From the IMG/VR virus record IMGVR_UViG_3300004686_000013, positions 1-26,414 of that record: DNA of 26,414 nt. One strand, given 5' to 3'. The notes under the pieces were generated by a model. It was not told the DNA's origin. It searched no databases and was given only the letters and a program-made list of their open reading frames with translations. This DNA comes from a virus. Taxonomy: Duplodnaviria; Caudoviricetes. This document shows, one piece after another, positions 1 through 26,414 of the stretch; within the stretch, counting starts at the first letter, position 1; every line of letters starts with the position of its first letter. The position numbers and the translations under genes are program-made.

Positions 1-1551
1 GCTAACGCCGCTGCTATTAGGATCCGTGTTCCCTATGCTTATTACATATGATGAAGTTGTGCTTGCGGCAGTTTGATTGGTCGTATCGTAAAAAGAACCC
101 CAATATCCAAGAGTTCCGCCCGCTCCCGTCGAGCCAGTGGGGCCAGTGGGCCCAGTAACAGATGGGCCAGTTGCCCCAGTTGCACCCGTTGGTCCCGTAG
201 GTCCCGTGACATTAGATGGTGCACCAGTTGCACCAGTAGGACCAGTAGGGCCTGCTGGCCCAGGAGCTCCGTTAAGGTTAATATTCCAAGAAGCATATGT
301 CCCAGAACCTAATACTGATGTGACATTAACAACCATCGCACCAGTAGCTGAATTATATGATGTAACAGACCCAACCATATAATTTGATGCATTATATGCA
401 ATAAGGACCTGCTGAGCTACAGTATAAGAAAGACCAGTTCCAACCGTTAATGATTGAGAGCCTGCTCCAATAGTTAATGAAGTCGTGCTAGTTGTGGGAT
501 AAGTAGCTCCGTTTGGGCCTGTAGATCCAGTTGGACCCGTAGGCCCCGTAGGTCCCGTTGCGCCAGTTGGACCTGTTGGTCCGGTAGGCCCTGTAGATCC
601 GGTCGGACCAGTCGGACCAGTTGCCCCTGTTGGTCCTGTCGGGCCACCTGCCGAACCAGTAGGGCCAATAACACCCTGAGGGCCTGTAGGACCGGTTGTG
701 CCAGCAGTTCCGGTAGGTCCTCTTGGTCCTGTCCAGCCAGTTGGGCCTGTGATACTTTGTCCCGTTGGGCCAGTTGGCCCTGTTGGCCCAGCAACAGTAG
801 ACGCGGCTCCAGTTGGGCCTGTTGGTCCAGCAGAACCAGTTGACCCTGTCGAACCAGTCGGACCTATTAAACCAGTGGGCCCAGTCGCTCCCGTTGCGCC
901 AATTAATCCCGTCGGTCCTGTAGGCCCAATAGGACCGCCACTAGGTCCAGTAGGACCCGTTGGCCCAATCGTTGATATAGTTCCGAGTTCTACCCATTGT
1001 GAGCCATCACTATCGGTCACATAGGTATATTCCAACCCCGTAATGGTATTAAACCATCTATCACCATCAATAGGAGCAGGGCTTACAGGAGGAGTAGGAG
1101 CCTCGGTATATGTTCCGGCACCTCTAGTTCCAGTCGGGCCAGTAGAACCCGTCGGGCCAGTCGGACCAATAGGCCCCCCACTTGGGCCAGTCGGTCCGGT
1201 AGGACCATTTGCAGGGCCCGTTGGTCCCGTAGGTCCTTGAGAGGTAATTAATGACGTGTCTACCCACTGGGAGCTGTTAACGTCCGAAATCCAAACATAC
1301 TCAATACCAGTGTCGGTATTTAACCATCTATCGCCTACTAGGTTTTCACTAACTGGAGTAGGAGGCGTGGGGCTTTCGGTATATTTACCGGGGCCCATGG
1401 GGCCAGTTGCACCAGTCGGTCCAGTTGGTGATAATCCAGCCAATTGGTTGGCCGCTATACGAACAGATGTCCCATTTTGAACGGCCTCAATAAGTTCTGT
1501 TCCTGTAACCGCTATTGCGGGTGGCAGATTTGGGATTTGCACAGAACTCAT
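1..1551 (-). CDS. Collagen-like (Gly-Pro-Thr repeat) tail fibre/virion protein, 3' end truncated by window edge
   Basis: Not in the ORF track because it has no stop in the window. Manual translation from ATG 1551 (ATGA overlap with the stop of 1548..1997) gives [31 protein letters not shown], then long [10 protein letters not shown] runs interrupted by small globular domains. The frame is open to base 1. Confidence 0.9.
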
Positions 1552-1997
1552 GAAATGCTCCCATATGCAATGCAGATAGATGGGCTATAAAACCATAAAT
1601 TAACGGTTCCATATGCGGCAAGTGTTAATGATGCTTTAATAAAAGGAGTTCCTGAAATATATGTTTGCAATGAACTACTGTTAATCGTTGCGGGGTTTAA
1701 TGTATGATTAAAAATAACAACAACATTACCAGAAGAAAAAGTAACATCAGGTATAATTATACTTCCGCCAACTCCTATTGATACCGCTTTACCGACATCA
1801 GACGATGACAATGTATAAGCGCTATTTTTATCTACCCCAGACAACGGTAAATTAATAGGAACAGCTGGACCAGTGGGGCCAATTGGTCCCGTTGGGCCAA
1901 ACCCACTATTTATCGCCGCAAAATTTTCATCAAGTTGCTCTAGTGGAATAGATGATCCACCAGGATAATTAGCAAATGTATATGGGACTGTAGCCAT
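1548..1997 (-). CDS. Virion structural/tail-associated protein (149 aa)
   Basis: N-terminal '[13 protein letters not shown]' fibre-attachment-like motif, a short GPT stretch and a beta-rich C-terminus; coupled to the collagen gene. Confidence 0.7.
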
Positions 1998-2006
1998 CTT
2001 TCACCA

Positions 2007-2729
2007 TTACCCCGGAAATTCTTGCAACAAAAACGATGTAGCATCTTCTAACATTAAAAACCCAGTATCGTTTTCCAATAGAATACCATCATTTTCTATT
2101 GGTCCGACTTGAGGCCCTGGCAACAATGACATAAAGACATTTTGCCCAAGATTATTAGACCAATTCACTGAATTATCAAGTAAATTGGTCCAATCTGCAT
2201 TTGTTAGACCTGTATCAATAGCCCCGGTTCTTGGAACTTCTGTATTGTCATATGGAAGACCAATTTCATTATCTCCAGGGACTTGAAAAGATTGTCCTGG
2301 CTGATGGTTCCATCCACCCGGTGGCTCACCAGTTTGTTGCGTAACACGTGTATTGTTATTTTCTGTAATACGTATTTGACCCGTTGGAACAGGCAATCCA
2401 GTCCAAAACCAAGCCGAATTTACAGTAGGAGAAACTGTGGGTTGCGGGGCAGATGTAACGCGAGTATTTTGTTCATATTCCTTATAACGCTCAGGTCGAG
2501 CATTCAAGATCGGCATAGGATCTGGCGGAAGAATACGTGGCTTTAATTGAGGCTGGGGGTCGTCAAAACACGTTTCACAAACTAAAATTCTCAAGTTTGC
2601 AAGGTTACGGCCTCTGTAGTCATACTGCCAGCGCAAATCTTTATGATTGTAAAGAAAACCACAACGATCACATATTGCAAATGCAGCGCTGTTATTTGGA
2701 TCAACTTTAGCTCTTCCGTGAGGATACAT
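2007..2729 (-). CDS. Conserved phage protein with N-terminal CxxC..CxxC (putative Zn-binding) domain
   Basis: CDRC...CETC...DPQPQL...DPMPILNARPE; acidic LLE-type repeats at the C-terminus; lies in the morphogenesis operon. Confidence 0.75.
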   Translation of the reverse strand: MYPHGRAKVDPNNSAAFAICDRCGFLYNHKDLRWQYDYRGRNLANLRILVCETCFDDPQPQLKPRILPPDPMPILNARPERYKEYEQNTRVTSAPQPTVSPTVNSAWFWTGLPVPTGQIRITENNNTRVTQQTGEPPGGWNHQPGQSFQVPGDNEIGLPYDNTEVPRTGAIDTGLTNADWTNLLDNSVNWSNNLGQNVFMSLLPGPQVGPIENDGILLENDTGFLMLEDATSFLLQEFPG

Positions 2730-3493
2730 TATTCCACATCCTCCACGTAAGAAAACTTAAACCCACCAACAGTTTTCCTGTTATTTTTCCCTAAACATAG
2801 TTCTATCACTGAACTTTTAGCTACATTATAAACTCTAGCCGCTTCACTCGCAGATGGGTATTGCCTTCCGTCATTTAAACAAACAACCTTTTTGGATAAT
2901 TTTATTGGTCCGTTTGCCCTTCTACCAGCTCCATCAATTCCATTAATTATTCCGATATGACTTTTATTAACGTCTACAATTTTACGGCGTTTTGCGCACT
3001 TAATTTCAATTTCTCTAATAAAAATATTTCTATCCTTTTCTTCAATTTCTTTATCGTAATAAATAAAGTGCAACCCATTCGCTGATCTGTATTTAAGATT
3101 GCAAACATCCGTTATTGAAACGGGTGATAATTTATTTTCAAAAGCCGCTTCTGTCGCACTATTATATATCCTACCTGTTTCCAGGCACATAACATTTTTT
3201 CTATTGTGAGGAATAATACCTACGGTTCCATCCCCACCATCTGTTAAATTAGCTATTTTATATCCACTATCTCTAAATGCCTTTATCCATGCTCTTTCCC
3301 AAAAACATGAAATTTCCCAGTTTGGTAATTCTGCAATCAAAGATATTTTAACACCGTGTTTTTTTACAATGTTTTTATGATATTGAGTTCTGCTGTGATG
3401 ATTTAACTTAAATGCACGATCTTTTTTTTGGCCTATCCCAACATAGAAAGGTTCATGCATATCTTCTTTAAAATGACAATATAAATATGGCAT
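2729..3493 (-). CDS. Free-standing GIY-YIG-like homing endonuclease with two NUMOD1-like DNA-binding repeats
   Basis: YLYCH...FYVGIG...R, conserved E, NLTDGGDG; two repeats VxCLxxGRxYxSAxEAA...SxxxxC; visibly AT-richer than neighbours. Confidence 0.85.
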   Translation of the reverse strand: MPYLYCHFKEDMHEPFYVGIGQKKDRAFKLNHHSRTQYHKNIVKKHGVKISLIAELPNWEISCFWERAWIKAFRDSGYKIANLTDGGDGTVGIIPHNRKNVMCLETGRIYNSATEAAFENKLSPVSITDVCNLKYRSANGLHFIYYDKEIEEKDRNIFIREIEIKCAKRRKIVDVNKSHIGIINGIDGAGRRANGPIKLSKKVVCLNDGRQYPSASEAARVYNVAKSSVIELCLGKNNRKTVGGFKFSYVEDVE

Positions 3494-3501
3494 GTCTTAC
3501 A

Positions 3502-4179
3502 TCACCCGAAATAGCTTCTCATCGCAACATTCATGGTTACTGGCACATTTTCTGTTCCAACTTGATTTGCTCTTTGCCAAGCACGATCTGCTCTTGGCTG
3601 AAGTATTTGAACCTTATCAGGGGCATACATATAAGCCAGTCTAGCGGCCAATCCCCACACAAATGCGTCAAAGAAGTAAGTCGGAATAGGCAATTGTGTG
3701 CCATTTTGAGCAACTAAGTCCTGAGACTGCTGCATATAATAATAAGTCAATCCACCAACTGCGTCTTGTGGCAAAATAGGCCACAAATATAAAGTAGGGG
3801 ACAGAGTTCTATCAAACCAATAGCTGGTTGGCTGCCCTTCTTGCTGTTTTTGAGCAAGCGAGGCGTAATCTGTTCTGGAAATGGGTATTATTATGCGATC
3901 CGAACCAAGATTTGTCGTATAAACATCTAAAAGAAAGACAACAGTAGCCGGCAGCGCATAAGAAATTTGCCCCGCGACAATATCTAATGTCGCCCTTTGG
4001 ACCTGCCAAAGATTAATACCGTCACCAGCCCAATCAGACATCATGAAATTAGCTTCATTAACTGCATCAGACATATGTTGAGCAGTTAAGTCCGTTCTTC
4101 TTATGCCACATTTAGCATAAGCATTGACGACGAAATCGCCAAATGCGGGATTGAAGCTATATGTGTTTGAAGTTGTCAT
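3502..4179 (-). CDS. Putative head-tail adaptor / tail tubular protein
   Basis: MTTSNTYSFN...AYAKCG...GINLW...GQPTSYWFDR...LYLWP...WGLAARLA pattern and position downstream of the capsid gene. Confidence 0.65.
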   Translation of the reverse strand: MTTSNTYSFNPAFGDFVVNAYAKCGIRRTDLTAQHMSDAVNEANFMMSDWAGDGINLWQVQRATLDIVAGQISYALPATVVFLLDVYTTNLGSDRIIIPISRTDYASLAQKQQEGQPTSYWFDRTLSPTLYLWPILPQDAVGGLTYYYMQQSQDLVAQNGTQLPIPTYFFDAFVWGLAARLAYMYAPDKVQILQPRADRAWQRANQVGTENVPVTMNVAMRSYFG

Positions 4180-4832
4180 TAGCTAACCAGGTTTCCAAAC
4201 TGGACAAATGTAGAATTCACATAACCAGTTCCGGAATTAAGTGTTACCTTAACATATAATGGCGCTATTAAATATGATGACTGTTGTGTAGAAGACGAGT
4301 TTACTAACGCTGCTGTTGGGTTATTCACCCACGTAACTAAATAAGGAAGTGTTGGATTAGTCGGACTATTAGGATCCTCGTATGTCTGTTGGACAGTATA
4401 GCTTACAGATCCATTTACTGTGCATTGAAATCCCATTTGTGGGAAAGCATACGGATCAATATAAACCCAAGAAGAAGAAGCGACTGTGTTTGTGCCAATT
4501 GTGATAGCACCTGTAGTCGCCGCACTAACAGTAATATTTGTAACAGTTTTGAAATCTAAATTTGTATATACAGTCGCCGTATCCGGACCAAGCAAAACTT
4601 CTGTTTGAATATTTCCACTTGCACTTGTTCCAGTAATAGTAAATGTTTTGTTATTATCAGTGTTTGTAGATGTTATAGCAACTCTACGGGCAACATCTAA
4701 AACTGCAACACCATTAGCGACGAGCGAACCATTTAATGTTAGAGCGCCCGCTCCGGAGGGTGATTGCGATAAACAAATTCCATTAGAAACAGCCGTTGCT
4801 AACGGGCCAACCGTCACTGTAATCGGGCGCAT
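4179..4832 (-). CDS. Virion structural protein, Thr/Ser/Val-rich beta protein (217 aa)
   Basis: Long ORF with AAAGGA RBS and a TAATG overlap to the next gene; composition typical of surface structural proteins. Confidence 0.7.
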   Translation of the reverse strand: MRPITVTVGPLATAVSNGICLSQSPSGAGALTLNGSLVANGVAVLDVARRVAITSTNTDNNKTFTITGTSASGNIQTEVLLGPDTATVYTNLDFKTVTNITVSAATTGAITIGTNTVASSSWVYIDPYAFPQMGFQCTVNGSVSYTVQQTYEDPNSPTNPTLPYLVTWVNNPTAALVNSSSTQQSSYLIAPLYVKVTLNSGTGYVNSTFVQFGNLVS

Positions 4833-4847
4833 ATCTGTGTCCTTTAA

Positions 4848-5045
4848 TTAAATATCGCCGCCGTATTTGCGGTGCATCGCTTTCAGCGTTTTAGCTAAAT
4901 TAGCCTTTTTTGCCAAAGCGGGATTTTCAGAGTGAGAAGCTTTTTCCAACTTCCCTGAAGGAATGGTTTTGCTCTCCGGAACATGCAGGGCCTTATGTAA
5001 AGAACCTGGATGCTTTATAGCTTTTTGGATCCATTTCTCAGCCAT
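4848..5045 (-). CDS. Small basic phage protein (KWIQKAIKHPGSLH...), ends RKYGGDI
   Basis: Start moved to ATG 5045, which follows a GGAGAG RBS; Lys-rich, possibly an internal DNA-binding head protein. Confidence 0.75.
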   Translation of the reverse strand: MAEKWIQKAIKHPGSLHKALHVPESKTIPSGKLEKASHSENPALAKKANLAKTLKAMHRKYGGDI

Positions 5046-5057
5046 GACACTCTCCAT

Positions 5058-5081
5058 AAGAAAGAGGCGGCCGAAGCCGCC
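5058..5081 (-). terminator. Intrinsic terminator with cUUCGg tetraloop
   Basis: Minus strand GGCGGC-TTCG-GCCGCC-TCTTTCTT. Confidence 0.8.
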
Positions 5082-5090
5082 CCGATCTGA

Positions 5091-5423
5091 TTAGTCAAGA
5101 CCGTGCTTGGACTGAATGTCCGCGCCTGGACGGGTAGAAGTTTTCTGAGCAGCTTCCCAATCTTGGCTGATTGAGGCACCACCTTCTGCACGACCACCAC
5201 GCTTACGGGGAGCGCGGTCGCAACGAGCCATTGATTTCTCGCCTTCGACTTTGCCGCCCTTTTTGCGCTTCTTGGCATCTTTCATAACATTGCTGTCTTT
5301 ACCTGCGTAAGCCATATCATGCTCACGATCGTCCGCAAATGAGCCCGTAGGATCATTGGGGACATTAGCGGTAGAAGCGCGACCGCCTTCTTTCCGCTCC
5401 ATATGATGTTTCTTGCCTCTCAT
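5091..5423 (-). CDS. Small charged low-complexity protein with four RxxGG motifs
   Basis: RKEGGRA, RKKGGKV, RKRGGRA, RAEGGAS. ATG 5423 preferred over TTG 5429 on RBS spacing. Confidence 0.75.
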   Translation of the reverse strand: MRGKKHHMERKEGGRASTANVPNDPTGSFADDREHDMAYAGKDSNVMKDAKKRKKGGKVEGEKSMARCDRAPRKRGGRAEGGASISQDWEAAQKTSTRPGADIQSKHGLD

Positions 5424-5436
5424 GGCCAATCATCCT

Positions 5437-5892
5437 TTAGACTGAGTTTGGACCTTGGATATAATCTACCGTAATCGCTCCAACACCAGCGCCATCATTC
5501 GCACTCTTAATATAAATCATAACATCGGATGTTCCGACATTGATCCAATTATTTGTGCGCGTGGCATCTGCACCAGGAGCTACAACAACCGTTCCAATCG
5601 TGCCGCCGGCAACAGCCGTAGCAAGTTCAGTAGCAGTCGTCGATGTGCCAATGCTTAACGTAGAAGCAGAACCATTCCATGCCGTTGTAACAAACAGCTT
5701 GATACTAACAATTGTCGAACCGGCTGGAACAACAATATTCGTAGCTTGTGCAGCAGCTGTTTGAGTAAGTGACGTATCAATCTGGGCAAGAAGAGCCGTG
5801 CCTACGTTGGCAACATTAACACCAACCGTAGATCCGCTTGTATCTAGAATTGAGCCCGCTGTAATGGGCCCAGTGAAAGTAGTAGTGGTCAT
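5437..5892 (-). CDS. Putative capsid accessory/decoration protein (151 aa)
   Basis: Immediately downstream of the major capsid gene; MTTTTFTGPI N-terminus; beta-sandwich-like composition. Confidence 0.7.
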   Translation of the reverse strand: MTTTTFTGPITAGSILDTSGSTVGVNVANVGTALLAQIDTSLTQTAAAQATNIVVPAGSTIVSIKLFVTTAWNGSASTLSIGTSTTATELATAVAGGTIGTVVVAPGADATRTNNWINVGTSDVMIYIKSANDGAGVGAITVDYIQGPNSV

Positions 5893-5913
5893 TTGGGACC
5901 CTTTCAGTTGAGC

Positions 5914-5934
5914 AAAACTGGGCCCGAAGGCCCC
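5914..5934 (-). terminator. Hairpin/terminator after major capsid gene (cUUCGg loop)
   Basis: Minus strand GGGCC-TTCG-GGCCC-AGTTTT. Confidence 0.65.
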
Positions 5935-5943
5935 GCCATTCCA

Positions 5944-6858
5944 TTACGATGTTGGGAACGATCCGTAGATTGAACGCCAGTTGTAGTATCCGAACGAATA
6001 GCGCTCGTAGCCCTTCACCAACAGGTTGTCTGTCGTGAAGTCTACCTGCATGTCCATTTCGTAAGGGACACGTTCCATATAAACGAGACCTTTAATGTTC
6101 GTCAGTAGGAACCACGCAAAGTTTGACGTCAGGTAATCGTTTACCATGTAGCCTTCTGGCAAGCCGCCGGCCGTGGAAATGATTGCGTTCACGTCGTTGT
6201 TTGCAGTGCCTGGGCGCAGTTCGGTCTTTGTAAGACGAATTGCAACAGGTTCAAGCGTCGGTGGGATGATCAACTTGCGACCACGAGCAAAGATCTTCAG
6301 ACCAGCGATATCGCGGAAGTTCTGACGAATTGCAATCATTGCATTCAACAGAGAAGCTTCGTTAAGATCAACGTCGGTCGTAGGACGGTTTGCAATCGTA
6401 TTGCCGTCAATCGGATGGTTTGTAGCGCAAAGTGATACGCCGTCGCCACCAACTGACGCATTATACGTCGTTGCCGTGTTGAGGATGTTTGCGCCATAGA
6501 TTTCTTTGGTCTGTGAGAAGCTCTCAATCAGACCAAGGTTCGTTGGCGTAAACTGTGTCTTATACAGGTTATCATCAATTGCCTTACGGGTAATGGCATA
6601 GCCAAGACCGATTTCGTAATGCTCTTGATTGTAGACGTAACGCTCGGAAGCGTTGTTGTCAAAGTTTACAGCGCCGCCTTCAGTCTTGATTGCTGCAAGA
6701 CCGAGGTAACGCATTTCTGCTGTGCGCTCAAGAGCAAGGTTAGATTTGCTCTTCTCGAACATTTTGTCCCACTGCGATGGGATCTGAGGGTATTTACCCT
6801 CAACGCCACGGAGACCTGGTAAGAGCAGGTCGCGGATGGCTGAAAGATTAACTGCCAT
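5944..6858 (-). CDS. Major capsid protein (HK97 fold, Mu gpT-like family)
   Basis: 304 aa; LLLPGL...EGGAV.FD...LGYAITRKAIDDNLY...GGDGVSL...HP...KLIIPP.L...ERYSFGYYNWRSIYGS; strong GGAG RBS; follows the scaffold and decoration genes. Confidence 0.92.
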   Translation of the reverse strand: MAVNLSAIRDLLLPGLRGVEGKYPQIPSQWDKMFEKSKSNLALERTAEMRYLGLAAIKTEGGAVNFDNNASERYVYNQEHYEIGLGYAITRKAIDDNLYKTQFTPTNLGLIESFSQTKEIYGANILNTATTYNASVGGDGVSLCATNHPIDGNTIANRPTTDVDLNEASLLNAMIAIRQNFRDIAGLKIFARGRKLIIPPTLEPVAIRLTKTELRPGTANNDVNAIISTAGGLPEGYMVNDYLTSNFAWFLLTNIKGLVYMERVPYEMDMQVDFTTDNLLVKGYERYSFGYYNWRSIYGSFPTS

Positions 6859-6871
6859 GTGAGCCTACTCC

Positions 6872-7492
6872 TTAGATGCCAGTTACCGCGCCGTTAGAAC
6901 GCAGCATCTCGTTGTTGAAGCCGACGATGACGTAGTTATAAACTGACGTCGCGTCTGTGCCGTTAGCACCCGGTGGGTCGATAACCATGTCGACGACTTG
7001 GAACGGATACGTTGCAGTCGTGCCAACAGTGTCAACATACATGCCGGAAATGCCAGTAGAGGTGTTACCTGTGCCAACATTAAGCTGGACAAGTTTACCG
7101 ACTGGAGAAGTGCCGAAGGCTGTGTTTGTGCCGCTGATCTGGAAGCTTGAGCCGCTTGTCTGAACGACAAAGCGAGCATTCGGATCATCAATCACGTATG
7201 CGATGACGTCGCCAGTAGCGTCAGAGCCTGGCCAATAGTTTGACCAAACAGTGCGCTTCTGAGATGTCGAAAGATACTGGCAACCCCAGAAGATACCAGC
7301 AAGCGCAACCGTGCTTGCAGTAGCTTGCTTGATGTAACCATTTGTGGACGGAGACGTTACAGGGACAACTGCGTCGCCCTTGTAAATCGCACCGGCCGTT
7401 GACGCAATACGGCGAACCGATACGCGCCAATTCATCGGACCATTGCTGGTCGACGTCGGAGAAAATCCGAACGGAGCAAAATTGTTAGACAT
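6872..7492 (-). CDS. Putative capsid decoration/cement protein
   Basis: MSNNFAPFGF.P...IYKGDAV...GIFWGCQY...YWP...AYVIDDP; directly upstream of the capsid gene. ATG 7492 chosen as start. Confidence 0.7.
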   Translation of the reverse strand: MSNNFAPFGFSPTSTSNGPMNWRVSVRRIASTAGAIYKGDAVVPVTSPSTNGYIKQATASTVALAGIFWGCQYLSTSQKRTVWSNYWPGSDATGDVIAYVIDDPNARFVVQTSGSSFQISGTNTAFGTSPVGKLVQLNVGTGNTSTGISGMYVDTVGTTATYPFQVVDMVIDPPGANGTDATSVYNYVIVGFNNEMLRSNGAVTGI

Positions 7493-7524
7493 GACCAATC
7501 CCTATGGGGCTTGGATCCTTACGC

Positions 7525-7641
7525 AACTCCGGCGCGGAGGAGTTTCAGAATGGGGGTGTGTGATGTTCCCGGCGCGGGTCCATCGAAAGCCGCAAGCCTT
7601 TTGGCGCGGCGGGGTTCAATCCACTTCTCCCGGCGCGGGAG
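7525..7641 (-). promoter_or_regulatory. Array of four GCGCC-loop hairpins in the 5' leader of the decoration/capsid genes
   Basis: Plus-strand GGCGC at 7531, 7571, 7603 and 7632, each within a stem (CTCC/GGAG, CCC/GGG plus GATG/CATC, GCC/GGC, CTCCC/GGGAG). Confidence 0.7.
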
Positions 7642-7715
7642 CAGGAAATACATAAGCAACCAATGGTCGCTAAAATCGTCAGTTTATATTTATCAGACGT
7701 TTTATTAGAAAGCAA

Positions 7716-8279
7716 CTATTCGTCTGATGGAACTCCAATCGGAGAGCGAGACTTATTAAATCTATGAACCTCACGCGGTCCAAGATCAGATCCTCTACCG
7801 CTGCGAAGTTGCTGTTCTTTTGTAAACACCGCTTCTCGTGCTGCACGAGCTTCTTTCATCCTTGCTTCTTCAGTGAGGATAGAAGGGCGCTCCATGAGAA
7901 CTTGGCCTTCAACTTCAATTGTCTCGCCTTTCCAATTACCAGGCATCATACTTGGATATCGGCTTAGCGGGACTGGCTTCCAGCCTTGTCTGTCAAGCTC
8001 AACGATGTAGGAAGATTGTTCTTCTCCCATAACCGTGTGGCACTTCCATTGATAATCCCAACCCGGAGGCGGAGAAGGAGCCCAAAATTTATCTCGTGAG
8101 CCGTCTCCGTCTGGTTGGTTTTGGCGAATTTCCCGAAGACGGGCTTCAGCTCTGGCAACACTGTCCTCAGTAGCGTCTAATGGCTTGCGATCAACAGATG
8201 TGACGTCTAGGGTTTTTTTATAAGCCTTGCCTTCTCTTGTGCGACCATCAATATTGGAAAGTTCTTCAAAACTATTCAT
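7716..8279 (-). CDS. Conserved head-morphogenesis hypothetical protein (187 aa)
   Basis: PPPGWDYQWK...GWKPVP...GQVLMERP motif; lies between the scaffold and capsid genes. Confidence 0.8.
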   Translation of the reverse strand: MNSFEELSNIDGRTREGKAYKKTLDVTSVDRKPLDATEDSVARAEARLREIRQNQPDGDGSRDKFWAPSPPPGWDYQWKCHTVMGEEQSSYIVELDRQGWKPVPLSRYPSMMPGNWKGETIEVEGQVLMERPSILTEEARMKEARAAREAVFTKEQQLRSGRGSDLGPREVHRFNKSRSPIGVPSDE

Positions 8280-8292
8280 GTTCTAATTCCTT

Positions 8293-9234
8293 TTAAGCCG
8301 AAAGCTTGCCTTCGCGGATCAAGGCAGCCTTATTGCGGGCATAAGTTTCAATGGCTTTTTCTCTTGGTAGATCTGGATCCATCAATAAGGCTTGTTCTAC
8401 TTCGGCAGCCGACAAAGTCATTGTCGAACCACCATTGTAGCCAGATCGCCCTATTGTCGGAGAAGACGACGTGACGGGTGTAGACGCCATCGCCTGTCTT
8501 TTTATGTTCGATCTATTATTTGAGATCCCAAGCTCATTCTCAATATATGAGAAATACTCCGGGCTTTCAGCCTTTATGCCTTTTAATACAGTCGCCGCCT
8601 GATGGGCAGCAGACAGTCGGTTCATGTCCGCAGCAGCATTCGGATGCTCTCTTAACCAAGACGCTGATCGCGGTGATAGTTTTGATAAAAGCGCCTCAAA
8701 CTGTTGTTCCTGTGAAAGAGGCTGTGGTGGTGGTTCATATTGCGGTTGTTGAGGAGGAGTATCGGCAACTCTCCCTTCGGTGGCTTGTAGATATTTTTCA
8801 ATATCACTTTTGCCTTCGTATAAACCTTTAAGGTTAGCATTCGCCCAAGCAAGGACATTGTTTGCCTCGGCCGCTGCGGAATAATCTCCTGAAGCCATGG
8901 CATCCGAATAAGTTCGTTTTGCCTGCTCGATAGTTTGCTGCATATTTTCAATGCCGCTTAAAACTACCTTGTAATTACTGCTATGAAGATCGGCCTGAGC
9001 ATATTGCGCGGCCTTAGCTTGTTCTAAGGCATATTGTTCTGCCCTGTGACGAGCTATTTTCTCTTGCTCATGGCGTCTATTGACCTCTTCTAATTGAGAT
9101 TTTACTTCGAGAAGGGCCTTTTCACGATCATCCACTGTGTCTTGTGAGGGTTTTTCTCCCTCAAGGACTACTTCTACTGGACCGTCATCCTCAATCGGGA
9201 CTTCAATCTCTTTTTCATCGCCAATATCAATCAT
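8293..9234 (-). CDS. Putative scaffolding protein
   Basis: Acidic N-terminus, long coiled coil, C-terminal 'TLSAAEVEQA...YARNK' tail. Start ATG 9234 follows GAGGAG. Confidence 0.75.
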   Translation of the reverse strand: MIDIGDEKEIEVPIEDDGPVEVVLEGEKPSQDTVDDREKALLEVKSQLEEVNRRHEQEKIARHRAEQYALEQAKAAQYAQADLHSSNYKVVLSGIENMQQTIEQAKRTYSDAMASGDYSAAAEANNVLAWANANLKGLYEGKSDIEKYLQATEGRVADTPPQQPQYEPPPQPLSQEQQFEALLSKLSPRSASWLREHPNAAADMNRLSAAHQAATVLKGIKAESPEYFSYIENELGISNNRSNIKRQAMASTPVTSSSPTIGRSGYNGGSTMTLSAAEVEQALLMDPDLPREKAIETYARNKAALIREGKLSA

Positions 9235-9244
9235 TTTTAGCTCC

Positions 9245-9661
9245 TCAATAGATAAAATCCGGGTCAGATACCCGCATCCGAACACTGGCGTCGCCTACTA
9301 TTCGACAATCGACAGTGTCATCTTTGGATATTGACTTCTGAAGAGTGTTTAAGGTCACTCGCCAGCCGTCAGAGGGCCTAAAAACGATCCAATCACCTAC
9401 ATTTATGTCCCTAAACTTGTTTCCGTTGTCATCAACGTAGCAAAATGGGCCCATTTTTACGACTAATCCAACTTTTCCTTGGTGAACATCCTCTGTTCGA
9501 GTGCTGTCAGCCAATATTAACCCGGATTTTGTCTTTTCAGGACGTTTGTAAATCGCAACCAGCATGTCGGATCCAAAAACATCCACCCCAGATAAGTCAC
9601 CAACTCGATCCAAAATCGCTTGTTTCGGATCAACTTCATGTAACATCGCTATTGCTGGCAA
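9245..9661 (-). CDS. groES: GroES-like co-chaperonin (Cpn10)
   Basis: EKTKSGLILADS mobile loop, GLVVKMGP, INVGDWIVF. TTG 9661 preferred over GTG 9670 on AGGAG spacing. Confidence 0.88.
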   Translation of the reverse strand: MPAIAMLHEVDPKQAILDRVGDLSGVDVFGSDMLVAIYKRPEKTKSGLILADSTRTEDVHQGKVGLVVKMGPFCYVDDNGNKFRDINVGDWIVFRPSDGWRVTLNTLQKSISKDDTVDCRIVGDASVRMRVSDPDFIY

Positions 9662-9728
9662 TGTCGACACTCCTATTTATCCCAGAACGCGCGTCTGGGG
9701 TCGCTTTCCAAGAGCATCTTGGAAATTT

Positions 9729-10232
9729 CTAAAAACTTCTCTCAAATTGCCCATAGTTTTTTATTGCGGCCAATTGATATGCGATAGAGGCGGCAGCAGG
9801 ACAATCAAATAAACCAAGATGTTTACTTATTTTTCCTATTTTAGCTCGCCACATTCCTGATTGTTTATGCCAATAAACACCTTTAGGAGGCCATGCTCGC
9901 ATTGGACGTTTATTTTGATTTTGTTGAGATCTCGTCGCTAAACGCAAGTTTTCCCATCTATTGTCTAATGGATCACAATTTATGTGGTCTATTTCAGATT
10001 TAGGAAAACTTCCTGTCATATATAGCCATGCTATACGATGGGCCCGATAGGCTTTTCCTAAAATCCAAAGTTGACATCTTCCTTTTGCGTCTAATGTTCC
10101 GGCTTTTTTACCAGCCCACTTAGCATCCCATGCAGGTATTCCATGATTTTTATGGAAAAACCATCCAGTTAGTTGATCATAATATAATATTGATTTTAAA
10201 TATTTTTGCGTGATATTTGATAAATTAGCCAT
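9729..10232 (-). CDS. HNH homing endonuclease with C-terminal AP2-like domain
   Basis: YRAHRIAWLYMTG...IDHINCDPLDNRWENLRLATRSQQNQN; KGVYWHKQSGMWRAKI...LGLFD. Start ATG 10232 follows GGAGA. Confidence 0.92.
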   Translation of the reverse strand: MANLSNITQKYLKSILYYDQLTGWFFHKNHGIPAWDAKWAGKKAGTLDAKGRCQLWILGKAYRAHRIAWLYMTGSFPKSEIDHINCDPLDNRWENLRLATRSQQNQNKRPMRAWPPKGVYWHKQSGMWRAKIGKISKHLGLFDCPAAASIAYQLAAIKNYGQFERSF

Positions 10233-10260
10233 TTGCTTATCTCCAGAAAGCTTGTGGTTA

Positions 10261-10300
10261 AAGGGGTGGAGATGGTGACACATCTCTATCCCTTGTTTTT
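10261..10300 (+). terminator. 14-bp hairpin plus U-tract, antisense to the HNH leader
   Basis: AAGGGGTGGAGATG-GTGACA-CATCTCTATCCCTT-GTTTTT; two G-U pairs form only on the plus strand. Confidence 0.55.
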
Positions 10301-10508
10301 AGCGCCTTTTATCTTCTATTCCCAGGACCTTTTTCTGGGCTTCTTGTGCGGCATTCAGAGCATCTGATATGCCCTTCAAGCGACCTACCCTGTGTCGATA
10401 GTCGTCGAAGCTTTGGGCCTTGCCGTTTGCCAACTCTAGCGTGAGTTGTTCATACAAATCGGCAAGGATTTTCACTAGCTCATCATAGAGCATCAAATCT
10501 AAGTTCAT
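10299..10508 (-). CDS. Small conserved hypothetical protein (69 aa)
   Basis: Helical; 'NGKAQSFDDYRHRVGRLKGI' motif; abuts the upstream stop codon (TAA ATG). Confidence 0.75.
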   Translation of the reverse strand: MNLDLMLYDELVKILADLYEQLTLELANGKAQSFDDYRHRVGRLKGISDALNAAQEAQKKVLGIEDKRR

Positions 10509-11774
10509 TTACCCGCCAGTTTTGCTATTAGGCGTCGGATTTTGTCCTTGCAGATAATTGAGGAGCGCTTGGTTCCCAAATTGGTTCTGCAATGCACTCA
10601 TTCCAGCATTATAAGAAGCAACATAAGGGTCTACTGATCCGCCAACGTCGGGCGTTACTGCTTGGGATTGCATGAATGCGTCACCGGCAGGGCTATTCAT
10701 AATAGCGTTTTCTACGTCTTGGCGTGTGGCCAAACCTTTATTTAACTGATCAGTCCAATATTGCGCCTCTTGTTGGCTTGGATTTCTTCCCACATCAGAT
10801 TGGAATACTTGGTTGATAAAGTTTCCGCTCTGATTGGCGTAGTCTGCCAAAGAAGCTTCGATTTGTCCTTGTGTTGTTGTCCCGGACGTAAGTGCGTCAG
10901 TCCAATATTTTAATCCCTCAGGATCTGGGTCTCTTCCCATATATTGCTGATAGGCAGCATTTAGGAATTGATCCGTCGGCAAATTCTGCGACGAAACACT
11001 TGCGTCGTAGTTTTGGTAATGCCCGGGTAAGTTTTGCGCTGTGCTTGTGTATTTTAATGCCGGAGAAGTAGAGGCCGGCATTTTTGCTAATACGTCTGGC
11101 GGCAGTGTGGACAACGAAGAAGCCGGAACTGTCAAACCGGCAGGCGGTCCAGATGTAGGACCTCCTTGAGCCGTTTGTCCTGCCGGTGGGGCAGGTTGAT
11201 TAGCAGCTTGCTGCGCTTGCATTGCAGCCTGAACTTGCGGTGGAAGAAGATTAGGGTCCATCTGGCCAAATCTGGCTAGTGTATCTCCCGTCATCATCAT
11301 CGAATTTGGCTGATTATACATTGAGCCAAATGCCGCTAGTGGAGCCTGCGCAAATCCTTGAGCCGGGCCTGGAGCGTTAAATGCCGCAAGACCTGCCGCC
11401 TGTTGCTGCTGAGGTGTCCCACCAGATGGGGCAGACGTAGCAGGATTGCTACCGGCTAATATACCACCATCAGCTCTTCTTGCCCTTCCGCCATATCGAC
11501 GGCCTTGCTGAGAAGATCCAGCCCACGACGGAGTTATCCCCGCAGTTGCAGGCTGGTTTTGTGGCTGAGGCGGCTGAGCAACCGGAGCGGGCTGGGAGCT
11601 AACATCCATGCCGTTATCATACATGGCTGATCGCGTCCCAAACCCATCATGGGTCGGAGATTGCTCAAGTGACTTACCCAGGGTTTGATTACCTGCATTC
11701 TGAACCTGATTAGGGTCAGCTGCTTGCGGAGAAGCGGCAAAGCTGTCCTGGGTATTCTGATACTGAGAACCCAT
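10509..11774 (-). CDS. Gln/Pro/Ala-rich virion-associated protein with two DUF4214-like repeats; may be expressed as a -1 frameshift fusion with 11807..12955
   Basis: FLNAAYQQYMGRDPDPEGLKYWTDAL and FINQVFQSDVGRNPSQQEAQYWTDQL; ends KTGG-stop; no clear SD before ATG 11774. Confidence 0.8.
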   Translation of the reverse strand: MGSQYQNTQDSFAASPQAADPNQVQNAGNQTLGKSLEQSPTHDGFGTRSAMYDNGMDVSSQPAPVAQPPQPQNQPATAGITPSWAGSSQQGRRYGGRARRADGGILAGSNPATSAPSGGTPQQQQAAGLAAFNAPGPAQGFAQAPLAAFGSMYNQPNSMMMTGDTLARFGQMDPNLLPPQVQAAMQAQQAANQPAPPAGQTAQGGPTSGPPAGLTVPASSLSTLPPDVLAKMPASTSPALKYTSTAQNLPGHYQNYDASVSSQNLPTDQFLNAAYQQYMGRDPDPEGLKYWTDALTSGTTTQGQIEASLADYANQSGNFINQVFQSDVGRNPSQQEAQYWTDQLNKGLATRQDVENAIMNSPAGDAFMQSQAVTPDVGGSVDPYVASYNAGMSALQNQFGNQALLNYLQGQNPTPNSKTGG

Positions 11775-11806
11775 AAGACCGCCAAAGCCTGTCGTGGCTC
11801 CTCCGC

Positions 11807-12955
11807 CTAGATAAAACCCTTCCGGCCAGCTTTATATGCCGCAAGTTCTTCTTTCTGGAGGCGGCCTTCGCCTGAACCAGCGCCGGCCGTGAGGTCCTGT
11901 GTAGAGCGAACTTTACCACCTCGTTTAAATGGACGGGGTGGCATACCGCCTGGCGCACCCATACCCGGAGCGCCCCCTAATCCCTGTGGCATACCGCCCA
12001 TTGGAGGTGCCGGCGGCATTGCTCCGCCCATTGGTGGGGCTGGTGGCATTCCGCCCATAGGAGGTGCCATAGGGGCGCCACCTGGAGGCATTGGAGGCAT
12101 GCCGCCCGGAGCGCCGCCCACTGGAGGCATGGGGGGGCGTGGCATCCCTCCAGCTGGCATAGGAGGTAAGCCCCCCATTGGATTTGTCTGACCACGGCTA
12201 TCATTGAAATTAATTGTCACGCCACCTTTGGTAGCAGACTTGCCGCCACCTAAAGATGTGCCGCCGCTAAGAGATCCGCCATCAGCGCGCTTTGCACGAC
12301 CACCTTTACGGAGACCTTCCATGCTCTGCTGCTCGTCATGCTTTTTATCAAGAGCGGATTTCTCCCACTTCTCCATCGACATGCCGTGCTTTTTAGCAAG
12401 CTTCTTATCTTCGCGTAGGTCTTCCTTGGAATGTTCCCACTCCATGTGTCCGACCTTGCCACCCTTTTTCATGGCGTATTGGCCTTTGCCAAGATTGCCT
12501 TTGCGATAATCTTCGGGGGAAATCTTATTAGCTTCTCTCTCCGCGTAATTTCGCATAGCCTGCTTATCAGCCTCGGAAGGGCCAGATTGAGATTTCTCGG
12601 ATTTCAAGCCTTTCAAACGCTCCTCAGAACGCATGGCTTCCTCTGGGCTAGGCAACATACCGCCGTCATCACGCTTTTTACGGGAAGCTTTGTCCAAGCG
12701 CTTTAAAGACATGGCGCCCTTAACAGAGCCACCAGCCTTGCGCATGATACGTGGATTGACTTCTTGTGAAAGCTTCGGCTCAGCGAAGATAACGCCAAGG
12801 CCAGCCTGTTCATTGGTGTTCAGGCCCTTCTCGCCATCCCAGCCGTCTTCAGTTTTTTTCTTAGCTGATTTGGCTGCCTTTGAGCCTTTTCCAGCATAAG
12901 TATCAATCTTTTTATCATGGCCTGCTTTGGCCTCTTTAGCATATGGATGTGCCAT
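11807..12955 (-). CDS. Lys-rich / Gly-Met-Pro-rich low-complexity protein with six xxxGG motifs (putative internal virion protein)
   Basis: RKAGGSV, RDDGGML, MKKGGKV, LRKGGRA, RADGGSL, FKRGGKV; GGMPP repeats; C-terminal GAGSGEGRLQK. Confidence 0.8.
   Translation of the reverse strand: MAHPYAKEAKAGHDKKIDTYAGKGSKAAKSAKKKTEDGWDGEKGLNTNEQAGLGVIFAEPKLSQEVNPRIMRKAGGSVKGAMSLKRLDKASRKKRDDGGMLPSPEEAMRSEERLKGLKSEKSQSGPSEADKQAMRNYAEREANKISPEDYRKGNLGKGQYAMKKGGKVGHMEWEHSKEDLREDKKLAKKHGMSMEKWEKSALDKKHDEQQSMEGLRKGGRAKRADGGSLSGGTSLGGGKSATKGGVTINFNDSRGQTNPMGGLPPMPAGGMPRPPMPPVGGAPGGMPPMPPGGAPMAPPMGGMPPAPPMGGAMPPAPPMGGMPQGLGGAPGMGAPGGMPPRPFKRGGKVRSTQDLTAGAGSGEGRLQKEELAAYKAGRKGFI
11813..11819 (-). other. Candidate -1 programmed ribosomal frameshift site G GGU UUU
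   Basis: X XXY YYZ heptamer in the correct phase two codons before the TAG of 11807..12955. The -1 frame is open into 10509..11774. Confidence 0.6.
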
Positions 12956-12982
12956 CGTCTTATACCTGTTGTTGATGGGAAG

Positions 12983-13051
12983 AGGCTCAGACGGCGCGTC
13001 CGATTAGCCTATAAGATTGTAAAATATCGGCACTACGGCGCGTAGGTCGAT
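12983..13051 (-). promoter_or_regulatory. Two GCGCC-loop hairpins in the 5' leader of 11807..12955
   Basis: Minus strand ATCG..CTAC-GCGCC-GTAG..CGAT and AGGCT..GAC-GCGCC-GTC..AGCCT. Confidence 0.7.
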
Positions 13052-13090
13052 TGTATCATAAAGCAAAGATTTTCATACCTTTGCGAGTTA

Positions 13091-15868
13091 TCAATGTTTT
13101 TTAGCAGCCCTCATATTATCCACGAGATTTGGATAAGGGCGCCCGGCAGCCTTAGCCGCAGCTTTAGCAGATGACTTTTGCTCGCTTGTTAGTGGATCTG
13201 GCTTACCAAGTGACTTAGGACGAGGTTTATCCCACACTGGTCCGCCAGTTTTATATTTCCTAGCCACCGAAAGGGCGTCACTAACAGCCCCGCCTTTATT
13301 CATTTGTCCTGGTGCTAATCCTTGACCGCCAGTTCCAGGGACAGCAGATCCGTCAACAACCATAGGTGATAAATATAAAGACCCAGGATCGGGCGTTCCT
13401 GTGGAAGTTCCTAATGTTCCGGCAGTTCCACTACCAGAAGGCAATCCTGTGTAACCAAGTTGATAATAATCAATTGGAGTGGTTGCTGTTGGACCAGGAA
13501 TATTCGCCGTAGCAAGCGTTGATCCAGCTCCAGAAGATGGAGCAACGCCTGTTCCAATGCCAGATCCCACTCCAACAGGAACGCCTATTGAAGCCCCAGC
13601 GCCAGAATTAACACCAACATTACCGCCGGCACCTGTGCCTGCTAATTGTTGACCTAAATTAGTTCCTGGCTGTGTGCCGCCGGTAATAGTTCCGCTACCA
13701 ACTGAAGTGCCAGTTCCCGTAGTAGGAAGTGTCCCAGCATATGGGACATATTGTCCTTGAGCATTTTTTGTAAATTGATAATTTGCTAACTGGCTTCTTG
13801 AAATGATTGTTGACGGATCCTGATAAAATGGACCGGGGGTAGCATTATCAGCCAAAACATTTTGATAACTAGCGTCGTCCAAAACTTTTACAGGTTTACC
13901 ATTAATCATTACAGTCGACATATACGGAATAGTATTTCCTTGAACAGTATTGGATGGAATAGTTTGCGTCTGCGGTGGAGGAGTTATTTGGTAAGGTTGA
14001 TAACTGCTTCCCTGAGACGTTGCATACTGTTTACCTTCATCAGATTGGGGCAAATATTTAGCCAATACATCTTGTGTTACTTGCCCTGTTCCTAATTGGC
14101 CAGTCCAATATTGCTGTTCTGCTGAAGTTGGGGCGCGACCAAAATCCTGTTGATACGCATCATTTAAAAAAGAAGAGTTTTTAAAATATTGTTGTGCAGG
14201 GTCGCTTCCTGCAAATGCAACCTCCACTGATTGAGGCGTTGCTGTTCCTGCACGTAATTGATCTGTCCAATATTTAACACCATTTGGATCAGGAGGTGTG
14301 CCAAGATCGTTTTTATATAGTTTATTAATAAAATCAGTGTAATCAGATGGAATTAATTTAGCTGGATCGGCCGCTACCGCCTTTAGGTTGTCAGGAATAT
14401 TATAATCAACAAAAGATTTACCATAATCACCTTTCGAGGCATTTGGTGCTATTTGTTGAAGCTGTTGTTGTATTCCTTCAGCATATCCCAATCTTTTTTG
14501 GAATGTGCTTTTCGCGTCTTGCGCCGCTGAACTATTAGAGGAAATATTCCCTCGGCTATTTATAAACGCCCCAGGGCTTTCTACTGCCAATGCTCCGGCC
14601 ACAGCAGATTGGAGATCTGGAGCATAGTTCATATAATCATTAACAGATGAAGGATTAGCGAGATCGTATGATGATCCTAAATTTCCTGTAGTATAATTTA
14701 CCCAAAACGATGTTTGAGCTGCTGGATCGGATGGACTTAAATTATTAGCTTTTGCATATTTTTGAAAGGCAGTATTCATTGGGCCAGTAAATTGAAACGC
14801 ACCATAACCACCGCCACCACCAGTTTGCGGCTGATTAAAGTTTAAATAATAGTTTCCATCAGAATTGGCCTTGGATGATTGTCCTTCAGTAGCAGCATTT
14901 GCAGCATAAGCAATGGCCGCATTGTAGGACATCCCTTGGTTCATCAAGTTTAAGGCCAAATTAGTGGCATTTGTCCAATCATATTTTTTAGGAATGTCTG
15001 CCGTCGATGATTGAATATTTTTAGGATCAGACAACCATTGGACTGAATTTTGAGCGCCTGAAGATAAATTTGTCCACCCTAAATTATAGCCCGTCCTAGA
15101 TGTGTCACCAACATATTGACTAGGATCTGTTGTCCCGCCCGATAACCCAGATGTGCTTTGTCCACCGGTAGCACGATATTTTCGGGCTACTTCCAAAGCC
15201 CCACCATCAGAACACTTCCACTTTCTCAAAGATTTATTAATCCGGCTATCTGGATCATTGGCTGTCTCAGAGCTGGTAAGCTTAGCTTTCATGCCTTTCA
15301 TACGAGCGCAGAAACTATCTTTACGGGATCCGCCTTCCGGCTGAGGACGCTTAATGTCATGACCCTCGGAACGGAGAGAAGCTCGACCCTTTTCGTTCAA
15401 CCCGCCCTCTGGGTTTTTGCCCTCAGACCTTTGCCAAGCCGGTGTCTTAGCCATCTTATTATTCCCTCGTGCCGATCCGCCAGTAGCCATTCCGGCAGGC
15501 TTAGGCCAATCTTGCTCTGGCGACCATGCAGGATATTTGTCTTTACCAAGTTCAAAGAAGGGAGACTTTCCTTCTGCTTCACGGCGTTTTGCAGCTTCAT
15601 AAGCCCTATTATCAGTATCTTGTGGTGGGCTTCTATGAAGTCTTTCCGCCATTAATACAGCTGCCTTGTCGGCATCGCTTATATTTTCATAAATAGACGG
15701 ATATTGGATTTCTCTATCTGAAGAATATTCAGAAACTATTCCAGAGTTGTCTAAATTTTTAATTGGACCGAGAAAACCAATATCTTTTGATTTAAGCGCA
15801 TCTAATTTATCTGTTTCTGGGTTGTATCTTTGCCCCCATGGATGTCGAAGAGGAAGTGTCTTAGCCAT
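13091..15868 (-). CDS. Multi-module virion protein: N-terminal module, DUF6321-like basic module, phage tail lysozyme-like domain, two DUF4214-like repeats, Gly/Thr linker, basic C-terminal module
   Basis: KTPAWQRSEGKNPEGGLN...SFCARM...SLRKWKC; GMSYNAAIAYAANAATE...GYGAFQFTG...AQTSF...RLGYA; modules separated by xxxGG motifs. Start ATG 15868 follows GGAGAG. Confidence 0.8.
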   Translation of the reverse strand: MAKTLPLRHPWGQRYNPETDKLDALKSKDIGFLGPIKNLDNSGIVSEYSSDREIQYPSIYENISDADKAAVLMAERLHRSPPQDTDNRAYEAAKRREAEGKSPFFELGKDKYPAWSPEQDWPKPAGMATGGSARGNNKMAKTPAWQRSEGKNPEGGLNEKGRASLRSEGHDIKRPQPEGGSRKDSFCARMKGMKAKLTSSETANDPDSRINKSLRKWKCSDGGALEVARKYRATGGQSTSGLSGGTTDPSQYVGDTSRTGYNLGWTNLSSGAQNSVQWLSDPKNIQSSTADIPKKYDWTNATNLALNLMNQGMSYNAAIAYAANAATEGQSSKANSDGNYYLNFNQPQTGGGGGYGAFQFTGPMNTAFQKYAKANNLSPSDPAAQTSFWVNYTTGNLGSSYDLANPSSVNDYMNYAPDLQSAVAGALAVESPGAFINSRGNISSNSSAAQDAKSTFQKRLGYAEGIQQQLQQIAPNASKGDYGKSFVDYNIPDNLKAVAADPAKLIPSDYTDFINKLYKNDLGTPPDPNGVKYWTDQLRAGTATPQSVEVAFAGSDPAQQYFKNSSFLNDAYQQDFGRAPTSAEQQYWTGQLGTGQVTQDVLAKYLPQSDEGKQYATSQGSSYQPYQITPPPQTQTIPSNTVQGNTIPYMSTVMINGKPVKVLDDASYQNVLADNATPGPFYQDPSTIISRSQLANYQFTKNAQGQYVPYAGTLPTTGTGTSVGSGTITGGTQPGTNLGQQLAGTGAGGNVGVNSGAGASIGVPVGVGSGIGTGVAPSSGAGSTLATANIPGPTATTPIDYYQLGYTGLPSGSGTAGTLGTSTGTPDPGSLYLSPMVVDGSAVPGTGGQGLAPGQMNKGGAVSDALSVARKYKTGGPVWDKPRPKSLGKPDPLTSEQKSSAKAAAKAAGRPYPNLVDNMRAAKKH

Positions 15869-15869
15869 C

Positions 15870-18155
15870 CTACTCTCCATCTTCCGCAGTTGGCATTCCC
15901 ATCGGCTGCGACATCAAATTAAATATACGATCCTTATGCTTCTCATTGGCGTCATGACGATGTTGTTCCGTCATCTGGCCATGTTGAGCAAGAAGATCCT
16001 TATCCTTGTTTTTCTCGTCTTGGCGGAGCTTGTCAGCATGGACCATTGCAGTTTGCTGAAGCTTCATCGCTTCTAATTGCAATTTACCTTTGCGGTCCTC
16101 AGCATGGTTCTGGGCATCCGTAAACGCCTTCATCTGATCAGTCTTGATCTTCTGAACATTTGCCTCAGTAACCATCGCCTTCGTCTGATTGTCGACCTGA
16201 TTAGACTGGGCCTTTATTTGAACCTCGGCCTGTTTTGCCTGAGCCGTTATCATCTTGGCCTGGGCTTCCATCATCAGTGCAGGATCTTGTTGCGGGCCTT
16301 GTGGTGGTTGTTTACTCCACAGGCTGTCAATATCCTCAATATCTGTCATCTCAAGAATACGACGATCGACTTCCTGCATGTCGTAAAGTTGTGGGTTCTG
16401 AGCGGCAAGTTGTTTGAGTGCAATCGCCTTCTGGATCCTTAATGTCTGAGAAGAACAATTTGGATCAGCCTTCGGGACAATATCGTAATTGTCTAAGGCT
16501 TGCTGGAGTAACTCAGCATCTTTCTGGAACCCTGGATTTCTATTAGATCTCCAAAGGCTCTCCGGATCTCTACGGAACAATTCCTTGAGTAATGAGAATT
16601 CCTTGCCCTGTGCCTGATGCATTCTCTTATGAACGGCATTCAGGACTTTTGTGGCCTGCTCAATCATCGCAATGGTAGATCCTACGGGAATATCCTGCCT
16701 TCCCTCTCCTACGGCCATTTCTGCCGTGCCACCAACACGCTGGGCAGTCTGTTCCACATTCTGGATCATTTGCATAAAGCCGCTGGATATATCCCGATAT
16801 GGAAGCGGGAGAAACGCCTCCTTTAAAGGAACGCCATCGACGTCTAATGGCGCCACTTGTCCTGGCCCAACCCGGATCGTGGTCGTTTGCTGGCGGCCGG
16901 ATGATCGAGCCATAACGCCACCCGGAAAATTAGCCAGCATGCCATTGTCAAGAGCAATTCGCCAAGCCGCTGTAAGAGCGCGATTAGCATTACCAAGAAT
17001 ATGCAAAAGACCGAGGTTAAGACCGGGGAACGACGGAACAAATACATACTCAACGAAGACTTCTTTTCGTGTATAATTTTCATCGCCCTCTTCCCACCAA
17101 CGGCGGATTTCGAGGACTTGCCTGCTGTCCTTGTCTAACGTCACACGATAAGGAAGGGGCAACCCGGTGGCTTCGCCATCTTCTTTATGCTCAAAACCAC
17201 GCAGATCTAACTCACAATAACACTCGTAAATTTCTCTATCGACCTCTCGGTGTTCCATCAAGCTCTTCGGCTCAACACCTGAGATGTTTGCCAGTTCAAT
17301 GTCAACAACATTGCCTAGCGCAAAATTTGTGGAAGTAAGTGCGACGTCTCTCCAAATGCCGGCAAGCTGCATTCTTCTTACGTCTGAAGGCTTCATCTTA
17401 CTACGATGAGTAACCCTGGCGGCCGCTTCAATAGCTACGGCACCTTCGGAAAGGATCAAATCCTTACGGTCAATTGTCTCTGATACAGGACGACGCTTCA
17501 AAGGATGATAATAAACCTTCTTGTATGCCTCTCCACCCAATCCAAGCGAAAAGAACATACGATCAGTATCGGGATAATATTCAGGAGCCCCAGACGTCAG
17601 ATAATGGTTCATGTCTGTCTCAAGGGCGTTTGCCGCTTGATCGAGCTGCTTTATCTGATCACCTTCATTCGAGACCTTCACCGGTCCATCAGCCGGCAAC
17701 AATTCGCCGCGGGCATTTGCCTGGAACCTTAGGACAGCTTCCAATAACAACGGATGCTTAACGACCGAGATGCCCTCGTCATTTGGTTCTGATCTTGGCT
17801 CTTCGAGCTTAATGCCTAGGAGTTCAATTCCCTTGGCGACGTCTTCTAATCTCTGATCCTGACGCGTGCGATCGTCATTGATCAATCTCAAAAGCTCATC
17901 GGCAACGCCAGTGAGAACACCTATCTCGACATGCATCGCCAAATTGGCATCATGATCCTTGCTATCTTCGCTGGGCGCCTGTGGCAATCCGCCAAAGTTA
18001 ATCTGCACCCCGCCATCGGTAAGATCAATTTGAATGACTTGATCGCCCGGCTTTGCCTTTTGCTCAGGTGGCGTGAGGTCTACCTGCTCAGGCTTTTCCT
18101 GCGGCATTCCAGGAGTAGGAACCTGCCGTAAGTTCATCGGGGCTACATTGGCCAT
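15870..18155 (-). CDS. Portal protein
   Basis: 761 aa downstream of TerL; HPLLLEAVLRFQANARGELLPADGPVK, YKKVYY, LPYRVT, GLLHILG, AVHKRMH; coiled-coil C-terminus as in P22-like portals. Confidence 0.9.
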   Translation of the reverse strand: MANVAPMNLRQVPTPGMPQEKPEQVDLTPPEQKAKPGDQVIQIDLTDGGVQINFGGLPQAPSEDSKDHDANLAMHVEIGVLTGVADELLRLINDDRTRQDQRLEDVAKGIELLGIKLEEPRSEPNDEGISVVKHPLLLEAVLRFQANARGELLPADGPVKVSNEGDQIKQLDQAANALETDMNHYLTSGAPEYYPDTDRMFFSLGLGGEAYKKVYYHPLKRRPVSETIDRKDLILSEGAVAIEAAARVTHRSKMKPSDVRRMQLAGIWRDVALTSTNFALGNVVDIELANISGVEPKSLMEHREVDREIYECYCELDLRGFEHKEDGEATGLPLPYRVTLDKDSRQVLEIRRWWEEGDENYTRKEVFVEYVFVPSFPGLNLGLLHILGNANRALTAAWRIALDNGMLANFPGGVMARSSGRQQTTTIRVGPGQVAPLDVDGVPLKEAFLPLPYRDISSGFMQMIQNVEQTAQRVGGTAEMAVGEGRQDIPVGSTIAMIEQATKVLNAVHKRMHQAQGKEFSLLKELFRRDPESLWRSNRNPGFQKDAELLQQALDNYDIVPKADPNCSSQTLRIQKAIALKQLAAQNPQLYDMQEVDRRILEMTDIEDIDSLWSKQPPQGPQQDPALMMEAQAKMITAQAKQAEVQIKAQSNQVDNQTKAMVTEANVQKIKTDQMKAFTDAQNHAEDRKGKLQLEAMKLQQTAMVHADKLRQDEKNKDKDLLAQHGQMTEQHRHDANEKHKDRIFNLMSQPMGMPTAEDGE

Positions 18156-18359
18156 TTACTTCTCGTGGATTGCAAGCCAACCGTGTGGCTCTTCATTAAA
18201 AGGATTGCCGCCGTGATACCAGAACAACTCGCCGTCTATTTTGACGGTCATTGCCCATCCCTCAATACCAGTATCAGACAGGATCTTCACTAAGGCCATT
18301 TTCTGCTCAGGCAATTCATCCATCGGCCTGACAACAGAATGGTCAATAATAAATGACAT
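18156..18359 (-). CDS. Small hypothetical protein (67 aa)
   Basis: ATG 18359 after GAGG fills the gap between TerL and portal; ends 'EPHGW'. Confidence 0.6.
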   Translation of the reverse strand: MSFIIDHSVVRPMDELPEQKMALVKILSDTGIEGWAMTVKIDGELFWYHGGNPFNEEPHGWLAIHEK

Positions 18360-18366
18360 CGCCGCC

Positions 18367-20097
18367 TCAGACGTTATAGACAGGTTTGCTAGTCCGTCGG
18401 TATGAACCTTCGGCCATAGAAATGGCCACAATTTCCTCAGGACGTCTAAGGAGATTGCGTTCTTTGAGATACTTGAGCGCTTGCGTCGAGCTGTCGACAA
18501 GGTCGTCGTGCTTTCCTTTTGGGAAATTCTCAAACTGCGTAATTACCTGATCTGCCCATGCCCTGTCGGGAGAATAAACCTGCCCGCCACTAAACACTGC
18601 TTGGACAGCATAGGCCCTGGCAACCTTATCCGCATTTCCCGGATTAATAAGCTGGACACCCCAATGCTGATTTCTATTGAGCCTCTTAATCTCTTGGGCA
18701 ACCGAAAGGCCACTTGCCTTTGCCTCAATCAGTAACATGTCAACTTTGAACTGATTACAAGTGTGAATGGCCCATTCGACCAATCCCCACTCTTCCATAG
18801 AGCGGCGCTTAAATTCTAACTCAGTCTCTCCGGGACGGCGTAAGATATCCGGGCCATGGATAGGAAGCTTCTTAGCCCAGGAGTGCATTAACATTACCGC
18901 AGGGATAGTATCCCGATCGTCGATGACTTCTGACCTTCCACCCTTATGGTCCAAGATAGCCCTGGCCTTTTGACCGCCTCTTTGCCAAACACCCCAAACA
19001 GTCAGCGCCGAGAAATCATTCTCCTGCTTCTCGCCGTATGCCGTATCAAGGCTAGCAATAATGTAATCCATAGAAGGATAGCTAGCGCCCGAATTAACCC
19101 CTTGAGCAGCCGCCTCGTCGTCATCCCAGAGGTTCCACCATTCCCTCTTGATAATCCCACCGCCACGAGGAGCAGGGGATTGCTGCATTTGTCCTGCATA
19201 TGCATACGGGCCCATAACTAACTTATCACGCTCCAAGACCTCACTCGGAAATCTTTCCGGAAATAAAACCTCTCCCGCTACCTGACGAGGATCGCTAAAT
19301 CCGATCTCAGTCTCGCAGCGACGCAGCGGATCAAATTCCGCAGGCAGCATAAGGTGCGTATATCCAAGGTTCTTCTCAAGGATAACTCCGGAGACATCGC
19401 TCTCATGCAACCGCTGCATGATAACAACAATCGAACTTTTCTCCGGGTTGTTGAGGCGGGTTGGGACCGCTTCAAGAAACCACTCGATCGTCGTCGCGCG
19501 CATCTGATCCGAGGACGCGCTTTCAACTGAATGGGGATCGTCGATGATGACAATGTCGCCGCGAGAGCCAGTAATTGAGCCCGCCGCAACGGCCTCCCTA
19601 AACCCAAGTCGGTCATTCTCAAACTTGGTCTTTGCATTCTGGTCCCCGGTTAATTTAACCCGGTCTCCCCAGTTTTCCTGATACCATTCAGAGGTGATTA
19701 ACCTCCTCATCTTAGTGCTATCTCTAATTGCCAGATTTTGGCTATGCGAGACACAAAGAAAACGGAGATGAGGCTGATTACACGGACCCCACAAATATGC
19801 CGGCCATAGAACAGCTACCAACAAGCTCTTCATGTGGCCTGGAGGAATATTAATCAGCAGCCGATTGATGTCGCCATCCTCAATGGCATTCAAATGCATG
19901 GCAATGGCGTCTATATGCCAACCATGAACATAAGGATTAGAGGGCTCTAAAACATTCCAGGCTTGGCGAATAAACTCTCCGAGGTCTCCCTCAGCAGCCC
20001 GCCTCTTCTCCCTCTTCATCAGCTCCTTCTGAGCCGCCGCTATAAGCGCCAATTTCTGAAGCTGTGGCCGAGATAAATTGTCTAATTTGATCATCAT
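18367..20097 (-). CDS. terL: Terminase large subunit
   Basis: Walker A-like INIPPGHMKS, Walker B IVIIDDPH, VIMQRLHESD, nuclease motifs SLDTAY, IEAKASG and FPKGKHDDLVDS. Exact start uncertain. Confidence 0.95.
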   Translation of the reverse strand: MMIKLDNLSRPQLQKLALIAAAQKELMKREKRRAAEGDLGEFIRQAWNVLEPSNPYVHGWHIDAIAMHLNAIEDGDINRLLINIPPGHMKSLLVAVLWPAYLWGPCNQPHLRFLCVSHSQNLAIRDSTKMRRLITSEWYQENWGDRVKLTGDQNAKTKFENDRLGFREAVAAGSITGSRGDIVIIDDPHSVESASSDQMRATTIEWFLEAVPTRLNNPEKSSIVVIMQRLHESDVSGVILEKNLGYTHLMLPAEFDPLRRCETEIGFSDPRQVAGEVLFPERFPSEVLERDKLVMGPYAYAGQMQQSPAPRGGGIIKREWWNLWDDDEAAAQGVNSGASYPSMDYIIASLDTAYGEKQENDFSALTVWGVWQRGGQKARAILDHKGGRSEVIDDRDTIPAVMLMHSWAKKLPIHGPDILRRPGETELEFKRRSMEEWGLVEWAIHTCNQFKVDMLLIEAKASGLSVAQEIKRLNRNQHWGVQLINPGNADKVARAYAVQAVFSGGQVYSPDRAWADQVITQFENFPKGKHDDLVDSSTQALKYLKERNLLRRPEEIVAISMAEGSYRRTSKPVYNV

Positions 20098-20452
20098 TCA
20101 TCCGACTGAAATCGCCCGGTGCGCCCGTCTCTTTTCTGTCGATCATCAGGCCATGCATCTTGGCCAAACTATCAGCTGCGCCCTTGGCAGCATTAAAGTT
20201 CCCGACCTTCTTGGCATTCACAAGCAGGTCCGCATAAACATTGGTCATGCTTTCTACTGTGACCTTCAGATCAGTCTCAGTAATTTTAAGCAGTTCAAGG
20301 ATCCTTTCGGACACCCTTTTTCTCCCTTTGAGCTTATACGGATTGTCCCAGTGCTTTTTATATCCTGCTGCCTCGTAGGCTTTTAGGGCGGACATGCCCT
20401 TCACTATGTTTTGGCAGAATAATTCCTGCCGAACATTCGGCAAGGCTGGCAT
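19991..20452 (-). CDS. terS: Terminase small subunit
   Basis: N-terminal HTH 'RQELFCQNIVKGMSALKAYEAAGY'; 'LAKMHGL..DRKE.GAPGDF'; directly upstream of and overlapping TerL. Confidence 0.8.
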   Translation of the reverse strand: MPALPNVRQELFCQNIVKGMSALKAYEAAGYKKHWDNPYKLKGRKRVSERILELLKITETDLKVTVESMTNVYADLLVNAKKVGNFNAAKGAADSLAKMHGLMIDRKETGAPGDFSRMNDDQIRQFISATASEIGAYSGGSEGADEEGEEAGC

Positions 20453-20493
20453 GGTAATAGCCCTTTACTTAAATGGATTTTCGGTTATGCATT

Positions 20494-20522
20494 TTTATAG
20501 ATAAATAAGGAGGTTATGTCAA
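20494..20522 (-). promoter_or_regulatory. Near-consensus sigma70 promoter for the terS/morphogenesis operon
   Basis: Minus strand TTGACA-N17-TATAAA, about 40 nt upstream of the terS ATG. Confidence 0.7.
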
Positions 20523-20523
20523 T

Positions 20524-20970
20524 ATGAGTGAAGAGGCATTCAGAAAAGAGCTGGAAATAATAGCGCGAGTTATAGTGGCTAATCCTATAGCTCTTAGGGC
20601 AATTAAACAAGATGATGATTGTGGGGTTAATTACGCATTCGAGGATATGGCAACCAATCAGACAGTAAGATTAGCCAATATCATCCGTCTTGGATGGGAG
20701 TTTGCGAAAAGCAAGGAAATCCCAGTCAGGCTTAGCGAAGTCCAAGATATGCAAACCGTTTCTCTGTCATTAGGTAATATTCCAGCTTCCCTTATCTTTT
20801 ACTGGAAGGATGAATACTGGGGTATTTGTAGACTACCTGGGCCATTCGAGATCAAATGGAAGATCAAACCGCACAAAAAGACGGGCGAGAATTTATACGC
20901 TATCCCATTGAAAGATTTCAAGATTATAGTGAATTACGCCGGAAAGTCAAATACGCTGTTAACCGGTTAA
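20524..20970 (+). CDS. Hypothetical protein (148 aa)
   Basis: Perfect TAAGGAGGT SD upstream; fills an otherwise empty interval; function not recognised. Confidence 0.65.
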   Translation: MSEEAFRKELEIIARVIVANPIALRAIKQDDDCGVNYAFEDMATNQTVRLANIIRLGWEFAKSKEIPVRLSEVQDMQTVSLSLGNIPASLIFYWKDEYWGICRLPGPFEIKWKIKPHKKTGENLYAIPLKDFKIIVNYAGKSNTLLTG

Positions 20971-20995
20971 TGACGCGCTGTTAGCCGGTTAACCG
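20954..20995. repeat. Tandem 17-bp repeat containing palindrome TTAACCGGTTAA
   Basis: CGCTGTTAACCGGTTAA (20954-20970) and CGCTGTTAGCCGGTTAA (20976-20992), 22-bp period. Confidence 0.8.
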
Positions 20996-21086
20996 CCTAT
21001 TCTTGGTGTAGTCTCCCCCATTTGAATACACCAAACGCCAAGTCCACAAAAATTGCACAAATTCGCTGGATCTCGCGTTTTCCTGC

Positions 21087-21114
21087 TTGACTGTTATTAT
21101 TCATTGTGCATAAT
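21087..21114 (+). promoter_or_regulatory. sigma70-type early promoter 1
   Basis: TTGACT-N16-CATAAT, followed by ATGGAGAGACAGATG RBS/start. Confidence 0.7.
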
Positions 21115-21140
21115 ACATCCATCAACTGATGGAGAGACAG

Positions 21141-21431
21141 ATGCACGATTATGACTACGACTTCGATGAACTCCGCCCATTTCCCGGCCTTGAGGTACTG
21201 GCCTATGGAACTGCCAATGTATGCTATTCGACACATAAGAATGGGGTGACTGTAGATTGTGTCAGGGCGATATGGCTTGATCCCACCTATGCAGGGGAAG
21301 ATCTCCGAAAACTGGAACGCAATTCAGAGCTGTTTAAGGCAATCGAAAGAGTATTGATGGATAAATATTCCGGGCATATCGAGGAAAATATTAAAAATAT
21401 GCTTAGAAATTATATTGGGAGGCAGGCATGA
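21141..21431 (+). CDS. Hypothetical protein (early island)
   Basis: GGAGAG RBS before ATG 21141; ATGA overlap with the next gene. Confidence 0.75.
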   Translation: MHDYDYDFDELRPFPGLEVLAYGTANVCYSTHKNGVTVDCVRAIWLDPTYAGEDLRKLERNSELFKAIERVLMDKYSGHIEENIKNMLRNYIGRQA

Positions 21432-21667
21432 ACGACTTTGTATATGTCCTTGAGGTAGAATTCCCTACGCTTCTATCTATGGAAAGTAGAAGGATGGTAT
21501 TTAGCAGCCGAGATGAGGCAGAAACATTTCGGGTCAAAGGCAAGCGAAAAGGCTACTTCGTCAAGCATCTATTGGCCTATCCAATATACACCGCAGAAAA
21601 AGCTAACAGACTGATTGCAGATGAGAAACAGCGCTTCCACAATCTATCACAAGTAGGCGCTTTGTAA
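21428..21667 (+). CDS. Hypothetical protein (79 aa)
   Basis: GGGAGG RBS; coupled to the upstream gene; followed by a terminator. Confidence 0.7.
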   Translation: MNDFVYVLEVEFPTLLSMESRRMVFSSRDEAETFRVKGKRKGYFVKHLLAYPIYTAEKANRLIADEKQRFHNLSQVGAL

Positions 21668-21688
21668 AGGATAATCTCCCTCCCAACT

Positions 21689-21720
21689 TGGCGGCCGGTA
21701 AAATGGCCGCTATTTTTTTT
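21689..21720 (+). terminator. Intrinsic terminator
   Basis: TGGCGGCC-GGTAAAAT-GGCCGCTA-TTTTTTTT. Confidence 0.8.
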
Positions 21721-21732
21721 GCATAATTGTGC

Positions 21733-21760
21733 TTGACTTATCTTATGCACAATGCATAAT
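21733..21760 (+). promoter_or_regulatory. sigma70-type early promoter 2
   Basis: TTGACT-N16-CATAAT, followed by ATGGAGAGACACATG; same architecture as promoter 1. Confidence 0.7.
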
Positions 21761-21792
21761 AGACACATAAGAACAAACCAATGGAGAGACAC

Positions 21793-22092
21793 ATGACCAT
21801 CAATATCGCAGACCGATACGCTCAAGTTAAGATGATGATTGAATGCCTTGAAAACGAACTTAAGACCCTTAAGACACTGGCAATCGCCACTGGCCAAGAG
21901 AAGATCGAAGGCAATGATTTCACCCTCAAAATCAAATACGACGCCGAGCGCAAAAGTCCCATAAAAGAAGCATTACTCCAGTATATGAGCCATCAACAGT
22001 ACGAAAGCTGCCTGAAGGTTACTAAATACGAGCTGATCACATTTCGCTCAAAAGTTGACGTTCCAATTCCATCAAACAAAGAGGCAGCGTAA
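21793..22092 (+). CDS. Hypothetical protein (coiled-coil N-terminus)
   Basis: GGAGAG RBS; 'IADRYAQVK...LENELKTLK'; TAATG overlap with the next gene. Confidence 0.75.
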   Translation: MTINIADRYAQVKMMIECLENELKTLKTLAIATGQEKIEGNDFTLKIKYDAERKSPIKEALLQYMSHQQYESCLKVTKYELITFRSKVDVPIPSNKEAA

Positions 22093-22358
22093 TGCCCATT
22101 AGACAGGTTCCTACAACAAAAAAGGGCTCCCAGTGGGCCCTTAACTCCAAAGCATTTGGAGATGGTTATAGGGAGGCCAAAAACGGCCTCCCATTGGACT
22201 ACGATAAATATTGCACTAAACCAGACGATCAGTGGAACTACGAACGTGGGAGGCTCTTTGCCCACGTATTCGACGGCGAGCTGAAGTATGGAAAAAAAAT
22301 AAACCGCGAAGCTCTTTGGGCGCTTGGAAATGCAATCAGATCCCATTTGATACTATGA
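22092..22358 (+). CDS. Hypothetical protein (88 aa)
   Basis: GAGG RBS; 'AFGDGYREAKNGLPLDYD...QWNYERGRLFA'. Confidence 0.75.
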   Translation: MPIRQVPTTKKGSQWALNSKAFGDGYREAKNGLPLDYDKYCTKPDDQWNYERGRLFAHVFDGELKYGKKINREALWALGNAIRSHLIL

Positions 22359-22775
22359 TAGTATCTCCCTAATAGGAATGAGAATGACGCTTGAACGGCC
22401 ATCATCCCCCGCATTATGGCGGAACCTCCCCTGTCCATAATACCTATGGCATATTTGTATTAAGTGAGGGACAGGGATCATAATGTAAACAAGCGTATTA
22501 TCGTCACGCTTCAATTCATGAACCCAAAAATCAGCTTCAGTCGCAGCTAGTCCAGATTTTTTACCATTATGCCGATATTCAATACAAATGTTACCTGTTC
22601 GTTCCCACTGCCAAGTCTCGGATTTTAATTCTATTTTCCAGTGTTCCTGAGATAAATTTACCCGTTCTAATTTCGCACTTGCAAATACTTCTCCTAGCCT
22701 GCGCTCATTAATAAATGCTTGGCCAAGTTGAATGTCGTATTTCTTGTCTTTGTTAAAGACCATTTTCTGGTCCAT
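22353..22775 (-). CDS. Putative PD-(D/E)XK-type nuclease
   Basis: KIELKSE...TGNICIEY...SGLAATEADFWVH. Start ATG 22775 follows GGGGAAGAG. Confidence 0.7.
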   Translation of the reverse strand: MDQKMVFNKDKKYDIQLGQAFINERRLGEVFASAKLERVNLSQEHWKIELKSETWQWERTGNICIEYRHNGKKSGLAATEADFWVHELKRDDNTLVYIMIPVPHLIQICHRYYGQGRFRHNAGDDGRSSVILIPIREILS

Positions 22776-22787
22776 GTCTCTTCCCCT

Positions 22788-22872
22788 AAAAAAATGACCC
22801 ATCTGGAAAGGAGCTACCAGACGGGCCAAGTCGATGAAGAGACGGGGCGGAGGTATTGCCCCGCAACTCTTC
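22788..22872 (-). ncRNA. Two-hairpin RNA element with anti-SD loops ending in an intrinsic terminator
   Basis: GAAGAG..CGGGGC-AAUACCUCC-GCCCCG.CUCUUC, then GGCCCGUCUGG-UAGCUCCUUU-CCAGAUGGGUC-AUUUUUUU; G-U pairs favour the minus strand. Confidence 0.5.
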
Positions 22873-22883
22873 TATCCGCTTAG

Positions 22884-23414
22884 TTACTTAGCGTCAATCT
22901 TCCAATGATCCGCAAGTGCACTAAGAACCAACTTCAAATCCCTCATCACTTCGTAGTTGGGGATCATACCCATTCCGATACAAAACTTGGAAAGCTCGAT
23001 CTCCATTTCTGGAGCATAGCCCATCAATAAAACCTTAACCTCGTTATATTTCTGCTTGGTTCTTATGTGGCGGTCTACCTCAGCCTGTCCCGCCTCAGTG
23101 TCCGGGTCAATTTCATTACTGATACTTCCCCGCTCTCCGGTGGAAGTCTTAGGAGGTCTCGGCCCTAAAATCATCTGGGCATATGCTTCGGACAATGCGC
23201 CATATCTTTTGGCAGCTTCATATTGTCCATGGTCCAACATGCCGGACAGGAAATATCTCCCGGCAACTGTTCCCCACTGAGCGTCTGCCATGCCGGCGAG
23301 AGCTGCCATCATCAGTCGCTTGGTCGCACAAGGGGAAATTGTTTCTTCTGGTTTGGTTTGGCCTCCGGGATATCTATCAGCATCCAATTTGCGCTTGCGA
23401 CCCGCTCTAGCCAT
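22884..23414 (-). CDS. Conserved phage protein with basic N-terminus (possible late transcription regulator)
   Basis: MARAGRKRK...GTVAGRYFLSG.LD..QYEAA..Y...L.ALADHW. From memory this pattern occurs in alphaproteobacterial (pro)phages; the function is inferred. Confidence 0.65.
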   Translation of the reverse strand: MARAGRKRKLDADRYPGGQTKPEETISPCATKRLMMAALAGMADAQWGTVAGRYFLSGMLDHGQYEAAKRYGALSEAYAQMILGPRPPKTSTGERGSISNEIDPDTEAGQAEVDRHIRTKQKYNEVKVLLMGYAPEMEIELSKFCIGMGMIPNYEVMRDLKLVLSALADHWKIDAK

Positions 23415-24031
23415 TAACCAGCTCCGTTGACGTGAGTAATAACCGCATCCATGCGGGCCGTCTCTATTATCTTTGTGATATCATTTGGATCTTGTGCTAA
23501 CCATTGAACGGCAACCGGACCAATACCCTTAGCCATCCAATATCTGGCCCCAGTGCCAGGCTTACCATTCCAAGATTGCAAATAAGTGAACTGAAGGACG
23601 TTTTGATAGGCTATACCACATTCTACAACAAAGTTAGCTAGCAGATCTTCATATTTTATAATCTGTGTGCCTTTTGCCATTGACCATGGCCAGCATTTAA
23701 AAAAATCCATTTGCGGACTATTCATATACACCCCGCCGATCGTTTCAGTGCAGCCCCAGCCTATCGGAGGGTTCATAATTACTTTCTTGCCGGGATAATC
23801 ATCTCTCCACTCAGCGACCCCAAATCCAGGCCGATACTGATAATACCAACGATCTTTCCAAACCCCCTTGGCATCATAATCATTATACAACATCGAATTT
23901 GTGCCGGGATCATATGAAAATACACTGGTAATAGGATCCATCGACCCGTCGACGGCCGTATAATCAAATCTTCTCAATTCGTCAGTTGTGAAAAATGGCC
24001 AATAATAAGAAACATAAATAACTTTATCCAT
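23414..24031 (-). CDS. Hypothetical aromatic-rich beta protein (205 aa)
   Basis: Coupled on both sides; C-terminal 'YWMAKGIGPV' motif. Confidence 0.75.
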   Translation of the reverse strand: MDKVIYVSYYWPFFTTDELRRFDYTAVDGSMDPITSVFSYDPGTNSMLYNDYDAKGVWKDRWYYQYRPGFGVAEWRDDYPGKKVIMNPPIGWGCTETIGGVYMNSPQMDFFKCWPWSMAKGTQIIKYEDLLANFVVECGIAYQNVLQFTYLQSWNGKPGTGARYWMAKGIGPVAVQWLAQDPNDITKIIETARMDAVITHVNGAG

Positions 24032-24272
24032 CAGAATTCTCCAAAAACTTTAACTTTGGAAGTGTTATTTTGGAATTCCCTCTAGCCTTTTGCCTAGACA
24101 ATATACCCTTTTGAGTAGCAAATACCCTCCTGATCGGATCGTTATGAGAAGCCTCATTAATAAATTCTATTTGCCTTTTGTGTTGCTGTTTCTCTGCAAA
24201 TCGCTCAAATGCATTGTTTTCCATTTCCTCGGTAGTATAATACCTGTAAACCTTTTTCGCCTTCATCTTCAT
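24024..24272 (-). CDS. Hypothetical protein (82 aa)
   Basis: AAGGA RBS; ends 'KITLPKLKFLE'. Confidence 0.65.
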   Translation of the reverse strand: MKMKAKKVYRYYTTEEMENNAFERFAEKQQHKRQIEFINEASHNDPIRRVFATQKGILSRQKARGNSKITLPKLKFLENSDG

Positions 24273-24278
24273 CTATCC

Positions 24279-24458
24279 TTATATTATTAATTCCATAAGA
24301 ACGGCATAGAACCCATGAGGAGGTCCTAGCAAACTAGCAATAATCCAACACTGGCAATACCGCTCCTCAATCTCATTGAATGGGACATATTTAAATATCC
24401 TGATGCTTGAAGCGTCCCATGATGCCGCCACTGGCAACTCGCTCTTTAACCTTGGCAT
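24279..24458 (-). CDS. Small hypothetical protein (start uncertain, 24458 or 24431)
   Basis: The C-terminal part 'FKYVP...W...LGPPHGFYAVLM' fills the gap after the helicase; the longer ORF call overlaps the helicase too far. Confidence 0.45.
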   Translation of the reverse strand: MPRLKSELPVAASWDASSIRIFKYVPFNEIEERYCQCWIIASLLGPPHGFYAVLMELII

Positions 24459-25899
24459 ACGCAATTTGCCGGCTTCGGATATAACTACGGACCTCTTGAG
24501 AGGGTATGCTAATTTTCCTTGAAAGCTTATCGGGCCAATAACCGAACTTACTCTTAAACTGATGAGCGGCCCAGCCTTCTTTATACCCCTTCTCAGCAGC
24601 CACATATAAAAGGCCACTAAACCATTCTTGTGTTATATCATAATTAGGGGTGGAAGCATATTTATTCTTTCCTTTAAACTCAATTAATTGCCCGTCTTTG
24701 GCAATGATATCGCTCATCCTTTTAGGTGTGAACCCACACTCAGGACACTCGTGAACACCTACAGGCTTTAAATAACTACACTGTGGGCATTTCTTAGGAA
24801 TAAGAATAGGCTTTTCTTTTTTCTCAGTCTTCTTACCCTTTTCAACTACCCCAGTTTTTAATTCATTATAGTTAATAGTGCAGGGCAATCCGAGAGAAAT
24901 ACCGGTATTTGAATGATCTAAAACAAGGCAATTTTCTTTACCCTCATTGGTTCTTAATCCCCGTCCAATGATCTGGAGAAATAGCATCTCGCTCTTAGTA
25001 GGACGGGCAAGAATAATACATGAGACAAAGGGGGCATCCACCCCCGTAGTCAATGTCCCGATATTACAAATGACGCTGTAATGCCCCTTACGAAGCATTT
25101 CAATCATGTTTGCCCGCTCATCGGCAGGGGTGAAAGCATCCACATAGCCAGCCGATATCCCCACCTGGAGGAACTGTTCCTGAACACACCGAGCATGCGC
25201 CCGGTCCACACAGAAACATAAAGTCGGGCGCCTATCAGCTTTCTCCACCCATGTCTTTACAATGTCTGCCGTTATCTCCTGCTTGTTCATAGCATCGGCA
25301 AGCTGACCTTCGTGGTAGTCACCTGCGACTACTTTTACATTCGATAGGTCCGGGGAGTATGGAGCAAAATATTTATAATCCGAAAGATATCCCTGAGTAA
25401 TCAATTCCCGAGTGGTCGAGACAATAATCAGACTGTCCCATTCTTCTTTCATTCCCCTGGCCCATGGGGTGGCACTAAGACCTATGAATGAATAATCAGG
25501 GCATTCGGTCATCCACCGCTTATGGAGTTTTGATCGACGATGAACCTCGTCGAATATAACCATATCCACCCCAGGCAGCTTTGGCCGGCGGACTAAAGTG
25601 TCTACTGAACAAATCTGAATTGGCTTGTTATAATTACAAAGATAATGATCAGCTTGAACAATGGATATATCGTCTTCCGGCAACCCAGCTTTCACAAATG
25701 CCTTATAGGTCTGATCAATTAAACTAAGAAATGGAACAACAAACGCTACTCTCTTTCCTTTTTCTCTGGCTAAAGAAAATACCTCAGAAGCAATTCGAGT
25801 TTTACCAGCGCCAGTAGGGGCAGCCAATACAACCCGCTCTTTTTTAGATATTGCGTCGCGTAAATCATCTATCGCCTTCTGTTGATATGGTCGGAGCAT
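24391..25899 (-). CDS. SF2 DExH-box helicase with C-terminal zinc finger
   Basis: LRPYQ, APTGAGKT, DEVH, GLSATP, TTGVDAP, QIIGRGLR, CPQC...CPECG. Confidence 0.95.
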   Translation of the reverse strand: MLRPYQQKAIDDLRDAISKKERVVLAAPTGAGKTRIASEVFSLAREKGKRVAFVVPFLSLIDQTYKAFVKAGLPEDDISIVQADHYLCNYNKPIQICSVDTLVRRPKLPGVDMVIFDEVHRRSKLHKRWMTECPDYSFIGLSATPWARGMKEEWDSLIIVSTTRELITQGYLSDYKYFAPYSPDLSNVKVVAGDYHEGQLADAMNKQEITADIVKTWVEKADRRPTLCFCVDRAHARCVQEQFLQVGISAGYVDAFTPADERANMIEMLRKGHYSVICNIGTLTTGVDAPFVSCIILARPTKSEMLFLQIIGRGLRTNEGKENCLVLDHSNTGISLGLPCTINYNELKTGVVEKGKKTEKKEKPILIPKKCPQCSYLKPVGVHECPECGFTPKRMSDIIAKDGQLIEFKGKNKYASTPNYDITQEWFSGLLYVAAEKGYKEGWAAHQFKSKFGYWPDKLSRKISIPSQEVRSYIRSRQIAYAKVKERVASGGIMGRFKHQDI

Positions 25900-26074
25900 C
25901 CTTTAATTTCCTTATCTCTTCAGCTATTTGTTGGCCTTCGTATTTATCGTCTTCATAGAATTCTTCGGCCGTTTTTGCACATAGTTCTATAACATCATTT
26001 CTCGTTTCAGACGAGAGTGAATTTATTTTTTGCTCCAGCTTTCTAACTCTGTTTTTTAGTTGAGCCGTAATCAT
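25865..26074 (-). CDS. Hypothetical protein (69 aa)
   Basis: GGGGA RBS; 'RNDVIELCAKTAE...IAEEIRKLK'. Confidence 0.7.
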   Translation of the reverse strand: MITAQLKNRVRKLEQKINSLSSETRNDVIELCAKTAEEFYEDDKYEGQQIAEEIRKLKDAPTISTEGDR

Positions 26075-26163
26075 CCTTGTTTCCCCTTACTCATGATATA
26101 TGCCTATTATGGGCACGTTTACAATCAATTTGGGCATGGTTTCCCTTTCCCCTATGTCCTCCG

Positions 26164-26388
26164 GTCTACCTTACCAGTAGGTAAGTAGTAGTAGGCTAGC
26201 AGTAATCGGCGCTGAACTTGACCGATTTGGTAGACTACTCCAGAGAGGGGAGTAAACAGTCGCTTCTCGTATCCCTGACCTGCCGTGATTTATCGGTGGC
26301 GAACCCGCTCCAGCCAGAGAAACACCCGGATGGATGTTCCTTCTGATATATCCCCACGTAGAGATATACCGGAAGGAACTAGGGTCAG
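26164..26388 (-). ncRNA. Candidate structured non-coding element (multi-stem), probably extends beyond window
   Basis: At least six stems, including a roughly 19-bp hairpin at 26336-26379 with three minus-strand G-U pairs; no convincing ORF. Confidence 0.4.
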
Positions 26389-26414
26389 TTCTGGGTGGGT
26401 CCTGCGACAGACTT

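Follow-up and report, generated by a model that had tools for sequence, protein, structure and literature searches.

The internal proteins of phage T4 carry a single N-terminal capsid-targeting sequence, which is cut after Glu by the prohead protease gp21. The di-glycine motif described here resembles it as a short signal peptide of internal proteins that is linked to their loading and maturation, but it lies within the chain, occurs in several copies and never has Glu at P1. Adenain (C5) and ASFV pS273R (C48) cut after glycines and need the non-primed residues of their sites. Here the likeness lies in a di-glycine within basic core precursors, whereas in our case the joint lies two residues before the GG and no C48 enzyme was found in five complete relatives.

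The tape measure protein pb2 of phage T5 undergoes a maturation cut after R1127 (PMC10038345), a site that is disputed, the older estimate being V1148 +/-1 (PMC11937520). The sequence at R1127 is FVPR|AEGGMM. Since the fragment has a computed mass of 9701.7 Da if the cut precedes AEGG and 9387.4 if it follows GG, and the reported mass is 9702 (PMC11937500), the T5 cut is before AEGG and not after GG. Cleavage of lambda gpH has been known since 1974, and a 2025 paper states that its site and catalyst are still unknown (PMC12617516). We found that gpH carries F733ATGG and Y778ATGG (FATGGF and YATGGY); the fragment from F733 would be 12.5 kDa, versus about 14 kDa in print. T5 pb2 and lambda gpH show the same peptide and register as the proteins studied here, and do so in an ejected virion protein, but their sites number one or two and lie close to the C-terminal end of a siphophage tail protein, whereas the present phage has 19 sites in five podophage head-module proteins, with more in the ejection genes of its relatives. 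Sequences of the pb2 type (X-A-x-G-G-x-hydrophobic) include RADGGIL, RADGGSL, MATGGSA and others in this phage. In crAss001, the cargo protein C1 is gp45 (PDB 7QOG chain M), which its authors treat as one chain, with no 'cleav' passage in the main text (PMC10172136).

The window, i.e. the whole stretch of 26,414 nt that was analysed, comes from an HTVC023P-type podophage, whose head module it represents. The genes are arranged as portal, cargo block, GroES, scaffold, two conserved genes and capsid, and the capsid protein is similar to those of HTVC023P (41%) and MW202675 (80%). The features referred to below, all on the minus strand, are as follows.

4848..5057, minus strand: ORF 4848, 69-aa basic protein with a partial match to Fusellovirus VP2 / phrog_15706; motif RKYGG at the C-terminus (R63, RKYGGDI-stop; 4857..4871)
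5091..5429, minus strand: ORF 5091, 112-aa basic protein with four motifs, RKEGG (5382-5396), RKKGG (5253-5267), RKRGG (5193-5207) and RAEGG (5178-5192)
5944..6858, minus strand: major capsid protein, HTVC023P-type, without the motif
7716..8279, minus strand: ORF 7716, 187-aa conserved head-module protein
8293-9285, minus strand: likely scaffold, judged from position and sequence, without the motif
9245-9670, minus strand: GroES co-chaperonin, without the motif
10509..11774, minus strand: ORF 10509, 421-aa low-complexity protein with DUF4214 repeats; motifs RRYGG (11487-11501), RADGG (11463-11477) and SKTGG-stop (10512-10526)
11807..12955, minus strand: ORF 11807, 382-aa basic, Pro/Gly-rich protein with six motifs, RKAGG (12728-12742), RDDGG (12659-12673), MKKGG (12458-12472), LRKGG (12299-12313), RADGG (12275-12289) and FKRGG (11915-11929)
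13091..15880, minus strand: ORF 13091, 929-aa modular protein with DUF6321 (154-221; together with phrog_3477, 140-223), phage tail lysozyme PF18013 (304-418), DUF4214 and phrog_34011 (882-929); motifs MATGG (15476-15490), CSDGG (15200-15214), RATGG (15161-15175), MNKGG (13289-13303) and YKTGG (13241-13255)
15870..18155, minus strand: portal protein (phrog_1216, E 8e-20), a possible docking surface by analogy with crAss001

The five motif proteins are likely packed inside the phage head, judging by their domain content and the position of their genes. With the polyvalent proteins of phages, reportedly described by Iyer et al. in 2017, they have in common swappable enzyme modules (Phage_lysozyme2, ART-PolyVal) in proteins that are likely injected. 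Searches of PDB sequences with ORFs 13091 and 11807 gave no match.

The original prediction placed about 20 copies of the motif in these five ORFs; the ORFs are all where it put them, and the 19 peptides that it listed are all present in the translations. Its expectation of an enrichment over a Gly-composition background also held. Over the five ORFs, the pattern [RMLFY]xxGGx[VALI] matches 15 sites, where 2000 shuffles gave 1.20 on average and never more than 7. It passes over four of the listed peptides (RAEGG, SKTGG-stop, CSDGG and RATGG). With the 42 GG pairs of these ORFs fixed and only the flanking residues redrawn 5000 times, 15 of the pairs match versus 1.67 expected (maximum 7). Among 27 other window ORFs, the portal alone matches the full pattern, at one site. 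If GG is shuffled as a unit, the bare [AK]xGG does not reach significance by itself (17 versus 12.2, with 184 of 2000 shuffles reaching 17). The motif is real and not a chance effect of Gly-rich composition.

In 80 relatives, motif counts exceed those of shuffled sequences in the portal-to-GroES block (120 versus 10.7; 36 proteins), in further proteins upstream of GroES (268 versus 22.0; 99 proteins) and in proteins encoded after the capsid gene (74 versus 9.2; 97 proteins), i.e. about 8- to 12-fold in the same gene blocks. The same genomes gave no motif in 52 capsid, 48 scaffold, 45 GroES, 54 ORF7716-like, 54 ORF6872-like and 26 adaptor sequences, and 112 tail proteins of relatives had 15 motifs versus 23.7 shuffled. 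The motif is confined to two gene blocks in the window and to ejection genes in the relatives. Since 415 motif sites comprise 346 distinct 21-nt words, and first-Gly codon use at these sites resembles that at non-motif GG pairs, selection acts at the protein level; a DNA-level repeat or recombination site is ruled out on the same grounds.

Individual sites are conserved as well. The motif GG of ORF 4848 is kept in 14/14 homologues, and those of ORF 5091 in 11/16 (RKEGG), 16/16 (RKKGG), 15/16 (RKRGG) and 1/16 (RAEGG). In ORF 11807, the six motif GGs, from RKAGG to FKRGG, are kept in 24, 19, 19, 21, 22 and 24 of 24 homologues, versus just 0–13 of 24 for the 13 non-motif GG sites. The consensus is X-[A/K]-x-G-G-x-[V/A/I/L], where X may be R, K, F, Y, M, L, C or N; in the counted set P1 is R, K, F, Y, M or L and never Glu. 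Acidic variants such as FADGG and YAEGG are common.

The proposal that the motifs fall at module boundaries stood for ORF 13091, in which DUF6321/phrog_3477 is flanked by M131ATGG and C223SDGG and phrog_34011 follows Y876KTGG, and the module ends coincide with the stop codons of stand-alone homologues. Of the DUF6321 modules, 47 of them distinct, 31 end with the Cys, 11 continue as C|[AS]DGG, 2 as CH|[AS]DGG and 3 otherwise (18, 10, 1 and 1 of 30 in a regex recount); none of the 47 ends in GG when standing alone, and none of 565 motif-pattern sites in relatives ends at a GG-stop. The joint therefore precedes the motif, X|[A/K]-x-G-G-x-[V/A]. The stop-codon register marks where modules join and says nothing on cutting.

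The motif also punctuates crAss001 gp45, where x-[A/K]-x-G-G occurs at 207, 261, 330, 371, 425, 560 and 826. The gp45 density bound to the portal covers residues 425-552, and residue 425 is the Ala of N424|AFGG, the GG of which is invariant in 24/24 aligned homologues; a density boundary at A425 could arise without a cut. Homologues of gp45 gain and lose modules at the motif. Like the window proteins, gp45 is cargo punctuated by the motif, and one of its modules (391-421) is weakly matched by the ORF 4848 profile (E 0.002 in a set of 30 proteins), but there is no overall homology and gp45 is described as an intact chain.

The search for C39- or Ulp1-like proteases that had been suggested came back empty. 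No C48 (Ulp1-like) protease was found in five complete relatives, four motif-rich and one motif-free (control positive in 1/14), and no phage-encoded C39 peptidase in five complete relatives (control positive in 7/14), while a C5 search was likewise 0/5 but with all controls negative too. A Pfam scan of 26 proteins from the virion module of the relative that is closest among the complete ones gave no peptidase, a sub-threshold S74 match aside. ORF 7716, which the original prediction had listed among the proteins to be modelled with the motif peptide, is rejected as protease or reader, having no Pfam or PHROG match (unnamed Atlas clusters alone), no Cys or His that is invariant across 50 sequences, and homologues in 5 of 13 motif-free genomes. 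GroES is likewise rejected as a motif-linked gene, being annotated also in the motif-free CRP-901, QDWS535, MW202796 and MW202785.

The best candidate is a small GxTD..GE[FY]V domain, present in 14 related genomes, most of them with motif excess, and missing from 13 at background level, a co-occurrence that amounts to just two changes on the tree; that it is indeed the protease is rather doubtful. In 5/5 close relatives it is encoded by a gene of its own, at a position past the end of this contig, and in the closest complete relative the domain protein has 177 aa. Cultured phages with both motif and domain include HTVC023P and Caulobacter phage RW. Its models are confident (pLDDT 84) and have no clear match to a peptidase: Foldseek against the PDB gave none at E<=0.001, BFVD returned uncharacterised phage proteins only, and a wide VIA fold search was dominated by the N-terminal hairpin, the domain alone reaching a best Z of 3.0 with the crAss001 chain absent from the list. 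The domain profile detected neither T5 pb2 nor anything in the virion region of crAss001 unless these were used as seeds, and hhalign against the gp45 domain gave probabilities of 2.3% and 0.2%, a weak link; the top named Atlas match, crAss_CARG1 (0.85, 117 shared features), is a lead only. T5 pb2C resembles the domain only loosely. No such domain occurs in the six frames of the window, and the motif there is not followed by the GE-V element as it is in tape measure proteins. A tandem form of the domain divides the two acidic residues between its copies, one retaining the Asp and the other the Glu, as would fit a composite active site.

The reading that we favor, at a probability of about one half, is that the motif is a maturation site, cut in front of Ala/Lys to give A/K-x-G-G N-termini. 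Cargo precursors would be loaded into the prohead and then cut at X|[A/K]-x-G-G, which would release basic modules and peptides, possibly DNA-condensing, and also free enzyme modules such as the lysozyme. Because X varies, recognition would be mainly on the primed side, and the new N-terminus may also have a docking role, in the way that the gp45 piece from A425 onward sits on the portal. Podophage RIO-1, reported as unprocessed, fits this reading in having the strict motif in 0 of 18 virion-module proteins.

The original prediction had left open a cleavage site or a docking signal; what survives is a protein-level signal on likely internal proteins. Uncut, the motif would act as a repeated tag for docking or sorting, by which cargo is brought to the portal, the scaffold core or a prohead reader, as happens with a capsid-targeting or encapsulin cargo peptide. 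This is a genuine if lesser possibility, favored by the dense spacing with one to six copies per protein, by xxGGxx-stop copies at C-termini (22 of 565 counted sites lie <=15 residues from the end, 23 near C-termini overall, and more near N-termini), by the ordering on the portal of a gp45 segment starting with the motif, and by the empty protease searches of relatives (C48, C39 and the Pfam scan). Against this, cleavage is the sole event mapped at a motif of this kind (R1127|AEGG in T5), and the motif of T5 and lambda sits in tail proteins, for which loading into a capsid is not required. Docking and cutting are compatible with each other. Some sites are spaced just 5-8 residues apart and one terminal piece has 6 residues, which is easier to reconcile with a multivalent tag than with the release of modules.

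It seems unlikely that the motif is a flexible linker, or a basic repeat that binds nucleic acid, which moves along with exchanged modules and has no dedicated reader. The basic context, with R/K at P1 and P1', the module turnover in gp45 homologues and the partial match of ORF 4848 to a virion DNA-binding protein family would suit it, but the spacing is fixed, the second residue behind GG being hydrophobic, acidic variants are frequent, adjacent non-motif GG pairs are unconserved, there is no DNA-level repeat, and whole lineages lack the motif and the candidate domain together. We consider it very improbable that an enzyme like adenain, pS273R or a deubiquitinase cuts after GG to release proteins ending in GG. 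The GG-stop of ORF 10509, M/L-x-x-G-G at some sites and the likeness of basic core precursors to adenovirus pVII and pX speak for such a cut, and this part of the original prediction is disfavored by the register of stand-alone modules, which end before xxGG, and by the T5 mass, both of which bear on this phage indirectly, as well as by the lack of GG-stops in relatives and the negative C48 and C39 searches of five complete relatives each. Chance has next to no credibility: the three long ORFs are Gly-rich and [AK]xGG alone is not significant, but the excess persists with GG pairs fixed, and enrichment and site conservation recur in relatives.

If maturation at the motif is taken further, podophages, crassviruses and siphophage tails might share an undescribed, widespread system, a proposal that we regard as speculative and on balance improbable. 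The GxTD..GE[FY]V domain would then be an Asp/Glu protease with an unrecognised fold that cleaves at X|A-x-G-G, in cis for tape measure proteins (lambda gpH F733, T5 pb2 R1127) and in trans for head cargo polyproteins, and the head and tail pieces of gp45 would be separate products. No description of the motif or its processing was found in the literature searched, the coverage of which lay largely outside subscription papers.

If true, the motif would mark cargo or injected proteins and module borders in a very abundant uncultured phage group, and phage-based delivery of proteins might use it as a loading/release tag. A cut in gp45 would call for revision of the published picture, in which a single chain is threaded over 420 A from head to tail. 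Maturation at the motif makes exact predictions, namely cuts at 206|207, 260|261, 424|425 and 559|560 in crAss001 gp45, at F733|A734 in lambda and at F1019|A1020 in JBD30, the authors of which guessed a cut at R1066.

The window, a whole phage contig, encodes on the - strand the terminase, the portal, the head genes and the start of the tail module, in the same gene order as HTVC023P-type relatives. Its capsid protein shares 41% identity with the one from pelagiphage HTVC023P and 80% with the one from MW202675. Since the contig stops in a tail-fibre-like gene, ejection genes are absent. The five motif-bearing ORFs, named by their lower coordinate, lie in two variable blocks:

Block 1, portal to GroES, - strand: ORFs 13091, 11807 and 10509
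Block 2, just after the capsid gene and ORF 5437, - strand: ORFs 5091 and 4848

DUF4214 repeats occur in both the 10509-11774 and 13091-15880 proteins, which suggests a shared, duplicated module. N-terminal residues 7-24 of ORF 4848 (4848-5057, -) match the Fusellovirus capsid protein VP2 family (31.2 bits, above the Pfam cut-off); this is possibly a DNA-binding internal protein that an archaeal virus family also has. Two free-standing homing endonuclease genes (phrog_314-like, HNH-AP2; 2729-3493 and 9729-10283) are inserted in the head/tail modules, and in the region 18156-18533, 18367-20097 and 19991-20452 the large terminase ORF overlaps its neighbours, an insertion separating its two matched stretches.

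All 19 Gly-Gly peptides listed in the original prediction were found in the five ORFs, and its pattern proved enriched, with 15 sites versus 1.20 in shuffles, or versus 1.67 when the 42 GG pairs were fixed and the flanks alone redrawn. Among the 27 other validly translated ORFs of the window, only the portal contained a match. The bare [AK]xGG pattern alone was not significant (184/2000 shuffles); therefore, the signal requires the preceding residue and the following hydrophobic residue. In the best 80 of 290 related IMG/VR stretches, a looser pattern, chosen after seeing the window, occurred 120, 268 and 74 times in the matching gene blocks versus 10.7, 22.0 and 9.2 expected, and 0 times in the capsid, scaffold, GroES, adaptor, ORF 7716 and ORF 6872 families. 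Portal sequences of relatives (n=11) contained 5 motifs (1.7 expected) and their tail proteins 15 (23.7 expected). The consensus of 399 contexts was [R/K/F/Y/M/L]-[K/A]-x-G-G-[R/K]-[V/A/T/L/I].

The GG of the ORF 4848 motif is kept in 14/14 homologues, those of ORF 5091 in 11/16, 16/16, 15/16 and 1/16, and those of ORF 11807 in 19-24 of 24; in the latter ORF, the 13 GG sites outside the motif, which fall in a poorly aligned Pro/Gly stretch, are kept in 0-13 of 24. Diverse DNA encodes the motif, with codons used as in non-motif GG pairs; selection therefore acts on the peptide. The signal is real, in the motif itself, its conservation, its gene blocks and its joint register. A short ALxxAR(K) element, possibly another component of the signal, precedes CSDGG/RATGG and YKTGG of ORF 13091 (13091-15880; ALEVARKYRATGG, ALSVARKYKTGG); in relatives, 13 of 26 copies of this element lie no more than 20 residues from a motif.

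We read the motif, with a probability of about 0.5, as a cut site in front of A/K-x-G-G. The five proteins would be internal to the phage head and loaded into the prohead, where this cargo would be cut at X↓[A/K]xGG, releasing enzyme modules and basic pieces of net charge +11 at most. That the joint precedes the motif is indicated in three ways: DUF6321 ends, the T5 pb2 cut and the crAss001 gp45 density. The DUF6321 module of ORF 13091, a 929-aa modular protein, is also found as a stand-alone gene. Among 47 distinct copies in the examined loci, 31 stop right after the terminal Cys, 11 read on as C↓[AS]DGG, 2 as CH↓[AS]DGG and 3 otherwise; a regex recount gave 18, 10, 1 and 1 of 30 in the same classes. 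Copies start (n=36) with Met in 24 cases, with an xAxGG joint in 7 and, in 4 of the remaining 5, with a related GG or SG joint. In the T5 tape measure protein pb2, the site mapped after R1127 (PMC10038345) reads FVPR↓AEGGMM, in the same register as the window joints (X↓AxGG). The C-terminal piece has a computed mass of 9701.7 Da for a cut before AEGG and 9387.4 for one after GG, and a fragment of 9702 is reported from undigested tails (PMC11937500); an older, contrary estimate places the site at V1148 +/-1 (PMC11937520). Cutting after Gly-Gly, one of the two readings in the original prediction, is thus very improbable, since modules end before the motif (0/47 DUF6321 copies end in GG) and the T5 mass fits only the earlier position.

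In the crAss001 cargo protein gp45, the density bound to the portal spans residues 425-552, and the tail piece spans 214-245 (PMC10172136). The portal-bound stretch opens at A425 of N↓AFGG; F↓AYGG, at 560, is the motif that follows, and the tail piece falls between motif sites at 207 and 261. None of the four peptide regions named in the text of that paper (79-101, 181-190, 275-300, 307-320) spans a site, and its authors take gp45 as a single chain. Lambda gpH is cleaved, by a catalyst and at a site given as unknown in PMC12617516; it contains F733ATGG and Y778ATGG, and a cut at F733 would give a 12.5 kDa fragment versus about 14 kDa in print. Podophage RIO-1, reported as unprocessed (PMC4819975), has no strict motif among 18 proteins checked, which is weakly consistent with cutting.

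Spacings of 5-8 residues between sites and a terminal piece of 6 residues also favour a role as an uncut docking tag, the main rival reading and less probable than cutting. A passive linker or DNA-binding repeat is decidedly improbable. Cutting and a tag role could hold together; T4 internal proteins carry a signal with both. In function the window motif resembles signals known for virion maturation and targeting, but on the features tested it belongs to neither the adenain/pS273R type, the C39 system nor the T4 capsid-targeting/processing system, and our literature search found it nowhere described as a system.

A candidate reader of the motif, possibly a protease and linked to the motif by co-occurrence in genomes, is a small domain with the signature GxTD..P..GE[FY]V and two helices; in lambda gpH and in related-podophage genes it comes after the motif. 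It is absent from the window and present in 5/5 close relatives; in the closest complete one (G001, 94% capsid identity) it directly precedes the GNAT gene and a 10-motif ejection gene. Among 27 related genomes, a profile built from three of them detected it in 14 and not in 13, 9 of these 13 forming one clade and 5 records being incomplete or partly covered. With the domain protein left out, the strict motif scored z values of 1.2 to 13.1 in domain-bearing genomes and -1.4 to 1.9 in domain-free ones, overlapping at the low end; on a quick capsid tree, domain presence needs just 2 changes. A narrower alignment missed divergent copies (5/30 records). The clade of CRP-901 (L083) and G006-G016, a natural negative control, shares the variable cargo block that follows the portal but lacks both motif and domain. 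In all, 376 phage records match the domain, and most of the matches listed are tape measure proteins; it also matches the tape measure sequences of Douge and JBD30 in the PDB (lambda was a profile seed). For JBD30, another site, R1066, has been put forward as a speculation (PMC11445458). Close relatives have a tandem domain, copy one with invariant GRTD but SG[SA]YV and copy two with invariant AGGE but without TD, and single-copy forms have both elements; judged from sequence, this would fit a composite Asp/Glu active site. Its predicted structures are confident, with no clear match to any solved fold, and kinship with a crAss001 domain is only a lead.

Proteases of the C48 and C39 types, which the original prediction proposed to look for, were each found in 0/5 complete relatives; a C5 search also gave 0/5, but its control genomes gave no hit either. 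The head-module protein ORF 7716 fails as a candidate: it has no invariant Cys/His, and its homologues occur in motif-free relatives too. The first ejection protein of relatives (L085:9188-12745, L368:4913-11311) follows the GNAT acetyltransferase gene and starts MG(G/S). A short way ahead of a motif it has a chaperone domain like Peptidase_S74 (E 3e-11 in MW202675, below threshold in G001); this self-cleaving type of domain could be a rival enzyme. The motif-free relative MW202796 has a 'ubiquitin'-annotated gene in its tail module (L394:34127-34372), and in MinM2 the motif-bearing ejection genes are followed by a gene for a very large protein of the virion module with the annotation RelA/SpoT (L084:15886 onward).

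Follow-up and report, generated by a model that had tools for sequence, protein, structure and literature searches.

Published accounts describe three systems in which short RNA loops are read by proteins, and it is with these that we compare the locus described here. In the late mom mRNA of phage Mu the start site is buried in a stem, and Com binds an upstream hairpin-loop motif, reading CC(N)2-3GAG, and exposes that site (PMC6483171). ANTAR targets are made of two small hairpins with conserved terminal loops, are read by a dimeric protein, are repeated as a regulon and act by antitermination (PMC3369931, PMC4347634). The CNGG(N) pentaloop is the recognition element of Smaug/Vts1, and its readers are eukaryotic SAM-domain proteins (PMC2275152, PMC4253089). 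A fourth RNA of interest, Mu-gpT-DE (RF03012), is a structured element that ends at a start codon; it belongs to the same wider group of phages and neighbours a capsid gene of the Mu gpT-like kind.

The locus lies on a 26,414-nt stretch of viral DNA (hereafter the window), in which a 226-nt gap ahead of the capsid operon holds an array of hairpins with five-base loops. As in mom, the start site of this capsid leader is buried in a local stem, by folding prediction in 186 of 197 cases, but the leader has two or three sites at a 40-nt spacing and precedes capsid genes, its loops read NCGNY and not CC(N)2-3GAG, and the proteins scanned hold no match to the Com family. It shares with ANTAR targets the two tandem hairpins with conserved terminal loops, whereas no terminator-like site lies over or after its hairpins A and B and the pentaloops are about 40 nt apart. 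The leader is a member of neither class. In one clade of relatives (clade B) the CCGGY loop is literally CNGGN, with positions 1 and 4 pairable and G3 nearly invariant, and a CNGG(N)-like loop shape may be present; this is a resemblance of shape and not membership, and differences include the ACGCT, ACGAT and CCGTT variants, which break the 1-4 pair, and the absence of a SAM domain from the phage proteins scanned. Mu-gpT-DE differs in that it consists of one 53-nt stem, carries another loop and lies downstream of the major capsid protein gene (MCP), whereas the element of the window lies upstream; its model scores 72 bits after the capsid gene in CRP-902 and finds no match in the window, in four relatives' loci or in the capsid leaders scanned.

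The sequence-only reading had recognised no named motif in the array, and an Rfam covariance-model search bears this out, having returned no relevant match: at the gathering threshold of Rfam 15 there were none in the window, a looser threshold gave only an opposite-strand chance match to SAM-SAH near the gap (17.7 bits), and one clade-B leader gave only a 19-bit chance match to a snoRNA. We found no description of this hairpin motif in the literature searched and no match in four tables of a catalogue of viral candidate RNAs (PMC10690425), which may nevertheless hold a prior computational listing of it.

The virion genes of the window run along the - strand in the order terminase, portal, GroES-like, putative scaffold, a 187-aa gene, the 226-nt gap, a 206-aa gene and MCP. 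The 206-aa gene (6872..7492, - strand, ATG at 7492) opens the capsid operon; its product belongs to PHROG 37556, of unknown function, found no match in a PDB sequence search, and is a putative decoration protein, a name that, like 'scaffold', comes from gene position only. MCP follows after 13 nt (5944..6858, - strand) and is Mu gpT-like (phrog_371), with 41% identity to its counterpart in Pelagibacter phage HTVC023P and 80% to that of an uncultured spring phage. In the decoration/major capsid operon of the sequence-only reading, the word 'decoration' is thus positional. The 187-aa protein has no match in Pfam, PDB or the named Atlas entries (its model has a mean pLDDT of 75 and a pTM of 0.49), and the Atlas matches of a 69-aa protein are unnamed clusters only. 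Structural-module genes are the only ones common to nearly all of 11 compared genomes.

Elsewhere in the window, K/R-x-G-G motifs are repeated in basic or low-complexity proteins (11807-12955, 5091-5429, 13091-15880 and 10509-11774, all on the - strand), and a conserved protein with two CxxC motifs (2007-2729, - strand), putatively zinc-binding and possibly RNA-binding, is encoded next after the head-tail adaptor in 9/11 genomes. Two homing-endonuclease genes lie within the virion module (2729-3493 and 9729-10283, - strand), the latter an HNH gene that splits a hairpin in the 69-aa gene from the GroES-like gene. As to the hosts, a Pfam scan of 149 small proteins from four related genomes found homologues of GcrA and GapR, and because relatives carry these, alphaproteobacterial hosts are suggested. 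Five MAG contigs with the capsid gene come from mixed taxa and are possibly mis-binned, and we therefore do not assign a host from them; in 151 genomes of one class, the sole match to covariance model R1 was a phage-like contig in one genome.

The leader can be followed along the - strand from its 5' side. A predicted sigma70-type promoter, TTGCTT-N17-TAAATA (7687..7715), placed by position, adjoins the stop codon of the 187-aa gene; relatives have TTGACA-N17-TAAAAT or similar in the same place, just past the upstream stop. A consensus promoter scan gave 0 sites at the predicted promoter of the window, whose -10 box is without the last T, and such -10 boxes are common in alphaproteobacteria. 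Because the position of the promoter is shared with relatives, the array likely lies within a 5' leader, with a transcript start predicted from position near 7680. A search for expression listed no RNA data set with the sequence, and three runs that were compared consisted of relatives' contigs, two of them probably DNA. An inverted repeat (7672..7703, arms 7703-7696 and 7680-7672) holds the -10 box in its loop and likely serves to end the transcript arriving from upstream, as a terminator built on the same bases as the promoter. By eye, comparable repeats of other sequence enclose the -10 box in many relatives of the window's own clade (clade A), and clade-A loci with a separate upstream terminator seem to be without them. 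The next element is a 5'-proximal hairpin, AGCGACC-ATT-GGTTGCT (7655..7671), terminator-like by scan; its T-rich tail is by eye not obviously conserved in relatives.

The array itself begins with an optional upstream C-GCGCC-G hairpin (7627..7641), 144 nt before the start codon, followed by a spacer hairpin with a variable loop (7589..7610). Hairpin A (7562..7584) carries the C-GCGCC-G cap with its loop 83 nt before the ATG, and hairpin B (7515..7551) carries the same cap, its loop 43 nt before the ATG, on a long imperfect stem with an internal loop. Last comes a hairpin (7495..7514) predicted to pair the Shine-Dalgarno AGGGA (7503-7499), for which folding gives an unpaired probability of 0.25 in the window.

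The array had first been noticed as four copies of CGCGCC on the coding strand, and all four are present (- strand, 7632-7637, 7603-7608, 7571-7576 and 7531-7536). Their spacings of 40, 32 and 29 nt are correct as values but had been listed 3' to 5'; in transcript order they are 29, 32 and 40 nt. Three copies cap a stem, as had been said of every copy (CTCCC/GGGAG, 5 bp; CCC/GGG, 3 bp plus GATG/CATC; CTCC/GGAG, 4 bp at the top of a longer stem), but at 7603-7608 the copy lacks any flanking pair: it forms the 5' arm of the spacer hairpin, a separate structure with an AAAA loop and not a capped copy, and the matching segment of L001, the closest relative, is without CGCGCC. Similarly, the view of a constant GCGCC loop on variable stems was right about constant loops and covarying stems, but the cap conserved across clades is C-NCGNY-G.

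CGCGCC is not enriched across the window (10 seen, 8.8 expected), and in 2000 dinucleotide shuffles of the 226-nt gap neither four copies nor three identical capped hairpins were ever reached (0/2000 for each). Only five GCGCC loops with at least three Watson-Crick pairs occur in the window, all on the - strand and in two gaps; two of them (13041 and 12997), overlooked by the sequence-only reading, precede a 382-aa gene. When the gap is folded without constraint, its minimum-free-energy structure pairs copy 1 with copy 4; the local hairpins are backed by a span-limited fold and by covariation.

How widely is the array conserved? Five viral scans and one genome scan yielded 398 loci including the window, of which 386 have the 5' end of the 206-aa gene, giving 380 leaders, 218 of them distinct; we estimate the family at about 800-1000 IMG/VR stretches. 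Hairpins A and B were both called in 190 of the 218 distinct leaders, one in 27 and none in 1, by a caller that demanded 3 of 4 core bases, which makes loop base counts partly circular; four mis-called rows were removed before loop pairing and loop switches were counted. The array forms a 5' leader that is conserved among distant relatives of HTVC023P. Clade A, whose MCPs are at least 86% identical, has RCGCY loops (GCGCY in the window's type), and part of it has a third copy at -140 to -180, three copies being common there; clade B has the cap C-YCGGY-G (CCGGY type), with a bulged base on the 3' side of the stem. Within its own clade, neither covariance model gives more than one strong match per record, and three divergent members are matched only weakly (E 0.07-0.5); the window escapes the clade-B model just as clade B escapes that of clade A. 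Because the models do not find the opposite clade, the putative homology of the two kinds of leader rests on position, architecture and the presence of ACGCT-loop intermediates on the clade-B scaffold. HTVC023P, CRP-902, DSL-LC04 and a Caulobacter phage have no such leader, with gaps of 17-53 nt in its place, and these four cultured relatives make capsids without it.

The stems covary in relatives, the opposite of the outcome (no conservation or covariation there) that would have told against the sequence-only reading. An alignment of 26 clade-A leaders (A1) has double-sided changes in 19 of 21 pairs, a count matched by 0 of 500 shuffles, which ignore relatedness, and 89% of its cells are paired against 35-52% in slid controls, likewise far below. 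Such changes fall in 7/8 pairs of hairpin A and in 6/6 pairs of the upper and 3/3 of the lower helix of hairpin B (26 sequences). Among 55 clade-B leaders chosen for diversity (A4), double-sided cells number 115 against 41 in shuffles (0/500); the number of pairs with double-sided changes, 15/21, does not exceed that in shuffles (101/500), and the lower and anti-Shine-Dalgarno helices are paired in just 76% and 72% of their cells. With stems anchored on the loop, G-U exceeds A-C on the coding strand by 60 to 22 in clade A (stem positions 2-7, 85 hairpins) and by 28 to 10 in clade B (positions 2-5, 83 hairpins), and because G-U outnumbers A-C on the mRNA strand an RNA element is favoured. Across 598 kb, clade-B loop hairpins occur 74 times in leaders, 0 times elsewhere on the coding strand and twice on the opposite strand. 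The original proposal of a cis-regulatory RNA on the transcribed strand gains support from these covarying stems, which lie downstream of the predicted promoter.

The hairpins keep a fixed relation to the gene that they precede. In 187 leaders the loops lie about 83 and 43 nt from the start codon (standard deviations 3.5 and 2.7 nt), and the gap from the upstream stop spans 95-1615 nt, being widened in some loci by genes or tRNAs that have been inserted; A and B are 37-42 nt apart in 172/190 leaders. The hairpins are anchored to the start codon and not to the promoter or the 5' end. The stem that follows hairpin B is predicted to pair the Shine-Dalgarno, which ties the element to translation initiation: the mean unpaired probability of the Shine-Dalgarno is 0.14 in the capsid leader (n=192) against 0.39 at MCP (n=184) and 0.51 at GroES (n=21), and in the leaders it is 0.15 against 0.51 when the bases 5' of it are shuffled, being lower in 186/197. 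The ribosome-binding site is thus predicted to be occluded. The anti-Shine-Dalgarno helix does not overlap hairpin B, which argues against a simple RNA switch, and the nearest loop lies about 30 nt upstream of the Shine-Dalgarno. The earlier choice between a translational operator, an antitermination site and a stability element can be narrowed, because hairpins fixed to the start codon and a Shine-Dalgarno predicted to be paired favour translational control over antitermination or 5' stability.

The region between the 187-aa gene and the leader is an insertion hotspot, often with tRNAs or inserted reading frames, some of them homing-endonuclease-like (L133, L138, L154, L118, L119, L125 and others). 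Nine leaders (L022, L023, L055, L079, L210, L237, L250, L252 and L355) have a very short gap, no obvious promoter and the divergent loops CTRTGGGA and TWGGC, and are possibly a read-through version of the leader.

The two loops of a leader also change together. The same minority base occupies position 4 of both loops in 7 of 114 rows, which are not independent, against 0.26 when permuted, and clade B contains at least eight separate concerted switches: four to RCGAY (L054; L027/L205; L314; L412/L418), two to ACGCT (L224/L440; L344) and two to CMGTT (L129/L130; L432). Every switched lineage is nested among CCGG relatives in a tree of the 206-aa protein (FastTree; some supports are 0.7-0.8, and recombination is possible). 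Copying of one loop onto the other is unlikely, because the two stems of one genome differ from each other; a shared, co-evolving reader that selects both loops would be the simpler inference. Loop positions 1 and 4 are pairable in 341 of 372 loops (CG 240, GC 54, UG 44, UA 2, GU 1) and broken in 31, and G3, a base that the caller favoured, is nearly invariant.

Several other readings of the loops were set aside. An R-Y closing pair that would make a triloop is unsupported, ACGCC being about as frequent as expected; K-turn and inverted-element readings were dropped on the alignments; and a CsrA/Rsm target does not fit loops in which GGA is barely present (1 CCGGA among 190 called pairs). The hallmark of a T-box is a conserved UGGN bulge for the tRNA 3' end, and a T-box-like tRNA sensor was rejected on the alignments, in which the lower-stem UGG is not conserved, even though loop positions 3-5 resemble a GNY codon.

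Related hairpins stand before other genes of the head module. In the window, a second leader, that of the basic 382-aa gene (11807-12955), carries two C-GCGCC-G hairpins (13026..13051 and 12983..13010, - strand) at 86 and 42 nt ahead of the gene start, nearly the same distances as in the capsid leader (83 and 43 nt). In clade A, R-H-G-C-Y hairpins, which have a background of 2.6% per 21-nt slot, are found at -36 to -50 before the 382-aa gene in 11/16 leaders and before GroES, inside the 69-aa gene, in 17/25 loci. The copy in the 69-aa gene is G-ATGCT-C in the window (10351..10372, - strand) and lies about 55-68 nt before the GroES-like start in relatives; 55 of its 57 stem cells are paired against 36.8 when permuted (19 sequences), its stems covary via synonymous codon positions, and the final three bases of its loop double as an alanine codon. 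No R-H-G-C-Y hairpin precedes MCP (0/33) or a 151-aa gene (0/18), and matches before the scaffold (10/28) and 187-aa genes (4/31) are scattered, against a 12.5% background. Loop hairpins precede GroES in 0 of 51 clade-B loci, and since clade-B genes other than the capsid leader lack the loop, the shared head-gene regulon is limited to clade A. Occlusion at the 382-aa gene is weak (0.42 against 0.51 shuffled, 11/15), and the window's own 382-aa Shine-Dalgarno is not occluded (0.51 against 0.44 shuffled).

Other structures were seen in the same places. By eye, a CCGG-GACG-CCGG-type hairpin (GG-GACG-CC) precedes the 382-aa counterpart in clade B (L039, L048, L065, L068 and L154), taking the place of the clade-A loop. 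In the leader of the 382-aa counterpart, eight loci (L002, L011, L097, L104, L110, L111, L126 and L127) have a further hairpin between the two RHGCY ones, with a constant loop that contains TTGGCC. A conserved leader of the form GACYG...GCAGAC/GCGGAC...GCACAGAC lies after MCP and before the 151-aa gene in L002, L031, L041, L054, L075, L097, L110 and L129; it recalls Mu-gpT-DE, with L097 and L154 below the threshold of that model, and the 51-nt gap after MCP in the window is without it.

What might read the loops of the capsid leader? We give about an even chance to the reading that they bind one protein that activates translation from the occluded start. The matching five-base loops of the two or three hairpins, set at fixed distances before a Shine-Dalgarno that is predicted to be paired, would dock one RNA-binding molecule, presumably a protein and probably a dimer. 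Once bound, it would open or bypass the occluded ribosome-binding site, so that its effect would presumably be activation and not repression of translation, and the output of capsid protein would then follow through translational coupling across the 13-nt gap. No CsrA, SAM, Com or S1 family was found among the 149 small proteins, which were taken from four of the six genomes that gave a list of 386, and no ANTAR domain among these 149 relatives' proteins or 32 proteins of the window. By eye, no head-module protein tracks loop type among the matches listed, which are noisy with spurious ORFs, and carriers of type-C loops do not group in the tree of the 187-aa protein. Because the scanned phage proteins include no known RNA-binding family and the same few loops recur in unrelated lineages, a host factor that varies between host taxa is about as likely a reader as an unannotated, exchangeable phage protein.

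The reader could act in the opposite sense, as in the autoregulation by the P22 scaffold. We think it unlikely, though well worth weighing, that the leader is a translational operator at which a phage head protein (the scaffold, the 187-aa protein, the decoration protein or a basic internal protein) represses translation or locks the anti-Shine-Dalgarno hairpin, balancing head stoichiometry. Such an operator would suit a loop type that stands before three head-module genes in clade A, and a gene set in which the structural module alone is common to nearly all 11 genomes. However, the 30 nt or so between the nearest loop and the Shine-Dalgarno, and a site predicted to be closed without protein, fit it poorly, the loop switches are not mirrored in the flanking proteins' trees, and the cultured relatives retain these proteins without the leader.

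A fold without any protein is less probable again: here the loops would kiss through a self-complementary core (GCGC, CCGG or only CG), and the resulting compact tertiary structure would aid ribosome loading or block nucleases. Retroviral GACG loops kiss through CG only, and both the fixed spacing of A and B and the pairable positions 1 and 4 are consistent with contact between loops, but an intra-loop fold of the CNGG(N) type explains the 1-4 pairing equally well. The switched genomes oppose a 4-bp kiss, because their two loops are identical and not complementary (ACGCT/ACGCT, ACGAT/ACGAT and CCGTT/CCGTT). Nor does kissing sit well with the three copies common in clade A, with the single hairpin before GroES, or with AAGCT and ATGCT loops, which have no CG.

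We see only a slim chance that the hairpins form a nut-, put- or ANTAR-like antitermination site, at which the polymerase would gain read-through of late-operon terminators. The anchoring to the start codon and not to the promoter, kept across insertions of up to 1.5 kb, speaks against this, as does a scan that found no terminator over or after hairpin B, even though paired hairpins with conserved loops do come soon after the promoter and there are a terminator-like hairpin at 7671-7655 and a GC hairpin with a T run after MCP. A marginally slimmer chance goes to an mRNA stabiliser or processing signal, with stems that block 5' decay or loops that guide a host nuclease or protector: by eye, hairpin A comes a few bases after a TTGACA/TATAAT-like promoter in many clade-B leaders, but a plain barrier requires neither a conserved loop nor concerted switches, and a long distance separates the hairpins from the predicted 5' end in clade A and wherever a leader carries an insertion. 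That the element is a DNA hairpin or cruciform signal, or that its loops pair with a phage antisense RNA, is very improbable. In its favour, the loops of clades A and B come close to being reverse complements of each other, and the variable positions are mostly C/U, the pattern expected of wobble pairing to an unchanging partner. Against it, G-U outnumbers A-C on the coding strand of either clade, the clade-B scaffold with ACGCT loops shows one register and one orientation for both types, and no complement of the loops was found syntenically in 12 loci or in the non-coding parts of six clade-B/C genomes, a search for which the clade-A pattern is too short.

Activation by a loop-binding protein, then, remains the reading that we prefer, and it allows a bolder version, offered tentatively and with clearly less confidence: the loops could be a switchable address code, in which an undescribed activator reads C-NCGNY-G hairpins to license head-gene translation and the copies are re-tuned together when the specificity of the reader changes, by host switch or gene exchange. 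If this were true, loop type would report host range, or a translation-level arms race, in a large uncultured aquatic family of phages. Activation of the kind proposed would, if true, show that a large group of phages controls the synthesis of its capsids post-transcriptionally. The leader is a compact, well-aligned RNA bait for a new RNA-binding protein, and its natural loop variants, switched in pairs at least eight times, already supply a set of specificity mutants; should the reader be a host protein, these variants could help to assign hosts.

Follow-up and report, generated by a model that had tools for sequence, protein, structure and literature searches.

A very likely programmed -1 frameshift at the end of a Gly-Gly-linked head-module gene in uncultured freshwater phages

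Introduction

In the morphogenesis genes of tailed phages, -1 frameshifting is described for tail assembly chaperones and for extensions of capsid or tail proteins (PMC5009743). The stretch of phage DNA analyzed here (the window; 26,414 nucleotides, a 26-kb genome fragment) raises the question of whether ribosomes also change frame in a third setting, at the end of a gene for a Gly-Gly-linked protein of the head module. An earlier note on this DNA had proposed that a phased slippery heptamer leads from a 382-codon ORF into ORF 10509..11774 in the -1 frame, yielding an 815-aa fusion; we reproduced each of these elements. The relevant features, all on the minus strand, are as follows.

15870..18155, minus strand: portal protein (PHROG 1216)
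13091..15880, minus strand: upstream 929-aa protein with basic-Gly-Gly motifs, DUF6321, a phage tail lysozyme domain and DUF4214 repeats
11807..12955, minus strand: 0-frame gene, 382 aa; basic, Gly/Pro/Met-rich, seven basic-Gly-Gly motifs
11813..11819, minus strand: slippery heptamer G GGU UUU (X XXY YYZ), 10 nt before TAG; G GGU UUY in 11 of 11 loci
11807..11809, minus strand: 0-frame stop TAG, one codon past the heptamer; TAG in 11 of 11 loci
11797..11806, minus strand: 5' arm of predicted stem P1, beginning 6 nt past the heptamer and also encoding Gly-Gly of the -1 frame
11726..11735, minus strand: 3' arm of predicted stem P1 (pair probabilities 0.98)
10509..11813, minus strand: -1 frame extension, 434 aa from the shift; two basic-Gly-Gly motifs, two DUF4214 repeats and a Gly-Gly end
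10299..10508, minus strand: conserved 69-aa gene, its ATG directly after the stop of the extension
9245..9670, minus strand: co-chaperonin GroES, used as an independent marker for the tree
5944..6858, minus strand: major capsid protein, 41% identical to that of pelagiphage HTVC023P and 80% to that of MW202675

Results

The 382-aa ORF (12955..11807, minus strand) ends AAG GGT TTT ATC TAG, and its translation places G GGT TTT (11819-11813) in X XXY YYZ phase. Seven open codons of the -1 frame precede the TAG and 433 follow it, extending into ORF 11774..10509. Translation past the shift gives Tyr-Leu-Gly-Gly, and the transframe fusion comes to 381 + 434 = 815 aa; in the annotation, the extension appears as a 421-aa protein starting at ATG 11774. 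By itself the heptamer is not rare in the window (5 occurrences of GGGTTTY observed versus 7.9 expected), and its significance derives from its conservation.

Homologous genes with 153 distinct ends were compared, and 11 of these ends read [KR]GFx-stop. In each of the 11, G GGT TTY sits exactly 10 nt ahead of the TAG and the -1 frame stays open for 69-433 codons; a heptamer with an overlapping -1 ORF, which the earlier note proposed to look for in homologues, thus recurs in these loci. The first G of the heptamer is retained across AAG, CGG and AGG codons, that is, through Lys to Arg changes. Among 26 invariant-Gly columns the slip site alone is invariant GGT, a codon that makes up 17-36% of the Gly codons in these ORFs, and it is one of only two among 30 Lys/Arg columns to end in G in all 11 loci. 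As is characteristic of the X XXY YYZ class, the nucleotides of the heptamer are thus conserved beyond the needs of the protein. Within the best 120 protein homologues (query included), 38 end [KR]G[FY]x-stop and none reads in frame through the Gly-Gly. Five homologues end differently, with Asn or Ser replacing Gly in four and three extra residues in one. Homologues of the "...Asn-Tyr-stop" class have no slip site and only terminator-like hairpins.

The site occurs in three supported GroES subclades (outside the window's own subclade, GroES is 67-70% identical to that of the window), as placed by a quick tree of this marker with many open forks. The 11 loci share common ancestry and amount to about three lineages rather than 11 independent trials. 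Two orthologues in the same 13-row clade, L234 and L002, have neither site nor extension, and the site is therefore dispensable. Pattern scans of viral contigs returned 17 and 19 stretches, of which only 5 and 8 were homologues, all on contigs that protein searches had also found; the remaining stretches were chance matches. No second conserved end-of-gene heptamer emerged from 2230 ORF ends scanned in the family loci. Other heptamer rows in that scan were wrong-frame ORFs or plain gene overlaps.

The extension is about 70 aa long in nine loci, and in two it is 331 and 434 aa long with DUF4214 domains. The two types align with a score of 27, which is not beyond chance, and by sequence comparison the extension is swappable between loci. 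Its first start codon lies at codon 14, 13, 5, 5, 5, 5, 7, 10, 22, 22 and 7 of the -1 frame in the 11 loci, a range of 5 to 22 with no conserved ATG position; L159 and L160 have 21 conserved codons ahead of it, and L151 and L163 have a usable SD-ATG pair at codon 7. Over codons 1-21 in eight of the nine short loci, the -1 frame accounts for 149 synonymous and 152 non-synonymous differences, as against 30/293 and 28/263 in the other two frames, and variable columns by codon position number 8/8/15 of 19. These patterns indicate coding-type selection on the -1 frame that begins at the shift point, ahead of every start codon. The ratio for the whole extension (585 synonymous to 495 non-synonymous) likewise indicates constraint at the protein level. 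Searches with extension residues 1-130 found no longer in-frame fused proteins (weak evidence), and its DUF4214 part had no sequence match in the PDB. The earlier note had also remarked that ATG 11774 lacks a clear SD. The only match is indeed a GGCGGU 3 nt upstream, but this is weak evidence for frameshifting because several evident genes of the same phage have SD matches just as weak.

The stimulatory 3' structure of X XXY YYZ frameshifts typically lies about 5-9 nt downstream. RNA folding of the window predicts a 10-bp stem, P1 (11806-11797 paired with 11735-11726), that encloses an interrupted inner stem-loop holding ATG 11774. In all 11 loci a stem of 10-11 bp is predicted 5-6 nt past the heptamer, closing a branched structure with a span of about 80 or 180 nt; pair probabilities are mostly 0.87 or higher throughout. 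A 3' structure as expected for this class is thus predicted in 11 of 11 loci, with some covariation. In the nine short loci 93.9% of P1 cells pair and 2 of 11 pairs show two-sided change, a level that 2 of 500 shuffles attain. The window and L221 use a 3' partner different from that of the short loci. The window's partner is equalled in 5 of 1000 codon shuffles and 6 of 1000 synonymous resamplings, and its fold has a z of -3.29; that of L221 is only -1.50. In the short group P1 exceeds synonymous resampling in only one of nine loci, since the partner arm already follows from the amino acids encoded, and the L151 stem is not above codon shuffles (273/1000). The earlier note had pointed to a modest hairpin after the slip site. 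This hairpin is seen only in a 70-nt fold and gives way to the 10-bp P1 in folds of at least 93 nt; P1 is the best-supported predicted stimulator. An upstream SD-like stimulator, an optional element of bacterial sites, is not conserved in the 11 loci (best duplexes -0.3 to -6.4 kcal/mol at varying positions). An RNA model of the short extension matches its own group only (L008, L070) and not the window.

The 382-aa protein has no Pfam or PHROG family, and Atlas searches named none. It is predicted to be largely unstructured (Atlas model pTM 0.17, pLDDT 0.44), and neither it nor the extension carries an enzyme domain. A linker, R-x-G-[FY]-x-x-G-G, is found in frame in 25 distinct family contexts. 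The di-Gly match at the junction described in the earlier note holds in that the shift does rebuild this linker, but the fit is only moderately good, the junction ranking at the 62nd-77th percentile among GG contexts of the family. Because the Gly-Gly codons double as the 5' arm of P1, their conservation does not provide separate support for a protein motif. The frameshifted protein is probably head-associated and may be internal to the virion, and its Gly-Gly linkers may be protease sites. No protease family was detected among the 25 window proteins scanned; a 187-aa protease candidate (fold pLDDT 75) lacks an invariant Cys, His or Ser and matches nothing in Pfam.

The start of the 69-aa gene overlaps or abuts the stop of the extension in all 11 loci, and the gene is likely translationally coupled to it. 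The DUF4214 repeats of the 929-aa protein are homologous to those in the extension. A search of prokaryote genomes gave one weak match of 31 residues.

Discussion

Conservation of the heptamer, coding constraint on the -1 frame before any start and a conserved predicted stem together strongly support a programmed frameshift, and we consider it very likely that one occurs at the G GGU UUY heptamer. Stem P1 would pause the ribosome with tRNA-Gly and tRNA-Phe on GGU UUY, and the paused tRNAs would re-pair to GGG UUU. Given the conserved heptamer and predicted stem, a minority of ribosomes likely shift frame: most would end at the TAG, while those slipping one base back would make the longer form (815 aa in the window) and terminate where the 69-aa gene begins. 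In E. coli, R_RR.U_UU.Y motifs are shift-prone, although G_GG.U_UU.Y is not among the most efficient (PMC4066793). The shift falls inside the R-x-G-[FY]-x-x-G-G linker, which suggests that the extension is one more module, added sub-stoichiometrically to a head protein built of Gly-Gly-linked modules. The frameshift likely adds a variable segment to this probable head-associated protein, whose gene adjoins the portal gene. The explanation as a whole, a frameshift that adds a module to a head-associated Gly-Gly protein, is probable, and we lean slightly toward module dosing as its purpose; ratio-setting would then be what the frameshift is for.

More tentatively, the junction could be a reusable recoding cassette for phage head cargo that combines slippery site, P1 5' arm and Gly-Gly linker in one RNA. 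Modules would be joined and cut at the linker, and payloads (the 70-aa peptide or DUF4214 surface-binding repeats) would be swapped, each bringing a new 3' arm. The frameshift would dose a cleavable cargo module along with the coupled downstream gene, and would replace the terminator or SD-hiding pseudoknot that relatives have at the same junction.

Among the alternatives, metering of the downstream gene is unlikely but live. Here the frameshift would be real and selected for metering the coupled 69-aa gene and the GroES/scaffold block, with the extension peptide secondary and the cassette standing in for attenuating RNA elements of relatives. Besides the contact between extension stop and 69-aa start in every locus, it would account for the strong hairpins of about 100 nt found at the junction in relatives without the shift (100 of 108 spacers with z < -2), the loops of which are complementary to a downstream G-rich SD-like stretch in 53 of 103 cases (p <= 0.05 in a crude test), and for terminator-like hairpins with U runs in L324, L331 and L335. 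The 70-aa extension is moreover predicted to form one folded RNA over almost its entire length. Against metering, the whole extension is constrained as protein and in two loci, where it carries DUF4214 domains, has expanded to 331-434 aa; the 69-aa gene of the short group has its own SD-like AAAGGUGG, and L234 couples this gene straight to the 0-frame stop.

The remaining alternatives do without a frameshift. That the two ORFs are separate genes, the second translated from its own ATG independently or by reinitiation and the heptamer a relic of a single-base gene split, is improbable. Every locus does have an ATG within 5-22 codons, SD signals are weak generally in the window phage and good in L151, and the linker motif suggests that the parts were once continuous. 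On the other hand, the start position drifts, conserved codons precede the first start in L159 and L160, folding predicts every base of the codon-5 ATG to be paired within P1, and no in-frame fused form was found in the searches above. Nor would a relic hold the rare GGT and the G at the third position of the preceding codon while 11 of 12 neighboring motif codons vary. It is highly improbable that the RNA structure serves another role (stop-codon readthrough, processing or mRNA stabilization) with an incidentally open -1 frame. P1 does start at the TAG itself, and the window's 0 frame stays open for at least 67 codons past it; the 10 other loci, however, have 2-3 stops over that distance whereas the -1 frame has none in any of the 11. 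Rfam has no family matching the structured element, the compensatory changes of L151 sit at synonymous positions of the -1 frame, and the heptamer would be left unexplained. An error of sequencing or assembly, or a polymerase slipping on the T run, is largely refuted as an explanation. The site does contain a short homopolymer, and the comparison is of assembled contigs rather than raw reads. Nonetheless, contigs from five of eight runs compared (X1, X2, X3, possibly the source; X5 and X7) span the slip site with 0 gaps and 0 mismatches, which answers the earlier note's concern about an indel; those of X6, X8 and X11 do not span it. The phase is identical in the ten remaining loci, which come from other samples, and with just 3-4 T the run falls far short of the length at which polymerases typically slip.

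Programmed frameshifting at this junction, itself very likely, would be a variant of known phage -1 frameshifting. It resembles the extensions of T7/T3 gene 10A/10B, Lactobacillus phage A2 and Listeria phages, some Ig-like, in that the frame changes close to the end of a morphogenesis gene, a fraction of the molecules receives a C-terminal segment and this segment varies among related phages; the T7 slip site is a related G-and-U sequence (X_XX = G_GU; PMC5009743). Unlike in those systems, the 0-frame gene here lies between portal and GroES and encodes a low-complexity protein with Gly-Gly linkers, the extension is a 70-aa peptide or DUF4214 rather than Ig-like, and the predicted structure is a long-range stem closing a branched domain 5-6 nt downstream. 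With the G/GT tail assembly chaperone of lambda and most other long-tailed phages it shares a clade-conserved X XXY YYZ at the end of the first ORF, a -1 overlap and probably a low efficiency and ratio-setting. It differs in lying in the head module of a podovirus-like genome and not between major tail and tape measure genes, in the absence of a chaperone family match for the window proteins, and in being present at only 11 of 153 gene ends in the family. The placement outside the tail-chaperone and capsid contexts claimed in the earlier note is confirmed, the capsid gene lying elsewhere (5944..6858). Like IS3/IS911 and csoS2, this would be a -1 shift in bacteria accompanied by a complex RNA structure on the 3' side, a three-way junction in IS911 and a complex stem-loop with no SD in csoS2, whose product is made in two lengths for a capsid-like compartment (PMC5009743, PMC4066793). 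The heptamer here, however, is not the usual A_AAA_AAG, the shifted product is the longer one, the context is a phage head, and the closing stem spans up to about 180 nt.

Among the titles and abstracts of openly accessible papers searched, none described this element or phage frameshifting in such a setting. What is new is a predicted 10-11 bp stem with compensatory changes across the 11 loci, and the Gly-Gly-linked head-module protein would add a third setting to those known. A heptamer of middling bacterial efficiency paired with an unusually large predicted stimulator offers a test case for bacterial frameshift stimulation. Standard annotation makes the extension a gene of its own and misplaces its start, and the junction provides an entry point to the unexplained Gly-Gly module system of these phages.

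The carriers are widespread, uncultured freshwater phages related to the abundant pelagiphages. Like HTVC023P-type pelagiphages and MW202675, the window has portal, small Gly-Gly-motif genes, a gene of about 67 aa and GroES in order, followed by a scaffold-like gene, two unknowns and capsid. The core of HTVC023P-type phages comprises 13 genes, DNA polymerase and helicases among them (PMC9599517), and the likeness drawn here is one of head-module synteny and capsid identity. HTVC023P itself differs in its capsid, only 41% identical, and has no large orthologue at this position; the orthologue in MW202675 has no slippery site. The gene context also matches that of polyvalent proteins, variable multi-module proteins encoded beside portal or terminase, with 2-15 effector domains per chain, for which packaging has been proposed (Iyer et al. 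2017, PMC5512222), and the neighboring 929-aa protein combines lysozyme, DUF6321 and DUF4214 domains. Unlike them, the frameshifted protein is without an enzymatic domain, and the main text of Iyer et al. 2017 (PMC5512222) does not mention "frameshift" or "glycine". The neighbor gene in L234 has a sub-threshold match to ART-PolyVal.

A probable -1 frameshift joins two ORFs

The window is a 26.4-kb genome fragment of a podovirus-like phage from freshwater metagenome runs. Its major capsid protein is 80% identical to that of MW202675 and 41% to that of pelagiphage HTVC023P, and both share its gene order. The relevant features are as follows.

Minus strand, in order: terminase, portal, 929-aa protein, 382-aa ORF, 421-aa ORF, 69-aa gene, HNH, GroES, 330-aa scaffold-like gene, two unknowns, major capsid protein
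12955..11807, minus strand: 382-aa ORF
11819-11813, minus strand: G GGT TTT heptamer
11774..10509, minus strand: 421-aa ORF, the annotated -1-frame extension
7716-8279: 187-aa gene, conserved, no known family

The 382-aa ORF ends AAG GGT TTT ATC TAG, which puts the heptamer in X XXY YYZ phase. Seven codons ahead of the stop the -1 frame is already open, and it stays open for 433 codons beyond it. Tandem slippage would give 815 aa (381 + 434), the fusion length in the earlier note. A sequencing indel had been raised as a concern; contigs of 5 of 8 runs bridge the site with 0 gaps and 0 mismatches (three of the five may be the source sample), and those of the other 3 fail to span it. The feature is real, and a programmed -1 frameshift at G GGT TTT is very likely; its purpose we infer. 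The heptamer by itself is common (5 in the window vs 7.9 expected).

The slippery site is conserved within one clade

Homologous loci were gathered in three ways: with the upstream protein, with its C-terminal motif, and with GroES, which takes no account of the site. Among 153 distinct gene ends, 11 read [KR]GFx-stop. In each of these, G GGT TTY lies 10 nt before TAG and the -1 frame stays open for 69-433 codons, the kind of overlap that the earlier note proposed looking for in homologues. Another heptamer occurs in five other gene ends, in none of them in this arrangement. The heptamer's first G is retained across AAG, CGG and AGG codons, and 11 of 12 codons of the invariant motif adjoining the heptamer vary synonymously. 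In codon alignments of three genes from the 11 loci, GGT is invariant only at the slip site among 26 invariant-Gly columns, and only 2 of 30 Lys/Arg columns, the slip site being one, always end in G. The element has thus existed for long enough that its synonymous positions could change.

A quick GroES tree (138 rows) places the 11 loci in three supported subclades inside one 13-row clade, so the element is clade-specific; because the same clade contains L234 and L002, both without the slip site, it is also dispensable. The L234 orthologue stops directly at the 69-aa gene. Among the best 120 protein homologues, 38 terminate precisely with [KR]G[FY]x-stop, none continues in frame past that end and five have variant endings. 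In these (P0104, P0108, P0112, P0132, P0106), Asn or Ser replaces the slip-site Gly, or the protein is three residues longer; a Lys-Asn-Phe ending could encode the alternative heptamer A AAT TTY.

The -1 frame is coding from the shift point

The -1 frame is free of stops in all 11 loci; in 10 of them the 0 frame meets a stop within 67 codons. Pairwise substitutions were counted in eight ungapped short extensions, leaving out L163 (one-codon deletion). Over codons 1-21 the -1 frame has 149 synonymous and 152 non-synonymous differences; the corresponding counts for the other two frames are 30/293 and 28/263. For the entire extension the -1 frame gives 585 and 495. On this evidence the -1 frame is coding from the shift point onward. 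In the 11 loci the first possible -1-frame start lies at codon 14, 13, 5, 5, 5, 5, 7, 10, 22, 22 and 7. In two of them (L159, L160), the 21 conserved codons preceding the first ATG can be reached only by entry from upstream. SD-ATG pairs are usable in L151 and L163 and SD signals are weak all through the window phage, so some independent initiation may occur.

A long-range stem is predicted downstream of the heptamer

The small hairpin first put forward as stimulator was seen only in short folds and was gone at 93 nt. The window's 93-nt fold contains a predicted 10-bp stem (11806-11797 with 11735-11726) around an inner stem-loop (z -3.29). L221, the other long-extension locus, is predicted to fold likewise around an inner part of different sequence (z -1.50). 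In nine short loci, the same 5' arm is predicted to pair ~170 nt downstream, closing a branched domain that spans nearly the entire extension; 93.9% of cells pair, with both-sided change in two pairs, matched by 2 of 500 shuffles in a control that ignores relatedness of the loci. An inner hairpin covaries too, and both compensating stem changes in L151 leave the -1-frame protein sequence unchanged. The window's partner arm was matched by 5/1000 codon shuffles and 6/1000 synonymous resamplings; the short group reached 32/1000 or better against codon shuffles in 8 of 9 loci and exceeded synonymous resampling in only 1 of 9. Neither a conserved upstream SD stimulator (11 loci) nor an Rfam family match for the frameshift-site structure was found.

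According to the available text of PMC4066793, R_RR.U_UU.Y motifs are shift-prone in E. coli, the G form ranks outside the best group, and biology uses low-efficiency motifs too. The frameshifted form is therefore expected to be a minority product.

The junction with the 69-aa gene

In every one of the 11 loci the stop of the extension either overlaps the 69-aa gene or directly adjoins it; shift-less relatives have strong or terminator-like hairpins at that point. A ~100-nt spacer separates the orthologue's stop from the 69-aa gene in L089, L109, L118, L130, L144, L238, L248, L261, L275 and others. Such spacers in shift-less relatives hold two strong hairpins (z < -2 in 100 of 108), and the second's C-rich loop could pair with a G-rich SD-like stretch downstream, the two sequences covarying. 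This fold is likely an H-type pseudoknot that hides the SD and regulates the 69-aa/GroES block; Rfam gave no match to it in L078 or L089. In a third class (L324, L331, L335), whose proteins end Asn-Tyr, the orthologue's stop is followed by hairpins with U runs that resemble intrinsic terminators. Because relatives carry hairpins, pseudoknot or terminator-like structures there, the junction resembles a family-wide step-down point, and metering of the 69-aa gene could be a further effect of the frameshift.

Gly-Gly motifs and extension types

Basic-Gly-Gly motifs are concentrated in four proteins (929-aa, 382-aa, extension, 112-aa); portal, GroES, scaffold and capsid have few. A survey of 235 family ORFs rich in the motif gave 25 distinct in-frame contexts of the form x-[RK]-x-G-[FY]-x-x-G-G. 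The frameshift junction restores this register; the earlier note had matched it to the di-Gly motif. It ranks between the 62nd and 77th percentile of GG contexts, a level that ~3% of random 7-mers reach, but the match is not independent evidence because the Gly-Gly codons also form the stem's 5' arm.

Two unrelated types of extension occur: one of 70-71 aa with a terminal Gly-Gly motif, the other of 331 and 434 aa with DUF4214, which the 929-aa neighbour also carries. DUF4214 is present in a secreted O-antigen-binding protein (10.64898/2026.09.02.748959, available text), which hints at possible cell-surface binding by this cargo. We infer that the 382-aa protein and its extension are head-associated, given the gene position and the lysozyme domain of the neighbour. 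Viral proteases cutting at GG exist, and by likeness to them we hypothesize that cleavage may occur at Gly-Gly. No protease for it was found among the window proteins. The 187-aa gene was considered as a candidate; it has no invariant Cys, His or Ser, and its model shows a small alpha/beta core (pLDDT ~90, residues 70-160), then a long helix.

Beyond the capsid gene on its downstream side (window 4848-5429), small basic proteins bear basic-Gly-Gly motifs, as do gp30, gp32 and gp43 of HTVC023P (L298; small genes around portal), so the system is family-wide. HTVC023P is a cultured phage, and cleavage is testable there.

Relation to known systems

The proposed shift works like the capsid and tail extension shifts and like G/GT as set out in the available text of PMC5009743, but belongs to neither group. 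Complex 3' structure is common to its predicted site, IS911 and csoS2, and its gene context is that of polyvalent proteins (PMC5512222, available text). The word 'frameshift' is absent from the accessible main text of an HTVC023P-type genome paper (PMC9599517), and annotated frameshifts in the SEA-PHAGES set are nearly all tail chaperones (PMC10885494, available text). No report of this element was found in the open-access literature searched; it is a variant of known phage -1 frameshifting not previously reported there.

Other observations

Two homing-endonuclease-like genes (HNH/AP2 at 9729-10283; NUMOD-like at 2729-3493) are inserted in the morphogenesis block, and L008, L064 and L234 lack an HNH between the 69-aa gene and GroES. 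A minus-strand coding region at 1-1500, cut by the contig end, has Gly-Pro-Thr collagen-like repeats and is probably a tail fibre.
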